From positions 1,987,630-2,051,629 of the forward strand of contig JADJEE010000012.1 of assembly GCA_016709225.1 (NCBI GenBank): DNA of 64,000 bases, given 5' to 3'. Source of the DNA: Deltaproteobacteria bacterium (GTDB lineage Bacteria; Myxococcota_A; Polyangia; Nannocystales; Nannocystaceae). The notes beneath the pieces were generated by a model that worked only from the letters and a program-made list of their open reading frames with translations, made no database searches and was not told where the DNA came from. This document shows, piece by piece, positions 1 to 64,000 of the stretch. The stretch's first letter is position 1. The number at the start of each line of letters is the position of its first letter. Both the position numbers and the translations under genes were made by a program.

Positions 1-1260
1 GCCCTGGTGGCCGAACGCGCCGTGGGTGCCCCACAGCACGCCCTCGTTGATGATGCCGCCGTCGGCGACATCGAGCGTGGCTTGATCCTGGAAGGTCGCG
101 CCGGGGCCGGTGACGTTGGTGAAGTACGAGTTGTACACCGCCATCGTCGCGCCCTGCTTGATGTTGTAGCCGATGCTCTTCATCGCATTGCCGCCCTCGC
201 CCTGACCGACGAAGGTGAGGTTCGCGATGGTCGGGCTGGTGAGCGGCTCGGCGGTGAAGTTGTCGGGGCCGTTCGACCACTCGAGGCCGTGGTTGCCATC
301 GGGCTCGCCCGGATCCTGGTGGACCACGACGTACTGGAACGAACCCGTGAAGCCCAGGTCGACGTCGAGGGCGTCGTCGGCCATGCCCGAGAGGATCAGG
401 TAGGTGGCATCGAACGCGCCGCCGAAGAATTCCATCGCGTCGTCCGAGCCCATGTGGCTCTGCACGTGGTCGACGGTGGTGTCGGTGCCGCAGGTGTAGA
501 ACGTGATGCCGTTCAACTCGTTGTCCATGACGAGCTCGAAGCCGGCCCACTCGACGCGGACGTACTGCAGCGTGCCGCAGTCATGCGCAGCGTCGCTGCC
601 ACCGTAGGTCGGCGGGTCGGCGAAGCCCTCGGCATCACCGACGCCGTTGGGCAGGTTGGTGACCGCCGTGCCGAGCAGCACGAGGCCGCCCCAGTCGGCG
701 CGCTGACGCTCGCCCTTGGCCTGCGCCGAGGTCAGCACGATCGGCGCGTCGGCGGTGCCGGCGGCGTTGATCTGCGCATCGACGTCGATGACGAGCGCGC
801 TGCCGTTGGCGCCGACCACGGTGGTGCCGGGCTCGAGCGTCAGGGTCGCGCCGCGCACGAAGGTCGCGGTCGTGAGCACCCAGACGGTGTCGCAGGTCAG
901 CGTGGTGTCGGCGGTGACCTCGGCGGCGACCTCCATGCGGGGCGCGTTCGGGTCGTCACCGTCGACGCAGCCCGGCGGGGGGCCGGTGTCGGTGTCGGTG
1001 TCGGTCGTGTCGACGCTGGTCGTCGTCATCGTCGCGGAGGCCGAGTCGGTCGCCGAGGCCGAAGCCGAATCGGTCGCCGAAGCGGACGCGCTGGCCGACG
1101 CCGAGGCCGAGGCGGAGGCCGAGTCGGTCGCCGAGGCCGAGCCGTCGGTGGTGTCGGCGCCGGTGTCGTCGGCATTGGTCTCGTTGTCGGTGTCCGACGG
1201 GCAGCCAGCCAGCCCCAGGGGGAGGGCGATGGCGACGCAGATCTTGCTGAGGCGCTGCAT
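1..1260 (-). CDS. Secreted lipoprotein, partial (N-terminus inside the window, C-terminus runs off the 5' edge). Has a signal peptide with a PLGLAGC lipobox, then a Ser/Ala/Thr/Asp-rich low-complexity linker, then a conserved domain I cannot place in a family.
   Basis: Reverse-complement translation from ATG (rc 1258-1260) gives MQRLSKICVAIALPLGLAGC... followed by the linker and a well-formed domain (…GVLWGTHGAFGHQG). Third-position GC is high in this frame, and the gene lies downstream of the TonB-dependent receptor in the same orientation. The ORF track lists only antisense artefacts here (7..1317, 716..1720). Confidence 0.6.
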   Translation of the reverse strand, partial: MQRLSKICVAIALPLGLAGCPSDTDNETNADDTGADTTDGSASATDSASASASASASASASATDSASASATDSASATMTTTSVDTTDTDTDTGPPPGCVDGDDPNAPRMEVAAEVTADTTLTCDTVWVLTTATFVRGATLTLEPGTTVVGANGSALVIDVDAQINAAGTADAPIVLTSAQAKGERQRADWGGLVLLGTAVTNLPNGVGDAEGFADPPTYGGSDAAHDCGTLQYVRVEWAGFELVMDNELNGITFYTCGTDTTVDHVQSHMGSDDAMEFFGGAFDATYLILSGMADDALDVDLGFTGSFQYVVVHQDPGEPDGNHGLEWSNGPDNFTAEPLTSPTIANLTFVGQGEGGNAMKSIGYNIKQGATMAVYNSYFTNVTGPGATFQDQATLDVADGGIINEGVLWGTHGAFGHQG

Positions 1261-1393
1261 GGAAAAGCTCCTGCGGGTGAAGAAGTGGTCCCGCTTCTCG
1301 GCCAGCGTTATGGCTGACCGAAGTGACCGTTCGAGTGCACGCAAGCGAACTCTCTGTCACGAAGCGGCCGAGCGATCGTCACGCCGCGGGGCG

Positions 1394-4300
1394 CTACAGC
1401 TCATACGAGATGCCGAACATGATCGTGGCACCCGGATACATGCGGTAGTTCAGCGCCTTCTGCGGCCCCTGTCGCCACACGATCGGCCAGTTGAGCATGT
1501 TGCCGACCTGCAGCAGGCCGGCGAGGTTCTTGTAGATGCGCTGCTTGCCGACGAAGTCGAGCTGGTGGATCGCCTGCTGGTAGATGTCGGGCAGCTTGTT
1601 GCCGCCGACGAACGCGAGGTTGCGGCCGACCATGTTGTAGAGCAGACGCAGGCTGGTGCCGCTGCTCTTGTGCTCCCAGTCGAGGTAGGCGTTCGCCACG
1701 AACGGCGACTGCCCCTGTAGCGGCCGCACGCGCGAGGTCGAGACGTCCTTGGCGGCCTCGGGATCGCACAGCGGATCTTCGATCGCGCAGTTGTCGTTCA
1801 AACGTACGCGGGAGAACACGTACGCGAAGTTGGCGCCGACCGAGACCTCGCGCAGCTGCTTGGTGATGAACTCGAGGTTCTTGCGCAGCTCGAGCTCGGC
1901 GCCGACGTTGTAGGCATAGCGCGCGTTGCGGAACGAGACGTTGGGGTTGCTGGCGCCGGCCGACATCGTCCGCTCGATCGGATCGATGAAGTACTTGCCG
2001 AACAGCGACACCGCGACGACCTCTTCGGCGCTCGGGAACCACTCCCAGCGCAGATCGCCGTTCCAGATCTGCGCCGACTTCAGGCTCGGGTTGCCCAGCA
2101 CCGTGATGCCGCCGGCGAAGTCCGAGAACAGAAATGGCGCCAGCTCGCGGAACTCGGGTCGCGCGACCGTCTGCGTGGCGCCGATGCGCACGTTCATCTT
2201 GTCGGTCGCCGGGAAGATGAACGACAGCGAGGGCAGCACGCTGTTGTTCTTGATCTTCGACGAGCGCATTGCGTCGGTCTGGCCGGTGAACTGATCGAAC
2301 GGCTCGACCTTCTGACGGTTGGCCTCGAAGCGCACGCCGCCGGCGATGCGGAACCACCGCACGATCGGGAGGTCCAGCATGCCGTAGGTGGCGTAGATCT
2401 GCTGCTCCGCACGGTAGCTGTCGTAGGGCTGCGTGGTCTCGGAGAGGTAAAACGGCTGCTGGCCACCGGCCGCAGGGCTCAGGCCGCCGCCGATGTACTT
2501 GTTGATGAGCAGGTTGCCGGTGCCGAGCGGCGCATCGATGCCGTTGACGGTCTGGAAGGTGAAGCGGCGCACCGTGAAGGTGCGATCCTTGCCCTCGGCC
2601 CACACGCCGATCTTGGCCTTGCCATCGAGCTGTCGCCACTGCTTGAACGGCAGCGTGAAGTCGACCGCGCCGCTACCGGTGTGGTCCTTCAGGTTCAAGA
2701 ACATCACGCTGGCGCCCGACCCCGACAGCCGCCAGTCGCCGGCGCCGGGATCGGGCTGGTAGACCATGTCGCGGATGCTGGGATCGTCGCGCTGCGCCTG
2801 GGCGTAGGAGCCGAACCAGTCGATTGCGAGATCCTTCGCCTTGGGGATCACGTGGTGACCACCCAGGCGCGTCAGCAAGATCGAACGCATGACGTAGCGG
2901 ATGCGCGTGGTCAGCAGGTCGCCGTTCTCGGCCGGGCCGGTCAGCGAGCGGGCCTCGTTGTCGGCATCGCGCGAGTAGAACGCCAGCGCGCTGAGCTTGT
3001 TGTGCTCGTCGACGTCGTACTTGACCATCGCGACGGTCGACCACTGCGCGTTGGCGACGGTGCGGATGCCGCGGAAGTCGATGCGCGGCGCGGTGAGATC
3101 GTAGTTGCCCGAGCCGGTCGGCTCCTCGACCACCGAGTACCACTTCCAGTTCTCCCGCAGCGTGCGACGCTGGTTGCGATAGCCGGCCGACACCAGGAAG
3201 CCGAGCTTGCTGGTGTTGGTGGGCTTGAAGCCGTAGCCGACCGTCGCTTGGCCGTTCAGATCCGGCAGCGCGACGCGACCGCGACGCACGCGGGTGTCGG
3301 TGTAGAGCGACTCGCCGAAGCGCTCGATCTGCTTCGCGGTCCACACCGGCTTGAGGTCGTCGCCGAGCGCGTTGCGGTTGGCGGGATGATCGTTGGGAAT
3401 CGCGTCGGGCAGCCGGCGCGGCAGGTTGCCGAAGCCGAACGCATCGGGCCCTGGAAATCCGCCCTCGAACGTGCGGTCGCGGAACGTGGTCTGGGTGTTG
3501 CCGCCGGTGCGCAGGTTGAGCTCGAACAGTAGCTTGCGCGGGATCTCGCGGCTCTCGAGCTGCACCGAGCCGCCGGCGAAGTCGCCGGGCCGATCGGGCG
3601 TGAAGGTCTTCTGCACGTTGATGGCCGACAGCGCACCCGAGGGCACGATGTCGAGTGGCACGGTGCGGATGTCGGGCTCGGGCGAGGGTAGGCGCGCGCC
3701 GTCGAAGAGCGTGTTGCCGTAGCGGTGGCCGAGGCCGCGCACGAACAGGTACTTGCCGTCGAGCACGGTCGCACCGACGATGCGCACCGCCACCGACGCG
3801 GTCGAGCCACCGCCCGACTTCGAGATGCTCTCGCGGCTGAGGATGTCGCGCGTTGCCGCCGACTCGCGCCGCTGCTGCAGCCGCGCGCCCTCGCTCTCCT
3901 TGTTCATCTCGGCCTTGACCGCGACGACCATGTTCGCGCCCGCCAGCTGGGTGAGCTCGCTGTTGATGGTCTCGTCGCTGCCCTTGCTGACGACCACGCC
4001 CGAGATGCGGCGCGGCTCGTTGGCGTCGCTGCGGATGCGCAGGTCGTAGGTGCCCGGCGGGAGCTCGAGCACGTAGTTGCCCTCGAGATCGCTCTTGGTC
4101 TTGTACTGGGTGCCGAGCGCCTCGACGTAGGCGCCGATGAGTGGCGCGCCGGTGGTCGCGTCCTTGAGCTTGCCGCGGATCGTGCCCGCGTCGCCCTTGA
4201 CCTCGACGGTCTTGACCTCGAGCTCCTTCGCGAGCGCTTCCTTGTCCTCGGTGAGATCGACGACCTCGAAGCCACCGTCCCAGCTCTCCTCCTCGGCGGG

Positions 4301-4615
4301 CGCGACCGGGCCGGTGGGCTTGGCGGGTGTCGGCGGCGTCTCGGCCGGCGGCGGCGTCTCGGCCGGCGGCGGCGTCTCGGCCGGCGGCGGCGTCTCGGCC
4401 GGCGGCGGCGTCTCGGCCGGCGGCGTCGTCGGGGCCGCGCCCGGTGGCGTCGACGGTGGTGTCGACGGCGGCGGCGTGGCGCTCGGTGGCGTCGGCGTCA
4501 CCGCGCCCGGCCCCTGGTAGTCACGCGACGCCGGCGGCGCGGCGCGTGCCACCTGCGGAGCTGCGGATAGACCCATCGCGAGCAGGACCCGTTGGACCCG
4601 GCGAGACATCGTCAT
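1394..4615 (-). CDS. TonB-dependent outer-membrane receptor of the Oar-like class. Signal peptide, a (PAETP)x5 Pro-rich linker, a carboxypeptidase-regulatory-like domain, then plug and barrel.
   Basis: A 1078-aa ORF. The CarboxypepD_reg-like segment reads IRGKLKDATTGAPLIGAYVEALGTQYKTKSDLEGNYVLELPPGTYDLRI, followed by plug and barrel-like sequence. The listed start is TTG; the internal ATG at 4615 (MTMSRRVQRVLLAMGLSAAPQVARA) gives a clean signal peptide. Confidence 0.85.
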   Translation of the reverse strand: MTMSRRVQRVLLAMGLSAAPQVARAAPPASRDYQGPGAVTPTPPSATPPPSTPPSTPPGAAPTTPPAETPPPAETPPPAETPPPAETPPPAETPPTPAKPTGPVAPAEEESWDGGFEVVDLTEDKEALAKELEVKTVEVKGDAGTIRGKLKDATTGAPLIGAYVEALGTQYKTKSDLEGNYVLELPPGTYDLRIRSDANEPRRISGVVVSKGSDETINSELTQLAGANMVVAVKAEMNKESEGARLQQRRESAATRDILSRESISKSGGGSTASVAVRIVGATVLDGKYLFVRGLGHRYGNTLFDGARLPSPEPDIRTVPLDIVPSGALSAINVQKTFTPDRPGDFAGGSVQLESREIPRKLLFELNLRTGGNTQTTFRDRTFEGGFPGPDAFGFGNLPRRLPDAIPNDHPANRNALGDDLKPVWTAKQIERFGESLYTDTRVRRGRVALPDLNGQATVGYGFKPTNTSKLGFLVSAGYRNQRRTLRENWKWYSVVEEPTGSGNYDLTAPRIDFRGIRTVANAQWSTVAMVKYDVDEHNKLSALAFYSRDADNEARSLTGPAENGDLLTTRIRYVMRSILLTRLGGHHVIPKAKDLAIDWFGSYAQAQRDDPSIRDMVYQPDPGAGDWRLSGSGASVMFLNLKDHTGSGAVDFTLPFKQWRQLDGKAKIGVWAEGKDRTFTVRRFTFQTVNGIDAPLGTGNLLINKYIGGGLSPAAGGQQPFYLSETTQPYDSYRAEQQIYATYGMLDLPIVRWFRIAGGVRFEANRQKVEPFDQFTGQTDAMRSSKIKNNSVLPSLSFIFPATDKMNVRIGATQTVARPEFRELAPFLFSDFAGGITVLGNPSLKSAQIWNGDLRWEWFPSAEEVVAVSLFGKYFIDPIERTMSAGASNPNVSFRNARYAYNVGAELELRKNLEFITKQLREVSVGANFAYVFSRVRLNDNCAIEDPLCDPEAAKDVSTSRVRPLQGQSPFVANAYLDWEHKSSGTSLRLLYNMVGRNLAFVGGNKLPDIYQQAIHQLDFVGKQRIYKNLAGLLQVGNMLNWPIVWRQGPQKALNYRMYPGATIMFGISYEL
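4327..4413 (-). repeat. In-frame tandem 15-bp repeat, 5-6 copies, encoding (PAETP)n in the N-terminal linker of the TonB-dependent receptor
   Basis: ggcggcgtctcggcc repeated on the plus strand. Translates to PAETPPPAETPPPAETPPPAETPPPAETPPT in the receptor frame. Confidence 0.8.
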
Positions 4616-4650
4616 GTTGGCCTTCTGCAAGCGCGAGTGGATCGCGATCG

Positions 4651-5079
4651 CTACTCGAGCTTCTTGGTGATCATCACCACCGGCGACGCAGCTCCACTGC
4701 GCGCCAGATCGACGGCACCGAGCACGGCGCCGTAGGGCGCCTCGTCGTCACCGTCGAGGTAGAGCACGTTGTCGGGGCGCGCATTGAACATGCGGCGCAG
4801 ACGCTCCGGCAGCTCCTCGCGCGCGAGCGCGACGGTGTTCACCTCGAGCGAGCCATCGGCGAGCACGCTCAGCACCAGCGGCTTGTCGGCGTCGTTGACC
4901 TGATCGAGCTGCTCGTCGGTGTCGTCCTTGGGCGGCAGCCGCACGTTGAACGCCTCGGTCATCACCGGCGCCAGCGTCATGAAGATGATGAGCAACACCA
5001 ACACCACGTCGACCAGTGGCGTGACGTTCATGTCGGGGCGGACCTTGGCCTTGAAGCCGGTGCCGATGCTCATGCCCAT
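4651..5079 (-). CDS. exbD: ExbD/TolR biopolymer transport protein
   Basis: Contains the ExbD motif NVTPLVDVVLVLLIIFM. A GGAGAG Shine-Dalgarno sits 8 nt upstream of the ATG at rc 5079. Confidence 0.85.
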   Translation of the reverse strand: MGMSIGTGFKAKVRPDMNVTPLVDVVLVLLIIFMTLAPVMTEAFNVRLPPKDDTDEQLDQVNDADKPLVLSVLADGSLEVNTVALAREELPERLRRMFNARPDNVLYLDGDDEAPYGAVLGAVDLARSGAASPVVMITKKLE

Positions 5080-5083
5080 GGTG

Positions 5084-5527
5084 CTAGCTCTCCTCCGACG
5101 ACCACTCGCGACCCACGCCGACCGCCAGCGAGACCCCGGCGAAGCCGATCTGCTGGGCCTCGTGGAAGTAGCCGCGCATCACTCGATACGGCAGCGTGGC
5201 GTCGCCGCGCAGCAACACGCGACGCCTTGGATTCTCCGACCAAGCCTGCCGCAGCGCGGCCATGCACTGGTCCTTGCTCATGTCGACCTTCTCGTAGGTG
5301 CAGACCTCGGCGCGATCGACCGTGAGCGTGATGGGCTCGTTCTCGGTGTCGACCTTGTCGGCCGCGGTCACCTTCAACAGCTCGATGGTCTTGCCATCCT
5401 GCATGTTGGGGATGACCACCATGAAGATGATGAGCAGCACCAACACCACGTCGACCAACGGCGTGACGTTGATGTTAGGGGCGATGCCGCGCTTGCGGCC
5501 GCCACCAGCGTCAAGCTGAACGCCCAC
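5084..5527 (-). CDS. exbD: ExbD/TolR biopolymer transport protein (second copy)
   Basis: NINVTPLVDVVLVLLIIFMVV motif. GTG start that overlaps the 3' end of exbB. Confidence 0.8.
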   Translation of the reverse strand: MGVQLDAGGGRKRGIAPNINVTPLVDVVLVLLIIFMVVIPNMQDGKTIELLKVTAADKVDTENEPITLTVDRAEVCTYEKVDMSKDQCMAALRQAWSENPRRRVLLRGDATLPYRVMRGYFHEAQQIGFAGVSLAVGVGREWSSEES

Positions 5528-6185
5528 CGGCGCCCTCCAAGTAGTCCACCAGCTCGCTGGCGGCGTGCTGCATGGTCATGTCGAACTTGTCGAAACGCGC
5601 GGTGAGGTAGTTGAAGACCAACACCGCACCGATGGCGACCACGAGGCCCACCGCGGTCACGATGAGCGCCTCGGCAATACCGGCCGAGACCGCACCGATG
5701 CCACCACCACCCGAGGCAGCGATGCCCTGGAAGGCGGTGATGATGCCGATGACGGTGCCGAACAGGCCGATGAACGGCGCAGTCGAGCCGGTCGACGCGA
5801 GGATGCCCATGCCACGGCGGGCCTCGGCGGCGAGCTGCTCGAGGCGTCGCGCGAGCTCGCGGCGCGACATCTCGACCGCATCCACGGCCTCGTCCTTGCG
5901 GTTGGCCTTGAAGCTCTCGAGGCCGAAGCGGATGAGCCGCGGCAGCGGTGCCTTGGCGTACTCGGCCCCGCGCGCCAGATCGAGCAACGTGTCGACGTCG
6001 CGATCCTCGAGCAGCGGCCGGGCCTTGGTGGCGAACGCCGACGACAGCGCGGTCGCGCGACGCAGCACCATGATGCGCTCGATGGCGACCACGAGGCTCG
6101 CGAAGCCCATCCCGACCAGCGAGATGGCGACGAGGCGGGCCATGAGGCCCATGGATTCCCAGATTTCGACGAGTGACAGCTCCAT
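5511..6185 (-). CDS. exbB: ExbB/TolQ/MotA-family proton channel
   Basis: Three TM segments and the characteristic GLFGTVIGIITAF…AEALIVTAVGLVVAIGAVLVFNYL sequence. ATG start. Confidence 0.9.
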   Translation of the reverse strand: MELSLVEIWESMGLMARLVAISLVGMGFASLVVAIERIMVLRRATALSSAFATKARPLLEDRDVDTLLDLARGAEYAKAPLPRLIRFGLESFKANRKDEAVDAVEMSRRELARRLEQLAAEARRGMGILASTGSTAPFIGLFGTVIGIITAFQGIAASGGGGIGAVSAGIAEALIVTAVGLVVAIGAVLVFNYLTARFDKFDMTMQHAASELVDYLEGAGGRSA

Positions 6186-6217
6186 GACGATGACTCCTGG
6201 CGGACCGAAGCGGGCGT

Positions 6218-7078
6218 CTAGCCGCCGGTGAGAGAGAACGGAATGGTCGCTTGCTGCCAGACCGAGATCGGCTCGCCAGCGATGGTGGAGGGCGTGAACT
6301 TCCAGCTCTTGACCGCATCGATCGCGGCCTTGAGGAACAGCTTCTCCGCGGCGTCCTTCTCTTCCTCGGTGGCCGCGGTGCTGCGCTTGCGCAGGACCTT
6401 GGCGCCGCGGACGGTGCCGTCGCGGTGGATGTGCAGCTTGAGCACGACCTCGCCGGTGATGCCCTGGTCGCGCAGCGACTCGGGATAGGCCGGCGACTTG
6501 TTGCCGGGATCGGGCTTGGCCGCGGTCGCGTTCTCGGGCCTGTCGATCGGCTTGGTCGGATCGATCGGCTCGGCCTCGGGCTTCTTCGGCTTGGGCGGCG
6601 CTTCGACCTTGGGCTTGGGCGGTGCTTCGAGCTTCGGCTTGGCCGGCTTGGGCGGTGCGGTACCGGTGCCGGTGCCACCGGGCGTGCCACCACCGGCGGG
6701 CGCGTCGTAGGTCTTGCCGACGTTGGTCTCGGGCGCGACGTCCTGCGGCTTGGCTGGCGGCGGCTTGAGCTTCGGCTTCGGCTTCGGCTTGCTGGTGACC
6801 TGCACCTTCGCCTCGGGCGGCGGCGGCGGAGGTGGCTCCTCCTCGACGACCGGTTCTTCTTCGACCGCGAAGTCCTTCAGCTCGGGCTCGAGCCCGACAT
6901 CGACGATCTCCTCGTCGTGGTCACGCGTGAGCCCGTAGGCCAACGCGCCCGCGTAGATGGCGATCGCCGTCAGCAGCGCGCCGCCACGGCGTCGCTGGAA
7001 GAACAGCTTCTCGCTGCTGGGATCGAATCCGCCGAGCATGCGCAGCGGGACTATGGCCGCGCCCGGTATCCGACGCAT
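6218..7078 (-). CDS. tonB: TonB energy transducer
   Basis: N-terminal TM segment, a Pro/Lys-rich spacer (PKPKPKLKPPPAKP…), and a C-terminal TonB domain (GEVVLKLHIHRDGTVRGAKVL…AIDAVKSWKFTP). Confidence 0.8.
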   Translation of the reverse strand: MRRIPGAAIVPLRMLGGFDPSSEKLFFQRRRGGALLTAIAIYAGALAYGLTRDHDEEIVDVGLEPELKDFAVEEEPVVEEEPPPPPPPEAKVQVTSKPKPKPKLKPPPAKPQDVAPETNVGKTYDAPAGGGTPGGTGTGTAPPKPAKPKLEAPPKPKVEAPPKPKKPEAEPIDPTKPIDRPENATAAKPDPGNKSPAYPESLRDQGITGEVVLKLHIHRDGTVRGAKVLRKRSTAATEEEKDAAEKLFLKAAIDAVKSWKFTPSTIAGEPISVWQQATIPFSLTGG

Positions 7079-7244
7079 GGCGGCGATGTTTCAGGTGTGT
7101 CACGAACGCAGAGTGTCGTGGTGCCGTGATGTGACGTAACTGCGGCCCGCGTCACACAGGCGTGGCCCACGCGCGCCGATCGACGCGGACGCCCGACAAT
7201 GGTTCGGTGGCGTCACCTGCCTGTGACGTGGGCACGCGACGGTC

Positions 7245-7952
7245 ATGATCCCGATGTCCACCACCATCCTCGTGGTCGATGACGAACAAGATCTCGTGGC
7301 GACGATGGAGCATGCTCTGCGTCGCGAGGGCTTCCGTACCGTCGCGGCTCACAACGGCCAGGATGCGCTCGCGCTGGCCTCCCGCGAGCCGCTGCCGGAT
7401 CTCGTGCTCTTGGATCTGATGTTGCCTGATCTCTCGGGCACCGAGGTCTGCCGCGCACTGCGGGCACGCGACGCCACCCGCAACCTGCCCATCGTCATGG
7501 TGACCGCGCGCGACGAAGAGATCGATCGCGTGGTCGGCTTCGAGGTGGGCGCCGACGACTACATCGCCAAGCCGTTCAGCCTGCGCGAGCTGGTGCTGCG
7601 CGTGCGCGCGATCCTCCGACGCGCACAGAACCCCGAGCCCGAGTCGAGCGAGACGTTGATCGAGCTCGGCCCGGTGCGCATCGACGCGCTGGGGCACCGC
7701 GTATGGATCGGCGGCGAAGAGATCCAGCTGACCGCGCTCGAGTTCAAGCTGCTGCACACGCTGGCCTCGCGACGTGGGCGCGTGCAGACCCGCGAGACCC
7801 TGCTGCACGATGTCTGGGGCCATCAGTCCGGCATTCCCACGCGCACGGTCGACACCCACGTGCAACGCCTGCGCAAGAAGATCGGTGAGGCGTCGGACTT
7901 CATCGAGACGCTGCGCGGGGTCGGCTATCGCTACCGCCCCAACGTCGAATAG
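7245..7952 (+). CDS. OmpR/PhoB-family two-component response regulator (receiver plus winged-helix domain)
   Basis: ILVVDDE…D54-like LLDLMLPD…receiver, then LTALEFKLLHTL…TVDTHVQRLRKKI winged-helix. ATG at 7245. No cognate histidine kinase is adjacent. Confidence 0.9.
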   Translation: MIPMSTTILVVDDEQDLVATMEHALRREGFRTVAAHNGQDALALASREPLPDLVLLDLMLPDLSGTEVCRALRARDATRNLPIVMVTARDEEIDRVVGFEVGADDYIAKPFSLRELVLRVRAILRRAQNPEPESSETLIELGPVRIDALGHRVWIGGEEIQLTALEFKLLHTLASRRGRVQTRETLLHDVWGHQSGIPTRTVDTHVQRLRKKIGEASDFIETLRGVGYRYRPNVE

Positions 7953-8020
7953 AGCCGGGCGCGGGCACGCCCACCACCACCCTCGAGCCCCCGCGACGGC
8001 GGTTGGAGGTCGACGGGGCG

Positions 8021-9049
8021 TCAACCCGCCGCGACGATCAACGCCTCGAGCTCGACCACGTCGAGCGCGTGCGCGTACACGCGAAGATCATCGAGCTCGC
8101 CGACGAAGAAGTCATCGAAGATGTTGCCGGTATCGTTGTCGGCGCCCAAGACCAGCGGCGCGTCCTGGTAGCCGATGCTGACCCCGTCGACGGTCGCGAC
8201 CGCCACGGCGTCGCGGTACAGCGTGGCGGTCGCGCCATCGACCACCAACGCGACGTGGAACCAGGGCTGGTTGGGGTCGAAGGCATGGTCCGCGCCGAGC
8301 GTGTACGGCGTGGTTCCATCCGACACGGCGGCGAACAGCTGCCCCGAGTAGAACTCGATCTCATAGCTCGCGAGGTTGCCATCGCCGACGAGTCGATTGA
8401 GGAAGACCCGGGTGCTCGTCGAGTTGGTCGTGTCGCGCACCCACAACGCGATCGTGAAGGCGCCCGCGAGATCGAGCGGGCCCGTGCCCGCGACCGTCAG
8501 GTAGCTCGAGCCGGTGAAGCTGGCGGCGTCACCGATGCGGCCGGGCACCTTGGCCGGGCACCCGGGGCCGTCGCACACCACGGGCAGCTCCAACGGCCCG
8601 ATGTCGGTGGCACCGGAGAGCGCCATGAAGTCATCGTCGAGCGGCAGGTGCAGCACGAGATCGGACTCGCCACCGCCACTGCTGCTGCTGTCTGCAGCCG
8701 CGCCCGTGCTCGAGTCGGTGGCACTCGTCTCGGGCTGGCACAGCCCGCCGTCGCACATCAGACCGGGCAGGCACTGGGCCTCGATGCACGGGCAGCCCTG
8801 CGTCGCCGACACGCAGTCGTCCGGGACGCACAACATGGTGGCGGGGTCGCAGACGAGCGAGTCGTTGCAGGTCGCGTTGGGGTAGCAATCACATCCGGCG
8901 TCACCGGCCGCGCACGCCTGCGACGTACTGCCGACGCCCGTCTCCGAACCATGGGACTCGCCCTGCGCCGCCGTACCGGCGCTCGACGACGGGTTGAAGC
9001 ACGCCGTCGCGAGCAACGAGCCGACGAGAGGCAGCCACTGCGCACGCAT
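8021..9049 (-). CDS. Secreted lipoprotein with a Cys-rich N-terminal region and a C-terminal LamG/concanavalin-A-like domain
   Basis: The listed start is TTG; the ATG at rc 9049 gives MRAQWLPLVGSLLATAC with a lipobox. The C-terminus reads …FTIALWVRDT…FHVALVVDG…LYRDAV…DDLRVYAHAL, typical of Laminin_G_3. Confidence 0.6.
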   Translation of the reverse strand: MRAQWLPLVGSLLATACFNPSSSAGTAAQGESHGSETGVGSTSQACAAGDAGCDCYPNATCNDSLVCDPATMLCVPDDCVSATQGCPCIEAQCLPGLMCDGGLCQPETSATDSSTGAAADSSSSGGGESDLVLHLPLDDDFMALSGATDIGPLELPVVCDGPGCPAKVPGRIGDAASFTGSSYLTVAGTGPLDLAGAFTIALWVRDTTNSTSTRVFLNRLVGDGNLASYEIEFYSGQLFAAVSDGTTPYTLGADHAFDPNQPWFHVALVVDGATATLYRDAVAVATVDGVSIGYQDAPLVLGADNDTGNIFDDFFVGELDDLRVYAHALDVVELEALIVAAG

Positions 9050-9127
9050 CGTCGGAGCGTAGCGCAACCGGGCCAGCGCATCACCTACCGCGGGGTCCCG
9101 CGGAATTCGCCGTTCACGCCGCGACCT

Positions 9128-10156
9128 TCACTGCGCCGCGAAGCGGCGCACGGGCACCATCGCGCCCTCGCTGATCGTCACGAACGCGCTCCCGCCGGGG
9201 AGCACCGCGAGCGCCTCGCCATCGGCGTCGGGCAACGTCGGCAGCGGACAGGGCGGGCCCGCGAAGGCCTCCGCGAGGTCGACGCCCGTGGGTCGCCGCC
9301 ACGCGAACGCGTGGGAGTAGGTGCGGACGATCGCAAGACTGCCGTCGTCGGCGATGTCGCCACCGGTCGCGAGCGGACTGCCCGGCAGTGGCTCGACCCC
9401 GAACGACAGCGTCGCGATCTCCTCCATCGTGGTCTTGCTCTCGACGTCGATCGGCGCGACGGCGCGGAACACCCGCGAAGGCCCCGCGTCCTCCTTGGTC
9501 ACGATCAGCAGATCGCCGGTCAGCGGGTCCGACAGCAGCGTCTCGGCGTTGTGCGGCCCATCGGGGTACTTCAGATCGATCGGCACCACGCCGCCCAGCG
9601 GCAGGCCCTCGCCGCCGGCCGCATCGACGACGGGCTCAGGCACGCGGTAGACCGTCACGTAGCCGCGGATGGTTCCGTTGTCACCGATGTCCGCGAGGTA
9701 GAGATGGTCGACGCCGGCCTCGGGCCCGGGGCCCAGCGCCATGTCCTCCCAGTCGAGCGCGAACGCCCCTTCGAGCAGATAGCTCGCGATGGTCTCGCCC
9801 GTCGGTCGCACCGCGAACACGCGCGGCGTGTCACCCGAGTCGTTGTGCAGCCACAACACGTCGGGCTGGGTGCGGCTCGCGACCAGCCCCGAGGTCTCGA
9901 CGATCGCCGGGTCGGTCAGCATCCCGATCGGCTCGCCGTCGGCGAAGCTCGGGCACGTCGGCAGCTCCGGCGCGCCCGTCGAGCTCTCCGCACTGCTACC
10001 GCTGGCCTCGCTCGACGAGGCGCCCGTGCCATCGCCGTGCGTCGAGCCCGAGCTACCCGCGGTCGAGCCTACTTCGCTGTCGGCGGCGGCGGATCGATCG
10101 CCACAGGCGACGGTGAGCGAGCACAGCAGGGGGACGACACGCAAGGCAGTGGACAT
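9128..10156 (-). CDS. Lipoprotein of unknown function. The core is possibly a beta-propeller or phytase-like fold.
   Basis: MSTALRVVPLLCSLTVAC lipobox, a Ser/Gly/Thr linker, then a conserved core. ATG at rc 10156. Confidence 0.55.
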   Translation of the reverse strand: MSTALRVVPLLCSLTVACGDRSAAADSEVGSTAGSSGSTHGDGTGASSSEASGSSAESSTGAPELPTCPSFADGEPIGMLTDPAIVETSGLVASRTQPDVLWLHNDSGDTPRVFAVRPTGETIASYLLEGAFALDWEDMALGPGPEAGVDHLYLADIGDNGTIRGYVTVYRVPEPVVDAAGGEGLPLGGVVPIDLKYPDGPHNAETLLSDPLTGDLLIVTKEDAGPSRVFRAVAPIDVESKTTMEEIATLSFGVEPLPGSPLATGGDIADDGSLAIVRTYSHAFAWRRPTGVDLAEAFAGPPCPLPTLPDADGEALAVLPGGSAFVTISEGAMVPVRRFAAQ

Positions 10157-10202
10157 GGCAGCGGGCGCATCCCTCGACGCGCCCGCGCATCCTACTCCAG
10201 CT

Positions 10203-10697
10203 TCACACGAGGCGGCGCAGCATCACCCAGCCCAGGCCGATGAGCGCCGCGACGAAGCCCACCAGTCCGAGCACGCCGGTATGCACCAGCATGAACACGC
10301 GCATCGCCGACAGCAGCCAGTAGATCACCGCGAAGCCAATCACCATGATCGCGCCGCCGCGCACGCGCGCACGAATGGCTTCTTGGCGCCCGGGGTGGAT
10401 GCGGTGCTCGATCATGATCGCCGCGCCGAGCATCCACACCGGCGCCAGCAGCCAGGTCACGGGCACGTCCGTGACCGTGCTGGCACCGTGCTGCGAAATC
10501 CACACGAGCGAGCAGATCGCCAGCAGCACCGCGCCGAGGCCCACCGCAATGCCGAGGTTGGCGACCGATTGCGAGCCCCGTCGATGGCCGCCGCGCGCCA
10601 GCATCCACGCGGCCGCACCGAACATGAACGGCACTGCCACCAGGACCACGAGTGAACTCGCGCCGCCCCCCAGCAGTGCGCGCATCAGATCGGCCAT
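10203..10697 (-). CDS. Small integral membrane protein, about 4 TM helices, unknown function
   Basis: The R-rich upstream part of the listed 305-aa ORF looks spurious; only the hydrophobic tail is credible coding sequence. An internal ATG (MADLMRALL…) begins that part. Divergent from the Hsp70-like gene. Confidence 0.5.
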   Translation of the reverse strand: MADLMRALLGGGASSLVVLVAVPFMFGAAAWMLARGGHRRGSQSVANLGIAVGLGAVLLAICSLVWISQHGASTVTDVPVTWLLAPVWMLGAAIMIEHRIHPGRQEAIRARVRGGAIMVIGFAVIYWLLSAMRVFMLVHTGVLGLVGFVAALIGLGWVMLRRLV

Positions 10698-10987
10698 GCT
10701 CACGGTCGCGCGGTACCGTGGTCGGACCGCCAGCATTCCGCGGCCCGAGCACGCGAGGCGATGGCCCTGCTGCGTGGCCTCGCGGGTGTGAACCTGTGCG
10801 GCATGGATCTGGTCGAGGTCACGCCGATGCTCGATCACGCCGACGTGACGTGCTTGCTGGCGGCACACCTGCTGTACGAAGGCCTGGCCCTGGCCGCGCT
10901 GCCCCGCACGTAGCGTACGCGCGTCGACGCGCGTGCCGTCGGCCGTGCAAGCCCGGCCGGGTTCCGGCACACTCGCGGCCCCTCGCC

Positions 10988-12307
10988 GTGACCGCCCCCA
11001 CTCCCCGCGTCGGCATCGACTTCGGCACCTCGAGCTCGGCGATCGCCATGGCCGACGCCGATGGTGCCGTGCGATTCGCCCAGTTCCCCGCCGGCGTCGA
11101 TCCGACCGCCGCGGTCGCAACCGGCATGGGCCCGAGCTGGCGCACGCTGTTGTTCTTCGACCCCGACGCGCAGAAGGTCGAGCTGCCGGTGCAGTACCAC
11201 GCCGGCGCCGAGGCCATCGCCGCGTACCTCGAGGCCGCAGGCGAGGGTCGCCTGGTGCAGTCGTTCAAGACCCACCTCACCAGTGAGTCGCTCGGGCGCA
11301 CGCAGATCGCCCACCACGCGCTCGGGCTCGAGGACATGATCGCGCTGTACCTGCTGCGGCTGCGTCAGCGCGCGGAGGCCGATCTCGGCTGCACCATCGA
11401 GCGCGCGCTCATCGGACGGCCGGTGCGCTTCGCCGGTGGCCGCAGCCCCGAGGACGACGCGCTCGCCGAGCGACGACTGCGGGCCGCGGCTGCGCTGGCG
11501 GGCTTCCACGAGGTCGAGCTCGAGCTCGAGCCGGTCGGCGCCGCGCACCACTACGCGCGCACGCTGACGCGTCCCGAGCTGGCGCTGGTGGCCGACTTCG
11601 GCGCCGGCACCACCGACTTCTGCGTGATGAAGGTCGGCCCGACCGGGCACGACACCGCACCTGCGCGCGACATCGTGGCGATCGGCGGCGTGGCGGCGGC
11701 GGGCGACGATCTCGACGCCGCGCTCATCGATCACATCGTGTGCCCGCTGCTGGGCAAGGGCGACAGCTACGTCGAGATGGGCGGGCAACGCAAGGCCATC
11801 CCGAGCTCGTACTACTACAAGCTGGCGCGCTGGCATCACCTGTCGTTCTTGGGCGGCACGCGGACGCGCACCGAGCTCGAGCGGCTGCGTCGGGGCGCCC
11901 AGCACCCCGAGCGCATCGCCGCGCTCATGCATATCATCGAGACCAACCAGGCCTTCCACCTGCACAAGTCGGTCGAGCGCGTGAAGCTCGAGCTCTCACG
12001 CCACGAGCACGCCGCCTTCCACTTCACCGACGGGCCCATCGACATCCACGCCGAGGTCACCCGCGCGGACTTCGAGCGCTGGATCGTCGACACCACCGAC
12101 GCCATCGCGAAGGCGCTCGACGACACGCTCGCGCGGGCCAAGCTGGCCCCGCGAGCAATCGACTGCGTCTTCATGACCGGCGGCACCGCGTTCGTGCCCG
12201 CGGTGCGGCGCCTGTTCGAGCAGCGCTTCGGCGCCGACAAGCTGCGCAGTGGCGACGAGCTGATGTCGATCGCCTCGGGTCTGGCGCTGCGTGCCAGCGG
12301 GTCGTGA
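10988..12307 (+). CDS. Hsp70-family protein of the YegD/HscC-like atypical DnaK-homologue class
   Basis: VGIDFGTSSSAIA (the phosphate-1 motif), ADFGAGTTDF, MTGGTAFVPAV. The R-rich N-terminus of the listed ORF is spurious. The likely start is GTG at 10988, immediately before VTAPTPRVGIDFG. Confidence 0.8.
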   Translation: MTAPTPRVGIDFGTSSSAIAMADADGAVRFAQFPAGVDPTAAVATGMGPSWRTLLFFDPDAQKVELPVQYHAGAEAIAAYLEAAGEGRLVQSFKTHLTSESLGRTQIAHHALGLEDMIALYLLRLRQRAEADLGCTIERALIGRPVRFAGGRSPEDDALAERRLRAAAALAGFHEVELELEPVGAAHHYARTLTRPELALVADFGAGTTDFCVMKVGPTGHDTAPARDIVAIGGVAAAGDDLDAALIDHIVCPLLGKGDSYVEMGGQRKAIPSSYYYKLARWHHLSFLGGTRTRTELERLRRGAQHPERIAALMHIIETNQAFHLHKSVERVKLELSRHEHAAFHFTDGPIDIHAEVTRADFERWIVDTTDAIAKALDDTLARAKLAPRAIDCVFMTGGTAFVPAVRRLFEQRFGADKLRSGDELMSIASGLALRASGS

Positions 12308-12360
12308 GTTGTCGATTCGGCCTCGACGGACGGGGTCGCGAGCGGGTATGCCAGCGGCCG

Positions 12361-13182
12361 ATGACGATTCGAGTCCACCACCTCGAGTGCGGCCGCATGA
12401 CACCGATCGCGGGCCGTCTCGTGTTCGGTGCGGACGCGCGGCACCGCCACCTGCTGTGCCACTGCGTGCTGCTCGAGCTGCCCGATCGTCTGGTGCTGGT
12501 CGACAGCGGCTTCGGCCTGGCCGACATCGCCGACCCGCGCGGGCGTCTGGGTGGGCTGTTCCTCGGCGGCATTCGGCCGCAGCTCGACTCGCACGCGACC
12601 GCCGTGAGCCAGATCGAGGCCCTCGGGTTCGCGATGTCCGACGTCCGCGACATCGTGCTCACGCACATGGACGTGGATCACATCGGCGGCATCGCCGACT
12701 TCCCCCACGCCCGCATCCACGTGAGCCAGGCCGAGCTCGATCGCGCGACCACGCGGCCGACCTTCGACGATCGTCTGCGCTATCACCCGGCGCAGTGGGC
12801 CCACGACGCGAAGTTCCGCACCTACGCGGCGCAAGGCGAGCCGTGGTTCGGCTTCGCCGCGGTGCGCTCGCTCGACGACCTGCCGCCCGAGCTGCTGCTG
12901 ATCGAGCTCGCGGGCCACTCACGCGGGCATGTCGGTATCGCGATCGACACCGGCGCGCGCTGGCTGCTGCACTGTGGCGACGCGTACTTCCACCGCAACG
13001 AGGTCGCCGCCACACCGAGCTGCCCCGCCGGCCTGCGGTGGTTCCAGCGCTTCATGGCCCAGGACAACGCGCTGCGCGTGGCCAACCAGGCCCGCCTGCG
13101 CGAGCTCGCCGCGGAGCACCGGGCAGACGTGCGTCTGTTCTGCGCCCACGATGTCGACGAGTACGAGGCGCTGGCGCAGTGA
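12361..13182 (+). CDS. MBL-fold metallo-hydrolase (metallo-beta-lactamase superfamily)
   Basis: THMDVDHIGG (the HxHxDH motif), …HSRGH…, HCGD. Clean ATG at 12361. Lies inside a longer spurious ORF. Confidence 0.8.
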   Translation: MTIRVHHLECGRMTPIAGRLVFGADARHRHLLCHCVLLELPDRLVLVDSGFGLADIADPRGRLGGLFLGGIRPQLDSHATAVSQIEALGFAMSDVRDIVLTHMDVDHIGGIADFPHARIHVSQAELDRATTRPTFDDRLRYHPAQWAHDAKFRTYAAQGEPWFGFAAVRSLDDLPPELLLIELAGHSRGHVGIAIDTGARWLLHCGDAYFHRNEVAATPSCPAGLRWFQRFMAQDNALRVANQARLRELAAEHRADVRLFCAHDVDEYEALAQ

Positions 13183-13193
13183 TGCGCGCCCGG

Positions 13194-15074
13194 TCAGAGC
13201 CGTACCTGCGACACCGGCTCGAGCCGCGGCGGATGACCGCGGCGCGCCGAGTGGACGCGGTAGCGACGGCGCAGGATCCAATCGCCCTGTAGGAAGTCGA
13301 TGTCGACCTCGGCTGGCGCGTCGATCGGCTCGGCGACGAGCTCCATGCGGAGTGCGTGTCCCGACAGCGGCGTCACGCCCAGGCTCTTGCGCTTGTCGGC
13401 GTCGACCAGCTCGAGCTCGCCGCGCCGGAGGATCAGCAGCGTCTCGCTGGGGTGGCGCGTGAAGACCAGGCCGATCGCCGCGCCGTTGCCATCGAACTTG
13501 CGCAGCAGCTTGGCGGACTCGCTGTGCACGAGCTGCACCTCGCTGCCGATGCCGAGCGCGAGGTATCCGGCCGCCGCGGCGACGCCGTGGATGGCCTGCG
13601 CGCCGACGCGCTGCTGCCACGGCACCTCGCGCAGCTCTCGATCCCAACGCGTCACGGTGCCGTCGGCCTGGCCGACCAGCAGGTCGCCCTCGCGTGCGCG
13701 CGACAGCGACGTGACCAACGCGGGGCTCGGCAGCGGGCGCATCACGGTCTCGGCGTCGGCATCGGCCCAGTAGCTGAGGCCGCGCGCGTCGGCGCGGTAC
13801 AGCGAGGTCCCGCTCTCGAGCACGAGCGCGCCCGGTGTCGCGAGCCCCTCGCGATAGCCCGCGCTGACGTCGGTGACGACCGGCACCGCGGCCGCCGAGC
13901 TCGCCGGCGCGGCGACCGGTTCGACGGCCTCGGCAGCGGACTTGGACCCCGCCTGCGACGACGCCCACGCGAACGCGCCCGCCGTCGCCACACACGAGAT
14001 CACCGACGCGACGATCCACGGCGTGGCACCACTGCGCCGCTGCACGACCGGCTCGATGGTGGTGACCTCGGCGGTGCGTTTGGGCTGGACCGACGTGCGC
14101 AGCGCGGCCCGCAGCGCGACCATGAGCGTGTGGGTGTCGCTGAAGCGGTCGCTCGGTGCCTTCGAGAGGCAGCGCTCCGCGACCGCTGCGACCGCGGGCG
14201 GCAGCTCGGGGCACAGCGTCGTCAACGGCGGCGGCGCGTCGTAGACGATCGCGTGCAGCAACGCCGGGGTCGACGGAGCGTCGAACGCCCGCCGCCCGCT
14301 CAGCAGCTCGTAGAGGATCGCACCGAGCGCGAACACGTCGGTGGTGGCGTCGACCGAGCTGGTGTTGCCGGAGGCCTGCTCGGGGCTCATGTAGTTCGGC
14401 GTGCCCATCACCACGTTGGTGCGGGTCATGGCCTCGGCAGCGCTCTTCATCTTGCTGATGCCGAAGTCGAGCAGCTTCACGCCCATGCGCATGCCGGCCT
14501 CGGCGGTCTGCGTGCGAATCATGATGTTGCTGGGCTTCAGGTCGCGATGCACGATGCCGGCCGCGTGCGCGGCCGCGAGCGCCGAGCACAGCGGATCGAA
14601 CAGCCGCAACACCTCGCGAGGCGTCGCGCGCCGCCCGTGCATCCAATCGTCGAGGGTCACGCCGTCGACGAACTCCATCACCATGTACGGGCTGCCGTCG
14701 ACGTCGGTGTTGAAGTCGAACACCTGCACGATCGCGTCGTGATCGAGGCTCGCGGCGATCTCGGCCTCTTGCCGAAAGCGGGCGTAGGCCTCGGCATCGC
14801 GGGCGAGGTGGTGCTCGAGGAACTTGATCGAGAAGCGCTGCTGCAGGCGTACGTGCACCGCCTCGTAGACGGTACCCATGCCGCCCGCGGCGATCGCTCG
14901 CGTGATGCGATAGGTGTCGGCGAGCAACGCACCGATGCGATTGTCGCCGGCCCGGCTTCCCGCCGCGCGCGCGGCCGCCATCCCCGGGTCGTCGGGCGGA
15001 CCGCCCAGGAACGCGGTGCGCTGGTCCGCAGACACGACCGCGAGGCTCGAACGACCCGACACGGATCCGGTCAT
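13194..15074 (-). CDS. Ser/Thr protein kinase with a C-terminal beta-propeller (WD40/PQQ-like) repeat region
   Basis: The kinase core reads GGMGTVYEA…AIVHRDLKPSNIM…DFGISK…GTPNYMSPEQ. The C-terminal part is repeat-rich. ATG at rc 15074 (MTGSVSG…). The rest of the 867-aa listed ORF is an R-rich artefact. Confidence 0.85.
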   Translation of the reverse strand: MTGSVSGRSSLAVVSADQRTAFLGGPPDDPGMAAARAAGSRAGDNRIGALLADTYRITRAIAAGGMGTVYEAVHVRLQQRFSIKFLEHHLARDAEAYARFRQEAEIAASLDHDAIVQVFDFNTDVDGSPYMVMEFVDGVTLDDWMHGRRATPREVLRLFDPLCSALAAAHAAGIVHRDLKPSNIMIRTQTAEAGMRMGVKLLDFGISKMKSAAEAMTRTNVVMGTPNYMSPEQASGNTSSVDATTDVFALGAILYELLSGRRAFDAPSTPALLHAIVYDAPPPLTTLCPELPPAVAAVAERCLSKAPSDRFSDTHTLMVALRAALRTSVQPKRTAEVTTIEPVVQRRSGATPWIVASVISCVATAGAFAWASSQAGSKSAAEAVEPVAAPASSAAAVPVVTDVSAGYREGLATPGALVLESGTSLYRADARGLSYWADADAETVMRPLPSPALVTSLSRAREGDLLVGQADGTVTRWDRELREVPWQQRVGAQAIHGVAAAAGYLALGIGSEVQLVHSESAKLLRKFDGNGAAIGLVFTRHPSETLLILRRGELELVDADKRKSLGVTPLSGHALRMELVAEPIDAPAEVDIDFLQGDWILRRRYRVHSARRGHPPRLEPVSQVRL

Positions 15075-15198
15075 CGGCGGCCATTCGGGCTGCTTGAGCG
15101 CGCCGCGGGCTTTGCGGCCGCGTGCCGGCAGGACGATGGTTCGCCTGCACGCACACATTCGACCGACTATCCTCGACCAGGTGCAGTCAGGTGACGAC

Positions 15199-16503
15199 GT
15201 GCGAACGAGCCTGTGGGTCGGCCCCGGCCCCGCGTGCGATCGCGTGCCGCGGATCCCGGGCAGCAAGAGCCTGACCAACCGCGCGCTGCTGCTGGCCGCG
15301 CTTGCGCGCGGTCGCTCGTCGATCAGCGGTTGGCTCGACGCCGACGACACGCGCCTGATGGTGGCCGCGCTGCGGGCGCTCGACGTGTCCATCACCGGTG
15401 GCGACGACCCTGGGCAACCCTTGCAGATCGACGGGCGCGGCGGGCCGTTGCGCTGCGACCACGCGCCGACGCTGCAGGTCGGCACCGCTGGCACGGTCGC
15501 GCGGTTCTTGCTGGCCGCGGTGGCCGCGAGCCCCGGCGTGTTCGTGCTCGACGGCAGCGCACGCATGCGCGAGCGACCGATGGGCGGACTCGTCGCAGCA
15601 CTACGCGATCGCGGCGCGGTGCTGACCGCCCTCGAGCGCGCCGACGCGCTGCCGCTGCGCAGCGGCCCGCATCCGGCCGCATTGCGCGGCGGCACCATCG
15701 TGCTCGAGCGACCCGCCAGCTCGCAGTTCGTCAGCGCGCTCGCGTTCGCGGGGCTGCTGGCCGACGCCCCGCTCGAGATCGTCCTGCGCGAGGGCACGCC
15801 CGCGCGGCCCTACGTCGACATGACGCTGGCGGTGATCCGCAGCTTCGGCGGCGAAGCGCGCTGGTCGGCCGCGGACCGCATCCTCGTCACCCCCACCGTG
15901 CTGACGGCGATGCCCTACCGCGTCGAGCCCGACGCGTCGGCGGCGACGTACTTTCTCGCGCAGGCGGCAATCTACGGCGGCAGCTGTCGCATCGACGCGC
16001 TCGGCCACGACAGCCTGCAGGGCGATGCGGCGTTCGTCCATGTGCTGGGGCGCATGGGTGCGCAGGTCGAGCAACGCGGTGATGTCACCGTGCTGCACGG
16101 CGGCGCGGCGCTGCAGGGCGGCACGTTCGCGCTCGACGACATGCCCGACACCGCGCTCACGCTCGCGGTCGTGGCCCTGTTCGCGCGCGGGCCCACGCAC
16201 ATCACGGGGGTCGGCGTGCTGCGCCACCACGAGAGCGATCGGCTGGCGGCGGCGGCCTGCGAGCTGCGCAAGCTCGGTGCCGCCGTCGAGGTCTTCGACG
16301 ATGGCCTACGCATCACACCGCCGAGCGCGCGCCCCGAGCAACCGGTCGCGATCGACACCTACGACGATCACCGCATGGCGATGGCGTTCAGCCTCGCGGG
16401 TGCCGTCGAGATCCGCGACCCCGCCTGCGTCGCCAAGACCTTCCCGGGCTACTTCGACGAGCTGGCCCGCCTGGGCGTGCCGGTGCAACGCACACCCGGA
16501 TAG
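15199..16503 (+). CDS. aroA: 3-phosphoshikimate 1-carboxyvinyltransferase (EPSP synthase)
   Basis: IPGSKSLTNRALLLAALA lies 18 residues from the proposed GTG start, as in E. coli AroA. LxxGxxxxD, RERPMGGL and the C-terminal DDHRMAMAF motif are present. The upstream ATG at 15136 would overlap the divergent kinase. Confidence 0.9.
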   Translation: MRTSLWVGPGPACDRVPRIPGSKSLTNRALLLAALARGRSSISGWLDADDTRLMVAALRALDVSITGGDDPGQPLQIDGRGGPLRCDHAPTLQVGTAGTVARFLLAAVAASPGVFVLDGSARMRERPMGGLVAALRDRGAVLTALERADALPLRSGPHPAALRGGTIVLERPASSQFVSALAFAGLLADAPLEIVLREGTPARPYVDMTLAVIRSFGGEARWSAADRILVTPTVLTAMPYRVEPDASAATYFLAQAAIYGGSCRIDALGHDSLQGDAAFVHVLGRMGAQVEQRGDVTVLHGGAALQGGTFALDDMPDTALTLAVVALFARGPTHITGVGVLRHHESDRLAAAACELRKLGAAVEVFDDGLRITPPSARPEQPVAIDTYDDHRMAMAFSLAGAVEIRDPACVAKTFPGYFDELARLGVPVQRTPG

Positions 16504-16640
16504 CCCCGCGCCCGCGCCCGCGCGCAGGCGCCCGTGCGCCCGCGAAATCGCTGCCGATGGTCGCGCAGCCGCGTTCGACGTGATACTTCGGCGAATGGCA
16601 CCCCGAGGTGAGTGGGTGCGGCTGCCGACCGAGACCTCGC

Positions 16641-17975
16641 ATGAAGCCTGGCGACACGCTGACCGTCATGGCCGAGACGCTGTCGAAGCACGGCGACGGC
16701 GTGGCCCGACAGGGCGGCATCGAGATCCACGTCGCGGGTCTGCTGCCGGGTGAGACGGGCGACGTCGAGATCGACTACGTCAGCCGCCAGAAGCCGCGCG
16801 CCCACGCCCGCGTGGTGCTGCGACGCAACACCCATCCCGGTCGTCGTCCGGCACCGTGCCGCCACCACGGACGCTGCAACGGCTGTGGTCTGATGGACAT
16901 GGACCTGCCGAGCCAGCGCCAGCTCAAGCGCGTCGAGCTCGAGCGTACCTACGGCATCTTCATCGATCGCATGGTCGGCGAGACCCTCGACGGTCGCGGC
17001 TATCGCCACTCGAGCAAGCGCGTGTTCGCCGGCAGCCCCGGACACATCCGACTCGGCAGCTACATGCGGGGCACCCACAACGTCGCCGACATGGGCGGCT
17101 GCCTGGTCGATCATCCCGACATCGCGGCCTGTGCCGACGAGCTGGCGCAGGCCGCCGATGCCGTGCACGCCGTGCCCTACGACGAGACCGACGGCGAGGG
17201 CGACCTTCGCTACGCCTGGTTCAAGGCCGACGGTCGGGGCCGCGTGCTGCTCGCGATCATCACGGCCGAGCCGTGTCACACCGCGGTGCACGAGGTCGCC
17301 TCGCGGCTGACGATCCCGGTCGGCATCGCGTGGGGCGTCAACGCGCGCATGGGCAACGACATGCGCGGCACCACACTACGACCGCTGCGTGGCCGCCAGA
17401 GCATCGAGATCGAGTTCGCCGATCCGCTCCGCGACGAGGCCATCGTCAGCCATGTCGGCGCGTTGGGCTTCCTGCAGCCGAACCCGCAGGTCGCGTCGTT
17501 GGCCTACCACGACTTGGTGCGGGTGCCGGCCGGCGGCGCCCTGCACGGACGCACCGCGCTCGATCTCTACGCCGGCGCGGGCGTGACCACGCGCCTGCTG
17601 CGACGCCACTTCCAGATGGTCGCGCCGTGCGAGTCGTTCCCCGAGAGCGCGCGGGCGCTGGGCGCCGAGCCCGAGCTGGTCGAAGAGTTCCTGGCGCGCA
17701 TCCTCGCCGATCCACACCACCTGCATCGCCACCCCGAGCTGGTGGTCGCCAACCCGCCGCGCGGTGGGCTCGGCCCCACCGTCTGCGAGCAGCTCAACAC
17801 GCTGGCAGTTCCGCGCCTGCACATCATGAGCTGCTCGCCCGGATCCCTGGTCGAGGACCTCCGTCGCCTCACCGGGGAGCACGGCCGCTACAAGCTCATC
17901 GGTGCGCGAGCGTTCGACACCCTGCCCCAGACCAACCACATCGAGGTCGTGGTCTGGCTGGTCGGCCGAAGCTGA
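16641..17975 (+). CDS. 23S rRNA (uracil-C5)-methyltransferase of the RumA/RlmD family (TRAM domain, Fe-S Cys cluster, SAM methyltransferase)
   Basis: N-terminal TRAM-like domain, a Cys cluster (CRHHGRCNGCG), and a C-terminal SAM-methyltransferase fold (LDLYAGAGV…). ATG at 16641. Confidence 0.8.
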   Translation: MKPGDTLTVMAETLSKHGDGVARQGGIEIHVAGLLPGETGDVEIDYVSRQKPRAHARVVLRRNTHPGRRPAPCRHHGRCNGCGLMDMDLPSQRQLKRVELERTYGIFIDRMVGETLDGRGYRHSSKRVFAGSPGHIRLGSYMRGTHNVADMGGCLVDHPDIAACADELAQAADAVHAVPYDETDGEGDLRYAWFKADGRGRVLLAIITAEPCHTAVHEVASRLTIPVGIAWGVNARMGNDMRGTTLRPLRGRQSIEIEFADPLRDEAIVSHVGALGFLQPNPQVASLAYHDLVRVPAGGALHGRTALDLYAGAGVTTRLLRRHFQMVAPCESFPESARALGAEPELVEEFLARILADPHHLHRHPELVVANPPRGGLGPTVCEQLNTLAVPRLHIMSCSPGSLVEDLRRLTGEHGRYKLIGARAFDTLPQTNHIEVVVWLVGRS

Positions 17976-18099
17976 TCCAAGCGCTCGCCCGCGCCGCTTG
18001 GTGCCGCGCCGACCGACGGTTCCGCGGCCGACCCGAACGAGGGTGCTTGCCGCCGCCGGGCGATTGGGGCGACAATCGAACGCACAGAAGAGGTGCCCG

Positions 18100-18528
18100 A
18101 TGGCGAACCCGCAGAACTTCATCTCCGAGGACACCACCATCAAGGGCAGCATCACGACCGCGTCTTCGCTCACGGTCGCGGGCGCGGTCGAAGGCGACAT
18201 CAACGCCGGCGGTGACGTGACCATCCTCGCCGACGCGTCGGTCCGCGGCGACGTCTCCGGCCCCGCGGTCACGATCTCCGGCAAGGTCGAAGGCCGTGTG
18301 AACGCGTCCGGCCGCCTGCTCATCACCGCGCGCGGCTTCGTGCAGGGCGACATCGCGGTGCGCTCGCTCCACATCGAAGAGGGCGGGACCCTGCAGGGGC
18401 AGTGCAACATGGGCTCGGCGGCCCCTGCCGCGGCCAAGGCCGGCAACGGGCGCACGATCGCGCCGCCGTTGTCCTCGCTGACGCCTCCGCCCGCCTCGCC
18501 CGCGGCAGCGCGCCCGCCCGAGCGCTGA
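18100..18528 (+). CDS. Bactofilin (polymer-forming cytoskeletal protein)
   Basis: Repeating beta-helix pattern I.G…V.G.I.A.GDV.I…V.GDV. GAAGAGG ribosome-binding site before the ATG at 18100. Pro/Ala-rich C-terminal tail. Confidence 0.8.
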   Translation: MANPQNFISEDTTIKGSITTASSLTVAGAVEGDINAGGDVTILADASVRGDVSGPAVTISGKVEGRVNASGRLLITARGFVQGDIAVRSLHIEEGGTLQGQCNMGSAAPAAAKAGNGRTIAPPLSSLTPPPASPAAARPPER

Positions 18529-18649
18529 GATCGTCGTTCGTTCCCCGCCGACGCTGCGCGCGAGGCTGCGCACTCGGCCGCCGCGGGACCGCTTGCAACC
18601 CGGCGCGCGTGCGCCCGTCCAGACAACACAACCGGAGAGAACCACCACC

Positions 18650-19060
18650 ATGCCCCGCAATCGAATCCTGTTCCTGCTGCTGGCCCCCGTCCTCGCGCTC
18701 TCGGCGTGCAAGAAGGACTCGGCCGTCCAAGAGACCATCGACCTGCTGGACAAGCACAGCAAGGAGATCAAGGCGAAGGTCACCGACGCCACCGACAAGA
18801 AGGCGGGCGTGGCCGAGGCGCAGAAGTACATCGACGCCAACAAGGACGACATCGCCAAGCGCATCAAGGAGATGGGCGAGCTGAAGGGCTTCCAGGTCAG
18901 CGAGGAGATGCAGTCCAAGATGGCCTCGTCGCTGGTCGACGCCGCCTTCATGTGCAGCAAGATTCAGGTCGACCTGATGTCCGCCACGATGGAGGACAAG
19001 GACCTCGACGCCTCGCTCGAGAAGCTCTGCAAGACCTGGGACGACGCCGTCAAGATCTGA
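18650..19060 (+). CDS. Small lipoprotein, predicted helical, unknown function
   Basis: MPRNRILFLLLAPVLALSAC lipobox. ACCGGAGAGA ribosome-binding site before the ATG at 18650. Lys/Asp/Glu-rich mature protein. Confidence 0.6.
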   Translation: MPRNRILFLLLAPVLALSACKKDSAVQETIDLLDKHSKEIKAKVTDATDKKAGVAEAQKYIDANKDDIAKRIKEMGELKGFQVSEEMQSKMASSLVDAAFMCSKIQVDLMSATMEDKDLDASLEKLCKTWDDAVKI

Positions 19061-19117
19061 CGCTCGACGCACAAGGACGCGCACGCGACCTGAGCCTTTC
19101 TCCGGTCCCGAGAGGCC

Positions 19118-19146
19118 CGACGGCTAACCCCCGCCGGGCCTTCTGC
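19118..19146. terminator. Putative bidirectional hairpin between convergent genes
   Basis: AGGCCCG-(15-nt loop)-CGGGCCT stem followed by TCTGCGTTGGTTG. Confidence 0.35.
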
Positions 19147-19155
19147 GTTGGTTGC

Positions 19156-19338
19156 TCAGCGATAGCTCATGTGCAGATCGCAGCGCGTCGGCGTGAACGA
19201 GGCCACGCGCACGCGGACGTCCTTCTCGCCGCCGAGCTCGAGCGCGGCCTGCACGGCGGTCGCGTAGCAGCGCGCGATGAGCTCGGGCACGAGGTGCGGC
19301 GGATAGTCGATGACCCAGAAGTCACCGTTAGGGCGTCG
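19156..19338 (-). pseudogene. 3'-terminal gene remnant, about 60 aa, with no start. The reading frame opens directly after an in-frame TAG.
   Basis: The reverse-complement frame gives …NGDFWVIDYPPHLVPELIARCYATAVQAALELGGEKDVRVRVASFTPTRCDLHMSYR* with high third-position GC. The upstream side is cut by a stop codon and by the start of the lower-GC island. Confidence 0.35.
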
Positions 19339-19582
19339 CTACGCCCGCGAGGTGATGCCACGATGCATGCGCGCGAAGATGTCGCGCCCGCAGCTGCGAC
19401 CTTCCCTGCCGACAGTCGCAGGAGAGACCGTCGAAGGACCTTGCGGTCGCAGCGACGCAGCTCGACCGGTCGATCGCGCGGGGCACCGCCGAGTTCCGCG
19501 ACGCACTACGACATTCGGCCGCTGCGCTGCCCGCGGTCGTCGTGCTCGGCCTTAGCACGCTTGGCGGACACCCGAGAACAGA

Positions 19583-19723
19583 CTACGGACCACGGGCGAC
19601 AGCCCGCTTCATGACGCCGTCCAGCCCGTCCCACGTCACCCGCAGCAGGCGCGCAACGCCCGAGATGCCGGCCTCGTTCAGCCAGTCGATCACGAGGCCT
19701 CGAAGATCATGGATTTGCGGCTC
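19583..19723 (-). pseudogene. Possible IS630/Tc1-like transposase N-terminal HTH remnant
   Basis: …IHDLRGLVIDWLNEAGISGVARLLRVTWDGLDGVMKRAVARGP* follows the DLRxRV..EAGxSxxxAAxxFxVSxxxxxRWxxR..G pattern of IS630 transposase N-termini, but is truncated after about 45 aa. Confidence 0.3.
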
Positions 19724-20000
19724 CCCGGGAGAATTCGTGGGTCGATCGCAGCGTTGCGTGAGGCCGAGTTGTCGGTCCTGCCCCCGTCGTCCCCCTGCAC
19801 GGGACCCGAGCCGCGGGCCGATTGGCCAATCGTCAGACCACACGAGCGAGTACGATCTTTCCTCACGACTTACGGAAGAACCATCTACTCTCGACCTACG
19901 GCAGGCCGTTGTAGTCACCGTGTCCCCTCGCTCGGCCAAAAGGCCACTAGTCAGCAGCTTGCGCGTACGCTCGAATCGGAGCATTGAACGACCCAATTGA

Positions 20001-20030
20001 CTTGACGCAGTCCCAGAACCCCGCTAGATA
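20001..20030 (+). promoter_or_regulatory. Candidate sigma-70-like promoter upstream of the first Cys-rich secreted paralogue
   Basis: TTGACG, 17-bp spacer, TAGATA. Confidence 0.3.
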
Positions 20031-20072
20031 TGCACTACGCATGTGGCTCAGGCAGCAAGGACATCCCACGCA

Positions 20073-20561
20073 ATGCGCAAACCAACCCTGGGCGGCCATA
20101 TGAATCGCAGATCGTGTATAGCCATTCTGTTTGTTGCTGGGTCGGGACTAGGCCTTGCGCTTCACCCTACGACTTGGTCGTTTGCGATGGCTGAAACCCC
20201 GCGCAATTCGCCCGTCCCGGCCCCCTATTCGAAGAGCGGGGAAGCAGAGGTCTCGCGCGCAAGCGCAACTGACACGCTGAGCTCGTGCACATGGGAAACC
20301 TTCAGCAGCACAACATCGGCTCTCGTCAATGCGGCGTGTCCGATACCTGCCAAGCGCGTAATCTCCGGCGGCTGCATCAGTAGCGCCTCGGGGCGCAAAC
20401 TGATTTGGATGCACCCATACGAGGAGGCCGCAATTGGGTCGCTTCCACTGCCCGACAACGGAGAGTGGTGGCACGCAACCGACGGCAACACAGGCTGGTC
20501 GTGCAACTTCTCCTCGTCTGGGACTACGAATACCGCGCTGGCGCTTTGTTGCGGCACCTAG
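20073..20561 (+). CDS. Small secreted Cys-rich protein, paralogue 1 of 3 in tandem. I could not place it in any family I recognise. C-terminal LCCGT.
   Basis: Signal peptide MRKPTLGGHMNRRSCIAILFVAGSGLGLAL (alternative ATG at 20100). Three conserved blocks: SCTW…S..TS, CP….ISGGC, and W…NTGWSC.F … ALCCG. Lower GC than the backbone. Confidence 0.55.
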   Translation: MRKPTLGGHMNRRSCIAILFVAGSGLGLALHPTTWSFAMAETPRNSPVPAPYSKSGEAEVSRASATDTLSSCTWETFSSTTSALVNAACPIPAKRVISGGCISSASGRKLIWMHPYEEAAIGSLPLPDNGEWWHATDGNTGWSCNFSSSGTTNTALALCCGT

Positions 20562-20646
20562 TTGCAATCAGCGTAGTCAGCCACTACGGATCGCGTCTGC
20601 CAGAAGGCGCTGAAAGACGATCAGCACAGTGAACACACGGACAACA

Positions 20647-21210
20647 ATGAGTCTTGTAGCCGGCGCCGGGCTTGCGTTGTTTCTGCTAGTCGGAGCAGGA
20701 GTGGCGGGCGCTCAGGCCGAGATCACGAACTCTGCCGACAACTATTCACCCCGTCTCAATGACGGGACTGTTGGGGATGGCCGCGATGGCCGCAGCAGCA
20801 ACACGCCAGCGGCCAACACCGACGAACTTCGCAGCGATGCAGTCGCGGTGCTCGCAGACTCGACTGACCATCTAAACAGTTGCGGCTGGCGTACGACCAG
20901 CGCATCGTGTGACTGCATCACGAATGATTGCGGAGCACTTCCGAATCACTGTGGGTACACGGTTGCATGCCCGGTTGGAGAGGCGGCAATCTCCGGCGGC
21001 TGCCGAATTTCGGGCGACTCAAGCGTCGAACTTCTTTCAAGTCGTGTGTATTCAAACTCGTCACCACTTCAGCTACTATATGCGACTGTTTGGTGGGGAG
21101 TGAGCGCAAATACTGGCTGGAGCTGCGAATTTGACAACGTAGACACGATGCCTTCCGGTTGGCCGCCAGTGTTTCCTACGATTGAAGTCACGGCGCTTTG
21201 CTGTGGATAG
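20647..21210 (+). CDS. Small secreted Cys-rich protein, paralogue 2 of 3. C-terminal ALCCG.
   Basis: Signal peptide MSLVAGAGLALFLLVGAGVAGAQA, with a GTG 18 nt upstream as an alternative start. The same blocks are present: SCGW, CPVGEAAISGGC, NTGWSCEF, ALCCG*. Confidence 0.55.
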   Translation: MSLVAGAGLALFLLVGAGVAGAQAEITNSADNYSPRLNDGTVGDGRDGRSSNTPAANTDELRSDAVAVLADSTDHLNSCGWRTTSASCDCITNDCGALPNHCGYTVACPVGEAAISGGCRISGDSSVELLSSRVYSNSSPLQLLYATVWWGVSANTGWSCEFDNVDTMPSGWPPVFPTIEVTALCCG

Positions 21211-21248
21211 CACGTCCAAGGTCCTCATCGCGAATAGGCATATACGTC

Positions 21249-21731
21249 ATGGCACCAGTGCATCTTTCCAAAGGCCGGCCAGGTCGGGGACACCACTTTC
21301 AGCTTGTCTTGCTGTTCCTGTGCTCCGCAAGTTGCTCTTCGTTGGACCAAGGCGACGATAAGCCTATTCCGGCGACCCCGAACGATGACGACGGAGATAG
21401 CGAATCGGCCGACGACGATGAAGCCGTGGAACGGGCAGGGGCGTCCGATGAATTGGACACTTGCTGGTGGGTAGCATCACCGAATGGTGGCACGTCGGTC
21501 GGCACCGACTTTACGGTGAACTGCCCGGCGTCAAGACGGCCAATTGCAGGCCATTGCATGCACACCGGCTCCGCGCAGCTAACGGATTCACACCCGTTCG
21601 AAGCGAGCAATGCATCGAATCTCCCAGAAGCTGGGGAGTCCTGGTACTCGACTAGTAGCACGGCGGGATGGCGCTGCGCTTACGACGCTTCGGTGTCAGC
21701 ACAGATCGGCGTACTTTGTTGCGGATCATAG
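21249..21731 (+). CDS. Small secreted Cys-rich protein, paralogue 3 of 3. C-terminal VLCCGS.
   Basis: The listed start is a TTG that overlaps the stop of paralogue 2; the ATG at 21249 (MAPVHLSKGRPGRGHHFQLVLLFLCSASC…) gives a signal peptide. Blocks: TCWW, CPASRRPIAGHC, TAGWRCAY, VLCCGS*. Confidence 0.55.
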   Translation: MAPVHLSKGRPGRGHHFQLVLLFLCSASCSSLDQGDDKPIPATPNDDDGDSESADDDEAVERAGASDELDTCWWVASPNGGTSVGTDFTVNCPASRRPIAGHCMHTGSAQLTDSHPFEASNASNLPEAGESWYSTSSTAGWRCAYDASVSAQIGVLCCGS

Positions 21732-22203
21732 AAGGCTCGCTGTCCTGACTCTGGCGTTCGCAGGAACACATGATTTTGCGTTGGCGGGCGTCCGTGATAC
21801 GCTTGCCGTGACGCGCCGCGCGGGTGACTATGTGGCACGGGATCTCGTCCAGGCAGAGGTGCTCTGGATCGTCGGTGTGTTCGCGATCAGCGAACTGTGA
21901 TTGAGGCGGAGGTCGTCTCGTTCGTTCGCTCCCGGGTCGACTCCGCGGCTCCGCCATCGCGAACTCGCGGGTGTGCACGTTGGTGCGGTTGCCAGGTCGG
22001 GTCCACCTGGATCGACTTCGTGTGCTGATTCAGAGATTCGCGGGAGAAGCCGCTGCGCGCGCAATGCGCGAGCAGTGGTGCGCGATGGAGGCGAGGATGT
22101 CGTCGGCGCTCTTGGTCCAGGCGGACGGCTTCGGCTCGTCGTTGGTGCAGTGTCCGTGCGCCGGACCGCGTGCGTGGTTGAAGCAGCCGCGGGGCTTCCC
22201 GGT

Positions 22204-23810
22204 TCAGCCGCGCGCAGACTTCCAGCTCGCCGGCAGTAGATCTGCCGCGTCGGCCTCGCGGACGCGCCGCGAGAGCCGAGCGAGCACGTCGGTGAGGTAC
22301 GCGACCGGGTCGACGTCGGCGAGCATGCAGCAGCCGAGGATCGTGTACACCGCCGCAGCTCGGACGCCGCCGGCATCCGAGCCCGCGAAGAGGAAGTTCT
22401 TGCGGGTGAGTGCGACGCGGACATGCATGCGTTCCACGGCACCGTTGTCGAGCGGGATGTCTGGATCGTCGAGGAACCGGAGCAGCGCGTCTTGGTGGTT
22501 GAGCACGTATCGGATCCCACCGCCCATCGGTGACTTCGGCGGTTCGAAGGGTTGGTGCGTCTCGCACCAGCGGATCAGTTCGCCGCAGACTGCCGCGCTC
22601 TTCGTGGCGCGCTCGGCGTGCCGCGCTTCGCGATCGAGACCGCGGATCTCGTCTTCGATCTGGTACAGCACCTTGTACGCCGAGACCGGCAGCGAGGCGC
22701 GATCGTCTCCGGCCTCGAGCGCGGCGACGAACTTCCGACGTGCGTGCATGTTGCACCCGCACTCGATGATGTCGTCGCGCGCGAAGCTCTTGTCGAAGAG
22801 CGTCGCAGCGTCCGCGACCGTATAGCCCTTGCGCAGCCTCAACAGATCCTCGGGACCGATCTCGCCTTCGCGCTGCCCGACCTTCTTGCCGGTGCTCGCG
22901 TAGAAGTAGAACGCCGAGTCGTCGCCGACGCAGCCCCACAGCGAGCCGATTCGCTTGCCCGTGCCGACGCGCTTGTTGGTGCCATCGCGGTCGAGCACCG
23001 GCAGACCTGTGCCGTCGATATGCATGATCTTCGCCGCGAGCGTGCGCTCCTTCGCGGCGCGCACGAGCGGTGCCAGCAGCTCCGTCGCCCACGTCACCTG
23101 ATCGGCGAGCGTCGACACCGATAGCTCGACACCGAGACGCGCGAAGCGATCGCGCTGCCGATGCAGCGGCAGGCCATCGCGGTACTTCTCGACGAGCAGA
23201 TTGGCGACGAGCGCACAGCCCATCCGTCCGCCCTGGACCACCTTGTCGCCCAGCGGCGCGCGCACGACCTCGGCCTCGCAGTCGTCGCACGCCAGCTTCT
23301 CGCGGCTGTCGACGCGTATACGATCACCTCGGCCGGGATCAAGTCGAGGATCTCGGTCGTGTCGTGCCCGATGCACCGCCGCTCCTTGCCGCATCGCGGG
23401 CACGGCCGAGCAGCGGTCGGCACGACGATCGGGTTCGGAATCCGCCGCAAGTTCGCCGGCAGCGGGCGGCGAAGCGGCGGCTGAGGAGGCGCCGGCGTGC
23501 CTCCGCGCGCCGCAGGTGCGACCTCCTCGCTGGTCTCGCGCAGCTTCTGATCCGCTGCGTCGCGGGTCGCGTCGCCGGTGCTCGCGAGGCTCTCGAGCAG
23601 CAACGCGAGCTGAGCCGTCGACACGCCCTCGTTCGTGCGACGAGGTGAGCGAAGCTCGGCGAGCTTGCGTTCGAGCTCGCTGTTGCGGGCAACGAGCTTC
23701 GACACGAGCTCGAGCACCGTGTCGAGCTGGCCCTTGTCGAGCAGCTCGCGAAGCACCTCGAGCACGGGGGCGCGCTTCGTCGTCGTGCTTGCCGATCCCG
23801 TCTTGCTCAT
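22204..23810 (-). pseudogene. tnpC: IS66-family transposase TnpC, with the reading frame split by a single-nucleotide frameshift near 23335
   Basis: The N-terminal leucine zipper and zinc finger (…CPRCGKERRCIGHDTTEILDLIPAEVIV) are in one frame (ORF 23094..23948). The rest (…IRVDSREKLACDDCEAEVV…DGLPLHRQ…DDPDIPLDNGAVERMHVRVALTRKNFLFAG…) is in the -1 frame (ORF 22204..23850). The junction is gaggtgatcGtatacgc. Confidence 0.75.
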
Positions 23811-23898
23811 GCCGACGTCGACACCATAGCGGCGTCCGGCGCCGCGGCAACCGAAAATCATCGCACGCCCGCGTGTGGTTGCGCGCGGTCGCCCGGCA

Positions 23899-24267
23899 TC
23901 ACGCGCGTGCGTGCATCGGCGGCTCCCATCGACGTGACGCGCGAGCACGTGTGATGTCGATGCCCTCGAGTAGCATCGAGAGCTCGTGCACGTCGATCTC
24001 GACCGTCGACACCTCTTCGGCCACGCGCTGTGGAAACGTGAAAGTGCCCCGCTCGAGCCGCTTGTGCACGATCGTGAAGCCGCCGCGCGTGTACACCAGA
24101 AGCTTCACCTGGGTCTTGCGCCGGTTGAGGAAGACGAAGACGTGCCCGCTCAGCGGATCTTGCGCGAGCACGCTGCGAACGTCGGCACTCAGCCCGTCGA
24201 ACGATCGCCTCAAGCTCACCGGCGACGTCGCGACGTACACCTTCACTGCCCGCAGCAGCAGGATCAC
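23899..24267 (-). CDS. tnpB: IS66 Orf2 (TnpB)
   Basis: VILLLRAVKVYVATSPVSLRRSFDGLSADV…DPLSGHVFVFLNRRKTQVKLLVYTRGGFTIVHKRLERGTFTFP. GTG start that overlaps the TGA stop of tnpA (GTGA). Confidence 0.8.
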   Translation of the reverse strand: MILLLRAVKVYVATSPVSLRRSFDGLSADVRSVLAQDPLSGHVFVFLNRRKTQVKLLVYTRGGFTIVHKRLERGTFTFPQRVAEEVSTVEIDVHELSMLLEGIDITRARASRRWEPPMHARA

Positions 24268-24614
24268 GTCTTCGGCCTCAAGGTGATCATCTCCGAGACG
24301 AGTTGAGCGAGCCACTGTGCCGACACACGATCGGCGCGCACCTCGATCTCGACCTCGCCGACGTGCACCACGACCTCGGCCACCACCGCCGGCTCGGACG
24401 CCAGCATCGGGACGAACTTGACCGCGCCGCGCGTGCCCTCCGTCGCGACGCGCCGCTTCCACCACCGCAGCCTCCCGCTGCCGAGCTCATGCCGCCGCTC
24501 GAACTCCGCGAGCGTCAAACCACTGCGCTTCCACGCGCGAACTGCTGCGCGGCCATCGGCCGTCGTCCATCGCACCCCGCTCGCCGGCGCCGTCCACTCG
24601 CTCCCGCGTGACAT
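24264..24614 (-). CDS. tnpA: IS66 Orf1 (TnpA, HTH)
   Basis: …WKRSGLTLAEFERRHELGSGRLRWWKRR… pattern of IS66 Orf1. The ATG at rc 24614 lies inside the 73-bp duplicated segment. Confidence 0.7.
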   Translation of the reverse strand: MSRGSEWTAPASGVRWTTADGRAAVRAWKRSGLTLAEFERRHELGSGRLRWWKRRVATEGTRGAVKFVPMLASEPAVVAEVVVHVGEVEIEVRADRVSAQWLAQLVSEMITLRPKT

Positions 24615-24745
24615 GCCCGCGAGCGTGCACGATCACTGGGCGGCCACGCGGGTGCGCTCGGGCGGACGGACACCTCCCGCGTGACATGCCCGCGAGCGTG
24701 CACGATCACTGGCGGCCACGCGGGTGCGCTCGGGCGGACGGACAC
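24601..24745. repeat. Tandem direct duplication (73 + 72 bp) inside the IS66 right end. Each copy contains the tnpA ATG and ends with the IS terminus sequence ggcggacggacac.
   Basis: 24601-24673 and 24674-24745 are identical except for one G. The 13-mer ggcggacggacac therefore appears three times (24661, 24733 and the true terminus at 24799-24811). Confidence 0.85.
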
Positions 24746-24961
24746 GCGCGTGGCTGAACCGGGAAGCCCCGCGGCTGCGTCAACCACGCACGCGGTCCGG
24801 CGGACGGACACCCACGGTCGTCGAGCACGAGCGCGGTCGGTCGAGATGGTCGCGCTTCAGGGTTGTCGGTGGGCGGCCCAAAGCGGCGCGCGCCCAACGC
24901 GGCCGGCGTGCTATGAGCATGCTGGCTCGCGTGGGCGCGTCTCCGGGGTCAAGCGGCAGCG

Positions 24962-25372
24962 TCAGATTTGCTCGAGGCAGGAGGCCGGCGGAGAGAGTCT
25001 CTCGAACCCGAGCTCGCCACGTGCAGAGGTCAGCTCAGCCACGATGGTTGAGTGTGGGACTTGCGCCATGCGCCCTACCATAAAGCCACGGTAGTTACGC
25101 ACAGCTTCACGTGGGGTCAGTTGGCCGAGAGTGCCGGACGAGACCCACTCCGCCGTGAGGACGTCGATCGCGAGCGCGGTGGCCTCCGACTTCGGCGGCG
25201 CAGGCACGTACTGCGATCGGATCTCAGCCACGCGTCGGGCGTCGAGAGTGTAGGTGCCGACTCGAGCGACTGAGCAGTCCTCGCCCTCAGACGGACCGGG
25301 CGCCGGACCAGGAACCGGGCCTTTGCACGCCGGGCAGATCACGATCAGCAAGGTGAGGAAGTAGCGTTGCAT
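24962..25372 (-). CDS. Small secreted or lipoprotein (136 aa), tightly coupled downstream of the S8 protease. Possible cognate inhibitor or chaperone.
   Basis: MQRYFLTLLIVICPACKG signal peptide. AGGAGG sits 6 nt before the ATG, and the start is 10 nt after the protease stop. Lower GC. Confidence 0.6.
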   Translation of the reverse strand: MQRYFLTLLIVICPACKGPVPGPAPGPSEGEDCSVARVGTYTLDARRVAEIRSQYVPAPPKSEATALAIDVLTAEWVSSGTLGQLTPREAVRNYRGFMVGRMAQVPHSTIVAELTSARGELGFERLSPPASCLEQI

Positions 25373-25381
25373 GACATCCTC

Positions 25382-27868
25382 CTAATCACCGCCGCCATCA
25401 GGCTCATTGTCCACTTCAGACGTGGCCATGCAGAAGACATGAACAACCGCAGACCCCGAACTACTCACCCATTCTTTGTCGACGGTCACCTCGACGCACG
25501 TGTCCTCCACGTTGACCAGCGAGTCCTCGAACGCTACCATTTTCTTGTGATCGTGATCAGCGTTGATGCGCGTGTAGCTAGGAGTACCGTAGCCGACCGC
25601 GCAGGTGCCATTCCCCTGCTTCGGGCGCAGGCGCAGCTCGAGATCGATGCGACTGATGTTGTCCTTTCCGGACATGTCCTCGATCGCCATCATGACGCAC
25701 TTGACCTCTTCGGTGCCCGTTGCAACAGGGCCACCAAAGGCGATGTATTGCTGGTCTGCGGTACCACTGGTGAATGTGTAGGTGTTGTACGAGAGCGCAC
25801 CTCCCGCAAAGCTCGGCGAGCCGTTCGAAAGCAAGCGGAGCTTCGCTCGTCCGAGACCAAAGAGGTTGTCCGCACCCACGACGTTCTTCGTTCCCGAGCT
25901 GTTGCCCCGGTCACCCATGCCGAGCATCACCGTGTGCAAGCGTCCCACGTTCGAGATCCACGTTTGGCCATCGTTCAGACCCCAGTCCTTGACGAGAGCC
26001 GCCATCCCGGCAACAGCCGGCGCGGCAAAACTCGTACCGACCCACTGCCCGGTGCTCACGCAGCCGTTGGTGCCGGAGCCCGAGGTTACGTAGTTCACGT
26101 AGGCAGATGGCGCCGCGAGGTCTGCCATGGACAACGCCCCGCCCACCGTCGTTCCGTCCGGCGACTGGATAGACCCACCGCCGCGACTCGCGTAGGTGTC
26201 GTCGATATCCATGACCGAGTACAACGTGTCGTCCGTGCTGAGCCCGTTGACCGAGAAGGTCTTGGGAATGTCCGCAGGGCTGGACATGTTGCACGACGAT
26301 CCCGTCGTGCCGTTGTTCCCCGCCGATACCGCGATGAAGATGCCGTCGTCGAACGCGCCCTCGTAGGCGTCCTCGAGATCATAGCTCGAAGTCGCGTCAC
26401 AGGTGGCGTTCGGATACGAATCACCATCATTCCAGCCGTTGCTACTGCTGATGATGCTCGTGAGATAGCAACTACCCGGACCGGATGGCGTGAGCTCAAT
26501 GTCGATGCCCTGAAGGCAACTCGTTGACATCACGTGACGGCTCATCAGGGTGCTACCCTGGTGATCGAAGAACTGAACGACCGCCTCCTTTCCGTAGCCG
26601 CTCGCCGAGTTCTCCCACGAGGCACTGTGGTTCGTGGTGCTGTCGCAAACCGTCAAGCCTTGAGCCTGATCCTGGGTGTAGTCGCCGACAGCGATGGAGG
26701 ACACGACGGTGCCGTGGTTGACGTTCGAGGCCTCCGAGTAGTTGGCTTGTGAGTAGCTCTCACAGTACTCAACCCAACACTTCCACCGGCCAAGGAGCCG
26801 TTCAGTCTCGCATCCACTGTCGTCGTCAAAGAAGCACGCTTCGTCATTGAAGTGCCACTGCTCTTGGATGCCGATCGTGATTTGTCCCGCACCGTTTTCA
26901 GCGTTGAATCCGGCGTCGATGTACGTCTGAGCGTCAGTGTAGGAGCGCGAATCTCGATGGATTCCGATCGCGCGGCTGCCGTGCGACTGAAGACCAACGT
27001 CGTCGAGATCGATCTTCGTGATGTCTTCGCGCGCCTGCAGCTCCTCCAACAGGCCCTTCGAGACAGAAGCGCCTAGCCACCCCGTGGTCCAGTGATAGAC
27101 GCGGATCGTTCCGCCGCTTTCCACGATCTGTGCTGCCAATGACGACGACCGCTCCAAAAATGCTTCCTCTCGCTCGGCCAGCGCGACTTCGCGCTGTTCG
27201 ACCGCGGCAGCATACGTCTCTGCGCTCCACATCCCCACCTCAGGAAGTAGCGGAACATCCCAATCGGGGGCACCCCGCAACTTGATCAGCACGTCGAGGG
27301 AGTCATCCGGTCCAGCTTCCTCGGCCGCAGCGAGGAGGGTAGGACGCACCACGAGAGGCGCATCGTCGGATGGTTCCGCAGGCGGGTCGACGTTTGGAAC
27401 TCGAGTCACCCGATAGGTGTCGGTGCGCGTGCCTTCCGCGTCCACGACCGACGTTACCGTCTCTTCGTACAGGTACTCGTCCTGTAGGTGCGTATAGGGA
27501 CGCGAGACCTTCCGCCAGGTCTCAAGGTCCAGCTCACCGACCTCCGTTGACGAGACCATCTCGCCACTTTCGTTCTCTACGAGAACCTTCTCGTACACCA
27601 ACTCGCGTCCAGCATTAGCTGCGTCCGGATCTCGTACTTCGGTCTCGACATCGCCAGCACCGCCCGAGCTCCCTTCCTCAATCTCATCCGCGGGGAGGAC
27701 TTCCGAGCGTGGGCTATGCAGCCCTCCCTCGGCACTGTCGACGGGCGCTCGGTCATCGCAGGCGGGCGCGAGAGCCAATGTGGATAGAGCCCACATGCGA
27801 CGCAGGCACGTCCAGCGGTTCGCACGGGAATTGCCAATCGCAACAAGCTTCTTCGCCGAGGTTGACAT
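25382..27868 (-). CDS. Subtilisin-like serine protease (S8) with a long N-terminal pro-region, 829 aa
   Basis: His motif NVNHGTVVSSIAVG and Ser motif GTSFAAPAVAGMAALV. Signal peptide MSTSAKKLVAIGNSRANRWTCLRRMWALSTLALAPAC. GGAGA ribosome-binding site before the ATG at rc 27868. Lower GC than the backbone. Confidence 0.85.
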   Translation of the reverse strand: MSTSAKKLVAIGNSRANRWTCLRRMWALSTLALAPACDDRAPVDSAEGGLHSPRSEVLPADEIEEGSSGGAGDVETEVRDPDAANAGRELVYEKVLVENESGEMVSSTEVGELDLETWRKVSRPYTHLQDEYLYEETVTSVVDAEGTRTDTYRVTRVPNVDPPAEPSDDAPLVVRPTLLAAAEEAGPDDSLDVLIKLRGAPDWDVPLLPEVGMWSAETYAAAVEQREVALAEREEAFLERSSSLAAQIVESGGTIRVYHWTTGWLGASVSKGLLEELQAREDITKIDLDDVGLQSHGSRAIGIHRDSRSYTDAQTYIDAGFNAENGAGQITIGIQEQWHFNDEACFFDDDSGCETERLLGRWKCWVEYCESYSQANYSEASNVNHGTVVSSIAVGDYTQDQAQGLTVCDSTTNHSASWENSASGYGKEAVVQFFDHQGSTLMSRHVMSTSCLQGIDIELTPSGPGSCYLTSIISSSNGWNDGDSYPNATCDATSSYDLEDAYEGAFDDGIFIAVSAGNNGTTGSSCNMSSPADIPKTFSVNGLSTDDTLYSVMDIDDTYASRGGGSIQSPDGTTVGGALSMADLAAPSAYVNYVTSGSGTNGCVSTGQWVGTSFAAPAVAGMAALVKDWGLNDGQTWISNVGRLHTVMLGMGDRGNSSGTKNVVGADNLFGLGRAKLRLLSNGSPSFAGGALSYNTYTFTSGTADQQYIAFGGPVATGTEEVKCVMMAIEDMSGKDNISRIDLELRLRPKQGNGTCAVGYGTPSYTRINADHDHKKMVAFEDSLVNVEDTCVEVTVDKEWVSSSGSAVVHVFCMATSEVDNEPDGGGD

Positions 27869-28633
27869 GCACAATTCTCCAGACCGGTGTTTCGGTCGGT
27901 TCGTCGGTACAGATCGTTGCCACGCCGCGCACATGTCCGCGCGCGGTGGCCCAGATTGGCCAAAACTCTGCGGCCGAGCATACGGCCGATTGGGCAGATG
28001 TGTCAACCGATGATTTTGCGTCAGAAGTATGAGTTCTTTACTCGGCGTCTAGCCGGGTCTAGCCGGACAATTTGCGGCGTCGGCAATGCAACACGGTTGG
28101 CATCGTTGGGTGTCAAAGTGACGCTCTCCGGGAGAATAGTCGCGCGGTTTCCGTACGCTGCGCACCTTCGCCAGCGCTGAACCAAGGCGAGGTAAGGAAG
28201 AGACCAGCGTGATGCTTCAATAATTCGCCGGCGGCCGGGGAGCGAGCGCCACCGACCTTTCAGCTCCTGTGGCACGCTACGTCCGAAGTGGGATGGCAAC
28301 GTCGCAGACGTCGTGGACGACACCAGGCGGCTCACCGCGATCGCGATTGCCCCCCTCGTCTCTCGGCCGGTGCGCATTCACTGGTTGTGCAGCTCGGCAG
28401 GAAGTCAGTCAGAAGGAAGACAGCGAGCGCTCCGTGTAGAAGCTCACAAGTGGCCATTGGATCACTCGGCTTGGACCTCAACACCGGTTACCGGGGGCCT
28501 TGAGCTACTGCTCGTCTTGCCGTGGAGGCCGTTCCCCTGGGAGAGAGTTCGTGGGCGGTCGGGTAGATCGTCGAGTAGCGACATGAGGACCGAGGGCGCG
28601 CAGCCACCCGTGTCGATGTCGCGAATCTGTGAC

Positions 28634-28658
28634 AGGCGCACCAAGCGCAGCGCTTCGC
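28634..28658. promoter_or_regulatory. Perfect 11-bp inverted repeat (caagcgcagcg-ctt-cgctgcgcttg) about 50 bp upstream of the Cys-rich lipoprotein gene. Candidate operator.
   Basis: Seen directly in the sequence, inside an 840-bp lower-GC intergenic region between divergent genes. Confidence 0.3.
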
Positions 28659-28708
28659 TGCGCTTGGCATACCTGGACATGACGTGGCGGTGGTGGCATG
28701 CTCAGCGC

Positions 28709-29224
28709 ATGGCAAGATTGTGGTCGCATCCAGCGACTTCGTTTGTTTGTCTCCTATCACTGAGCTGTTCGGACCGGAAAGGCGGCGATGAGGGCGTGGC
28801 GTCTAACACCGCCTCAAGCTCGGACGGGGATGGCGAGAACGGGAACTCCGAGGGTTCTTCCACGACGAGCGAAGCACTCGGGGTCGAGGATTGCGAAGGT
28901 CTCCTTGTCGAGGCCGACTGCAACAACGCCATGCTCGCCGATGTTGGCCAATGCATGTGGGTCCCGAGATACGCACCGGCGCCCGGCGTGACAAGCTGCG
29001 GAGCACAAGACGCAACGGAGGCGTGCGTTGGAATCATCGGTAGTCAGCAGGGATGCGGGCTGTATTCTTGTCCTGGCGATGAAGGCGTCAATATCTACTA
29101 TCGACAAGCAGATGGCGGAATTGAACTGTTCGTCAGCCCTCTGTGCGGCCCGGAACCTGTCGGGGGGTGGATGGCGTGCCAGGCAAACATCCCCGAGTGT
29201 TCTTGTCCCTGCTCTGCTAATTAG
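28709..29224 (+). CDS. Cys-rich lipoprotein, paralogue A
   Basis: MARLWSHPATSFVCLLSLSCS signal peptide. Conserved core C.GI.G.QQGCGL..C…..LY.R…..E.F.SP.CGPEPVG.W.AC……ECSC.C shared with the next gene. Confidence 0.6.
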   Translation: MARLWSHPATSFVCLLSLSCSDRKGGDEGVASNTASSSDGDGENGNSEGSSTTSEALGVEDCEGLLVEADCNNAMLADVGQCMWVPRYAPAPGVTSCGAQDATEACVGIIGSQQGCGLYSCPGDEGVNIYYRQADGGIELFVSPLCGPEPVGGWMACQANIPECSCPCSAN

Positions 29225-29231
29225 GAGGCAT

Positions 29232-29666
29232 ATGAAGCGCGCATGCCTGATCCTGCATGTTACCTTGCTGGGAGTGACAGCCTGCACCCAGACTGAGCTT
29301 GAAGACTGCGAGAAGATTCAGCACGAGTCAAAATGTGAAGATGCCGATGTTGATGGCGCGGGTGCCTGTCATTGGGTCGAGGCCTATCGGCCGTCTGTGT
29401 CGGAAACCGCATGCGAAGTGGGCGAGCCGACCGGCTTGTGCGTCGGCATCGGAGGCACCCAACAGGGCTGCGGTCTCTTTGGGTGCGAGCCAGGGTCCGA
29501 AGATGAATCGGCGAACCTCTACTTCCGCCATGATGGCCCGCAGGTCGAAGTGTTCGGCAGCCCAGAGTGCGGCCCCGAGCCAGTCGGCGATTGGACCGCT
29601 TGCTCGAGCGCCGACGCGCCGGCCGAGTGTAGTTGTCTGTGCGGCGTCGCAGAGCCGCCCTCGTAG
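29232..29666 (+). CDS. Cys-rich lipoprotein, paralogue B
   Basis: AGGAGG ribosome-binding site. MKRACLILHVTLLGVTAC lipobox. Same Cys framework as paralogue A. Confidence 0.65.
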   Translation: MKRACLILHVTLLGVTACTQTELEDCEKIQHESKCEDADVDGAGACHWVEAYRPSVSETACEVGEPTGLCVGIGGTQQGCGLFGCEPGSEDESANLYFRHDGPQVEVFGSPECGPEPVGDWTACSSADAPAECSCLCGVAEPPS

Positions 29667-29730
29667 GGCCGGCGCCGCTAACTTACGATGCGGCATGTGT
29701 CAACGAGAATGAGATTTTTGGGTTGAGAGT

Positions 29731-30797
29731 TTAGTGAAGTCCGAGCTCGCTCTCCGAGCGATTCTCGGGTGGGTTGATCCAGACTGCCTTGGGGAGCGTG
29801 GGCACCTGCGGTGGGCCTGCGACGAAGCGCTCTGGGTTCTTCGCGAAGGCTTCGTTCATCACGAGCTGGCGCTGCGCGAGGACCTCGGTGGCGCGCCCGA
29901 AGAAGACGTCGGCGGGAGTGAGGCGAGCGATGCCGGAGTGCCGGTGCTCGTCGTTGTACCAGGCGAAGAAGCGCCGGCAGAAGTCGCGCGCGTGGTCGAA
30001 GCTCTCGAAGCGCTCCGGGAAATCTGGGTGCGACTTGAGGGTGTGGAACTCGGACTCGGAGTGCGGGTTGTCGTTGCTGACGCGCGGTCGGCTGAACGAC
30101 GCCGTGATCTCGAGGTCGCGCAGCAGCTGCTTCACAGTCTTGCCCCTGGGCACGGGCCCGCGGTCGGCGTGCAGCTTGAGCGTGCCCGGTTCGATCCCGT
30201 GGCGGTTGCACGCCTCGCGGATCAGCTTCGCCGCGAGCTCGCCGCTCTCCTCGTGGGCGAGCATCCAGCCCGGGTTGTAGCGGCTGAAGAGATCGATGAT
30301 CACGTACAGCGGGTAGTAGGTGTACTTCACCGGACCGCGCAGCCACGTCACGTCCCACGTCCAGACCTGGTTGGGTGCCGTGGCGATCAGTTCGGGTCGC
30401 GCGTACTTTGGGTGCCGGGCTTGATCGCGGCGCTCGCGGATCTCGTCCTGCAGCGCCAGAATCCGATACATCGTGCGGGGATGGCAGAGGTAGTGCTGCT
30501 CGTCGAGCAACGTGGCGTGCACGGTCGCCGGCGCCTTGTCGACGAAGCGCTCGGAGTGGAGCACCTCAAGCACGTTGGTCCGCTCGGCTTCGGAGAGCGC
30601 GCGTGAAGGTCGTCGACGTGGTCGGCGGGGGGCCATGCAGGGGCCGGCTGCCGCCAGCGGTACGCAGTGCTCCGCGGCACGCCGAGCGCCTCGCAGGCGA
30701 CCGCCACGCCGAGCTGGTCCGCGAGTTCGTCGACCGCTGCCTTCACGTCGGCTCCTCGGTGTCGTCGCTGTCCAGCCCCAACACCTCCGAGAGTTTT
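29731..30797 (-). CDS. IS3-family transposase OrfB (DDE integrase core), expressed as an OrfAB fusion by -1 frameshifting
   Basis: …VWTWDVTWLRGPVKYTYYPLYVIIDLFSRYNPGWMLA…HADRGPVP…WYNDEHRHSGIARLTP. The upstream part of the listed ORF is out-of-frame junk. Confidence 0.8.
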
Positions 30798-31150
30798 TTT
30801 TGGACCTCGATGATCTTCTCGGCCTTGCGCAGCTTCTCGCGCAGGCGCTCGTTGTCACGCCGCAGCTTCTCCAGCTCGGCCTGCTCCGCCGTCTGCTTCG
30901 GCTTGGGTCCGCGTTTGCGCTCCAACGCCTTCAACGTACCCTCGAGCCTCTGCCCGCGCCAGCTCGTGAGGTGCGACGAGTACAGGCCCTCTCGCCGCAG
31001 CAGTGCGCCCACTTCGCCCGGCTTCGTGCAGGCGTCGGCATCCTGCAGCACGCGCAGCTTGTACTCCTTCGTGAAGCGCCGCCGATGCGCTCTCTCTCGG
31101 GTCTCCGTCTCGACCTTCCGTGGGTTCGCGCTCGATGTCATTTCGTACAT
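30743..31150 (-). CDS. IS3-family transposase OrfA (HTH plus leucine zipper)
   Basis: MYEMTSSANPRKVETETRERAHRRRFTKEYKLRVLQ…LEKLRRDNERLREKLRKAEKIIEVQKKLSEVLG. Ends just after the slippery site. Confidence 0.8.
   Translation of the reverse strand: MYEMTSSANPRKVETETRERAHRRRFTKEYKLRVLQDADACTKPGEVGALLRREGLYSSHLTSWRGQRLEGTLKALERKRGPKPKQTAEQAELEKLRRDNERLREKLRKAEKIIEVQKKLSEVLGLDSDDTEEPT
30794..30801 (-). promoter_or_regulatory. Programmed -1 ribosomal frameshift site: A AAA AAA heptamer, seen as T8 on the plus strand
   Basis: OrfA frame reads …GTC CAA AAA AAA CTC…; the OrfB frame continues at -1. Confidence 0.6.
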
Positions 31151-31452
31151 GGTCCCTCGCGCCCCTCAGTAAATTCCGGCTCGGCAGTGTCTCATCCCTC
31201 GTTGGCACAGGGGGCGCGCTGCTCGACTGGGTACGCGCCGGGGCTCCGGACGCAATGAAGGAGCGTGAGGTCGAGCAGGCCGCGGTTCTGCTCGAGCGCG
31301 TCCTCAACCAAGAGACCGAGCCCGAGCCCGGCCGACCAAGACGAGTACAGACCCGCAGGGGCGTCGCTGGCGTCGCTGAACACCGCGTCTGCGACCCGAA
31401 CATGCGCCACGGCCGAAAAATGCCGCTCACACGCCTTCAACGGCTACAAGCG

Positions 31453-31680
31453 CTAGATCGCGACTTCGATCGACGCGCCGCTCGTGCTCGCAGCCGAAGC
31501 GCGACCCGCCAACCAACCCGAACGCGGGGTGAACCCTCGCTCGTTGACCAAGTAGCGCCGTACGGCGAGTTCCACGAGTTCTTCATCGACCACGGCTTTC
31601 TTGCACATGCCGAGATCGCCGCGCTGGATCGAGACGGCGTGAAAGTCCGCCGTCGTCCCTGGCGCGACCAGACCAAGCAT
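31453..31680 (-). CDS. Small hypothetical ORF (75 aa) between the IS3 element and the metalloprotease gene
   Basis: Good third-position GC bias (MLGLVAPGTTADFHAVSIQRGDLGMCKKAVVDEELVELAVRRYLVNERGFTPRSGWL…), but no recognisable domain. Confidence 0.25.
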   Translation of the reverse strand: MLGLVAPGTTADFHAVSIQRGDLGMCKKAVVDEELVELAVRRYLVNERGFTPRSGWLAGRASAASTSGASIEVAI

Positions 31681-31733
31681 GAAGGCTTCGGCAACAGCGC
31701 CTTCAAGATCGGCCTTCGCCGACGATTAAGTGG

Positions 31734-33647
31734 CTACTCTCTTCGCGGACGTCGCAGAGACCAACCGAGCGCCAGCCCACCGAGCGCGAGAACGAGGCCC
31801 TCACGACCCTCGCCGGGCTGGTTGCACGCGCAGCCGGCCGGCGAGTCCATGTTGATGCTCGGATCGCCCGTGCTCGACTCGTCGGCGTCGCCGCCCGAGC
31901 TGTCCGACGGCGTGCCGGTCGGATCAGTCGTGGTGCCGCCTTCGCCACCCGACGTGTCGGCGCTCTCGACGTGCTTGATTTCGACAACGATAGGGTCGCT
32001 ATACGCGTCGTTTGGGCCGTCGAACACCCTCGCGCCGAAGATGTACGTGCCCTCGGGGATGTTCGTGACGTCGTAGTCGTACGGCGCCTCGAACAGCTTG
32101 AAGTACGGCTTGGGCTGATCGTCGACACCGACCACCTGCACGTAGAGCTCGACCTCGGTCACCAGGCGATCGTCCATCGCCTCGACGTTGATCGTGAAGT
32201 CGCTGCCGGGCTCGAAGATCGCACCGTCCTCCGGGTAGGTGATCGCCGCGGTCGGCGGCGAGATGTCGAGCGGCCACGGCTCGGCCGAGCACTCGAGCGA
32301 GCCGATGTTGCCATCGGCCATCTCGGGCGAACCGCCGTCGCGGCAGGTCGGCGAGCCGCTGCCACCGTCGGGGAACTGCACGTCGATGACCGCGTGGGTG
32401 CCGAGCATGTCGACGACGGTGAACGACACGTTGCCGGTCGGGTCGGTGTACGAGTCGCCCGGCTGCATGAAGTAGCCACCGTCGCTGGCGGCCTCGAGGA
32501 TGTACGGCGACGGCGAGTAGTCGTAGCTGCTCGACAGGTGCAGGAACACGCCGTCGAGACCAGCGTCGACGCCGATCGACTGACGGTACTCGAGGTAGTA
32601 GAAGCGACCGTCGCCGGAGGCGAACTCGAGCGCCTGGGTGCCGTTGCACGGCAGCTCGGTCGGCAGCAAGTTGAAGGTGCCGCTGGTCTCGGTGTTGACG
32701 ACGTTGCAGCCCTCGAGCCAGCCCATGTAGGCCTTCTGCGCCACGTTCATGTGATCGCAGCCGCCGCCCATCGGGTCGTGCGGATCGCCGTACTCGACGT
32801 GCTCGCACTCGCCGTCCATGGTCGGCGCGATCACGCCGGCGGGGCAGTCGTACGAGTGCGAGTGGCCCATGCCGTAGTTGTGGCCGATCTCCTGCGCACG
32901 CACGACGCAGCCGAGGTTGCCGTTGTACCAGCTGTTGCGCGCCGGGGCCTCGACCGAGCCGAGGGTGGCAAGCCCGCCCCAGCCGCACGGCAGGCTGGGA
33001 TAGAAGGCCCACATGTACTGCTTGTACTCGTCGGGATCGTGGCCGTGGTCGACGAACGCCTGCAGGCCGCGATCGGCGATCACGTCGGCGTAGCAGTCAC
33101 CGGGGTCGTCGATCTGGTAGGGGCCGAACACGTCGCCCGCGATGGTCTCCTTGCCGTAGGAGTTCTCGCCGTAGAACACGTTGGTCGAGTCGCCGGCGAT
33201 GAACATGTCCTGGGTGACGGTGCCGTTGTTGGGACCTTGGTTGGCCGGGTTCCAGAACAGCAGCACGGTCGCGATGCGACGGTAGGTGTACTTCTCGGGA
33301 TCGATGAGCGGCTGCGGCGGCAGTGCCAGCACCTCGAGCTCGTCGATCTCGTAGGTCCGCTCGTCGAGCGGCTCGCCCCACACGCGCACGAAGGTCTCGT
33401 AGGCGAGGTCTTGCTCGACCTCGCCGGCGAGCTCGAAGACGCCGTCGGGCGTCTGCACGTGATGGGTGATGCGCGCAGTGCCGTCGTCCATCGACGCGAT
33501 CCGCTTCTCGTACTTGCCCTCGATCGACCCGGCCGTGATGATGCCCGAGCGCGACAGCAGCTCGTCGCCGGGGCTGTCGCCTTGCTGGCATGCGGGCAGG
33601 ACCAGGGCCGTGAGGGACAGTGCAGGGAGCAGGCGGCGAAGGGACAT
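31734..33647 (-). CDS. Secreted zinc metalloprotease (HExxHxxGxxH metzincin-type) with a C-terminal MYXO-CTERM sorting signal
   Basis: HEIGHNYGMGHSH. Signal peptide and lipobox MSLRRLLPALSLTALVLPAC. The C-terminus GCACNQPGEG-REGLVLALGGLALGWSL-RRPRRE is the Myxococcales MYXO-CTERM pattern. GGGGAGGGA ribosome-binding site before the ATG at rc 33647. Confidence 0.8.
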   Translation of the reverse strand: MSLRRLLPALSLTALVLPACQQGDSPGDELLSRSGIITAGSIEGKYEKRIASMDDGTARITHHVQTPDGVFELAGEVEQDLAYETFVRVWGEPLDERTYEIDELEVLALPPQPLIDPEKYTYRRIATVLLFWNPANQGPNNGTVTQDMFIAGDSTNVFYGENSYGKETIAGDVFGPYQIDDPGDCYADVIADRGLQAFVDHGHDPDEYKQYMWAFYPSLPCGWGGLATLGSVEAPARNSWYNGNLGCVVRAQEIGHNYGMGHSHSYDCPAGVIAPTMDGECEHVEYGDPHDPMGGGCDHMNVAQKAYMGWLEGCNVVNTETSGTFNLLPTELPCNGTQALEFASGDGRFYYLEYRQSIGVDAGLDGVFLHLSSSYDYSPSPYILEAASDGGYFMQPGDSYTDPTGNVSFTVVDMLGTHAVIDVQFPDGGSGSPTCRDGGSPEMADGNIGSLECSAEPWPLDISPPTAAITYPEDGAIFEPGSDFTINVEAMDDRLVTEVELYVQVVGVDDQPKPYFKLFEAPYDYDVTNIPEGTYIFGARVFDGPNDAYSDPIVVEIKHVESADTSGGEGGTTTDPTGTPSDSSGGDADESSTGDPSINMDSPAGCACNQPGEGREGLVLALGGLALGWSLRRPRRE

Positions 33648-34039
33648 GCTCCCTCCCCATATCATCCTTTGCGGGCGCTCGCAGCGGCTTTGGGCGGGCG
33701 TGGCGAGGACAGGCTTTGTCGCCGCGCGCAAGCGGGTCCGCGCGTGGGTGCACGCACGATCGAGCGTCCGGAGAGCGCACGCCTCGTCGTCGGACCCGAG
33801 CGTCGCGGACCGACGGCGCGCGCCTGCATGCCGTGCGACAGCACACGATTGCCGCACGCGCGAGCCCGACCCACGCGTGCCGTGCTCGCGCCCGCCGATG
33901 CTGTGCGCTGCGGTCTCGCGGCTCCACGCGTGTGAGCCGATCGCGACGATCACACGCGCAGCCGTGCGGCTCCACACTCGCGACGTGACACGCGCGATGT
34001 CTTCGCGCGCGAGGTTCCTTGCTAGCTTCTTCGACGACG

Positions 34040-35725
34040 ATGCACGACGTTGCCAAAGGTGCAGTGCTCGCACCTGTAGAGTTCGAAGTCGAGCCCAGCC
34101 ACTACCACCACTGGAAGGTCAGCTACGACGGTGCGATCGCACGCGTGGCGATGGCCGTCGATCCGGCGGCGCCACTTCGCGACGGCTACGAGCTGAAGCT
34201 CAACTCGTACGACCTCGGCGTCGACATCGAGCTGGCCGACATCGTGCGTCGCATGCGATTCGAGCACCCCGAGGTGCGCGCGGTGGTGCTGACCTCGGGT
34301 AACGACCGGGTGTTCTGCGCCGGTGCCAACATCAACATGCTCGGGCTCTCGAGCCACGCGTGGAAGGTGAACTTCTGCAAGTTCACCAACGAGACCCGCT
34401 GCGAGATCGAGGATGCGACCGACGCGAGCGCGCAGGTGTGGCTGGCCGCATGCAACGGCACCACCGCCGGCGGCGGCTACGAGCTCGCGCTGGCCTGCAA
34501 CGAGATCTATCTGCAGGATGACGGCAACTCGGCGGTCAGCCTGCCGGAGGTGCCGCTGCTGGGCGTGCTGCCCGGCACCGGCGGACTCACGCGGCTGGTC
34601 GACAAGCGCAAGGTCCGTCGCGACCGCGCCGACGTGTTCTCGACCACCGCCGAGGGCGTGCGCGGCAAGAAGGCCGTGCAGTGGAACCTGGTCGACGCGG
34701 TGTTCCCCCGCTCCAAGTTCGACGAGAAGGTGCTCGAGCGCGCCAAGGCCGTCGCCGACAAGGCCGCGGTCGGGCTCGCGCCGGGCGAGCGCAAGGGCGT
34801 CGCGCTCGGCAAGCTCGCACCCGAGATCACCGACAACGGCCGCCGCTATCGCCACGTCGCGCTCGAGTGGGACGACACCACCCGCGTGGCCAAGCTGACC
34901 GTCGCAGGCCCCACCGCCGACGACGTCGCGGTGGTCGAGCGCGGCGGCGAGGCCATGCGCACGGCCGGCAGCGATCTGTGGTCGCTGCGTGCGTGGCGGG
35001 AGCTCGACGACGCGCTGCTGCACCTGCGCGTCAATCACATGCAGGTCGGGCTGGTGATCGTGCGGACCACCGGCGACCTGCAGCAGACGCTCGCCCACGA
35101 CGCCGCGCTGGTGAAGGCACGCGAGCACTGGTTTGCGCGCGAGGTGCTGCTGCACATGGGCCGCGTGCTGCGGCGCTTCGACAACACCAGCCGCTCGTTC
35201 TTCGCGTTCGGCGACGCCGGCACCTGCTTCGCCGGCTGTCTGCTCGAGCTCGCGCTGGCCTCCGATCGCTTCTACATGCTCGAAGACGAGGACCACCCGG
35301 TGCACGTCGCGGTCTCGGAGCTCGAGGAGGGCGCGCTGCCGATGCACACCGGCCTCACGCGGCTGCAGACGCGCTTGCTGGGCACGCCTGCGCAGCTCGA
35401 GGAGCTGGTCGGCAACCGCAGTCCGCTCGACGCCGAGGCGGCCGACGACGCGGGCCTGGTGACCGTGCGACTCGACGGCATCGACTGGGACGACGACACC
35501 CGCATCGCCATCGAAGAGCGCGCGAGTTTGTCGCCCGACGCGCTCACCGGCATGGAACAGAACCTTCGATTCCCCGGTCCCGAGACGCCCGACAGCAAGA
35601 TCTACGCGCGCCTCACCGCGTGGCAGAACTGGATCTTCATCCGTCCCAACGCGACCGGCCCGGCCGGCGCACTCACCCTCTACGGGCGCCCGGAACGGCC
35701 CCAATTCGACTGGCAGCGCGTGTAG
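34040..35725 (+). CDS. boxC: Benzoyl-CoA-dihydrodiol lyase (BoxC), an enlarged crotonase-fold enzyme
   Basis: About 560 aa. The crotonase motif VFCAGANINMLG is present, and the protein is immediately followed by BoxB. Overall organisation and length match BoxC. Confidence 0.7.
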   Translation: MHDVAKGAVLAPVEFEVEPSHYHHWKVSYDGAIARVAMAVDPAAPLRDGYELKLNSYDLGVDIELADIVRRMRFEHPEVRAVVLTSGNDRVFCAGANINMLGLSSHAWKVNFCKFTNETRCEIEDATDASAQVWLAACNGTTAGGGYELALACNEIYLQDDGNSAVSLPEVPLLGVLPGTGGLTRLVDKRKVRRDRADVFSTTAEGVRGKKAVQWNLVDAVFPRSKFDEKVLERAKAVADKAAVGLAPGERKGVALGKLAPEITDNGRRYRHVALEWDDTTRVAKLTVAGPTADDVAVVERGGEAMRTAGSDLWSLRAWRELDDALLHLRVNHMQVGLVIVRTTGDLQQTLAHDAALVKAREHWFAREVLLHMGRVLRRFDNTSRSFFAFGDAGTCFAGCLLELALASDRFYMLEDEDHPVHVAVSELEEGALPMHTGLTRLQTRLLGTPAQLEELVGNRSPLDAEAADDAGLVTVRLDGIDWDDDTRIAIEERASLSPDALTGMEQNLRFPGPETPDSKIYARLTAWQNWIFIRPNATGPAGALTLYGRPERPQFDWQRV

Positions 35726-35782
35726 TCGACCCACGGTCGGACCACACCAAGTGCACGCTCACAAGGAAGAGACCCGCACACC

Positions 35783-37204
<1,422 letters not shown>

Positions 37205-37415
37205 CGCCACCTCCCCGGCGCGCCGCCGCGCAGACACCCCGCCGGTCGCCGCTCGCGACCCGCGGGGTGTTTCGTTTCATGAGGTTCGGCGCGCGCGGTT
37301 GCACGCGCCCGAGGGGTTCGCCGCGTCATGCCTGGTGGCGCAAGCTCCCACCGAACTTCGGGTCGGCCCGCACGAGCGCGACGCCGCGCGCGAAACCGTG
37401 GCATTCCAGTTCGCA

Positions 37416-38840
37416 ATGACTTCACGCCACGCGTTCTCCTTGGGTTTGCTCAGCTTCGTCGTCGTTGCCTGCGGCGGTGACGACGGCACCACCACCACGA
37501 CCAACGCCGGCTCGGACAGCAGCAGCGGCAGCGCCGACTCGAGCAGCGGCAGCGTCACGATGACGAGCACGACGGTGGCCGACTCGAGCACCAGCGACTC
37601 GACCACGATGACGTCGACCACCGCTGCCACCACCGGTGACGAGTCGAGCTCCGGCGGCTCCGAGTCGGGCGGTTCGAGCTCGGGTGGCTCGGACTCGTCG
37701 GGCGGCTCGAGCTCCGGCGGCTCCGAGTCGAGCTCGGGTGGCGCAGTGCTCGATGCCGACGGCGACACCATCCTCGACGACACCGACAACTGCGTCGTGA
37801 TCTTCAACCCCGATCAGAGCGACATCGATCTCGACGGCGTCGGCGACTTCTGCGACGACGAGATGATCGACGACGGAGTCACGCTGTACATCCCCGTCGA
37901 TGCGGTCGTCGATCTCGGCGGGCTGCTCTGCTACGAGCAGGTGCAGATCAACGGCACGCTGCATGTGCTCGAGATGGCCGACGGCGGCGTTGGCACGCTG
38001 GTGATCGTCGCGGACCGCGTGGCGCTGGCCGACGGTGGCGTGATCGATGCCGAAGGTGCCGGTCCGGTCGGTGGTCAACCCAGCCAAGGCGTGACGCTGG
38101 GCGGCTTCGTGGGCGACGGCGTCGGTGGCTCGTGCGGCGGTGGGCCCGGCAACTCGGTGGGTCAGGGCGGCACCGGCGGAACCTACGGTGGCATCGGCGG
38201 GGCGCCGGGCGACACGTATGCCGTGGGCAACGCCTGTGATCTCTGCAGCGAGGCGACGATTGCCCACTGCGAGGGCGCGGCGGGATCGATCTACGACAGC
38301 GATGACGGCATCGACGTCAGCGTCGGCTCCGGCGGCGGCGCGGGCGGCAACTCGGCGGGTTGCAGCGGCGCCGGTGGCCGTGGTGGCAATGGCGGCGGCG
38401 GCGTGGCGATCGTGGCCAACGAGTGGGCGCACATCGACGGCGTCGTGCTCGTCGGCGGCGAGACCCCACCTGGCGACGAGAGCCCGTGTGGCTATCGCCC
38501 CGGTGGTGGCGGTGGCTCGGGCGGCGGCTTGCTGATCGCTGCGCCCGAGATCGCCGGTGCGGCCAGCGGCGTCCTCAATGCCCACGGTGGCAACGGCGGC
38601 GACAGCCCCGGTGACGTCGGCGCCACGTGGGGCTGGGGTGGCGGTGGCGGAGGCGGCGGGCGCGTGAAGCTGTTCGCCGACACCAACACCTTCGCCGGCG
38701 TGATCGACGTGGGTGGCGGCGCGGGTGGCGAAGCACCCGGCGACTCCAACAGTGCCGTGGGGCTGCCCGGTGACGACGGCGTCGCCGGTGGCGACAGCTC
38801 GGTGCCGCCCGAGTTCATGGGCTTGGTCTGCCCCGCCTAG
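37416..38840 (+). CDS. Lipoprotein with a Ser/Thr/Gly-rich linker, thrombospondin-type-3-like Ca-binding Asp repeats, and a Gly-rich C-terminal domain
   Basis: MTSRHAFSLGLLSFVVVAC lipobox. DADGDTILDDTDNCVVIFNPDQSDIDLDGVGDFCDD. Poly-G stretches. Confidence 0.65.
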   Translation: MTSRHAFSLGLLSFVVVACGGDDGTTTTTNAGSDSSSGSADSSSGSVTMTSTTVADSSTSDSTTMTSTTAATTGDESSSGGSESGGSSSGGSDSSGGSSSGGSESSSGGAVLDADGDTILDDTDNCVVIFNPDQSDIDLDGVGDFCDDEMIDDGVTLYIPVDAVVDLGGLLCYEQVQINGTLHVLEMADGGVGTLVIVADRVALADGGVIDAEGAGPVGGQPSQGVTLGGFVGDGVGGSCGGGPGNSVGQGGTGGTYGGIGGAPGDTYAVGNACDLCSEATIAHCEGAAGSIYDSDDGIDVSVGSGGGAGGNSAGCSGAGGRGGNGGGGVAIVANEWAHIDGVVLVGGETPPGDESPCGYRPGGGGGSGGGLLIAAPEIAGAASGVLNAHGGNGGDSPGDVGATWGWGGGGGGGGRVKLFADTNTFAGVIDVGGGAGGEAPGDSNSAVGLPGDDGVAGGDSSVPPEFMGLVCPA

Positions 38841-38901
38841 CTCGTCGTCGTCGACGGGGCGCCGCGTCCATCGACGGGGCGCTCCGCAGCGTGGACGCCC
38901 T

Positions 38902-38989
38902 GCGCCCGAGCGCTACTTCACCCGCGCCCGAGCGCTACTTCACCCGCGCCCGAGCGCTACTTCACCCGCGCCCGAGCGCTACTTCAGCT
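38902..38989. repeat. Four tandem 22-bp direct repeats (gcgcccgagcgctacttcaccc) at and beyond the 3' end of bfr
   Basis: Copies at 38902, 38924, 38946 and 38968. Copies 1-3 are identical; copy 4 diverges in its last 3 nt and contains the bfr stop codon. The upstream copies re-duplicate the last codons, the stop, and 11 nt of downstream sequence. Confidence 0.85.
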
Positions 38990-39446
38990 GCTGCGCGAGG
39001 TAGTGCTTGGTGCCGATCTGTTCGATCAGCTGCAGCTGGGTCTCGAGCCAGTCGACGTGGGTCTCCTCCGACGCCAGCATCGTCTCGAGCAGATCGGCGC
39101 TGGTGATGTCGCCCTCTTCGCGGCACAGCTTCACGCCCTTGCGGAAGCGATCGACGGCGTCGTACTCCATCTTGAGATCGAGCTCGAGCTGCTCCTGCAC
39201 CGTCTCGCCGACGGTGATCTTGTGATAGCGCTGCACGTTCGGCACGCCCTCGAGGAAGAGGATGCGCTCGATGAGCGCGTCGGCGTGCTTCATCTCGTCG
39301 ATGGACTCGGCGCGGATGTGGCTCGCCAGGACGTTGAAGCCCCAGTTCTGGCACATCTTGGCGTGGATGAAGTACTGGTTCACCGCCGTCAGCTCGGCGG
39401 TCAGCACTTCGTTGAGGACGTCGATGACGTTGGCGGAGCCCTTCAC
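38979..39446 (-). CDS. bfr: Bacterioferritin
   Basis: MKGSANVIDVLNEVLTAELTAVNQYFIHAKMCQNWGF…EMKHAD…EE.H.DWLE is the canonical Bfr sequence. Confidence 0.9.
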   Translation of the reverse strand: MKGSANVIDVLNEVLTAELTAVNQYFIHAKMCQNWGFNVLASHIRAESIDEMKHADALIERILFLEGVPNVQRYHKITVGETVQEQLELDLKMEYDAVDRFRKGVKLCREEGDITSADLLETMLASEETHVDWLETQLQLIEQIGTKHYLAQQLK

Positions 39447-39558
39447 GGCCGCGAACGTAGCACGCGCGCGCAGTGGCTGACGATCGGGCGCGGGCGCATG
39501 CCCCTTCGCGGCAATCGAGAACGAAAGTCGAAGTCGCTCCCGGCCGAGCGCGCGTCGT

Positions 39559-39759
39559 TCAACGCTTGAGCGGAACGTCGCTCTGACCGCGTGCGGTGCC
39601 GGCGGACCCTTGGATCAGCTCGCGGATCTGCTGCACGCACGCGCCACACCCCGTGCCCGCCTGACACGCGGTGGCGATGCCCTTCACCGTGCAGTTGCCA
39701 CGGCGGATCTCCGCTTGGATGGTGCGGCTCGAGACCGCCTTGCACAGGCACACGATCAT
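39559..39759 (-). CDS. bfd: Bacterioferritin-associated ferredoxin, BFD-like [2Fe-2S]-binding domain
   Basis: MIVCLCKAVSSRTIQAEIRRGNCTVKGIATACQAGTGCGACV. Sits upstream of bfr. The rest of the listed 170-aa ORF is R-rich junk. Confidence 0.7.
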   Translation of the reverse strand: MIVCLCKAVSSRTIQAEIRRGNCTVKGIATACQAGTGCGACVQQIRELIQGSAGTARGQSDVPLKR

Positions 39760-39964
39760 GATCGCGAATCCGGGTCGAAGCAGCGGCCGCGAGGCCGGGC
39801 GGTCTTGAAAGTGATTTTCAAAACCACTCAATATGTAACGCGAGGGCCCGCGCGGCGCAAGCCGATCGATGTGGATCGATGGGCTCGAACCTGCGGGCCC
39901 GCCGTGAGGCTGCCCCCGACCCCGGCCAGCTGCCCGGCCGGGGGCTCCCCGAGGGCCGCGCGGC

Positions 39965-41869
39965 CTAGGAGGCGTCCGGCGACGTGCCGCCGACCCGACC
40001 GACGCGACGGGCCAGGGCCCACGCGAGCACGCCGTTGCCGAGCAGCCACGCGCGGTCGACCCACGCGCCACCGGGGAGTGCCGTCACCAGGGTCGGCAGC
40101 ACGAAGGCGCCGTGCAGCAGCATCGCGGCGGTGCCGAGGCCGAGCCCCACGAGCGCCGGTCGCAGCGCGCGGACCTTGAGCAACGCGACGCTCGCGGCGA
40201 GCGGCAGCGCGGCCGAGAACCACAGCGGCGAGCCAAAGCCGAGCCAACCATCACCGCCGCCGGCGAGCGACGCGGCCTGGTACGCCATCGGCGTGGTGCC
40301 CAGCGCACCGCTCGTCCATGCCACCGCACCGGCGAAGCCGGCCGCGCCGAGCCAACGCGCGCGGCCACGCAGCTGCGCGAGGCCGAGCCCACCGATCGCG
40401 GCGATGAAGAGCAGCCCGGTGAAGCCGGCGCGCTCGGGCGCGTAGTCCCGCTGCGCCGACACGGCCGCTTGCGCATCGACGATGCCGGCGCCGAATCGAT
40501 CGTCCCACTTCACCTTCTTCGGGTGTACCGCGGTCGCCTTCATCACGCGCTCGACCTCGTCGGGATTGGTGACGCCGCTCGAGACGATGAGCGCCGCGAC
40601 GCCAGCGGCGTGCGGCGAGGCCATCGAGGTGCCCTGGAACCACAGATAGTCGTTCTCCATCGGGCGACCGATGCGGATCGTGTTCTGCAGGACGCCGTCG
40701 GGCTGACCGTCGCCGTTCTTGTCGGCGCGCGTGTCACCGCCGGGCGCGGCCACGTCGATGTCGCTGCCCCAGTTGCTGTAGTGGGTCAGCTCGCGGCCGT
40801 AGTCGGTCGCCGAGACGGCGATCGAGAACTTGTTGGCGGCGGGGTAGCCCACGCGAGAGCGGCGCTCGTTGCCCGCCGCGCACACCGTGACGACGCCCTT
40901 CTTGTGCGCGTACTCGATGGCCTTGGCCAGCACGCGCGAGGGTAGCGGGCCGCCGAGGCTCATGTTGATCACGTGGGCGCCGTGATCGGCGGCGTAGCGG
41001 ATCGCGTTGGCAATGCCCGGCACCGCACCGCGGCCGTCCTTCGACAGCACCTTGAGCGGCATGATCTTCGCGCCGAAGGCCACACCGGTGACGCCGATGC
41101 CGTTGTTGGTGCTCTGCGCGATGGTGCCGGCGACGTGGCTGCCGTGGGCGTGATCATCGAGGCCCTTGGGCAGGCCATCGATGAAGCTCTCGCCCTCGAC
41201 GAAGCCGGTGTTGTTCAGATCCGGCAGGCCGCGCACGCCGTCGGCGTCCTTGTACGCGACGCCGGTGTCGATGACCGCGACCACCGTGCCCTCGCCGCGG
41301 GTCGTCGTCCACGCCTCGGGCGCGTGGATCTGTTCCATGTGCCACTGCAGCTTGAACATCGGGTCGTCGACCGGCAGTCGCGTGCCCTTGTTCGCCTCGA
41401 GCTCGTCGTCGACCGCGGGCGCGGCGTCGATGTCGTCGAGGCCGTACATGATCTCGGGCTCGAAGCCCTCGACGATGCCGTCGGCCAGCGCCTCGGCAAG
41501 ATCGGGGCGCGTGGCGCCCTCGGCCTCGAGCACGAAGAGGTGCTCGCCCTCGCTGTAGAAGCCGGCCGACTGCACGCGCACGTCGGGGCGCGCGTCGAGG
41601 GCCGCGACCCACGCGGCGATCTCGTCTTCGGAGGCACCCTCGCCCTCCTGCGGGTCCACGAGGTCGAGCACGAGGCGCCCGGTGGTGGCCTCGGAGCCCA
41701 CGCCGAGCTCGGCCGCGAGCGCCGTCACGGACTCGGGCGTGATGTCCTCGGCGGCAAGCCCCGCATCGCTGCGATCGTGGCTGACGAACAACACGCCGCC
41801 GAGCGCGGCGAGGGACATGCCCGCGACGACGGCGCGTGCGCGGCGGTGCAGAGTCGGGAGCTTGGACAT
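39965..41869 (-). CDS. Subtilisin-like serine protease (S8) with a pro-region and a C-terminal hydrophobic anchor region
   Basis: Asp motif VAVIDTGV, His motif HGSHVAGTIA, Ser motif GTSMASPHAAGVAALI. Signal peptide MSKLPTLHRRARAVVAGMSLAALGGVLFV. C-terminal TM-rich tail. Confidence 0.85.
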   Translation of the reverse strand: MSKLPTLHRRARAVVAGMSLAALGGVLFVSHDRSDAGLAAEDITPESVTALAAELGVGSEATTGRLVLDLVDPQEGEGASEDEIAAWVAALDARPDVRVQSAGFYSEGEHLFVLEAEGATRPDLAEALADGIVEGFEPEIMYGLDDIDAAPAVDDELEANKGTRLPVDDPMFKLQWHMEQIHAPEAWTTTRGEGTVVAVIDTGVAYKDADGVRGLPDLNNTGFVEGESFIDGLPKGLDDHAHGSHVAGTIAQSTNNGIGVTGVAFGAKIMPLKVLSKDGRGAVPGIANAIRYAADHGAHVINMSLGGPLPSRVLAKAIEYAHKKGVVTVCAAGNERRSRVGYPAANKFSIAVSATDYGRELTHYSNWGSDIDVAAPGGDTRADKNGDGQPDGVLQNTIRIGRPMENDYLWFQGTSMASPHAAGVAALIVSSGVTNPDEVERVMKATAVHPKKVKWDDRFGAGIVDAQAAVSAQRDYAPERAGFTGLLFIAAIGGLGLAQLRGRARWLGAAGFAGAVAWTSGALGTTPMAYQAASLAGGGDGWLGFGSPLWFSAALPLAASVALLKVRALRPALVGLGLGTAAMLLHGAFVLPTLVTALPGGAWVDRAWLLGNGVLAWALARRVGRVGGTSPDAS

Positions 41870-42134
41870 CGGTGTTCCCCTGCGAAGCCCCGGCGCGTGC
41901 GACAGGGGCGGTCTTGGCGGTCGCGGTGCAGAGTGCGCCGCGATCGCATCCGAGAATAGCAGGCGCACGGGTGCGAAGCTGCCAGGGCGCAGGCGTACAG
42001 CATCGCGGGGTGCCGCGGTGGGCCGCTGCGGGCGCGATCGGCGGCCCTACGACGACGATCCCGAGACGAGCGCGCAGATCCCCGCTTCGCGAAGGACTCG
42101 CCGCGACGGCACCATGCATCGACGTCGATTCGTG

Positions 42135-42890
42135 ATGGGTGTGCATGGGCCGAGCCGGTGCGAAACTGCGACGCGCACGTCGTCGTCGCGCCATCGCGCC
42201 GCGCGATGCTCCCGTCGCGTGTCTTCGACTGTGCCAGCGTCCCTCGTCGTCCTCGCAGGTCTTGCGGGCCTCGTCGTCGTGGCGAGCGCGTGCGAGGTGG
42301 TCGGCTCGATCGGCGGCGTCGACGACCTCGCCGCTGGCGGCAGCGACTCGGCCACCTCGACGGGTGGCACCGAGAAGCGACCCGACGGGCCGGAGCGCCC
42401 CCGCGACACCGACGACGACCTCGCGACCTCGAGCGCGGGCGCCGGCATGCCGACCGACGCATCGAGCAGCTCGGACGGGGCCGACACGCCGTACAAGCTC
42501 GACGTCGGCACTGGCAACGGTACCGGCAACGACACCGATACGGATACCGTCGGCACCTTGGACGCGGTGTGCTGCAGCGCCAGCATCGAGCCCGGCTGCG
42601 CGCAGGACTCCGAGCTCGAGGCCTGCGTCTGCGGCTTCGATGCCTACTGCTGCGAGACCGCCTGGGACGACACCTGCGTGGGCATCGCAACGTGGGGCGA
42701 GTGTGGCGGCGGCTGCAGCGGCCCCGAGATCCCGCCGACCGACTGCTGTCTCGCCTCCGAGCGCGCCGGCTGCATCGACGCCCAGGTATCGGCCTGCGTC
42801 TGCGACCACGACCCCTACTGCTGCGACGTCGCCTGGGACGACGTCTGCGTCGGCGACGTCGCGCTGCACGAGTGCGGCCTCTGCCCGTGA
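42135..42890 (+). CDS. Lipoprotein with two Myxococcus-type Cys-rich repeats
   Basis: …LAGLAGLVVVASAC lipobox. CC…C…C.C..D.YCC…WDD.CVG repeated twice. The start is uncertain (ATG at 42114 or 42135, GTG at 42216). Confidence 0.6.
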   Translation: MGVHGPSRCETATRTSSSRHRAARCSRRVSSTVPASLVVLAGLAGLVVVASACEVVGSIGGVDDLAAGGSDSATSTGGTEKRPDGPERPRDTDDDLATSSAGAGMPTDASSSSDGADTPYKLDVGTGNGTGNDTDTDTVGTLDAVCCSASIEPGCAQDSELEACVCGFDAYCCETAWDDTCVGIATWGECGGGCSGPEIPPTDCCLASERAGCIDAQVSACVCDHDPYCCDVAWDDVCVGDVALHECGLCP

Positions 42891-42957
42891 CGCGTCGCCC
42901 CCGCGCGCCCGCGCGGTTGCTGCCGTCGCGGGTCGCTGATAGGCTCCCGCCCACAAC

Positions 42958-43031
42958 GCGCTCGTAGCTCAGCTGGATAGAGCATCAGGCTTCGAACCTG
43001 AGGGCCGGGAGTTCGAATCTCTCCGGGCGCA
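42958..43031 (+). tRNA. tRNA-Arg (anticodon TCG)
   Basis: Manually folded cloverleaf. Acceptor GCGCTCG/CGGGCGC with one G-U pair, D-arm GCTC-AGCTGGATA-GAGC, anticodon stem TCAGG/CCTGA with loop CTTCGAA, T-arm GGGAG-TTCGAAT-CTCTC, discriminator A. CCA is not encoded. Confidence 0.85.
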
Positions 43032-43103
43032 CTGGGTGGGCGACGCAGCTTCGTAGCCCCGGTCGTGACGTCGTACGGGAGCGTCGAGCGGGACGCGGGG
43101 CGG

Positions 43104-44675
43104 ATGGCTTCCGTCCTGATGCGGTGCGGCGACGACACGACACACCGCGCGGCGGTCCGTGCGAACCTGGCGTGCGTGCGCCCTGCTCTGCCGCTGTTCG
43201 CGTGCGTCGTCGCCCTCGCTTGCGGTCGCGTAGCGCCGGACGCGAGCCCGTCGCCGGGCGCGTCCGGCGACCCGGTGACGCCACCGACCGATGCATCGCC
43301 CACGCCCGCGACGCCCGTCGACGCGGCGAGCACCGCGGCGGCGCCCCCCGCTGCACCGCACGCGGACGCGCCGCGGCCGGAGGTGACGCCTGCCGACGCG
43401 CCTGCGGGCGAGGTCGCGGCGAGCGCAGCGATCGCGGGCGCGTTGCGTTCGCCGCTGCCACCCGGTCCGATCGCTGCGTTCGCGATCGTGGGGCCCGATC
43501 AGACAATCGTCGCGCCCATCGATCCTGCGATCGCGCCGCTGCGCGTCACCGGCATCTGGGTGCTCGACGACGCGACGGCAACTCCGAAGGTGTCGTTCCA
43601 CGCGGGCGTCGGCGCGGCGATCCCAACCTGCGCCTGCGATCGCAATGACGCGTGTGGCGAAGCGGTGAGCGATGCCGTGGGCGAGGGCCCGATCTGCAGC
43701 TGCCGCGCGCCGGGCCCGGTCGACGACGGCGTCGACGAGGGTGGCGAGTGCGAGTTCATGGACCCTCGTCCGGCAGCGCTCGTCGGCGGCGTGCTGTACA
43801 TGCAGGTCGACACGCACAACACGTGCGAAGGCATGAACCTCTACGGCGAAGACTGGTACCCGCTGACGATGGTCGCGTCACCGACCAAGCACAGCGGCAA
43901 GGGGCTGAAGCCGCGCGGCTGCGACCCCGGCGTCGCGACCGGCGTGGACGTGCTCGCGCCACGACCCGATCCACCGCCCTGCGGCCCGCGGGAGACCGAT
44001 GGCGGCTGCGACGTCTGCGACGCGATGAGCCCCAATCTCGAGGTCTTCGCGATCCAGCGCGGCGAGCTCGTGCACCTCGAGGAAGACGCGGACACCGTCG
44101 GTGGCGGCGTGCGGCGCTGGTCGTCGCGCGCGCTCACACCGAAGACTTGCCCGAGCACCGCGGACACCTGCGGCAGCACCACGGCGTTTCCGCAGGTCGA
44201 GCGCGCCGACGGCTGGTGGGTCGCGAACGACGGCGCCCATGCACTCACGCAGCAGCGCGACGGTGCGCTCGCCATCGTCAGCGCCAGCGGCACCATACCC
44301 GTGGGCAAACACGACGATGACATCCTGGGCGTGCGCTACCACGCCGATGCGCGAGCGCTCATCACCACCATGGCCACGCGAGCGCCCAGCGGCACGACCA
44401 CGTGCGAGGTGGGTGATGCCCCGGTCTCGTGGGGCACGCAGTGCGTCGAGCACATGCGTGCGGGTCGGCTCGAGGACGCGCGTGCGGCCTGCGAGCACGG
44501 GCTCGACGAGACCACGAAGCCCGCCGCGCGTGGGGCCCTGCTGTACAACCTCGGCGTGATCGCGCAGCGCTCCGGTGACACCGCAGCCGCGCGCAAACAC
44601 TTCGAGGCCTCGCTCGCCGCCCGCCCCGGCAACGCCGCCGTACGCAAGGCCCTCGCCGCGCTCGGCCCCGGCTGA
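43104..44675 (+). CDS. Lipoprotein with a Pro/Ala-rich linker, a Cys-rich middle region and C-terminal TPR-like helices
   Basis: MASVLMRCGDDTTHRAAVRANLACVRPALPLFACVVALAC signal peptide. The C-terminus reads …RGALLYNLGVIAQRSGDTAAARKHFEASLAARPGNAAVRKALAAL. Confidence 0.55.
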   Translation: MASVLMRCGDDTTHRAAVRANLACVRPALPLFACVVALACGRVAPDASPSPGASGDPVTPPTDASPTPATPVDAASTAAAPPAAPHADAPRPEVTPADAPAGEVAASAAIAGALRSPLPPGPIAAFAIVGPDQTIVAPIDPAIAPLRVTGIWVLDDATATPKVSFHAGVGAAIPTCACDRNDACGEAVSDAVGEGPICSCRAPGPVDDGVDEGGECEFMDPRPAALVGGVLYMQVDTHNTCEGMNLYGEDWYPLTMVASPTKHSGKGLKPRGCDPGVATGVDVLAPRPDPPPCGPRETDGGCDVCDAMSPNLEVFAIQRGELVHLEEDADTVGGGVRRWSSRALTPKTCPSTADTCGSTTAFPQVERADGWWVANDGAHALTQQRDGALAIVSASGTIPVGKHDDDILGVRYHADARALITTMATRAPSGTTTCEVGDAPVSWGTQCVEHMRAGRLEDARAACEHGLDETTKPAARGALLYNLGVIAQRSGDTAAARKHFEASLAARPGNAAVRKALAALGPG

Positions 44676-45208
44676 GCGCGACGGGTCCGCCGCCTGAAGC
44701 ACCCCCTCGAGCTCGGCGACCGCGAGCCGGCACGTGGCGCCCGAGGTCCGGCAAGGGCTCGCGGCGTTCACCGGGACGAGCCCGGCTCCGATGGTGAACG
44801 AACGCGGCGCGCCCGATCGCGCTCGCGCCCGTCGACGACCGCGAGCCCTGCGGACGCGTGATGCAGCGAGCACGCGGCGACGTGCAGCGCGGTCGCGGCC
44901 GATGCCACGCGATCGCACGAGCTCGCCAGGGCCTCGCTCGCGAGGCGCAGCCGCGGTGTCGCTCCGCTCCCTGCATCGCCGTCCTGCGATCCACCCACGC
45001 GCACGTAGGCCCGCTGGTCGGCCCGGGTGCGGGCCCACTTGCAGGCCGGCCCCGACGCGCAGCCACGACGCGGACAGCCCCTCCCCGCGGGTGGAGGACG
45101 GGCGCCCACGCAGGCGCCCGAATTCGCCGGCCTCGCAGATTGCTCGATCCGATCGGCGCCGGCGCGACACAGGCAGCTCGAAGAGGCCGCGACGTCCGCG
45201 GGAGACCC

Positions 45209-48200
45209 ATGCCACGACTGCTCGAGCGCCTGCGATTGACGCCTGTCCGAAGCGACTCCTACCCTGGAAAGGTGGCGGGGTCGGTCGAGCAGGCGGACAC
45301 GGTCGACGCCGCCGCGATCGAACGCGCACCCGCCCAGCCCGCAACGCCCGGCGACGATCTCGGGCTGGCCCCCGACACGATCTCGGTCGAGCGGGTGCGC
45401 GCCGCCGTTCACCGACGGGTGTTCGGCGAGGTGGTGGAGCCGGTGCGGATCGGTCGCTACACCGTGCTGAAGCGACTCGGCGCCGGTGGCATGGGCGTGG
45501 TCTATGCCGCCTACGACACCGCGCTCGACCGCAAGGTCGCGCTCAAGCTCCTGAACGCCGACACGCTCGACCCCGCGCGCGAGGCCTCGCGCCGTGCACG
45601 GCTGGTCCGCGAGGCCAAGGCGCTCGCGCGCCTGTCCCATCCCAGCATCGTGCAGGTGTTCGAGGTCGGCACCCACGAGGAGCAGCTCTTCATCGCGATG
45701 GAGTTCGTCGACGGCGTCACGCTGGGCACGTGGGTGCGTGAACGCAGCCGTGGCTGGCGCGCGATCACGGCGATGTACGTCGCGGCCGGCCGCGGCCTCG
45801 CAGCTGCCCACGCGGCGGGCCTCGTGCACCGCGACGTCAAGCCCGACAACATGCTGGTGGGACACGACGGTCGCGTCCGCGTGCTCGACTTCGGCCTCGC
45901 GGGCGACATGGCATCGCCGTCGGATGGCGACGTCGAGGATGGGAGTGCCCCGCAGCCGGCGCTCGGCCCCGCAGCGCCGCTCACCAGGACCGGCATGGTG
46001 CTCGGCACGCCGGCGTACATGGCTCCGGAGCAGCACCTGGCGCGACGCGCCGACGCCCAGAGCGATCAGTTCGGCTTCTGCGTCGCGCTGTGGGAGGGGC
46101 TGTTCGGCGAGCGGCCGTTCGTGGGCGAGAGCCTCGCGGAGCTCTCGGCCGCGGTGATCCAATCGCGACTGCACGAGCCCAGCCACGGCGCGCAGGTGCC
46201 CCGTGCACTGCGACGTTGTCTGCTGCGCGGGCTCGCGCGAGAGCCCGCACAACGCCACGCGTCGATGGACGCGTTGCTCGGGCAGCTCGAGAGCATCCTG
46301 CGCTCGAACGCCCGTCGCGTCGCGGCCGCCGGCGCGGTCGTGAGCGGGCTGCTGCTGCTGGGCGGCGTGGGGATGTTCATGCAGCGCGAGCAGACCCACG
46401 ACGCCCGCGCGGAGGCGTTGAGCAGCGAGGTCGTGGATCAGCGCTCCCGCGCCGACGAGGCCGAGCTGGCGCTGCGCGCCCGCGAAGAAGCGGTCATCGT
46501 CGCCGAGTCGCGGCTGTTGTTGCCCACCGATCCGACACGTGCGTTGGCCTCGCTGCGCCGACTGCCCGAGGCCGCGGCCGCGTGGTCGGCCCCCAGCGCT
46601 CGCATGCTCGCCGCAGAGGCGATCGAGGCCGGTGTCGCCGAGCGGATCGCCGAGCTGCCCCCGACCACGAGCGCGCGCGTGCTGTCACCCGGCGGCCGCT
46701 GGGCCTGGCACACGCAGGACGAAGGCGGCGCGTACGTGCTCATCGAGCTCGCGAGCGGCCGCCGCGTCGTGCTCGACGCGGGACCCCCCGACGTGTTCCC
46801 CGAGCTGACCTTCTCGCGTGACGAGACCCAAGTCGTGACCGCGCAAGCGGGCGCAATCCGGCTGTGGGACCTCGCGCGCGGCGACGCCCGCGAGCTCGGC
46901 AAGCTGGCCGGATTCGCGGGCGCGCGCCGCTTCGCCGACGATGGCTCGCGCGTGACGGTCATCGAACACGGTGATACGACCGTCGCGATCGTGACGCCGC
47001 TGGCGGATGACGTCGCGCCGCTACGTCGCACGCTATCCGAGGTCGAGTGGGCACCGGTGATCAACCGCGACGGCACCGAGGTGGTCGGGGGCAACGGCAT
47101 CGATCGACTGTGGGTGCACGATCTCGTTGGCGATCGCCGACGAACCCTCGCAGGTGCGGTGCGCTCGGGGCCGCAGCTGTCGCCGGACGGCCGCTGGATC
47201 GCAGCGCTCGCGGCGGACGGTCTGGCCGTGTGGCACGACGGCGCCACGACGCCGACGCTGCTCCCGATTCCCGCGGGACTGCGGGGCGACACGATCGCGT
47301 TCGATCCCGCTGGCACCACCGTCGCGCTCGCGAGCGCTGCGGGTCCGATCGTCGCGTGGGATCTCGCGAGCCGACGCTCGCGGACCATGAACACCGGCGC
47401 ACGCGCGCAGCGACTGTGGGTCATGGGCAACGGCCGCGTGGTTGGCCTGCGCGAAGACGGCAGCAGCACGCTGTTCGATCGCACCGGCCACGATCAGCGA
47501 ACGCTTCGCAGTGAGCCCGGCATCACCGACCTCGCGATCGTCCCCGATCTCGACGGCGCCCCGGCGATCGTGACGGTCGGTGAGGGCACCGAGGCGCGCT
47601 GGTGGCGATGGCCCGACGGCGCCGTGCTCGAGCGCGGCGCCGGCCCTGCCGGTGACGTGGCAATCGACGCGGACACGACGACACTGCTGTCGAGCGGTGA
47701 CGACGGTGCGGTGCGTCGCACCGACACCCATGGCAGCGTCGTGATCGTGCAGGGGAGCGCCGGCGTCGCGCCTTCGCTGGCACTGTCGCGCGACGCAGCG
47801 CGGCTGGCCGTCGGCAGCGGTGACGCAATCACCATCCGCAGCCCCGACGGTGTCGAGATCGCACGGCTGGGCGACCTGCACGGTACCGACGAGCTCCGCT
47901 TCCTCGCCGACGACGAGACCGTGGCATGGCGCGGCGTCGACGGTGTGCAGCGGTGGCGGCCGGGTGGCGACGCGGTGATGTTGCGCGCGGGCTCGTGGCA
48001 TGCGAGTGCGGTCAGCCCCGACGGGCGCAGCGTGGTCACACTCGGGAGCGAGCTGGCGCGCTTCGACGAGGGCGCCCAGGCACCGAGTTGGCGCGTCGAC
48101 GTCGAGCCTGCCTGGCGTCACGTCATCGTCGACCGCAGCGGCGAGCGCGTGCTGGCAGCCGGGGTCTCACCGACGATGACGATCTTCGACGCCGTCACCG

Positions 48201-48529
48201 GCGAGTCGCGGATCATCACCACGGCAGTCGTGGGCCTCGAGGACGTCGCGTTCGGTGCCGACACCGACACGTTGTTCGCGGTCGGCCAGCAGGCCTATGT
48301 CATCGACGCCCGCGATGGCACCACGCTCGCGTACGCGATTCCCACCGGCACGACCACGCTGGGCGATCGCAGCGTGGCCGTCGGCGCCGATGGTCGTCAC
48401 TTCGCCTACGCCGGCGCCGACGGGCTGCTGTGGCGGCGCCACTTCGACGCACCGGTGCCGGCCGCGGCGTTACAGGCGTGGGTCGCTGGCGCCGTCGCGT
48501 GCACCGATGTCCCTGAGGGCGCGCGATGA
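45209..48529 (+). CDS. Ser/Thr protein kinase with one TM segment and a large C-terminal beta-propeller (WD40-like) repeat domain, 1106 aa
   Basis: Kinase core GAGGMGVVYAA…LVHRDVKPDNML…DFGLAG…GTPAYMAPEQ. TM segment VAAAGAVVSGLLLLGGVGMF. The C-terminus has repeated …DG…V.T.S.DG… units. GGGAGAC ribosome-binding site before the ATG at 45209. Confidence 0.85.
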   Translation: MPRLLERLRLTPVRSDSYPGKVAGSVEQADTVDAAAIERAPAQPATPGDDLGLAPDTISVERVRAAVHRRVFGEVVEPVRIGRYTVLKRLGAGGMGVVYAAYDTALDRKVALKLLNADTLDPAREASRRARLVREAKALARLSHPSIVQVFEVGTHEEQLFIAMEFVDGVTLGTWVRERSRGWRAITAMYVAAGRGLAAAHAAGLVHRDVKPDNMLVGHDGRVRVLDFGLAGDMASPSDGDVEDGSAPQPALGPAAPLTRTGMVLGTPAYMAPEQHLARRADAQSDQFGFCVALWEGLFGERPFVGESLAELSAAVIQSRLHEPSHGAQVPRALRRCLLRGLAREPAQRHASMDALLGQLESILRSNARRVAAAGAVVSGLLLLGGVGMFMQREQTHDARAEALSSEVVDQRSRADEAELALRAREEAVIVAESRLLLPTDPTRALASLRRLPEAAAAWSAPSARMLAAEAIEAGVAERIAELPPTTSARVLSPGGRWAWHTQDEGGAYVLIELASGRRVVLDAGPPDVFPELTFSRDETQVVTAQAGAIRLWDLARGDARELGKLAGFAGARRFADDGSRVTVIEHGDTTVAIVTPLADDVAPLRRTLSEVEWAPVINRDGTEVVGGNGIDRLWVHDLVGDRRRTLAGAVRSGPQLSPDGRWIAALAADGLAVWHDGATTPTLLPIPAGLRGDTIAFDPAGTTVALASAAGPIVAWDLASRRSRTMNTGARAQRLWVMGNGRVVGLREDGSSTLFDRTGHDQRTLRSEPGITDLAIVPDLDGAPAIVTVGEGTEARWWRWPDGAVLERGAGPAGDVAIDADTTTLLSSGDDGAVRRTDTHGSVVIVQGSAGVAPSLALSRDAARLAVGSGDAITIRSPDGVEIARLGDLHGTDELRFLADDETVAWRGVDGVQRWRPGGDAVMLRAGSWHASAVSPDGRSVVTLGSELARFDEGAQAPSWRVDVEPAWRHVIVDRSGERVLAAGVSPTMTIFDAVTGESRIITTAVVGLEDVAFGADTDTLFAVGQQAYVIDARDGTTLAYAIPTGTTTLGDRSVAVGADGRHFAYAGADGLLWRRHFDAPVPAAALQAWVAGAVACTDVPEGAR

Positions 48530-49152
48530 GCAGCGACGAAGAGCTCTACGCGGCCTGGACCGCCGGTGATCGGGCCGCCGGCGGCCGACTCGTCGATCGA
48601 CACCTGCGCTCGATCGCTCGCTTCTTCGCCAACAAGATCTGGGACGGCGACGACGCCGAGGAGCTGGTCGGCACCACCTTCGAGCTGTGTGCCCGCACCC
48701 TGGGCAGCTTCCGCGGCGAGAGCAGCTTTCGAACCTTCCTGTTCGGCCTCGCCCACAACGTGTTGCGCAACCACATCCGCAGGCGCCGGCCCGAGATCGG
48801 CGAGATCGATCTCGAGAGCAGTGCGGTGCGTGACCTCGGGCCATCCCCGCGCACCGCCGCGGCGCGCCGACGCGAGCAGGCCTTGCTACTGCAGGCGCTG
48901 CGCGCGATCCCCCTCGAGCATCAGATCGTGCTCGAGCTGGTCTACTTCGAGGGCCTCTCGCGCACCGAGATCGCCGCCGCGCTCGAGCTGCCGGCGGGCA
49001 CGGTCGCCAGTCGGCTGCGCCGCGCCGATGAGCTCTTGCGGCAGCAGCTGCGACGCCAGGCCCACGACGCCGCCCACTTCCACGCGACCCACGACGGGCT
49101 GGCGCAGTGGGCCGAGCAGCTCCGCGAGCAGCTCGGCCGCGCCGACGGCTGA
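48526..49152 (+). CDS. ECF-type RNA polymerase sigma factor (sigma-70 regions 2 and 4)
   Basis: …FELCARTLGSFRGESSFRTFLFGLAHNVLRNHIRR… is region 2; …LEHQIVLELVYFEGLSRTEIAAALELPAGTVASRLRRA… is region 4. The ATG overlaps the kinase stop (ATGA). Confidence 0.85.
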   Translation: MSSDEELYAAWTAGDRAAGGRLVDRHLRSIARFFANKIWDGDDAEELVGTTFELCARTLGSFRGESSFRTFLFGLAHNVLRNHIRRRRPEIGEIDLESSAVRDLGPSPRTAAARRREQALLLQALRAIPLEHQIVLELVYFEGLSRTEIAAALELPAGTVASRLRRADELLRQQLRRQAHDAAHFHATHDGLAQWAEQLREQLGRADG

Positions 49153-49315
49153 GCAGGGTTTGCCGGCCGGGCTGCGAGCGGCGCCCGCATGCGCGACGTC
49201 GCGCGACGCCGCGGCGGTGGACTCCGCGTCGGGCCGACCAACCTGCGCAACCGCACGCGGCATCGCGGGAACCTTTGGCGCGCAGCGAACCACGCCGGCG
49301 CGGGGGAACTCGCGG

Positions 49316-50422
49316 ATGGATGTCGGATCAACCGTGCGACGCGCGGTGCTCATGGGGCTCGTCGCACTGCCATGCGCATGCAACGACGTGCGCAGCGATC
49401 GGGGCGCGGAGGGTGGCGCGGTCGCGACGATCGCGAGCGCGGCCGACGACTCCGGCGTCGCCCAGGGCACGCTGGGTGGCGACGGCGACGGCGACGCAGG
49501 CCCGGACAGCGGCGCCGATGACGGTCCGCTGGACGGCACGGGCGCGAGCGTGTTCGACGTCGGCGGCCCCTCGGGCGGCGGTGAGACCGGCCCCGTCATC
49601 AACGACGACGAGTGCCAGAAGATCGACTTCCTGTTCGTGATCGACAACTCGGGTTCGATGTTCAACGAGCAGCAAGCGCTGGTGTCGAGCTTCCCCGGGT
49701 TCATCGCTGCGATCCAGCAGAAGGTCAACGCACAGAACTACCAGATCATGGTGGTCGACACGGATGCGGCCCACGCAAACCTCTGCACCGACGTGTGCAT
49801 GACGCTGCCCAACTGCTTCGGCACGCCGTGCAACAGCATCCCGACACCCACCGTCTGCGACGAGACCCTGGGCGCCGGCGTGACCAAGAGCAGCGCCGGC
49901 CTCGAGTGCGGCGTGACGGCACCGGATCGCTTCATGGTGGACGCGCAGCCGGATGTCGGCGGGACGTTCGCGTGCATGGGCAAGGTCGGCATCACCGGGC
50001 AAGACGTGGAGCGCCCGATGGACGCGATGGTCGAGGCCGTGACCAGCCAGGCCGAGCCCGGCGCCTGCAACCAAGGCTTCCTGCGCGACGACGCAATCTT
50101 GGTGGTCACGTTCATCACCGACGAAGAGGACGACGGCGACTCGCTGGGCGACCCCGCCAGCTGGAAGCAGGCCCTGGTCGCGGCCAAGGCCGGCAACGAG
50201 GCGGCCGTGGTGGTGCTCGGCCTGGTCGGCGATCCCGACGTGATGGGTGGCACGTGCGGGCCGCTCGGGCTCGCCGAGCCTTCACCGCGCCTGCGCACCT
50301 TCGCGGAGTCGCTGCAGTTCGGCAGCTGGGGCTCGATCTGCGCGGTCGACTACGCGCCGTTCTTCGCCGACGCGGTCGAGGTCATCGACTCGGCGTGCGA
50401 GCAGTTCGATCCCGAAGGCTGA
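49316..50422 (+). CDS. Lipoprotein with a von Willebrand factor A (VWA) domain
   Basis: MDVGSTVRRAVLMGLVALPCAC lipobox. MIDAS motif DFLFVIDNSGSM. GGGGGAA ribosome-binding site. Confidence 0.7.
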   Translation: MDVGSTVRRAVLMGLVALPCACNDVRSDRGAEGGAVATIASAADDSGVAQGTLGGDGDGDAGPDSGADDGPLDGTGASVFDVGGPSGGGETGPVINDDECQKIDFLFVIDNSGSMFNEQQALVSSFPGFIAAIQQKVNAQNYQIMVVDTDAAHANLCTDVCMTLPNCFGTPCNSIPTPTVCDETLGAGVTKSSAGLECGVTAPDRFMVDAQPDVGGTFACMGKVGITGQDVERPMDAMVEAVTSQAEPGACNQGFLRDDAILVVTFITDEEDDGDSLGDPASWKQALVAAKAGNEAAVVVLGLVGDPDVMGGTCGPLGLAEPSPRLRTFAESLQFGSWGSICAVDYAPFFADAVEVIDSACEQFDPEG

Positions 50423-50505
50423 CGCCGCGCTGCCACGCCGCGGCCCCTGGTGCAGGGCCCTCGCACGTCAGCGACGAGCGTGCGCACGACGACGCGTACC
50501 CGTGG

Positions 50506-51063
50506 TCACACCGGCTGCGCGTGCAGCAGCTTCATCAGCACCGTGTGATCGGTGTGATCGCGAACACCCGGGAGATGCAGCAGGCGCCCGAGCTTGCCGA
50601 GCCCATGGTTGTTGAGCAGCTCGAGCGAGTGCATCACGATGCCGCCGGGGTGCTGCGGGTTGCCGACGTCGATGTCGACCTCGATGGTCTCGCCCTCGGC
50701 CCAGCCGATCTGGACCGACATCACGGCGGTGGTCTGTCGCACCGCGTCGGTGATGCCGTGGTGCCGCGCGAAGCTGTCCCACTTGAAGGCATGCGTGCCC
50801 CGATCGGTGTTGTCGCGCACCGCCGCCACGAACTCGGCGCTGTAGTCGAAGAAGAGCCGGTCGTCGCGGATGCCCCCCACGCCGTCCCGCAGGCGCAGCA
50901 TCGCGACGCCCAGCTGCGCCCGCAGGACCAGCGCGAACGTGATGTCGAAGAACGCCGCGCGGCGATGCTTGGAGAGGCCATCGAACGCGGCGCCCGAGAT
51001 GCCCGAGTTGGAGAGGATCTGTCGCTGCCGCGGCCCGAGGCCGTCGAAGTTCGCGTGCGCCAT
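50506..51063 (-). CDS. Hypothetical protein, 185 aa
   Basis: Clean ATG with a GGGAG ribosome-binding site, coherent codon bias, no domain recognised. Lies downstream of the giant helicase gene. Confidence 0.5.
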   Translation of the reverse strand: MAHANFDGLGPRQRQILSNSGISGAAFDGLSKHRRAAFFDITFALVLRAQLGVAMLRLRDGVGGIRDDRLFFDYSAEFVAAVRDNTDRGTHAFKWDSFARHHGITDAVRQTTAVMSVQIGWAEGETIEVDIDVGNPQHPGGIVMHSLELLNNHGLGKLGRLLHLPGVRDHTDHTVLMKLLHAQPV

Positions 51064-51215
51064 CGTGATCGAGCTCCCGAGGGTATGTGCCGCGCAGCGG
51101 CTGCGGTTCCCGGCGAGGTGCAGAATTTCCGCCGCCGGCGCGCCTGCACCAGCTCGAACCCCCGCCTGGGGTGGCGCGAGCTGGCGCGGCCGGCGTGCGG
51201 CGCCCGATGGGGCGC

Positions 51216-54200
51216 CTAGCGGCGACGAGTCGCGCGCCGCTCGATCTCCGCCACGACGTCGGCACGGCGGCGCGACCAGGTCGCCGCATCGACGTGCATC
51301 ACATCCCATCCCCGCAGCCGCAGCACCGCAGGTCGGTGGAGATGGCGTTCGAAGGCGTCGGCTGCATCGGCGCCCTCGTCGGTGAGCACCGCGAGTACGA
51401 AGTCCGGCGTGTCGGCGGCGCCGATCGCCAGCGGTATGCGGAACTCCGACGCGCCCAGGCCCAGCTCGCAGCGCAGGCCGGTGCGCTCGAGCGCCAGCGC
51501 GATCTGGACCGCGAGCGGCACGTGCCCCTCGAACGAGGCACGCTCGCGCTCGCCCGCGGCGTTGCGTCGGCGCCCGCGCACGTCGTCGAGCACCTGCTGC
51601 GCCTGCAGACGCTGCCCCTTGCCGAGCAGGAATGCGAACTCGAGGTAGGCCTTGAACAGTCGCGGGCCATCGTGGGTGGCGTCACCGACGTGCAGCAACT
51701 CGGGGTCGAACGAGGCGACCACGTAGCACTCGGCCTTGGCGCGGGAGATCGCGACGTTGAGGCGCCGCTCGCCGCCGCGTTGCCCGAGCGGACCGAAGCG
51801 CGCCGGCACGTAGCGCTCGCTCGCGCCGCCCTTGCGGGTGCGCTCGACCGGCGCGTGGCCGAGCGAGAACAGGATGACGTCGCGCTCGTCGCCCTGCACC
51901 GACTCGAGGTTCTTCACGAACGGTCGTCGATCGATGGCATCGACGGTGGTGGCAGCCCGCCACGCCGCGGCGAATCCGTCGTCGGCGGCGACGCGGGCCT
52001 CGACCGCGTCGAGCACGGTCTGACGCTGGCGGAGGTTGAACGTGACGACCCCGATGGTCGGCGGCTCGCTGCGCGACAGCAGCTCGGCGATGAGCGCCAC
52101 GACGCGTTCGGCCTCGGGGCGATTGAGCCCGGCGTCGTACTGCCCGCCCTCCACCGCGATCCACCGCAGGGCCGGCGGCGCGGTGGGCCCCTGCGTCGAG
52201 GGGATGGTGAGCAGCTCGCCGTCGTACATCGCGTGGTTGGAGAACGCGATCAACGACTCGTCGCGGCAGCGGTAGTGCCACTGCAGGCCCGCGTGGGGAC
52301 AGCGCGCGCGCGCCAGCGCCAGCAACGACTCGGCCGCGAACACGTCGCGCACCGCGAGTTCCTCGGCCGAGCGATCTTCGTCGTCGGTGCTGCTGGTGCC
52401 GAGTTCGAAGTACGACGACGGCGGCATCTGCTTCTCGTCGCCAGCGATGACCACCCGCTGCGCCCGCAGCATCACCGGCAGACCCGACTCGACGGTGCAC
52501 TGCGAGGCCTCGTCGAAGATCACGAGGTCGAACAGCGGCTCGCGCGGGAACAGCACCGTCATGGTCTCGGGCGACAGCAACCAGCACGGCATCACATCGA
52601 GCAGGCCGACGTCGGCGAACTCGCGGACGAAGCGGCGCAGTGGCATCAAGCGGCTCTTCTTGCCGACCTCCTTGAGCAGCGACTCCTTGGCGCGCTGCGG
52701 GTCGCTCCGGCGCGCGCGATAGCCCGCGTTCGGCGTCTGCAGCAGCTCGGCCTGGTCGGCCCGAGCGACGATGGCAGCAACCTCGAGCGCTGCGATCTCC
52801 GGCTCGAGCCGCGTCATCGTCTCGATCGCACGGTCCGCGCGCTGGGCGGTCGCGATCGTGCCGAGATCGTCGATGCGTGGCTGCAGGTTGCGGGCGCGCT
52901 CCAGCTGCGCCGCCGCCCATGCCCGCGCGATCGACTCGCGCCAGTCGGTGAAGGGGCGACCCGCGAGCGCCGCGGCCACGCGATCGAGCAACGCCGGCGC
53001 GGCCGTCATCGTCTCGCACGCCAGCGCGGTCCAGCCGTCGAGCTCGCGCAGCCGCGTCGCGTCGCGGGCGAGCCGGTCCGCGAGCTCGCGTAGTGCCGTG
53101 GCGTCGTCGCGCAGGACCCACGGGAACACCCCTGCGATGGCCGCCAGCGCCTGCAGCAGCCGCTGTTGCGCCTCGGACTGCGCGAGACGGTGCGCCGCCC
53201 ACTCGTCGGTGGCGGCGCGCTCGAGCGAGATGCCGATCGCCGCCAGCGTCGTGGCCGCGGCACGCACCGGGGCCGCGAGTCCGGCCAGCAGCTGCAAGCG
53301 CTCGATCGCCGCGCCCGCGCTGGCGGCATCACCTTGCGCCCGCGCCGACAGTCCGAGCCGCTCGAACAGCGCCCGCGCTTGCGCCCACGCGCGCGCGGCG
53401 TGCAGCCGCGATTGCAGCCGCGCGAGAAACTCGGCATCGAAGCCGGCCGCCGCCTGCTCGGGCCACAGTCGCACCAGCGACGCGCGCACCTCGGCCCGCG
53501 TGCGCCACCACAGCGGCGAGACGATCCGCGTCCAGCGACCGGCGAACGACTGCAGCACCGTCACCGCGCGCTCGGCGGGATCGTCGACCACGAGCCCGCC
53601 GGGGCTCCACTGCGCCAGCGCCTGCGACTCGCCGCGCCAGCGCTCCACGAGCGACGCGACACCGTCGTCGCCGTGCAGGCACAGCGCGGTGAGCAACGCG
53701 ATGTCGTCGGGGCCCTGGCAGGCCGCACGCGCGGCGTGCAGCGCGAGCAGACCCTCGCGTGCGCGCGCCAACGCGTCGCGATCGACCGGCGCCGGCGCCA
53801 GCGCAGCGTCGAAGGCGTCCGCGTGGGCGATGGCGTCGCGAAGCTGCACGCGCATCGCCGTGAGCGCCGCGTCGTCGTACCCGCGCAGCGAGCCGCGCGC
53901 GAGCCCCCGCTGGCGCCACCACGCGCTCGGGGCCCACAGGTCCTGGTGCGGATGCAGCCGCTCGACCAGCTCGAGCAGTCGCAGCAGGCGTTCGCGATCG
54001 ATACCCGCGAGCGCGGGATCGACGACGTGGGGCTCGCCGCTGGCGACCATCGTGATGAGCTGGCCGACGCACAGGCCGGCGTCGTCGATCCGCTGCGCGA
54101 GCAGGTTGCGATCGGCCTCGAGCGCGGCCTTGGCCTGCTCGTACTCCATGCGCAGCAGCTCGAGGCGGCCCGGCGGCGAGGCCGAAGGTCGCTTGGCCTC

Positions 54201-56948
54201 GAGGCGCACCCGCACCCGCTCGAACAACGGCTTGCGGTCCTCGTGCACGTCGTGCACCACCGCGAGGTACTGTCCGAGGCCCCGAACCTCGAGTCGCTGC
54301 CCGACCACGTCGAGCGCCGCACGCTTCTCGGCGACCACCGCCACCCGCTCGCCGCGACGCAGCGCGTCGGCCACCAGATTGACGATGAGCTGGCTCTTGC
54401 CGGTCCCCGGCGGGCCATCGACGACCGTCACGCGGTGGCTGCGACACTGCGCCAGCACGGCGCGCTGGCTGGGATCGGCCGCGACCACCGGCCAGCCCGG
54501 CGCACCCGGGTCGGTCACCGCGGGCTCACCGACCACGCCGGTCGTGGCGGGCAGCAACGCGGCCGCCGAGGCCAGCACGGTGGCGGGCTCCTTCGCGAGG
54601 TCGGCGAGCTCGCGCAGCAGCGCGTCGTAGTCTTGCAGGAGATCGGAGCTCGACTGGGGGAACAACCCCAACAGCGCGCACTCCTCGATCGACAGCCGCG
54701 GCGGGGCCTGATCGAGGTCGCGGTCGCGATCGCCAAACGGCACCAATGCGGTCGACTCCACCGCCACCGGCACGCCGATCTCGCGCAGCTTCGCGAGCAT
54801 GGCTTCGACCCCGCGCGCGGGATCGGCCACAATGTCGTCGAGCTCGCGTCCGAGTTCGTCGGGGAAGGCGAGCGTGGCCTTGTTGAAGAGCAGGCGCAAC
54901 AGCGACTGGTTTGCGATCGGCTCCTCGTCGCTGCGCCGGCGCAGCGAGAAGCCCCGCGCACCGCGACCGTCACGCTCGAGCTCGACCGGGAACAGCACCA
55001 GCGGTGCTCGCACGCCGTAGCCGACCTCGGTCACGCCGCGCGGCGCGATGTTGCCGACCAACACGGGATAGCCCACGTACAGCTCGTTGGCGCCGGTCTC
55101 CTCGATGCGATCACGGACCTCGCGGTGCAGCTCTCGCAGCTGCGCGGAGCAGGCCTCCGCGGCGTCGTGTCGGCCGGCGTCGTCGGCGGTCACCAACACC
55201 GCCTCACGGCCGCCGCGCACCAAGGTCAGCGTGCGCTCGGCGGTGCCGGGGCGGATCGCATCGAGCGCGACGAGATCGAAGCAGCGCCCGCGCACGAGCC
55301 GACGCAGCCGCACCGAGGGACTGCGTCCGTCGCCGGAGATCAGCTCGTCGCGCAGCCGCGTGATGGCGTCCGTCAGCGCCCGCCTCGAGGCGTCGATCGG
55401 CGCCGCCGCGGCCGATGGCGGCTGACGGGTCGCCACCAGCCGCACCGGCTGGTCGAGCGGCGCACCGTGCAGTGGCGGGCTGACCTCGATGCCGCGATCA
55501 CGGAACAGCTGCGCGAGGGGTGCGAGGGCCTCGGGCGTGGTCGCCTGCACGCCGGCGAGCCGCAGCAGACGACGCGGTGCGATCGACGACTCACCGCGAC
55601 GCTCGACGCTGTCGCACAGCGCGGCGAGGGCGTCGGCAACCTCGTGCTTGCGCACCGGCAGCGGGATCGCGACCTGCTCGAGCAGCTCGAGCTCGAGCGG
55701 CGACTGCATCGCGGCGATCGCAGGGCGGATCCAGCGGCGGAACTCGCCGCCGTGCCCGAGCGCCTCACCGATCGCGAGGATCGTCTGCACCTCGCGCGCG
55801 TCGACCACGTCGTCGGCACCCATCACGTGGGTGAGCAGCAAGAACAGGCTGCGCACGAGATCCGGCCCGCCGGCACGGACCATGCCGCCGGTCTCGTAGA
55901 AGCGGGCGAGCGCGACCTCGGGATCGAGCAACTCCGACCAGCCGGGGATGGTGCGACCGAAGGCGTCCTCGATCGCGTCGAGCTCCTCGGGCGAGATCAC
56001 GCCATCGGCAGCGGCGACCAGCACCGCGCACGCGAGCGCGCACTCGCCCAGGAACGCCGGCGGCTCGTCGCGCGCGTCGAAGTCGACGTCGACGCGGCTC
56101 GAACCCAGCGCGCGCGCGATCACGGCATCGACCTCGGCGAGGCTGCGCGTGCTCGCGCCGCGCCCCGTCAGGCGCTGGTACACATCGCTCTCCGAGAACA
56201 GCCACAGCGCCCAGGCGCGCAGGCTGTGCTCGGGGTGCGTGGTCGCGAGCGCGGCTTCACCGGCCGCTAGCGTGCGATCCATGAGATCTCGCGCCTGCTC
56301 GAGGTAGGCCGCGGTGTCCCACGTCAACGCGTCGCCGGGCAGGCCCGTGGTCGCGATCATCTCGAGCCGCAGCGCTGCGTCGAGATCCTGGCACGCGAGC
56401 AGGCCGAAGCGATCGGCCGTGATCTCGCGCGCGACCGCGAGTCGACGCGCGGCCTCGGCCTGGGCGCTCGGCAACACCCCCGCCTCGGCCAGCTGCAGCC
56501 CCGCCAGCGCGGTGGCCCCGAGCTCCGTCCAAGGCCCGTGCGCCAGCCAATGACCCAGCTCGTGCCCGAACAACGCCACGGCGGCACCGTCGTCGAGCAG
56601 CGTCAACATGCGCCCCTGGATCTCGAGCAGGATCGGCGACTGCACGAAGTGCAGCGCCGCGTTCTCGCGGCCGCTCGACTGGTAGAGCTCGAGCGCGCCA
56701 TCGATCGCCAGGGCCGCTCGCGCCGCCTCGGCCTGGGCATGGGCGGCGGGTGCCATCGTCGGCGACAGCGCGAGCGCGTCGGCGTGCAGGCGGCGACGAA
56801 TCGCCTCGGCATCACGCGGCACCAGCGAGGCCCGCTGCACCGCGAAGCCGGGGAAGCCGTCGAGCGCGGCGGCCAGCTGCCGCTCCAGCGAGAACCGCAC
56901 CGCCTCGACGTCGAGACCGACCAAGCTCGTGCGCGTCGTGGCCGTCAC
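51216..56948 (-). CDS. Giant (1910-aa) multidomain protein. N-terminal M48-like HExxH metallopeptidase motif, a TerB-like domain, a DUF4011-like region, an SF1 Upf1/DNA2-type helicase core (AAA_11/AAA_12), and a C-terminal DUF3320/REase-like (DUF559-type) nuclease fold.
   Basis: FGHELGHWLAHG…REITADRFG (HExxH with a downstream E..ADRF, as in M48). TerB-like …VISPEELDAIEDAFG…VMGADDVVDAREVQTILAIGEALG. Walker A VVDGPPGTGKSQLIV, Walker B VIFDEASQ, LESVQGDERDVILFSL, RRLNVAISRAKAECYVV. C-terminal …CELGLGASEFRIPLAIGAADTPDFVLAVLTDEG… GTG start overlaps the TGA of the upstream permease. Confidence 0.85.
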   Translation of the reverse strand: MTATTRTSLVGLDVEAVRFSLERQLAAALDGFPGFAVQRASLVPRDAEAIRRRLHADALALSPTMAPAAHAQAEAARAALAIDGALELYQSSGRENAALHFVQSPILLEIQGRMLTLLDDGAAVALFGHELGHWLAHGPWTELGATALAGLQLAEAGVLPSAQAEAARRLAVAREITADRFGLLACQDLDAALRLEMIATTGLPGDALTWDTAAYLEQARDLMDRTLAAGEAALATTHPEHSLRAWALWLFSESDVYQRLTGRGASTRSLAEVDAVIARALGSSRVDVDFDARDEPPAFLGECALACAVLVAAADGVISPEELDAIEDAFGRTIPGWSELLDPEVALARFYETGGMVRAGGPDLVRSLFLLLTHVMGADDVVDAREVQTILAIGEALGHGGEFRRWIRPAIAAMQSPLELELLEQVAIPLPVRKHEVADALAALCDSVERRGESSIAPRRLLRLAGVQATTPEALAPLAQLFRDRGIEVSPPLHGAPLDQPVRLVATRQPPSAAAAPIDASRRALTDAITRLRDELISGDGRSPSVRLRRLVRGRCFDLVALDAIRPGTAERTLTLVRGGREAVLVTADDAGRHDAAEACSAQLRELHREVRDRIEETGANELYVGYPVLVGNIAPRGVTEVGYGVRAPLVLFPVELERDGRGARGFSLRRRSDEEPIANQSLLRLLFNKATLAFPDELGRELDDIVADPARGVEAMLAKLREIGVPVAVESTALVPFGDRDRDLDQAPPRLSIEECALLGLFPQSSSDLLQDYDALLRELADLAKEPATVLASAAALLPATTGVVGEPAVTDPGAPGWPVVAADPSQRAVLAQCRSHRVTVVDGPPGTGKSQLIVNLVADALRRGERVAVVAEKRAALDVVGQRLEVRGLGQYLAVVHDVHEDRKPLFERVRVRLEAKRPSASPPGRLELLRMEYEQAKAALEADRNLLAQRIDDAGLCVGQLITMVASGEPHVVDPALAGIDRERLLRLLELVERLHPHQDLWAPSAWWRQRGLARGSLRGYDDAALTAMRVQLRDAIAHADAFDAALAPAPVDRDALARAREGLLALHAARAACQGPDDIALLTALCLHGDDGVASLVERWRGESQALAQWSPGGLVVDDPAERAVTVLQSFAGRWTRIVSPLWWRTRAEVRASLVRLWPEQAAAGFDAEFLARLQSRLHAARAWAQARALFERLGLSARAQGDAASAGAAIERLQLLAGLAAPVRAAATTLAAIGISLERAATDEWAAHRLAQSEAQQRLLQALAAIAGVFPWVLRDDATALRELADRLARDATRLRELDGWTALACETMTAAPALLDRVAAALAGRPFTDWRESIARAWAAAQLERARNLQPRIDDLGTIATAQRADRAIETMTRLEPEIAALEVAAIVARADQAELLQTPNAGYRARRSDPQRAKESLLKEVGKKSRLMPLRRFVREFADVGLLDVMPCWLLSPETMTVLFPREPLFDLVIFDEASQCTVESGLPVMLRAQRVVIAGDEKQMPPSSYFELGTSSTDDEDRSAEELAVRDVFAAESLLALARARCPHAGLQWHYRCRDESLIAFSNHAMYDGELLTIPSTQGPTAPPALRWIAVEGGQYDAGLNRPEAERVVALIAELLSRSEPPTIGVVTFNLRQRQTVLDAVEARVAADDGFAAAWRAATTVDAIDRRPFVKNLESVQGDERDVILFSLGHAPVERTRKGGASERYVPARFGPLGQRGGERRLNVAISRAKAECYVVASFDPELLHVGDATHDGPRLFKAYLEFAFLLGKGQRLQAQQVLDDVRGRRRNAAGERERASFEGHVPLAVQIALALERTGLRCELGLGASEFRIPLAIGAADTPDFVLAVLTDEGADAADAFERHLHRPAVLRLRGWDVMHVDAATWSRRRADVVAEIERRATRRR

Positions 56949-58819
56949 AGGATCACTCGTACGCCGCCGAGGGTCTCGATCTGATGCGGGAAGCGGTCGC
57001 CCGGCGTGCTGATGAACATGTAGTTCTTCGGCACCGACAAGGTCTGCGACAGCACCTCGATCATCTCGGGCGTGAAGGTGCCCTCCACCGCCACGAAGTC
57101 GATGCGGATCTGCGGATACAGGTGATCGATGCGCGCGAGGTCCTCGCCGAGGTTGGGCGGTGGCTCACCGCCGGGCGCGAAGACGTGCACCACGATCATG
57201 CGCGTGGTCTGCTCGTTCTCCAGCACGTACTGCACCGCACGGTTGAGCTGCGCGGGGCTGTCGCCCTTGGTGAAGTAGATGATCGATCGACTGTTGATGT
57301 GATCGATCGCGCCACGCACGCTGGTGCCGACCCACTCGTTCAGCCGCCGTAGGCCGTCGATCAACGAGCGCGTGGCCGACAGCGCCGCACGCATCAGCAC
57401 GACCCGCAGGAACATCACGGCCACGATGCCCGCGGCCGAGAAGAAGTAGATCGCGAACACCCGGATGTTCTCGGGCGACAGCAACAGGTTGCCGAGCAAG
57501 CCCACCAGCACGGCGATGAGCGCGACGCTCACCGCCAGCCAACTCGCCCGGATGTCACGCGGCAGGCGTGCGCGCTTGCTCTTGAGCAACATGTTGCCGA
57601 TGGCGAACAGCGCCATCACGCACAGGAACGAGATCGTGTAGACACCGGCCAGCACCTCCACGTCGCCCGCAGTTGCCGCGAGGATCGAGCAACACACCGC
57701 GCAGAAGCCGATGATGATCCAGTGGTTGGTCTTGCGCAGCTCGTTCTCCCGCAGCAACACCTGCGGTAGGCAGCGATCGAGGCTCATCCGCCGCACCAGG
57801 CCGGTGACGCCGACGTACGAGGTGAGCACCGCGCCGGACAGCACCAGCACCGCGTCGACGCTGACCCACGTGCGCAGCACAGGACCCATGGCCACGTCGC
57901 CCATCTGCGCGAGCATGTCGGGTGGCACCGTGGTGATGACGACCAGCGGCAACAAGCCCAGACTCAACAGCGAGATCAGCGGGTTGAAGGTCGCGACCGC
58001 GAGCCACATGTTGCGCAGGGTCTTGGGAAAGACCCCGGGCTTCTGCTCCTCGATGAAGTTGGCCGAGCTCTCGAAGCCGGAGATCCCGAGCATCGCCGCG
58101 GCGAAGCCGTAGAACAGCGCGTGTGAGAGCCCTCCCGGCGGCGGCTCGCCCCAGTTCGCCGACAGCAGCGAGGGGTCGCGGATGATGGTGATGATGCCGG
58201 CGATGCACAGCACCGTCAGCGTCACGATGTGGAAGAAGAAGATCGCGACGGCGACGACCGCCGACTCGCTGATGCCGACGACGTTCAGGAACGCGAACAG
58301 CCCCAGCAACCCGATCGTGGCCCAGAACACGTCGAGTCCGGCCACGAGGTTGTGGGCGTAGTGCATCGCCTCGCCGGCGCTGATGACCGCAGTCGCGACG
58401 TACGACAGCAGCGTGAGCACGGCCGCACCCGCGGCGAGCTTCTTGTTGGTGGTGTTGAGCAACACGGTGTACGTGCCACCGTTGAGGGGCAGCGCGCTGC
58501 CGACCTCGGCGTAGACCGTGCGGAACAGGTACAACACCGCCGCGACCACCGCGAGCACGATCGGCGCGTAGCGCCCGGCCTGGGCCGCGCACAGTGCCGA
58601 GACGTAGAGGCAGCTCGAGGTGATGTCGTTGCCGCAGATCGCAGTCGACGCCCACGTGCCCAGGTAGTTCTTGTGGGGCTGGTCGAGGTGCTTGACCGCG
58701 ACCTTGGAGGTGTCCAGCCCCGTCAGTCGCGTGGCGGTGCCCCAGCCCGCGAAATCCCACGACTCGGAGGTGGATGCAGCGGGATCGTCGGCCATGGGCA
58801 GGCCGGCACTGTATCGCAT
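56945..58819 (-). CDS. APC-superfamily amino-acid/polyamine permease with a C-terminal cytoplasmic extension
   Basis: About 12 TM helices of APC-type sequence (…GSALPLNGGTYTVLLNTTNKKLAAGAAVLTLLSYV…), then a soluble tail of about 150 aa. The stop overlaps the helicase start (GTGA). Confidence 0.8.
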   Translation of the reverse strand: MRYSAGLPMADDPAASTSESWDFAGWGTATRLTGLDTSKVAVKHLDQPHKNYLGTWASTAICGNDITSSCLYVSALCAAQAGRYAPIVLAVVAAVLYLFRTVYAEVGSALPLNGGTYTVLLNTTNKKLAAGAAVLTLLSYVATAVISAGEAMHYAHNLVAGLDVFWATIGLLGLFAFLNVVGISESAVVAVAIFFFHIVTLTVLCIAGIITIIRDPSLLSANWGEPPPGGLSHALFYGFAAAMLGISGFESSANFIEEQKPGVFPKTLRNMWLAVATFNPLISLLSLGLLPLVVITTVPPDMLAQMGDVAMGPVLRTWVSVDAVLVLSGAVLTSYVGVTGLVRRMSLDRCLPQVLLRENELRKTNHWIIIGFCAVCCSILAATAGDVEVLAGVYTISFLCVMALFAIGNMLLKSKRARLPRDIRASWLAVSVALIAVLVGLLGNLLLSPENIRVFAIYFFSAAGIVAVMFLRVVLMRAALSATRSLIDGLRRLNEWVGTSVRGAIDHINSRSIIYFTKGDSPAQLNRAVQYVLENEQTTRMIVVHVFAPGGEPPPNLGEDLARIDHLYPQIRIDFVAVEGTFTPEMIEVLSQTLSVPKNYMFISTPGDRFPHQIETLGGVRVIL

Positions 58820-58861
58820 CGCGTTCGCACGCGCGATCGCGCCCGCCCACGTGCGAACACG

Positions 58862-60220
58862 CTACAGCGTCAGCGGCCCCGACGTGAACTCCGGCGCGCC
58901 GAAGCTCGCGTCGCCCAGCCCGAGCAACCCGATGAACGTGCTGTAGAGATCGCCGGTGGTGCGGCCGGGTTGCGGTGAGTGGCGACCGGTCTGCAGCGCG
59001 CCACCGACCCGGCCCGCGAGCACGATCGGCAGATCGTAAGGGCTGTGCGTGGCGCCGCTGCCCATCTCGGCGGTGGAGTAGAGCAACATGTTGTCGAGCA
59101 ACGTGCCGTCTTGATCGGGCATCGCCGCCAGCTGATCGATGAGGTACGCCAGCTCGCCCATGTACCAGGTGTAGACCGCGCGCGGCACCGAGACGTCGCC
59201 CATGTTGGGGATGTCGTGCACCATCGCGTGCCAACCGGTGTAGGCCCCGGGCACGCCGACGCCGAGCCACGGGAACGTCGGGCCGTCGTAGTTGGTGTAC
59301 TGCAGGGTGCCGACGCGGGTGAGGTCGCAGGCCAGCGCCATCACCATCAGATCGATGAGCACGCGCGACGAGACATCGTCGCGGTTGGCATCCCACGCGC
59401 TGCCATAGGGGTTGGTGTCGTAGTCGCCGGGCAGGTTCAGCATCGGCGTGGTGCAGCCGGCACCCGCCTGGCCCTCGTTGCCGAGCTGCATCTCGAGCGC
59501 ACGGATCTTGTCGGCGTGGTTCTCGAGCGTCATGCGATCGGCCGCGCTGACCTTGGGCGAAAGCCCGTCGAGCGAGCCGATCACGGTGTCGAGCACGCTC
59601 TGCCGCCGCGCATGCAGCCGCGCGATGGTGGTCGCCGGCAACATCGGGTCGACCTCGAGGTCCGAGAACAGCTGGTTGAAGATCGCGGTGGGCTCGGTGT
59701 CCGACGGCACTGGATCCGCCGCACCGGCGTAGATCGCCTGGTACTCGCCGAGGTTGCCCCCGCCGATCGCGAACTGCAACGAGCGGTAAGGCGTGGGGGC
59801 GGCCATGCGATTGGCGATCTCCTGATCGATCGACGGCCCGTCGGGCATGGCGTTGTTGAAGGTGTTGTGCGCGCTGGTGAAGATGCTGTGGCCGTTGCTG
59901 ATGTGGCCGTTCTCGCCGTAGGCCGCGCCGGCTTCGTTCGCCACCTGCGACACCACCACGATGTCGGACTTGCGGCTCTCGAGCGGCGAGAGGATCGACG
60001 ACAGCACCATCGCGTTGTTGGGGCCGCTGGGCGACCACTCGTCGTTGAGCGTGCCCTCGACGTGCATGAACTGCAGGTAGCGCAGCGTCGGTTCGCCCGC
60101 GGCGCGGGCCTGCTGCATGCTCTCGAGGAACGGCAATGCCACCGCGATACCACCGGCGCCACGGAGGAAGTTGCGCCGCGTGGTGCGGCCGCGCGAGACG
60201 GGACCTGGACGTCGGAGCAT
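58862..60220 (-). CDS. DUF1552-family protein with a Tat (twin-arginine) signal
   Basis: MLRRPGPVSRGRTTRRNFLRGAGGIAVALPFL. GGTGGAGGG ribosome-binding site. The start lies 2 nt after the stop of the upstream DUF1592-family gene. Confidence 0.75.
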   Translation of the reverse strand: MLRRPGPVSRGRTTRRNFLRGAGGIAVALPFLESMQQARAAGEPTLRYLQFMHVEGTLNDEWSPSGPNNAMVLSSILSPLESRKSDIVVVSQVANEAGAAYGENGHISNGHSIFTSAHNTFNNAMPDGPSIDQEIANRMAAPTPYRSLQFAIGGGNLGEYQAIYAGAADPVPSDTEPTAIFNQLFSDLEVDPMLPATTIARLHARRQSVLDTVIGSLDGLSPKVSAADRMTLENHADKIRALEMQLGNEGQAGAGCTTPMLNLPGDYDTNPYGSAWDANRDDVSSRVLIDLMVMALACDLTRVGTLQYTNYDGPTFPWLGVGVPGAYTGWHAMVHDIPNMGDVSVPRAVYTWYMGELAYLIDQLAAMPDQDGTLLDNMLLYSTAEMGSGATHSPYDLPIVLAGRVGGALQTGRHSPQPGRTTGDLYSTFIGLLGLGDASFGAPEFTSGPLTL

Positions 60221-60222
60221 GG

Positions 60223-61947
60223 TCAGCCCTCCACCTTGCGGGTGCGGAACGCCTCGCTGCGCGCGAGCGCGACCAACAGCGTGGGGATGTCGCCGCCGGC
60301 GGCGACGAACTCGGGTGCGAACGAATCGACCACGCAGTCGTCGACCGCACCGGGCTCGAGGCCGAAGCCGAACTGATACAGCTGGCTGGCGAAGCAGGTC
60401 GTGACCTCGTCGCTGGCCGCGAGCTTGGCTTGGAGCTCGACCACCCCGTGGAAGCTGCCGGTCACCGCCGCCGGGCCGCCTTGCACGTCGCCGCTGTTGT
60501 CGATTGCGCTGCCGTCGACATCGACGGTGCGCAGGCCACCGATCGCATCGTAGTCCTCGAAGCCGAGGCCGATCGGGTTCATGAGGCTGTGGCAACCGCC
60601 ACAGTTCATGTGGTTGATGAGGATCTCGGTGCGCTCGCGCTCGGTCGAACCCTCGGGGTACTCGGGCACGTTCGCCATCGCATCGGCGGGTGGCGGCGGA
60701 ATCGGCTCACACAGCAGCTGCGTGCGCACGACCTCGCCGCGGAAGATGGACCCGGTGTCGTTGCGGTGCGAGTGTTCCGCCAGCAGGGCGGGCCGCGTGA
60801 GGAGACCGCCGCGTTCCTCCGGCAGCGTGACGCTGGCCCAGGTGCCGGGCGCCGGCGCGTCGACGCCGAACAGGCCCGCGACCTCGGCATCGACCTCGCT
60901 GCGGTTCGAGGTCAACAGCTGCGCGAGCGTGGGCTCGTCGCTCGCGAGCACGCCTTGCACGAAGCGCGAGAATTCTTGATCGATCGACGCCGAGAGCTCG
61001 GCGGTGAACTGGGGGTAGACCGCGGTGTCCTTGTCGTAGGTGGGCACGCCGTCGTAGTGGTTCCACTCGCGGACGAAGCGCTCGATCGCGGGGCCGCTGC
61101 GCGAGGTGTCGGCGAGCATGCGCTCGGCCTGCGCGGCGATCTCGTCGGGGTCCTGCAGGCTGCCCGCGGCCGCGGCCGCGAACAGCTGGTCGTCCGGCAT
61201 CGAGTCCCACAGCAGGAACGACAGCCGCGCGGCGATCTCGTAGTCGCCGAGCGCGATCACGCCCGGCGCGATCTCGTCGCCGCCACGCTCGACCAAGTAG
61301 AGGAACTGCGGGGACTGCAGCGCCGCCGCGACCACCGCTCCGATGCCGTCGGCGAACCCGTCGGTGGCGGCCGCGTCGACGTACAGCGCCAGCAGTGCGG
61401 CGCGCTCGTCGTCCTCGAGCGGGCGCCGGAACGCCCGCGCGCCGAACTCGTCGATGAAGGCCTCGGCGCAGCTCTGATCCTGTGCACCGTCGCAGGTGAC
61501 GACCGCGTCGACGTCGTCGATGATCTGCACGGCGACGTCTTCGGCGGCGGTGAGCAGGTCCATCGCGGTCGGCAGCGACACCACGTTGAGGCTGGGGTTG
61601 TTGCTGTAGTTCTTGTGGGTCTGGGTCTCGGGGAACGCGGCGCTGGGCGTGATCGCGCCGTCGAACAGCGCGGTGACGGTGTTGCGGTACTGCACCGCGG
61701 TCAGGCGTCGCATCGGAGCCGGACCCGCCACGGGCCCGTCGCCGCACGCCGCACTCGCGCCACCGCTGTCCGAGCCCGAGCCATCGTCGGCCGAGCCCGC
61801 CGAGCCCCCCTCGGCGCCGGCGGTGCCATCCGCCGCGCCGGCGGAGCCAGCATCACCGACCCCGTGGTAGCAGCCGGGGGCCGTGAGCCCGAGCCAACCA
61901 CAGATGGACGCGAGCGTGACGAGCGGGGCGTTGCTTCGACGTGTCAT
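60223..61947 (-). CDS. DUF1592/DUF1588/DUF1595-family protein with a CxxCH haem-binding motif (PSD1-like), paired with the DUF1552 protein
   Basis: Signal peptide MTRRSNAPLVTLASICGWLGLTAPGC. HMNCGGCHSLMNPIGLGFEDYD. The long upstream part of the listed ORF is junk. ATG at rc 61947 (alternative 62037). Confidence 0.75.
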   Translation of the reverse strand: MTRRSNAPLVTLASICGWLGLTAPGCYHGVGDAGSAGAADGTAGAEGGSAGSADDGSGSDSGGASAACGDGPVAGPAPMRRLTAVQYRNTVTALFDGAITPSAAFPETQTHKNYSNNPSLNVVSLPTAMDLLTAAEDVAVQIIDDVDAVVTCDGAQDQSCAEAFIDEFGARAFRRPLEDDERAALLALYVDAAATDGFADGIGAVVAAALQSPQFLYLVERGGDEIAPGVIALGDYEIAARLSFLLWDSMPDDQLFAAAAAGSLQDPDEIAAQAERMLADTSRSGPAIERFVREWNHYDGVPTYDKDTAVYPQFTAELSASIDQEFSRFVQGVLASDEPTLAQLLTSNRSEVDAEVAGLFGVDAPAPGTWASVTLPEERGGLLTRPALLAEHSHRNDTGSIFRGEVVRTQLLCEPIPPPPADAMANVPEYPEGSTERERTEILINHMNCGGCHSLMNPIGLGFEDYDAIGGLRTVDVDGSAIDNSGDVQGGPAAVTGSFHGVVELQAKLAASDEVTTCFASQLYQFGFGLEPGAVDDCVVDSFAPEFVAAGGDIPTLLVALARSEAFRTRKVEG

Positions 61948-62091
61948 GCGCGTGCGCGAGAGGAGAGACGCACCTCGCCGGAAGCGGGTGAACGTTTCTC
62001 GGCCGCGCGCGGGCGATTCCCTGGCCCTCGCCGACATGGCATCGTGGCGCACGAACGCTGCAGTCGCGCGCGCTAGCGCCCGGCGACTCGC

Positions 62092-63192
62092 ATGCGGCGT
62101 GCAGCCTTTGCGATGATCGTCCTGGCCTTCGCCCTTGCGACCCTGCTGTCTGCGACGCCGGCCGAGCCCGCAGCGCCGCCGCGACGCGTGGTCGTGCAGG
62201 TCGCCGAGACCGATGGCGTTGCGGCCGCGGAGCTGGCCGCGTTGGTCGAGCGGCATGGCCTCGCCGAGCCGCCACCGATGCAGGTCGCGCCCGACGACGG
62301 CACGCGCGCACGCCTGACGACCGCACGGGCGCAGTGCGACGCTGCGCCCACCGTGGCGGTCTTCTGGCTCGATGCGCGGCGCAATGACGAGTGGCGAGTG
62401 TACGCCCTGCCCTGCGACACCGGCGCACCGTTGGTGCGGGAGATCGTGGTCACGCGCGGCGAGGAAGAGGCCTCGATCGAGGCCGCGTGGGTCATCATGC
62501 GATCCTCTTCGGTGGCGATCGCCGAGGGTCACGAGGTCGCGATGCAGGGCGCCGATCCGGCGGCGATCGATCCCCCGACGGCGCCACCACCCGCGGCCGC
62601 GAAGCCGAGCCCGGTGGCACCGCCACCACCCCGCGACGCGCCGAAGCGGCCACTGCGATGGCAGCTCACCGCGGGCTACGGCGGCGAGGCCATGTCGACG
62701 CGCCCGCGGTGGCGCAACGGTGTGCTCGCGCGGCTGTCGTTCGCACCGCGACCACGCCTGCGGCTTGCGCTGGGCTACGCACTGCTGCTGCCCGCCACCC
62801 GCGACGAGCCCGCAGGCTTCACGTGGTGGCAGCACCAGATCGGGCTGTGGATCGCCGCGGCGCTACCGGTGCATCCCCAGCTGGCGCTCGAGCTGCGCGC
62901 GGGGCCGGAGCTCGAGCTGGTCCGGTGGCGCTCGCAGGCGGATGTCCGCGGGCGCGTGCGCGCCGTGCCGAGGGTCGGCGCCGATGTGGGTCTGCAGCCG
63001 GTGCTGGCGCGCGGGCGTCGGACCGTGCTCGCCCTCGATGTCGGGGTCGGGCTCGCGATCGCGCTCGTCGACGTCGACTTCGTGACCTGCGCGGCGACGG
63101 CGGCGGCGTGCGCCGGGGCCGACCGGCGGGTGGTGCTCGACGCCTGGCGCGTGCGTCCCAGGGCACGCGCGGGCCTTTCCGTGCAATTCTAG
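62092..63192 (+). CDS. Hypothetical secreted protein, possibly an outer-membrane beta-barrel, ending in …LSVQF
   Basis: MRRAAFAMIVLAFALATLLSATPAEP signal peptide. Pro/Ala-rich linker. Alternating hydrophobic C-terminal region with a terminal Phe. Confidence 0.5.
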   Translation: MRRAAFAMIVLAFALATLLSATPAEPAAPPRRVVVQVAETDGVAAAELAALVERHGLAEPPPMQVAPDDGTRARLTTARAQCDAAPTVAVFWLDARRNDEWRVYALPCDTGAPLVREIVVTRGEEEASIEAAWVIMRSSSVAIAEGHEVAMQGADPAAIDPPTAPPPAAAKPSPVAPPPPRDAPKRPLRWQLTAGYGGEAMSTRPRWRNGVLARLSFAPRPRLRLALGYALLLPATRDEPAGFTWWQHQIGLWIAAALPVHPQLALELRAGPELELVRWRSQADVRGRVRAVPRVGADVGLQPVLARGRRTVLALDVGVGLAIALVDVDFVTCAATAAACAGADRRVVLDAWRVRPRARAGLSVQF

Positions 63193-63237
63193 GCGGGTGG
63201 CGAGGTTCATTCACCCGGATCGGGGGCCCGGTGCCTC

Positions 63238-63870
63238 TTGGTCGATGTGGGCCACGCCCTCGCACTGCCCTGGACCTTCGCCGCACCGGAGGACCAGACC
63301 TTGAGCCACGAGGCCGACGTGGCCCTGTTGCGCGCGGCGCTGCGTGCCGATGCGCGCGCGCAGCTCGAGCTCGTGCGTCGACTGACGCCGACGTTGCGCG
63401 CCGTCGCGACCGCGATCCTCGGGCGGGGTGGTGATGCCGACGACGGCGTGCAAGTGTCGCTCATGCGAGTGCTCGAGCGTGCATCGACCTACCGCGGCGA
63501 TGCATCACTCGAACGCTGGGCGCGCACGGTAGCCGTGCGCGCGTGCCTGCGGCTCGCGGAGTCGGCTCGCCGCCACGACCGCACCGACGACGCGATCGAA
63601 GATCACGCCGAGCCCGAGGACGGCGACGACGCGCTGATCGAGACCCTGCCGGGGCCGCTCGAGAACTACCTCGAACAGCTGCCGGCGGCGCAGCGACAGG
63701 CGCTGTTGTTGCGCCACGCGTTGGGCTACTCGGTGATCGAGATCGCCGAGCTCACCAGCGTGCCGGTCGACACCATCAAGTCGCGGCTGCTGTTCGGCCT
63801 TCGTGCGCTGCGCAAGTCGATCCGACGCGACTCGTTCGTGGCCCGCGCGATCGGGGGCCACCGTGGCTGA
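63238..63870 (+). CDS. ECF-type RNA polymerase sigma factor
   Basis: Region 2 …LMRVLERASTYRGDASLERWARTVAVRACLRL…; region 4 …QRQALLLRHALGYSVIEIAELTSVPVDTIKSRLLFGLRALR. Start TTG at 63238 or GTG at 63247. Confidence 0.8.
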   Translation: MVDVGHALALPWTFAAPEDQTLSHEADVALLRAALRADARAQLELVRRLTPTLRAVATAILGRGGDADDGVQVSLMRVLERASTYRGDASLERWARTVAVRACLRLAESARRHDRTDDAIEDHAEPEDGDDALIETLPGPLENYLEQLPAAQRQALLLRHALGYSVIEIAELTSVPVDTIKSRLLFGLRALRKSIRRDSFVARAIGGHRG

Positions 63871-64000
63871 GTCGTTCGAGCACGAGCGCGACGCGGTGAC
63901 CGACGGCCTCGCGGCGTTCGGCCGGCTCGAGCCCGCCCGCGACGACGACCTCGCGCGCGGACTCGCGACCGTGCAGGCGTTCGCGCTGACGCAGCGACGT
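63863..64000 (+). CDS. Probable anti-sigma factor, partial (runs off the window)
   Basis: GTG start overlaps the sigma-factor stop by 8 nt (GTGGCTGA). Good codon bias (VAESFEHERDAVTDGLAAFGRLEPARDDDLARGLATVQAF…). Confidence 0.35.
   Translation, partial: MAESFEHERDAVTDGLAAFGRLEPARDDDLARGLATVQAFALTQRR

Follow-up and report, generated by a model that had tools for sequence, protein, structure and literature searches.

The locus lies in the window, the 64-kb stretch of DNA analysed as a whole, which comes from a Nannocystaceae-type myxobacterium, and is made up of three genes whose order and coordinates are as an earlier note described them. The first encodes a transmembrane Hanks-type Ser/Thr kinase of 1106 aa (45209..48529, + strand; assigned by Pfam, catalytic motifs and hydropathy), the second an ECF sigma factor of 208 aa (48526..49152, + strand; Pfam Sigma70_r2 and Sigma70_r4_2), and the third a probable VWA-like lipoprotein of 368 aa (49316..50422, + strand; GC3, alignment, AF2 model and Foldseek). 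The kinase and sigma genes are joined by an ATGA stop/start overlap (48526..48529, + strand), read directly from cgcgcgATGAgc: the sigma ATG starts at 48526, and the kinase TGA occupies 48527-48529. This overlap implies translational coupling of kinase and sigma. It had been pointed out in the earlier note, is evident in the sequence, and recurs in the related loci L079, L080, L081, L086, and L087. L079 is the ortholog locus, with a sigma factor 74% identical and a kinase 43% identical to those of the window, and L086 carries a kinase copy that is 97% identical. The lipoprotein gene follows the sigma gene as claimed, at a distance of 163 bp rather than 160 bp, and starts with the ATG at 49316, not 49317.

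Upstream of the kinase gene lies a non-coding gap of 534 bp (44676..45208, no strand assigned), which presumably holds the promoter of the kinase-sigma operon. It shows no coding GC3 signal in any frame, and no sigma70-like promoter, Rfam match, or GGGAACC was found in it. Further upstream, a TPR-containing gene occupies positions 43065..44675; its product is a secreted lipoprotein without a detected FecR or anti-sigma domain and is a singleton among the 78 loci compared below. On the downstream side, a 185-aa orphan gene with a coding GC3 signal (50506..51063, - strand) is convergent with the VWA-like gene. The 185-aa protein has no Pfam or PADLOC match, and its gene is also present in L086.

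The kinase domain (Pfam Pkinase, aa 84-349, nt 45458-46255, E 7.7e-36) has intact catalytic motifs, namely the G-loop at 91, VALK at 110, HRD at 207, DFG at 227, and APE at 272. It is preceded by an N-terminal helix (RAxLxxRLFG-like) that is conserved in sigma-linked kinases, and followed by a single stretch of strong hydrophobicity at aa ~371-392 (nt 46319-46384), which constitutes the TM segment. The C-terminal ~700 aa contain about 10-12 blade-like 'xSPDGxxhh' repeats, and this extracytoplasmic repeat sensor (aa ~420-1106) is a probable beta-propeller, likely a double one. The repeats match Pfam Beta-prop_THOC3 at E 1e-5, below the family cut-off, and PDB WD40 chains weakly (E 0.002-0.03), and a full HMMER search returned 2706 distant repeat-protein relatives. 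Because the WD40 and beta-propeller matches are weak, the propeller in the previously proposed architecture is graded probable rather than proven; the kinase domain and the single TM segment stand.

The sigma factor scores 80 bits against TIGR02937 (sigma70-ECF, cut-off 42.9), with RpoE models among its better NCBIfam matches. Its sigma2 (aa 22-88) and sigma4 (aa 120-172) domains are connected by a disordered Ser/Thr/Pro linker (aa ~97-112) and followed by a C-terminal extension peculiar to the family (aa ~179-208, nt 49060-49149), which consists of two helices with the consensus ST-x3-L-[DE]-x-W-A-x-x-L-R. Within this extension, the T188 position is S/T in 97% of the family by alignment column statistics, and W195 is present in 68/69 kinase-linked copies. 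In sigma2.2, an acidic residue occupies position 45 in 88% and position 46 in 100% of the family, with DAEE in the window sigma. The position of the best-conserved linker serine, S100, is S/T in 93% of the family and Ala in the window sigma, which retains S98, S99, S107, and T110. In the AF2 model (pLDDT 84, pTM 0.80), linker residues 107-112 are disordered, and the extension is helical at a pLDDT of only 54-79. The predicted sigma2-sigma4 arrangement is closed, like that of sigma factors held inactive by an anti-sigma partner (SigW/RsiW and CnrH/CnrY, TMt 0.82-0.85), and deviates from RNAP-bound forms by an rmsd of ~27 A. Closed AF2 conformers of ECF sigmas may be a default resulting from training-set bias.

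The pairing was compared across 78 Nannocystaceae/Myxococcota loci with 74 informative sigma copies. A Hanks kinase domain lies at most 4.5 kb from sigma in 69 of the 74 informative copies (93%), compared with a chance expectation of about 28% for a kinase within reach and a background density of one kinase per 29 kb. In 51 of those 69 copies, the adjacent kinase domain shares 44% identity or more with that of the window. The sigma-linked kinase domains form a dedicated subfamily of about 50% identity, and the pairwise identities of sigma and adjacent kinase domain are correlated (r = 0.44, reached by 0/999 permutations). Around the 78 loci, no gene family other than sigma and kinase is conserved, and the two constitute a conserved genetic pair. 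Most relatives transcribe the two genes divergently, without coupling, and sixteen paralogs have a housekeeping-like extended -10 element immediately before the start codon. The pair in the window is one member of a large, conserved family of kinase-sigma pairs, a kind that is already recognised; the literature bears out the earlier note in describing kinase-coupled ECF sigmas as a recognised arrangement (PMC7826278, PMC8999054). No anti-sigma-like family is conserved near sigma among the 78 loci, nor is a FecR-like neighbour; the view of the organism's own genome extends over the 64 kb of the window, and an anti-sigma factor may be encoded beyond it.

The VWA-like gene has a GC3 of 0.91 and is therefore coding. 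Its product combines an acidic/Gly-rich disordered linker with a Cys-rich, divergent VWA domain of the integrin beta-I-like type, and its lipobox is an atypical LPCAC where the family has a canonical L-x-A-C-G. The AF2 model (core pLDDT 85-96) retrieved integrin beta chains as the best Foldseek matches (E 1e-5, probability 1.0), the family alignment contains invariant D110, S112, and S114 (DxSGS), and several homologs are labelled 'VWFA domain-containing' in UniRef. The protein is thus predicted to adopt a VWA-type fold that carries a MIDAS-like DxSGS, resembling integrin beta I-like/VWA domains with a MIDAS in its core fold and invariant D-x-S-x-S. It differs from them in its 12 invariant Cys and long insertions, and no VWA domain is detected by Pfam or by a PDB sequence profile, so that the VWA assignment made earlier holds for modelled fold and motif but not at the level of sequence profiles. 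Judged on named records, the family seems to be confined to Nannocystaceae-like bacteria. A VWA-like gene lies near sigma in 1/78 related loci; L079, the closest ortholog with context, has a TetR gene in its place, and the nearest homologs of the window's own VWA-like gene occur in unrelated contexts. A conserved kinase-sigma-VWA synteny was not borne out by these loci, and the lipoprotein lies outside the conserved module, being at most a local target.

An ECF-type promoter-like motif, GGGAACC-N17-CACGCC (49267..49296, + strand), starts 49 nt upstream of the VWA-like ATG, and a second, GGGAACC-N17-CATACC (51082..51111, - strand), begins 48 nt before the start codon of the 185-aa gene; these are the two genes just downstream of sigma. 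The shared form GGGAACC-N17-CAnnCC occurs in 2 copies in the window versus 0.01 expected, a statistic that is biased because the motif was defined after seeing both sites. The strict form is absent from 1.15 Mb of related loci, nearly all around paralogous sigma genes. The nearest VWA-like orthologs, in L083/L084, likewise have GGGAACC upstream at a comparable distance, as is the case in L124 and L116 too. The shared motif gives some indirect support to the suggestion that the lipoprotein may be a regulated output, although its synteny with the pair is not conserved; the 185-aa gene is a possible second local target.

As a slightly better than even proposition, we favour a two-gene signalling module in which the kinase would switch on sigma by phosphorylation, with local outputs. 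The single-pass kinase would detect an envelope or extracellular cue through its large extracytoplasmic repeat sensor, autophosphorylate, and then phosphorylate the co-translated ECF sigma, which would pass from a closed, inactive form to one able to engage core RNA polymerase and initiate transcription. The likelier phosphosites would be S98, S99, S107, and T110 in the linker (compare EcfK T106), or T188 in the extension, and the common GGGAACC-N17-CAnnCC element would make the VWA-like surface lipoprotein and its convergent 185-aa neighbour the likely local outputs. Against this reading stand the Ala at position 100 of the window sigma, the missing hallmark of ECF43, and the lack of conserved synteny for the VWA-like gene. 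We infer direct phosphorylation and its position, the activating effect, and which genes are the targets. Direct activation has a precedent: adjacent Hanks kinases directly activate ECF sigmas in EcfP/PknT and EcfK/PknS, including through a linker phosphosite (PMC13147305, PMC8999054). Since these studied kinases activate sigma rather than sequester it, the anti-sigma role previously ascribed to the kinase holds only loosely, in the sense of a cognate regulator.

Among the alternatives, the C-terminal extension could act as a built-in anti-sigma element that holds sigma2 and sigma4 closed, with the kinase freeing sigma by phosphorylation of T188 or the linker, or by binding. The extension is a family hallmark (T188 S/T in 97%, W195 in 68/69) and helical in a closed model with a pTM of 0.80, and regulatory C-terminal extensions occur in ECF41, ECF42, and ECF238 (PMC7826278); its low pLDDT and the general tendency of AF2 toward closed ECF conformers speak against this reading, which is rather unlikely. 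Equally doubtful is indirect control, in which the kinase would target an anti-sigma, anti-anti-sigma, or transcription factor encoded elsewhere and sigma would merely be co-expressed. PknB and PknD of mycobacteria act at the level of anti-sigma or anti-anti-sigma factors (PMC8999054, PMC1847690), the acidic sigma2.2 suggests that sigma may bind core RNAP on its own, and our view of the genome spans 64 kb, but the 78 loci share no third conserved partner, sigma and kinase co-diverge as a pair, and direct phosphorylation is the established mechanism for both studied kinase-ECF pairs. We consider it unlikelier still that the kinase serves as a membrane tether or true anti-sigma factor, whose cytoplasmic part would sequester sigma until a signal releases it, with catalysis on sigma unneeded. 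All catalytic residues are conserved, the genes are divergently transcribed and uncoupled in most relatives, and Pfam detects no anti-sigma domain, even if translational coupling would favour a stoichiometric complex and the conserved RAxLxxRLFG-like helix precedes the kinase domain. Finally, myxobacteria encode hundreds of kinases (PMC11032199), one per 29 kb in our background, and sixteen paralogs have the housekeeping-like extended -10 element, yet chance adjacency with sigma controlled at transcription only is very improbable and strongly disfavoured by the synteny statistics (93% linkage versus about 28% expected), the dedicated kinase-domain subfamily of about 50% identity, the co-divergence, and the conserved ATGA overlap.

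The pair was also compared with known systems. In ECF43 (EcfP/PknT of Vibrio parahaemolyticus, EcfK/PknS of Xanthomonas citri), as here, an ECF sigma with a Ser/Thr-rich linker lies beside a Hanks kinase that crosses the membrane and has a variable extracytoplasmic sensor, with no anti-sigma gene nearby, and EcfK has a functional linker phosphosite at T106 (PMC13147305). In contrast, the acidic DAED of sigma2.2 is missing from ECF43 (consensus QTTA/STTA), where a Thr is the switch, whereas the window family is acidic at this site and is further set apart by its conserved C-terminal extension. Assignment to ECF43, the only experimentally characterised kinase group, was rejected by this hallmark, and since the acidic residues are retained, EcfP-type charge restoration is most likely not the switch. 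ECF267, a small group confined to Proteobacteria, has a conserved kinase and a putative anti-sigma factor that is FecR-like and contains TPRs (Casas-Pastor et al. 2021, PMC7826278). It resembles the window in its proteobacterial lineage (in the older sense), the kinase in its neighbourhood, its position near the RpoE-like clade, and the upstream TPR gene, but the TPR lipoprotein of the window is secreted and lacks FecR and anti-sigma domains, and no FecR-like neighbour is conserved. The planctomycetal/actinobacterial groups ECF59, ECF61, ECF62, ECF217, and ECF283, likened here by description only and all experimentally uncharacterised, are also kinase-linked without an anti-sigma gene, and some retain a DAED-like motif with Ser/Thr nearby (PMC8999054); they belong to other phyla than the window family. 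ECF41, ECF42, and ECF238 share a conserved C-terminal extension beyond sigma4 and the lack of an anti-sigma gene. Their extensions take the form of SnoaL-like or TPR domains (about 100-200 aa) or of Cys-rich tails, whereas that of the window family, about 30 aa long and free of Cys, occurs together with a kinase.

Because the window has ~72% G+C and raw ORF lists are correspondingly noisy, genes were called by third-position GC content (GC3). The first of the three genes (45209..48529, + strand) encodes a 1106-aa protein with a Pfam Pkinase domain at aa 84-349 (E 7.7e-36). The features that define a Hanks-type Ser/Thr kinase (Pkinase fold, G-loop, VAIK Lys, HRD, DFG and APE) are all found, and the catalytic motifs are complete (GAGGMG 91, VALK 110, HRDVKPDN 207, DFG 227, APE 272). 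A single strongest hydrophobic segment lies at aa 371-392. Just N-terminal of the kinase domain, a helix-like motif ([IL][KR]AR[AL]xxRLFG) is conserved in the sigma-linked kinases of related loci; the window kinase carries it as VRAAVHRRVFGE at aa ~60-75. PADLOC matches of the kinase to the defence kinases PD-T4-6 and mad6 reflect generic kinase-domain similarity only and were discarded. A second Hanks kinase in the window (13194..15158, - strand) has a kinase domain 34% identical to the first and lacks an adjacent sigma gene of the family studied here.

An earlier note on this DNA had placed and described the kinase, sigma and lipoprotein genes correctly, with two qualifications, one concerning the periplasmic beta-propeller of the kinase and the other the VWA domain at the sequence level. 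About 10-12 blade-like 'xSPDGxxhh' motifs, spaced by roughly 40 aa, run through the extracytoplasmic part of the kinase, but the Pfam beta-propeller matches stay below their cut-offs and the PDB WD40 matches reach only E 0.002-0.03, so that the repeats weakly suggest a propeller. An exhaustive HMMER search with the sensor domain returned 2706 distant, multi-stretch repeat-protein relatives and no close family, and a word-indexed homolog search returned three proteins only.

The second gene (48526..49152, + strand) encodes a 208-aa protein with Sigma70_r2 at aa 22-88 and Sigma70_r4_2 at aa 120-167, both above the Pfam cut-off, and scores 80.4 bits against the TIGR02937 sigma70-ECF model (cut-off 42.9). 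With sigma2 and sigma4 as its only sigma domains and a length of about 200 aa, it is an ECF (group 4) sigma-70 factor, and its AF2 model matches sigmaE, SigW and AlgU. The proposed ATGA overlap can be read directly from the sequence, cgcgcgATGAgc, in which the sigma ATG begins one base ahead of the kinase TGA. Near the end of the window lies another ECF sigma gene (63247..63870, + strand), which belongs to a different family and shows no tblastn similarity to the first.

To place this pair among its relatives, one genome per GTDB species was scanned with the sigma factor. The scan gave at least 577 matches, all from Nannocystaceae or other Myxococcota and with several paralogs in individual genomes, and the best 78 loci were analysed. 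These were queried by tblastn with the window kinase domain, sensor region, sigma factor and third protein, after which each sigma copy was classified. Of the 74 informative copies in these 78 loci, 69 lie within 4.5 kb of a Hanks kinase domain, whereas the density of one kinase per 29 kb, counted in the same loci farther than 4.5 kb from any sigma gene, predicts about 28% by chance. In 51 of the 69, the kinase domain shares at least 44% identity with that of the window, compared with about 30-35% for unrelated kinases. Furthermore, the pairwise identities of the sigma factors correlate with those of the kinase domains beside them (r = 0.44; none of 999 permutations as high), a correlation to which shared species phylogeny contributes. 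The kinase and sigma genes are thus genetically coupled, as the earlier note had proposed.

The commonest arrangement is head-to-head, with the kinase on the opposite strand directly upstream of sigma (37 copies); the window-type layout, with the kinase upstream on the same strand, occurs in 13. Among sigma orthologs with usable context, the closest (P0005, 74% identity, in the related locus L079) follows a gene that is 43% identical to the window kinase over aa 267-1105 and ends in the same ATGA overlap, and a 97%-identical strain (loci L086/L087) keeps the whole arrangement. When 787 called ORFs were clustered all-vs-all, sigma (72 loci) and kinase (54) were the only families shared by most loci. 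Each other cluster occurs in at most 13 loci and is plainly unrelated to either; these include TetR, uracil-DNA-glycosylase-like, SppA-like peptidase, DksA/TraR, thioredoxin, LuxR, MurB, gyrase/topoisomerase subunits (GyrA/B), histidine kinases and SDR. At the neighbourhood level, the family therefore has what defines a kinase-associated ECF, a conserved neighbouring kinase and no co-encoded anti-sigma factor. The sensor region gave weak tblastn matches in only two of the 78 loci (L004 and L008), and since it is not conserved between pairs, the family joins a kinase-domain/sigma pair of its own to sensors that can be exchanged. A scan for PP2C phosphatases, which covered neighbouring genes in the window beyond its first 29 kb, found none. 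In four related loci (L025, L031, L040, L051), a gene for an SppA-like signal-peptide peptidase (~600 aa) abuts or overlaps the end of sigma, and in L031 and L040 a kinase lies upstream; the peptidase may be a sub-family-specific third partner.

The third gene (49316..50422, + strand; 368 aa; GC3 0.91) begins 163 bp after sigma. Its description as a VWA-domain lipoprotein with a MIDAS motif holds at the level of the predicted fold and finds no counterpart among sequence models: no Pfam family reaches its cut-off, the PDB sequence profile gives no match, and the sole NCBIfam match, 'MIDAS family adhesin', scores 26.7 bits against a cut-off of 700. The protein has more than 1800 homologs, those with a source name coming from Nannocystaceae-like bacteria; none carries a precomputed Pfam domain, and several bear the UniRef label 'VWFA domain-containing'. 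An alignment of 37 sequences defines the family by a signal of the lipoprotein type in which Cys22 is invariant (consensus L-x-A-C-G), a low-complexity acidic/Gly/Ser linker and a core of ~270 aa. The window protein reads L-P-C-A-C22 and departs from the lipobox [LVI][ASTVI][GAS]C at -3. Within the core, twelve cysteines are invariant, as are D110-x-S112-x-S114 (D110-N-S112-G-S114), D148-T149-D150 and D269-E270. The AF2 model of the core has a Rossmann-like alpha/beta fold of alternating strand-helix elements at pLDDT 85-96, and the top 50 Foldseek PDB matches are without exception integrin beta chains (I-like/VWA domains; E 1e-5 to 6e-4, probability 1.0), with a query-normalised TM of just 0.34-0.40 because ~100 residues are disordered and insertions are present. 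Together, model and matches support at the fold level a VWA-type lipoprotein with a MIDAS-like motif, for which metal binding is putative.

The comparative evidence argues against this gene being part of the kinase-sigma module. Among the 78 loci, a VWA-like gene lies near sigma in only one, at a distance of 3 kb; in L079 a TetR gene takes its position, and the three nearest VWA-like homologs with context sit in unrelated neighbourhoods. The kinase-sigma-VWA synteny suggested by the earlier note is therefore not conserved.

A possible link between sigma and its local neighbours comes from the motif GGGAACC, of which the 64-kb window holds only three copies. One begins 49 nt ahead of the ATG of the VWA-like gene; a second begins on the opposite strand, 48 nt ahead of the ATG (51063) of a convergent orphan gene (50506..51063, - strand) whose 185-aa product has no Pfam or PADLOC match. 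In both of these CAnnCC follows after 17 nt (CACGCC and CATACC). The combined GGGAACC-N17-CAnnCC is built like an ECF promoter (GGAAC -35, 16-17-nt spacer), and its two matches compare with 0.01 expected in the window, a contrast that is inflated because the -10-like part was defined from these two sites. GGGAACC also stands at the same distance before the closest VWA-like orthologs (L083/L084) and in L124 and L116, in the last two of which CAC follows after 16-17 nt. Upstream of 67 VWA-like homologs it was found 7 times against 1.2 expected, a modest enrichment since these represent only about four independent lineages. A multiple alignment of the upstream regions was uninformative, as the sequences are too diverged. 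The strict motif has no match in 1.15 Mb of loci, nearly all around paralogous sigma genes, and so is no family-wide autoregulatory promoter. From these motifs it is plausible that the VWA-like and 185-aa genes are ECF-dependent, with the adjacent sigma as the obvious, though unproven, candidate regulator of both putative promoters. In L086, where the 185-aa gene stays beside a big helicase gene, two inserted genes, for a DUF6544 protein and a P-type ATPase, separate it from the VWA-like gene.

Before the sigma paralogs themselves, k-mer enrichment was topped by CCGAACAG, which was rejected as a promoter since it encodes the N-terminus (ARLFG) of divergent kinases. Separately, 'CTGCTAnnnT' was observed 16-58 nt before the start codon in sixteen sigma paralogs (loci L002-L050). 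It has the extended -10 form (TGnTAnnnT) and suggests leaderless, housekeeping-type transcription of these paralogs, which would fit control of sigma at the protein level. In the window, the 534-bp GC-rich gap before the kinase gene (44676..45208) is unusually long, with no coding signal, sigma70-like promoter or Rfam match, and scans of 44500-51300 with Rfam and for sigma70 promoters and terminators gave nothing meaningful.

Further surroundings include a gene for a 1910-aa protein (51216..56948, - strand) that combines an N-terminal Peptidase_M48, DUF4011, an AAA_11/AAA_12 SF1 helicase core and a C-terminal REase_MTES_1575 nuclease; in PADLOC it matches the candidate defence model PDC-S37 (E 1e-158) and Hhe (1e-74). 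A Cys-rich secreted protein (42219..42890, + strand) contains two 'CVCxxDxYCCxxAWDDxCVG...EC' modules and a low-complexity Asp/Thr/Gly linker, with no Pfam match. An rve-family integrase (29731..30636, - strand) is probably an insertion-sequence transposase.

Three regions of the sigma factor may bear on its control. Its sigma2.2 motif reads D43-A-E-E46-L-V-G-T-T-F, and among the 69 family members linked to a kinase, an acidic residue occupies position 45 in 88% and position 46 in 100%, with Ser/Thr in 0% at both. Where the canonical 'QE' dipeptide has its Glu, the family is acidic in 3% and usually has Arg, with Thr50 at this position in the small clade of the window sigma. The linker follows the consensus D-F-x-x-T-S-V-x-D-L-G-P-S-P-[ST]-[ST], with Ser/Thr in 93% at position 100, 65% at 107, 84% at 109 and 67% at 110, and with D103 acidic in 100%; the window sigma has Ala at position 100, keeps S98, S99, S107 and T110, and is predicted to be disordered at residues 107-112. 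Past sigma4, an extension of ~30 residues follows [ST]-T188-x-x-x-L-[DE]-x-W195-A-x-x-L-R, with Ser/Thr at 188 in 97% and W195 in 68 of the 69 kinase-linked copies. In the AF2 model (42-sequence alignment, pLDDT 84, pTM 0.80), the extension forms two helices (182-190 and 192-206). The model fits the closed sigma2-sigma4 conformers of SigW/RsiW, CnrH/CnrY and EcfG/NepR (TMt 0.75-0.85, rmsd ~4-5 Å) and does not superpose on RNAP-bound sigmas (rmsd ~27 Å). This would fit an intrinsically closed, inactive ground state, a state that AF2 may favour anyway.

The best-supported model of the locus has four steps. The transmembrane kinase would sense a cue via its extracytoplasmic repeat domain and phosphorylate the co-translated sigma; phosphorylation would convert the closed sigma to an RNA polymerase-binding form, which would transcribe from promoters of the GGGAACC type, in this locus those of the VWA-like lipoprotein and 185-aa genes. 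From EcfP/PknT and EcfK/PknS we infer, by analogy, direct phosphorylation, its site and its sign. As sigma2.2 is already acidic, the phosphosite would more likely lie in the linker or the C-terminal extension.

Three less likely alternatives compete with this model. The extension could inhibit sigma in cis and then be released, a reading that shares the closed AF2 conformer with the phosphorylation model. Control could instead be indirect, through an unseen partner, though ORF clustering detected no conserved anti-sigma-like family near sigma in the 78 loci. The kinase might also act as a tether, a reading against which its complete set of catalytic motifs speaks. Chance adjacency of the two genes is effectively excluded by the synteny statistics (69/74 versus about 28%).

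Within the phosphorylation model, a more specific proposal is a distinct, unclassified kinase-dependent ECF group in which phosphorylation of the linker or T188, rather than restoration of charge in sigma2.2, acts as the switch, the extension otherwise keeping sigma2 and sigma4 closed and auto-inhibited. We consider this proposal improbable as it stands. If true, it would be a third mechanism of sigma control by phosphorylation, and the many kinase-sigma paralogs, whose sensor domains differ from pair to pair, would amount to a sensory system that can be expanded.

The coupling of ECF sigmas to kinases is already recognised in the literature, for ECF43, ECF59-62, ECF217, ECF267 and ECF283 (PMC7826278). 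In kind, the finding is therefore no surprise, and the locus alone is what would be expected in a kinase- and ECF-rich myxobacterial genome. Only ECF43 has been studied experimentally, through two kinase-ECF pairs. EcfP carries STTA instead of the acidic sigma2.2 DAED, and phosphorylation of that Thr by PknT activates it (PMC8999054, PMC13147305); the ECF43 consensus is QTTA, with the phospho-acceptor Thr in 88% of members (PMC13147305, PMC8999054). EcfK uses an additional linker site, T106 (PMC8999054, PMC13147305). The window family, in contrast, keeps the acidic sigma2.2 (D43-A-E45-E46 in the window sigma), so that it falls outside the characterised kinase group by the ECF43 hallmark, and a charge-restoration switch in sigma2.2 is unlikely. 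Its linker is rich in Ser/Thr, and a residue equivalent to T106 in it is putative. ECF267 combines a kinase with a FecR-like, TPR-containing putative anti-sigma factor. A TPR protein is also encoded upstream of the window kinase (43065..44675), but it is a lipoprotein without a FecR/anti-sigma or cytoplasmic domain and unique to this locus, and was rejected as such a factor; no ECF267-type FecR-like/TPR family is conserved near sigma across the 78 loci. Reviews hold that DAED-keeping kinase-linked ECFs probably work differently, with none characterised and the mechanism open (PMC8999054), which gives the locus its specialist interest. Its candidate linker and extension elements and two adjacent candidate promoters offer a convenient entry point to a possible second mode of phosphorylation control. 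The window copy belongs to a large, Nannocystaceae-expanded and uncharacterised family with a C-terminal extension of its own, which, judged by the hallmarks and descriptions of those groups, appears set apart from both ECF43 and ECF267.

Follow-up and report, generated by a model that had tools for sequence, protein, structure and literature searches.

Related defence helicases

Hhe and ProA are single-protein DUF4011 helicases. Both are validated anti-phage factors annotated as helicase-nuclease defence proteins, and their mechanism is poorly understood. ProA/PDC-S37 is about 1900 aa long and contains an SF1B helicase with a large insertion and an MTES_1575-type C-terminal domain. Hhe is a single-gene system in which a Upf1-like helicase is combined with DUF4011 and with a C-terminal domain of the Vsr/DUF559 type. 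Shango, another validated anti-phage system, comprises a TerB protein, an ATPase and a DEAD/DEAH helicase (PMC10250203).

We analysed a window of 64,000 nucleotides from a Deltaproteobacteria bacterium (GCA_016709225.1, contig JADJEE010000012.1). On its minus strand, it carries a gene for a protein of 1910 aa (51216..56948), here called the giant. The giant shares with ProA/PDC-S37 the overall length, the helicase with a large insertion and the C-terminal domain type, and with Hhe the three domains and the single-gene layout. It matches the PADLOC candidate PDC-S37 with an E value of 1e-158. However, its score against ProA (NF058533) is 553.7 bits, about one third of the equivalog cut-off (1500 bits). 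This alignment joins residues 821-1906 of the giant to positions 647-1703 of a profile of 1903. Since the first ~650 positions of the profile have no counterpart, the head of ProA is different; the last ~200 are also missing from the giant. Against Hhe (NF042953), the score is 353 bits for a cut-off of 2000. The alignment covers only residues 1276-1901 (profile 1092-1675 of 1797), the matched part has no M48 or TerB, and the nuclease positions are degenerate in the giant. Both matches are limited to the C-terminal ~1100 residues of the giant. As judged from these profiles, the helicase core is related to ProA/PDC-S37 and Hhe, far under the cut-offs for membership.

Shango and the giant both pair a TerB-like domain with a helicase. 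However, Shango is spread over three separate genes and its helicase is of the DEAD/DEAH-box kind, whereas the giant is one polypeptide with an SF1B helicase. The PADLOC matches listed for the giant include no Shango model. Likewise, the three-gene set is absent, and there are no conserved neighbours.

The gene and its start codon

The ORF starts with GTG and ends with TGA. Its product is identical to GenBank MBK6922346.1, titled 'DUF4011 domain-containing protein [Deltaproteobacteria bacterium]'. The GC3 is 0.89, and both GC and GC3 are in line with the surrounding genome. Considering this GC3, the deposited protein and at least 217 homologues, the frame is a true gene and not a chance ORF in GC-rich DNA. 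A sequence-only reading of the locus had described a single 5.7-kb ORF with peptidase and helicase motifs, and the ORF and those motifs that we located lie where it had placed them. GHELGH starts at residue 128, inside FGHELGHWLAHG, and REITADR at 174, followed by F (the E..ADRF motif). GPPGTGKS lies at 845, FDEASQ at 1478, QGDERD (the start of QGDERDVILFS) at 1685 and VAISRAK at 1732.

The predicted GTG start (56948) is sound. It is the earliest start available in the frame, and the homologues open ~8-12 residues ahead of the conserved LDxExVRF block (residues 12-19). A downstream ATG, which would remove the overlap with the upstream permease gene, first occurs at M65. Before it, R18, E22, R51 and R52 are kept in at least 90% of the sequences and L54 in all of them, which upholds GTG. 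The sole other start is a TTG at codon 9. It would leave a 20-nt gap to the permease gene in place of the overlap.

The peptidase and TerB-like module

Residues 1-285 (56094..56948) consist of N-terminal helices and an M48-like gluzincin peptidase domain. Its motifs are HExxH at 129-133 (HELGH, zinc-binding; 56550..56564), H137, E175-x-x-A-D179-R180 and H238-P-E240-H241. The Pfam score is marginally over the cut-off (PF01435, 21.6 against 20.3 bits). The domain has the M48 gluzincin fold, and H129, H133, E130 and E175 are retained in 45 of the 46 homologue sequences used for residue counts. This bears out the peptidase proposed in the sequence-only reading. The giant shares the gluzincin fold, HExxH, the Glu in ExxADR and HPxH-R with the M48 metallopeptidases (3c37, BepA, HtpX, Ste24/ZMPSTE24). 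Nevertheless, its sequence similarity to them is marginal (E 2e-4). Unlike them, it lacks transmembrane segments and a signal sequence, is cytoplasmic and is fused to a helicase. Together with stand-alone relatives of ~350-490 aa, the M48-like domain makes up a separate clade. Its zinc peptidase site is intact, and its activity is putative.

The TerB-like helical domain covers residues 295-415 (55704..56066) and has two D-G-x5-E-type motifs. PF05099 (TerB) gives no match on the giant itself at E < 0.1. It is recorded in 19 of the 120 listed homologues, and also in stand-alone M48+TerB relatives. Profile comparison with the PDB gives 2ou3, a TerB-like structure (E 0.058), and 2h5n (E 0.31); 2h5n is also the best Foldseek match (probability 1.0, TM 0.60). 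Four acidic residues are invariant (D315, E322, D379 and E386). The Pfam matches in homologues, the fold match and these residues support the TerB-like assignment that had been made from the letters of the sequence. It is followed by a small alpha/beta linker domain with no assigned fold (residues 430-515, 55404..55661).

The combination of peptidase and TerB had been considered an unusual addition. It is no one-off fusion, being conserved across the giant family of more than 200 proteins. It also occurs without a helicase in stand-alone proteins of ~415 aa (e.g. P0286 and P0292). They have the identical two-domain order, and both domains are homologous to those of the giant at 25-30% identity.

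The helicase core and the C-terminal domain

The DUF4011 region lies N-terminal to the helicase (residues 520-800, 54549..55391), with the conserved blocks SGDGRSPS, EETGAxDLYLGYP, VRAPLVLYPV and LFPQSSSDLLQDYD. PF13195 confirms this predicted domain (E 1.6e-12, 48.2 bits against a cut-off of 22.2). The first part of helicase domain 1A (residues 820-905, 54234..54491) has the Walker A motif GPPGTGKS (845-852), with matches to AAA_11, AAA_30 and AAA_19 and to IGHMBP2 and Upf1. An Ala/Leu/Arg-rich insertion of ~535 aa then splits the helicase domain (residues 906-1440, 52629..54233), as seen from its composition and from the distance between Walker A (845) and motif II (1479). Its matches to the WzzE helical hairpin in the PDB are weak. 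The remaining SF1B core (residues 1441-1760, 51669..52628) matches AAA_11, AAA_12, Sen1 and DNA2. Pfam scores on the giant are 59.8 bits for AAA_11 and 54.4 bits for AAA_12. The motif sites include DEASQ (1479-1483), GDEKQMPP (1503-1510), QGDERD (1685-1690), R1728 and R1736, and all helicase motif residues checked are invariant (46/46).

The motifs of both RecA-like halves match those of Upf1-like SF1B helicases (IGHMBP2, Sen1, DNA2 and Upf1). The giant differs from them in the insertion within RecA1 and in unrelated accessory domains. These data confirm the Upf1/DNA2-type helicase of the sequence-only reading as a Upf1-like SF1B enzyme, with an intact ATPase-helicase core.

Residues 1805-1905 (51234..51536) form an MTES_1575/DUF559-type REase-like domain. 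PF18741 gives 36 bits (E 7e-9), under its cut-off of 38.2, and hhalign with the canonical C-terminal domains gives 99.8%. The predicted MTES_1575 fold is thereby supported by homology. The catalytic positions, conversely, are degenerate. Bacillus-type members have canonical E, D and E (PFE, IDLA and IECD). In the giant family, the first E is replaced by A/K/R and the D by P (41/46). The second E is hydrophobic in 46/46, being L in the giant and in nearly all members. D1857 is the only canonical acidic position kept (one of four). With the other three replaced, canonical nuclease activity is unlikely, and the domain is probably dead. So, the earlier view of a helicase plus nuclease stands for the fold and becomes doubtful for the activity; the peptidase and helicase residues are intact across homologues, whereas the nuclease residues are not. 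D1857, E1858, E1867 and H1871 are conserved as acids and histidine in 43-46 of the 46 sequences. Some members (P0065 and P0070) bear an additional exonuclease domain (PF00929).

The homologous family

The architecture recurs in more than 200 full-length homologues. The best 120 listed are mostly full-length (query coverage 98-100%, identity 41-99%). The family is mostly from Myxococcota, with a few Beta- and Gammaproteobacteria. The distribution is patchy. It comprises Polyangia-type Myxococcota and scattered Denitratisoma, Endothiovibrio, Cognaticolwellia and Propionivibrio, and no Myxococcus-type genome is among the 120. The proteobacterial members show identities like those seen from one myxobacterial family to another. 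A search of 72,556 plasmids and 50,697 phage genomes gave no match to the N-terminal module. By its sequence, the giant belongs to a conserved, uncharacterised family with a common architecture, and our literature search found no published work on it.

Gene neighbourhood

The upstream gene encodes an APC-family permease of 624 aa (56945..58819, minus strand; AA_permease_2, E 9e-55). Its C-terminus has ~170 further aa without a Pfam match, and the NCBI annotation gives 616 aa. At the junction (...atcctGTGAcggcc), the GTG start of the giant overlaps the TGA stop of the permease by 4 nt, as the sequence-only reading had noted. The 4-nt GTGA/ATGA type is the commonest same-strand gene overlap in bacteria, so this overlap is itself unremarkable. 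That reading had gone further and paired the transporter with the nucleic-acid enzyme in one translationally coupled functional module, for example in the stress response. The overlap agrees with such a module, as do PSD, HXXSHH, permease and giant, tightly spaced on one strand. However, the adjacency is found only in a 98%-identical contig (L001). A relative with 86% identity has an internal deletion of the permease, while its giant is intact with the same GTG start. No permease lies beside the giant at the loci of P0003, P0006, P0012, P0031, P0042 and P0090, nor at any giant-carrying metagenome locus with an upstream flank. An all-against-all comparison of 18 loci gives no recurrent neighbour family. 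A functional module is thus already contradicted by the comparative sequence data and very improbable. The overlap appears to be local operon compaction only, a local accident in which the permease has no functional part.

The 185-aa ORF reported to follow the giant exists (50506..51063, minus strand), just beyond the piece 51216-58819. It is not conserved: it is found only in L001, and it has no Pfam or PADLOC match. The flanks are entirely different even at 84% DNA identity, and a 3.6-kb indel lies downstream of the giant relative to the 98%-identical contig. A PSD/HXXSHH gene pair is near the giant in three relatives. In Denitratisoma, and only there, an AbiE toxin-antitoxin pair directly follows the giant gene. 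The neighbours of the giant give no PADLOC matches, and there is no obvious defence island. Most contexts examined consist of housekeeping or unrelated genes, such as secY/adk and nrd.

Discussion

The giant is a member of the large DUF4011/Upf1-like SF1B/MTES_1575 superfamily, to which Hhe and ProA/PDC-S37, anti-phage factors made of a single protein, also belong. Tentatively, we prefer to see it as a stand-alone, soluble, chromosomal protein with a peptidase output and, as the likeliest role, a defence-type one. By analogy with IGHMBP2, Sen1, DNA2 and Upf1, the motor would load onto single-stranded nucleic acid and translocate 5' to 3'. The degenerate REase fold and DUF4011 might recognize nucleic acid or its structure. 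TerB may gate the peptidase, which would be the catalytic output in place of the nuclease. Its substrate could be a cellular target or proteins that the motor encounters along the nucleic acid, and the defence-type role would be a surveillance of foreign or aberrant nucleic acids. The conserved architecture, the domain matches, the kinship with PDC-S37, ProA and Hhe, the pairing of TerB and helicase also seen in Shango, and the modular M48+TerB unit favour this explanation. So do the patchy distribution, the variable flanks, the indel and the AbiE pair. Conversely, it is weakened by the low ProA and Hhe scores over the C-terminal part only, by the absence of an obvious defence island, by the native GC/GC3 and by the lack of plasmid or phage matches of the N-terminal module. 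The PSD/HXXSHH pair in three relatives suggests vertical inheritance, and the conserved D1857, E1858, E1867 and H1871 could form a non-canonical nuclease site; both count against it. A more specific form, somewhat unlikely, is a helicase-guided protease. The ATP-driven SF1B translocase would bring a TerB-gated M48 peptidase to nucleic-acid-bound proteins, with the ancestral nuclease effector reduced to binding. Candidate targets are phage proteins of replication or packaging and, alternatively, roadblocks and DNA-protein crosslinks.

The same intact peptidase and degenerate nuclease would also suit genome maintenance instead of immunity. The motor would track host DNA or RNA while the peptidase clears roadblocks or DNA-protein crosslinks, by analogy with SPRTN/Wss1 and helicases. 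The chromosomal location, the native base composition, the absence from the plasmids and phages searched, the PSD/HXXSHH synteny and the housekeeping neighbours agree with it. One stand-alone peptidase-domain paralogue even lies directly after dnaX-ybaB-recR, but this recR adjacency appears in no stand-alone locus of the metagenome scan. A core repair factor would not usually be so patchy, with no Myxococcus-type genome among the best 120 matches. Since the flanks are also highly variable and the nearest named relatives are anti-phage proteins, we consider genome maintenance improbable. An Hhe-like helicase-nuclease is equally unlikely. The REase fold would still cut DNA through a rearranged site (D1857/E1858/E1867/H1871), and the M48-TerB head would be only a sensor, a regulator or a self-processing element. 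The PF18741 and hhalign homology, the acids and histidine still conserved and the annotation of Hhe and ProA point to it. However, the Bacillus-type E, D, E are A/K/R, P and L in nearly all members. The peptidase residues are under equal or stronger constraint, which is unexpected for a purely structural domain, and P0065 and P0070 add PF00929 as if the nuclease were supplied from elsewhere.

Compared with Hhe and ProA, the giant family keeps the motor, has its head swapped for a conserved peptidase-TerB unit and shows a decayed nuclease site. If a helicase-guided protease is correct, its output mode would be one not described for helicases of the Hhe/ProA type and a possible bacterial counterpart of helicase-assisted crosslink proteolysis. 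Should the giant prove to be an ordinary repair or defence-type helicase, the annotation of hundreds of 'DUF4011 domain-containing' giants would improve, and a spurious transporter link is removed even so. With the peptidase as the output, the family would be a clean natural experiment on how such motors link the sensing of nucleic acid to an effector. M48 peptidases would gain a role in the cytoplasm that is tied to nucleic acid. TerB, whose function is unclear and which is also present in Shango, would have a defined partner enzyme for tests. The stand-alone M48+TerB genes adjoin a 145-aa TerB-only gene.

Locus and start codon

The giant gene occupies positions 51216-56948 (minus strand) and encodes 1910 amino acids from a GTG start. 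Upstream of it lies an APC-type permease gene (56945-58819, minus strand; 624 amino acids; AA_permease_2, E 9e-55). Downstream, after a gap of 152 nt, there is an ORF of 185 amino acids (50506-51063, minus strand). The junction between the permease and the giant gene reads atcctGTGAcggcc, so that the GTG of the latter shares a 4-nt overlap with the TGA of the former. The sequence-only reading had described both the 1910-residue ORF with its GTG start and the GTGA overlap, and both are borne out. The 4-nt overlap is the commonest type of same-strand overlap in bacteria.

It had also been considered that a downstream ATG would remove the overlap. GTG 56948 is the earliest start available in this frame, and the sole alternative is a TTG at codon 9. 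In 46 aligned homologues, the N-termini start about 8-12 residues ahead of a conserved LDxExVRF..E block, which corresponds to residues 12-22 of the giant protein. Upstream of the first ATG (M65), R18, E22, R51, and R52 are conserved in at least 90% of the sequences, and L54 is invariant. This conservation ahead of M65 excludes the downstream ATG as the start. The abutment of the giant gene on the permease is therefore real.

GenBank holds the exact giant protein as MBK6922346.1, named 'DUF4011 domain-containing protein [Deltaproteobacteria bacterium]'. The permease is deposited as MBK6922347.1 and is 616 instead of 624 amino acids long there, as NCBI begins it 8 codons after the first ATG. 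It has about nine hydrophobic segments and a cytoplasmic C-terminal extension of about 170 residues (window 56948-57457, minus strand), which gave no Pfam match. The 185-residue ORF matched neither Pfam nor PADLOC models, and the promoter and terminator scan found none in the interval between it and the giant gene. The tRNA and Rfam scans returned nothing except a tRNA-Arg at 42958. The GC content of the region is about 72%, and the GC3 of the giant ORF (0.89) is similar to that of its neighbours.

Domains and catalytic residues

The N-terminal part of the protein matches Peptidase_M48 at residues 114-247, with a Pfam E-value of 2e-4, just above the cut-off. HExxH was lost in a single family member (P0031), and the giant protein has an intact M48-like active site. 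Pfam TerB gave no match on the query, and PF05099 is recorded in 19 of the 120 listed homologues. The family profile matched the TerB-like structures 2ou3 (E 0.058) and 2h5n over residues 312-409. Likewise, the best Foldseek match of the giant-protein model was 2h5n (probability 1.0, target TM 0.60). The TerB domain is conserved, and its two ADG-x5-E-type motifs (D315/E322 and D379/E386) are invariant. The hydrophobic residues 296-322 were considered as a membrane span and rejected, as they make up helix 1 of the TerB bundle. No membrane spans were found in the giant protein.

Pfam places DUF4011 at residues 597-687, AAA_11/AAA_30/AAA_19 at 825-888 and 1472-1510, and AAA_12 at 1550-1746. The first RecA-like domain is split by an Ala/Leu/Arg-rich insertion of about 535 residues (906-1440). 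The helicase profile matches IGHMBP2, Sen1, DNA2, Upf1, and Aquarius. Walker A, DEASQ, GDEKQMPP, QGDERD, and arginines 1728 and 1736 are invariant. The SF1B motor is intact.

The C-terminal domain matches MTES_1575 at residues 1815-1903 (Pfam E 7e-9; 36 bits vs a cut-off of 38.2). An hhalign comparison of the family C-terminus with the corresponding domain of 61 further proteins of the DUF4011 family gave a probability of 99.8%, so the assignment to the REase fold stands. The catalytic pattern of the Bacillus-type members is PFE...IDLA...GIECDG. In the giant family, the first canonical glutamate has been replaced with A, K, R, or similar (acidic in 0 of 46). The canonical aspartate is proline in 41 of 46 members, and the second glutamate is L, M, F, V, or I in all 46. 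Of the canonical residues, the last aspartate alone remains (D1857; acidic in 43 of 46). E1858, E1867, and H1871 are likewise conserved. Since three of the four canonical acidic positions are replaced, the REase site of this family is degenerate, and a canonical nuclease site is absent. The domain may nevertheless hold a re-modelled one.

The peptidase, TerB, DUF4011, helicase, and REase fold of the sequence-only reading are thus retained. However, its 'nuclease' label is questionable because the canonical residues are mostly replaced.

The family and the origin of the peptidase-TerB head

At E <= 1e-10 the family counts at least 217 proteins, and the details come from the 120 listed. Most of these have 1900-2100 amino acids, with 98-100% coverage of the query and 41-99% identity. 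In Myxococcota they come from MAGs (Nannocystales, Sandaracinaceae, and Kofleriaceae), Polyangium fumosum, and Nannocystis sp. Others come from Denitratisoma oestradiolicum, Endothiovibrio diazotrophicus, Cognaticolwellia, and further gammaproteobacterial MAGs. All of them are annotated as AAA or DUF4011 domain proteins and nothing more. The giant protein is a conserved, uncharacterised variant of a known protein type.

Two members of about 2240 amino acids, P0065 (Nannocystis sp. ILAH1) and P0070, carry an extra PF00929 (DEDD-type) exonuclease domain ahead of the peptidase head. In a Propionivibrio MAG, the giant seems split into overlapping ORFs of 547 and 1523 amino acids (L154 8001-14175). 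On that contig nrdD is in pieces as well, so this is probably an assembly frameshift and not a natural split.

An exhaustive search with residues 81-400 gave 882 relatives at E <= 0.001. They include stand-alone proteins of about 350-490 amino acids that share the N-terminal helix and the M48-like domain of the giant protein and continue with a disordered, proline-rich linker and an acidic tail, DPLAEDE..LLDRFAELE. Examples are P0132, P0171, P0177, P0179, and P0184, among others, and the gene at 8001-9143 of locus L088. One stand-alone member lies directly after dnaX-ybaB-recR. This recR link was seen once, without recurrence in the metagenome loci, and was discarded; ybaB and dnaX are absent from all of these loci.

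A further search found separate M48+TerB proteins of about 415 amino acids, with 25-30% identity across both domains. In two independent contexts, they form a two-gene cassette in which a TerB-only gene of 145 amino acids precedes the M48+TerB gene (L151 6553-8266, L152 2425-4186, and L153 4293-6054). Since M48+TerB proteins exist without the helicase, the peptidase-TerB head is a module that existed beforehand and was joined to the body of a DUF4011 helicase. Neither the plasmid nor the phage collections contained a match to the N-terminal module, whereas the helicase body matches 515 plasmid records.

The permease and the gene neighbourhood

The overlap of the giant gene with the permease had been read as implying co-translation, an odd pairing. 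We found this adjacency only in L001, a contig with 98% DNA identity. In L149, a locus 86% identical, DNA homology extends out of the giant gene over the final 64 nt of the permease and picks up again at the first ~85 nt around its start (L149 2589-2760 = window 56948-58839). The permease interior has thus lost about 1.7 kb there, and stubs of its 5' and 3' ends are left. The L149 giant gene conserves its 1910 codons and the same GTG, and the frame of the permease remnant stops 5 nt ahead of it. In relatives at 42-69% identity (P0003, P0006, P0012, P0031, P0042, and P0090 of Denitratisoma), the neighbours are all different.

The permease, the 185-residue gene, and recR are absent from every metagenome locus carrying the giant gene. 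An all-against-all comparison of the flanking ORFs of 18 loci showed no conserved partner, with recurrence only among close relatives and generic Ser/Thr kinases. The giant gene has neither a permease link nor a conserved partner gene, and its coupling to the permease is incidental. Three relatives have a PSD/PSCyt + HXXSHH gene pair nearby, a hint of vertical inheritance in that lineage.

The flanks turn over quickly, as a 3.6-kb indel between the window and L001 illustrates. The extra segment of L001 (16467-20103) carries a P-type cation ATPase and a DUF6544 gene, both absent from the window. There, the site is an interval of about 55 nt (~50429-50483), just past the end of the 185-residue ORF and before the next gene. 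This indel beside the giant gene is recent.

In Denitratisoma oestradiolicum (L087 14187-17494), the next genes after the giant gene are AbiEii and DUF6088, which make up an AbiE toxin-antitoxin pair, and a radical-SAM/TRAM gene comes after them. By its published description, the P. aeruginosa defence hotspot cDHS1 has a similar flank, a 'large DUF4011 gene plus radical SAM', in which the DUF4011 gene is the core gene PA14_RS11765 (PMC10250203).

Relation to defence systems and possible role

With PADLOC, the giant protein matched PDC-S37 (E 1e-158, residues 821-1904) and Hhe (E 1e-74), anti-phage proteins with a related helicase core. Against the NCBIfam models, it scored 554 bits for ProA (cut-off 1500; profile positions 647-1703 of 1903 aligned) and 353 bits for Hhe (cut-off 2000). 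Two proteins of other DUF4011 branches, one from Cupriavidus (L054) and one from a verrucomicrobial MAG (L079), reached 671-699 bits for ProA, also below the cut-off. Because these scores are below the cut-offs and proteins of other branches score similarly, the giant protein is a separate branch of the superfamily, and not a ProA or Hhe orthologue. The family-alignment scan of genome contigs listed mostly matches from other DUF4011 branches. Seven loci with apparent cover of the query (~47-1904), namely L054, L060, L063, L064, L069, L072, and L079, have no M48 motifs and were rejected as members. In the literature searched, we found neither a primary source for ProA / PDC-S37 nor a paper on the giant-protein architecture.

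In the validated system Shango, too, a TerB protein occurs together with a helicase, but Shango comprises three genes and its helicase is of the DEAD/DEAH-box type.

Defence-type surveillance is the most likely role of the giant protein, considering its closest named relatives, its patchy distribution across phyla, its variable flanks, and the TerB-helicase precedent. A serious rival is genome maintenance, such as the clearing of protein roadblocks or crosslinks, given the chromosomal location of the giant gene, its native composition, and its position outside any recognisable defence island. In the mechanism that we propose, the motor would move 5' to 3' along single-stranded nucleic acid, and TerB would gate the peptidase, which would be the catalytic output. 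The family raises the idea of a helicase-guided peptidase, which can be tested.

Elsewhere in the window, positions 20000-31000 form a patch of lower GC (0.59-0.62). It contains an IS66-family transposase (22204-23850, minus strand) and an rve-type integrase (29731-30858, minus strand), beside an S8 subtilase-like gene. The patch appears to be rich in insertion sequences and to have nothing to do with the giant gene.
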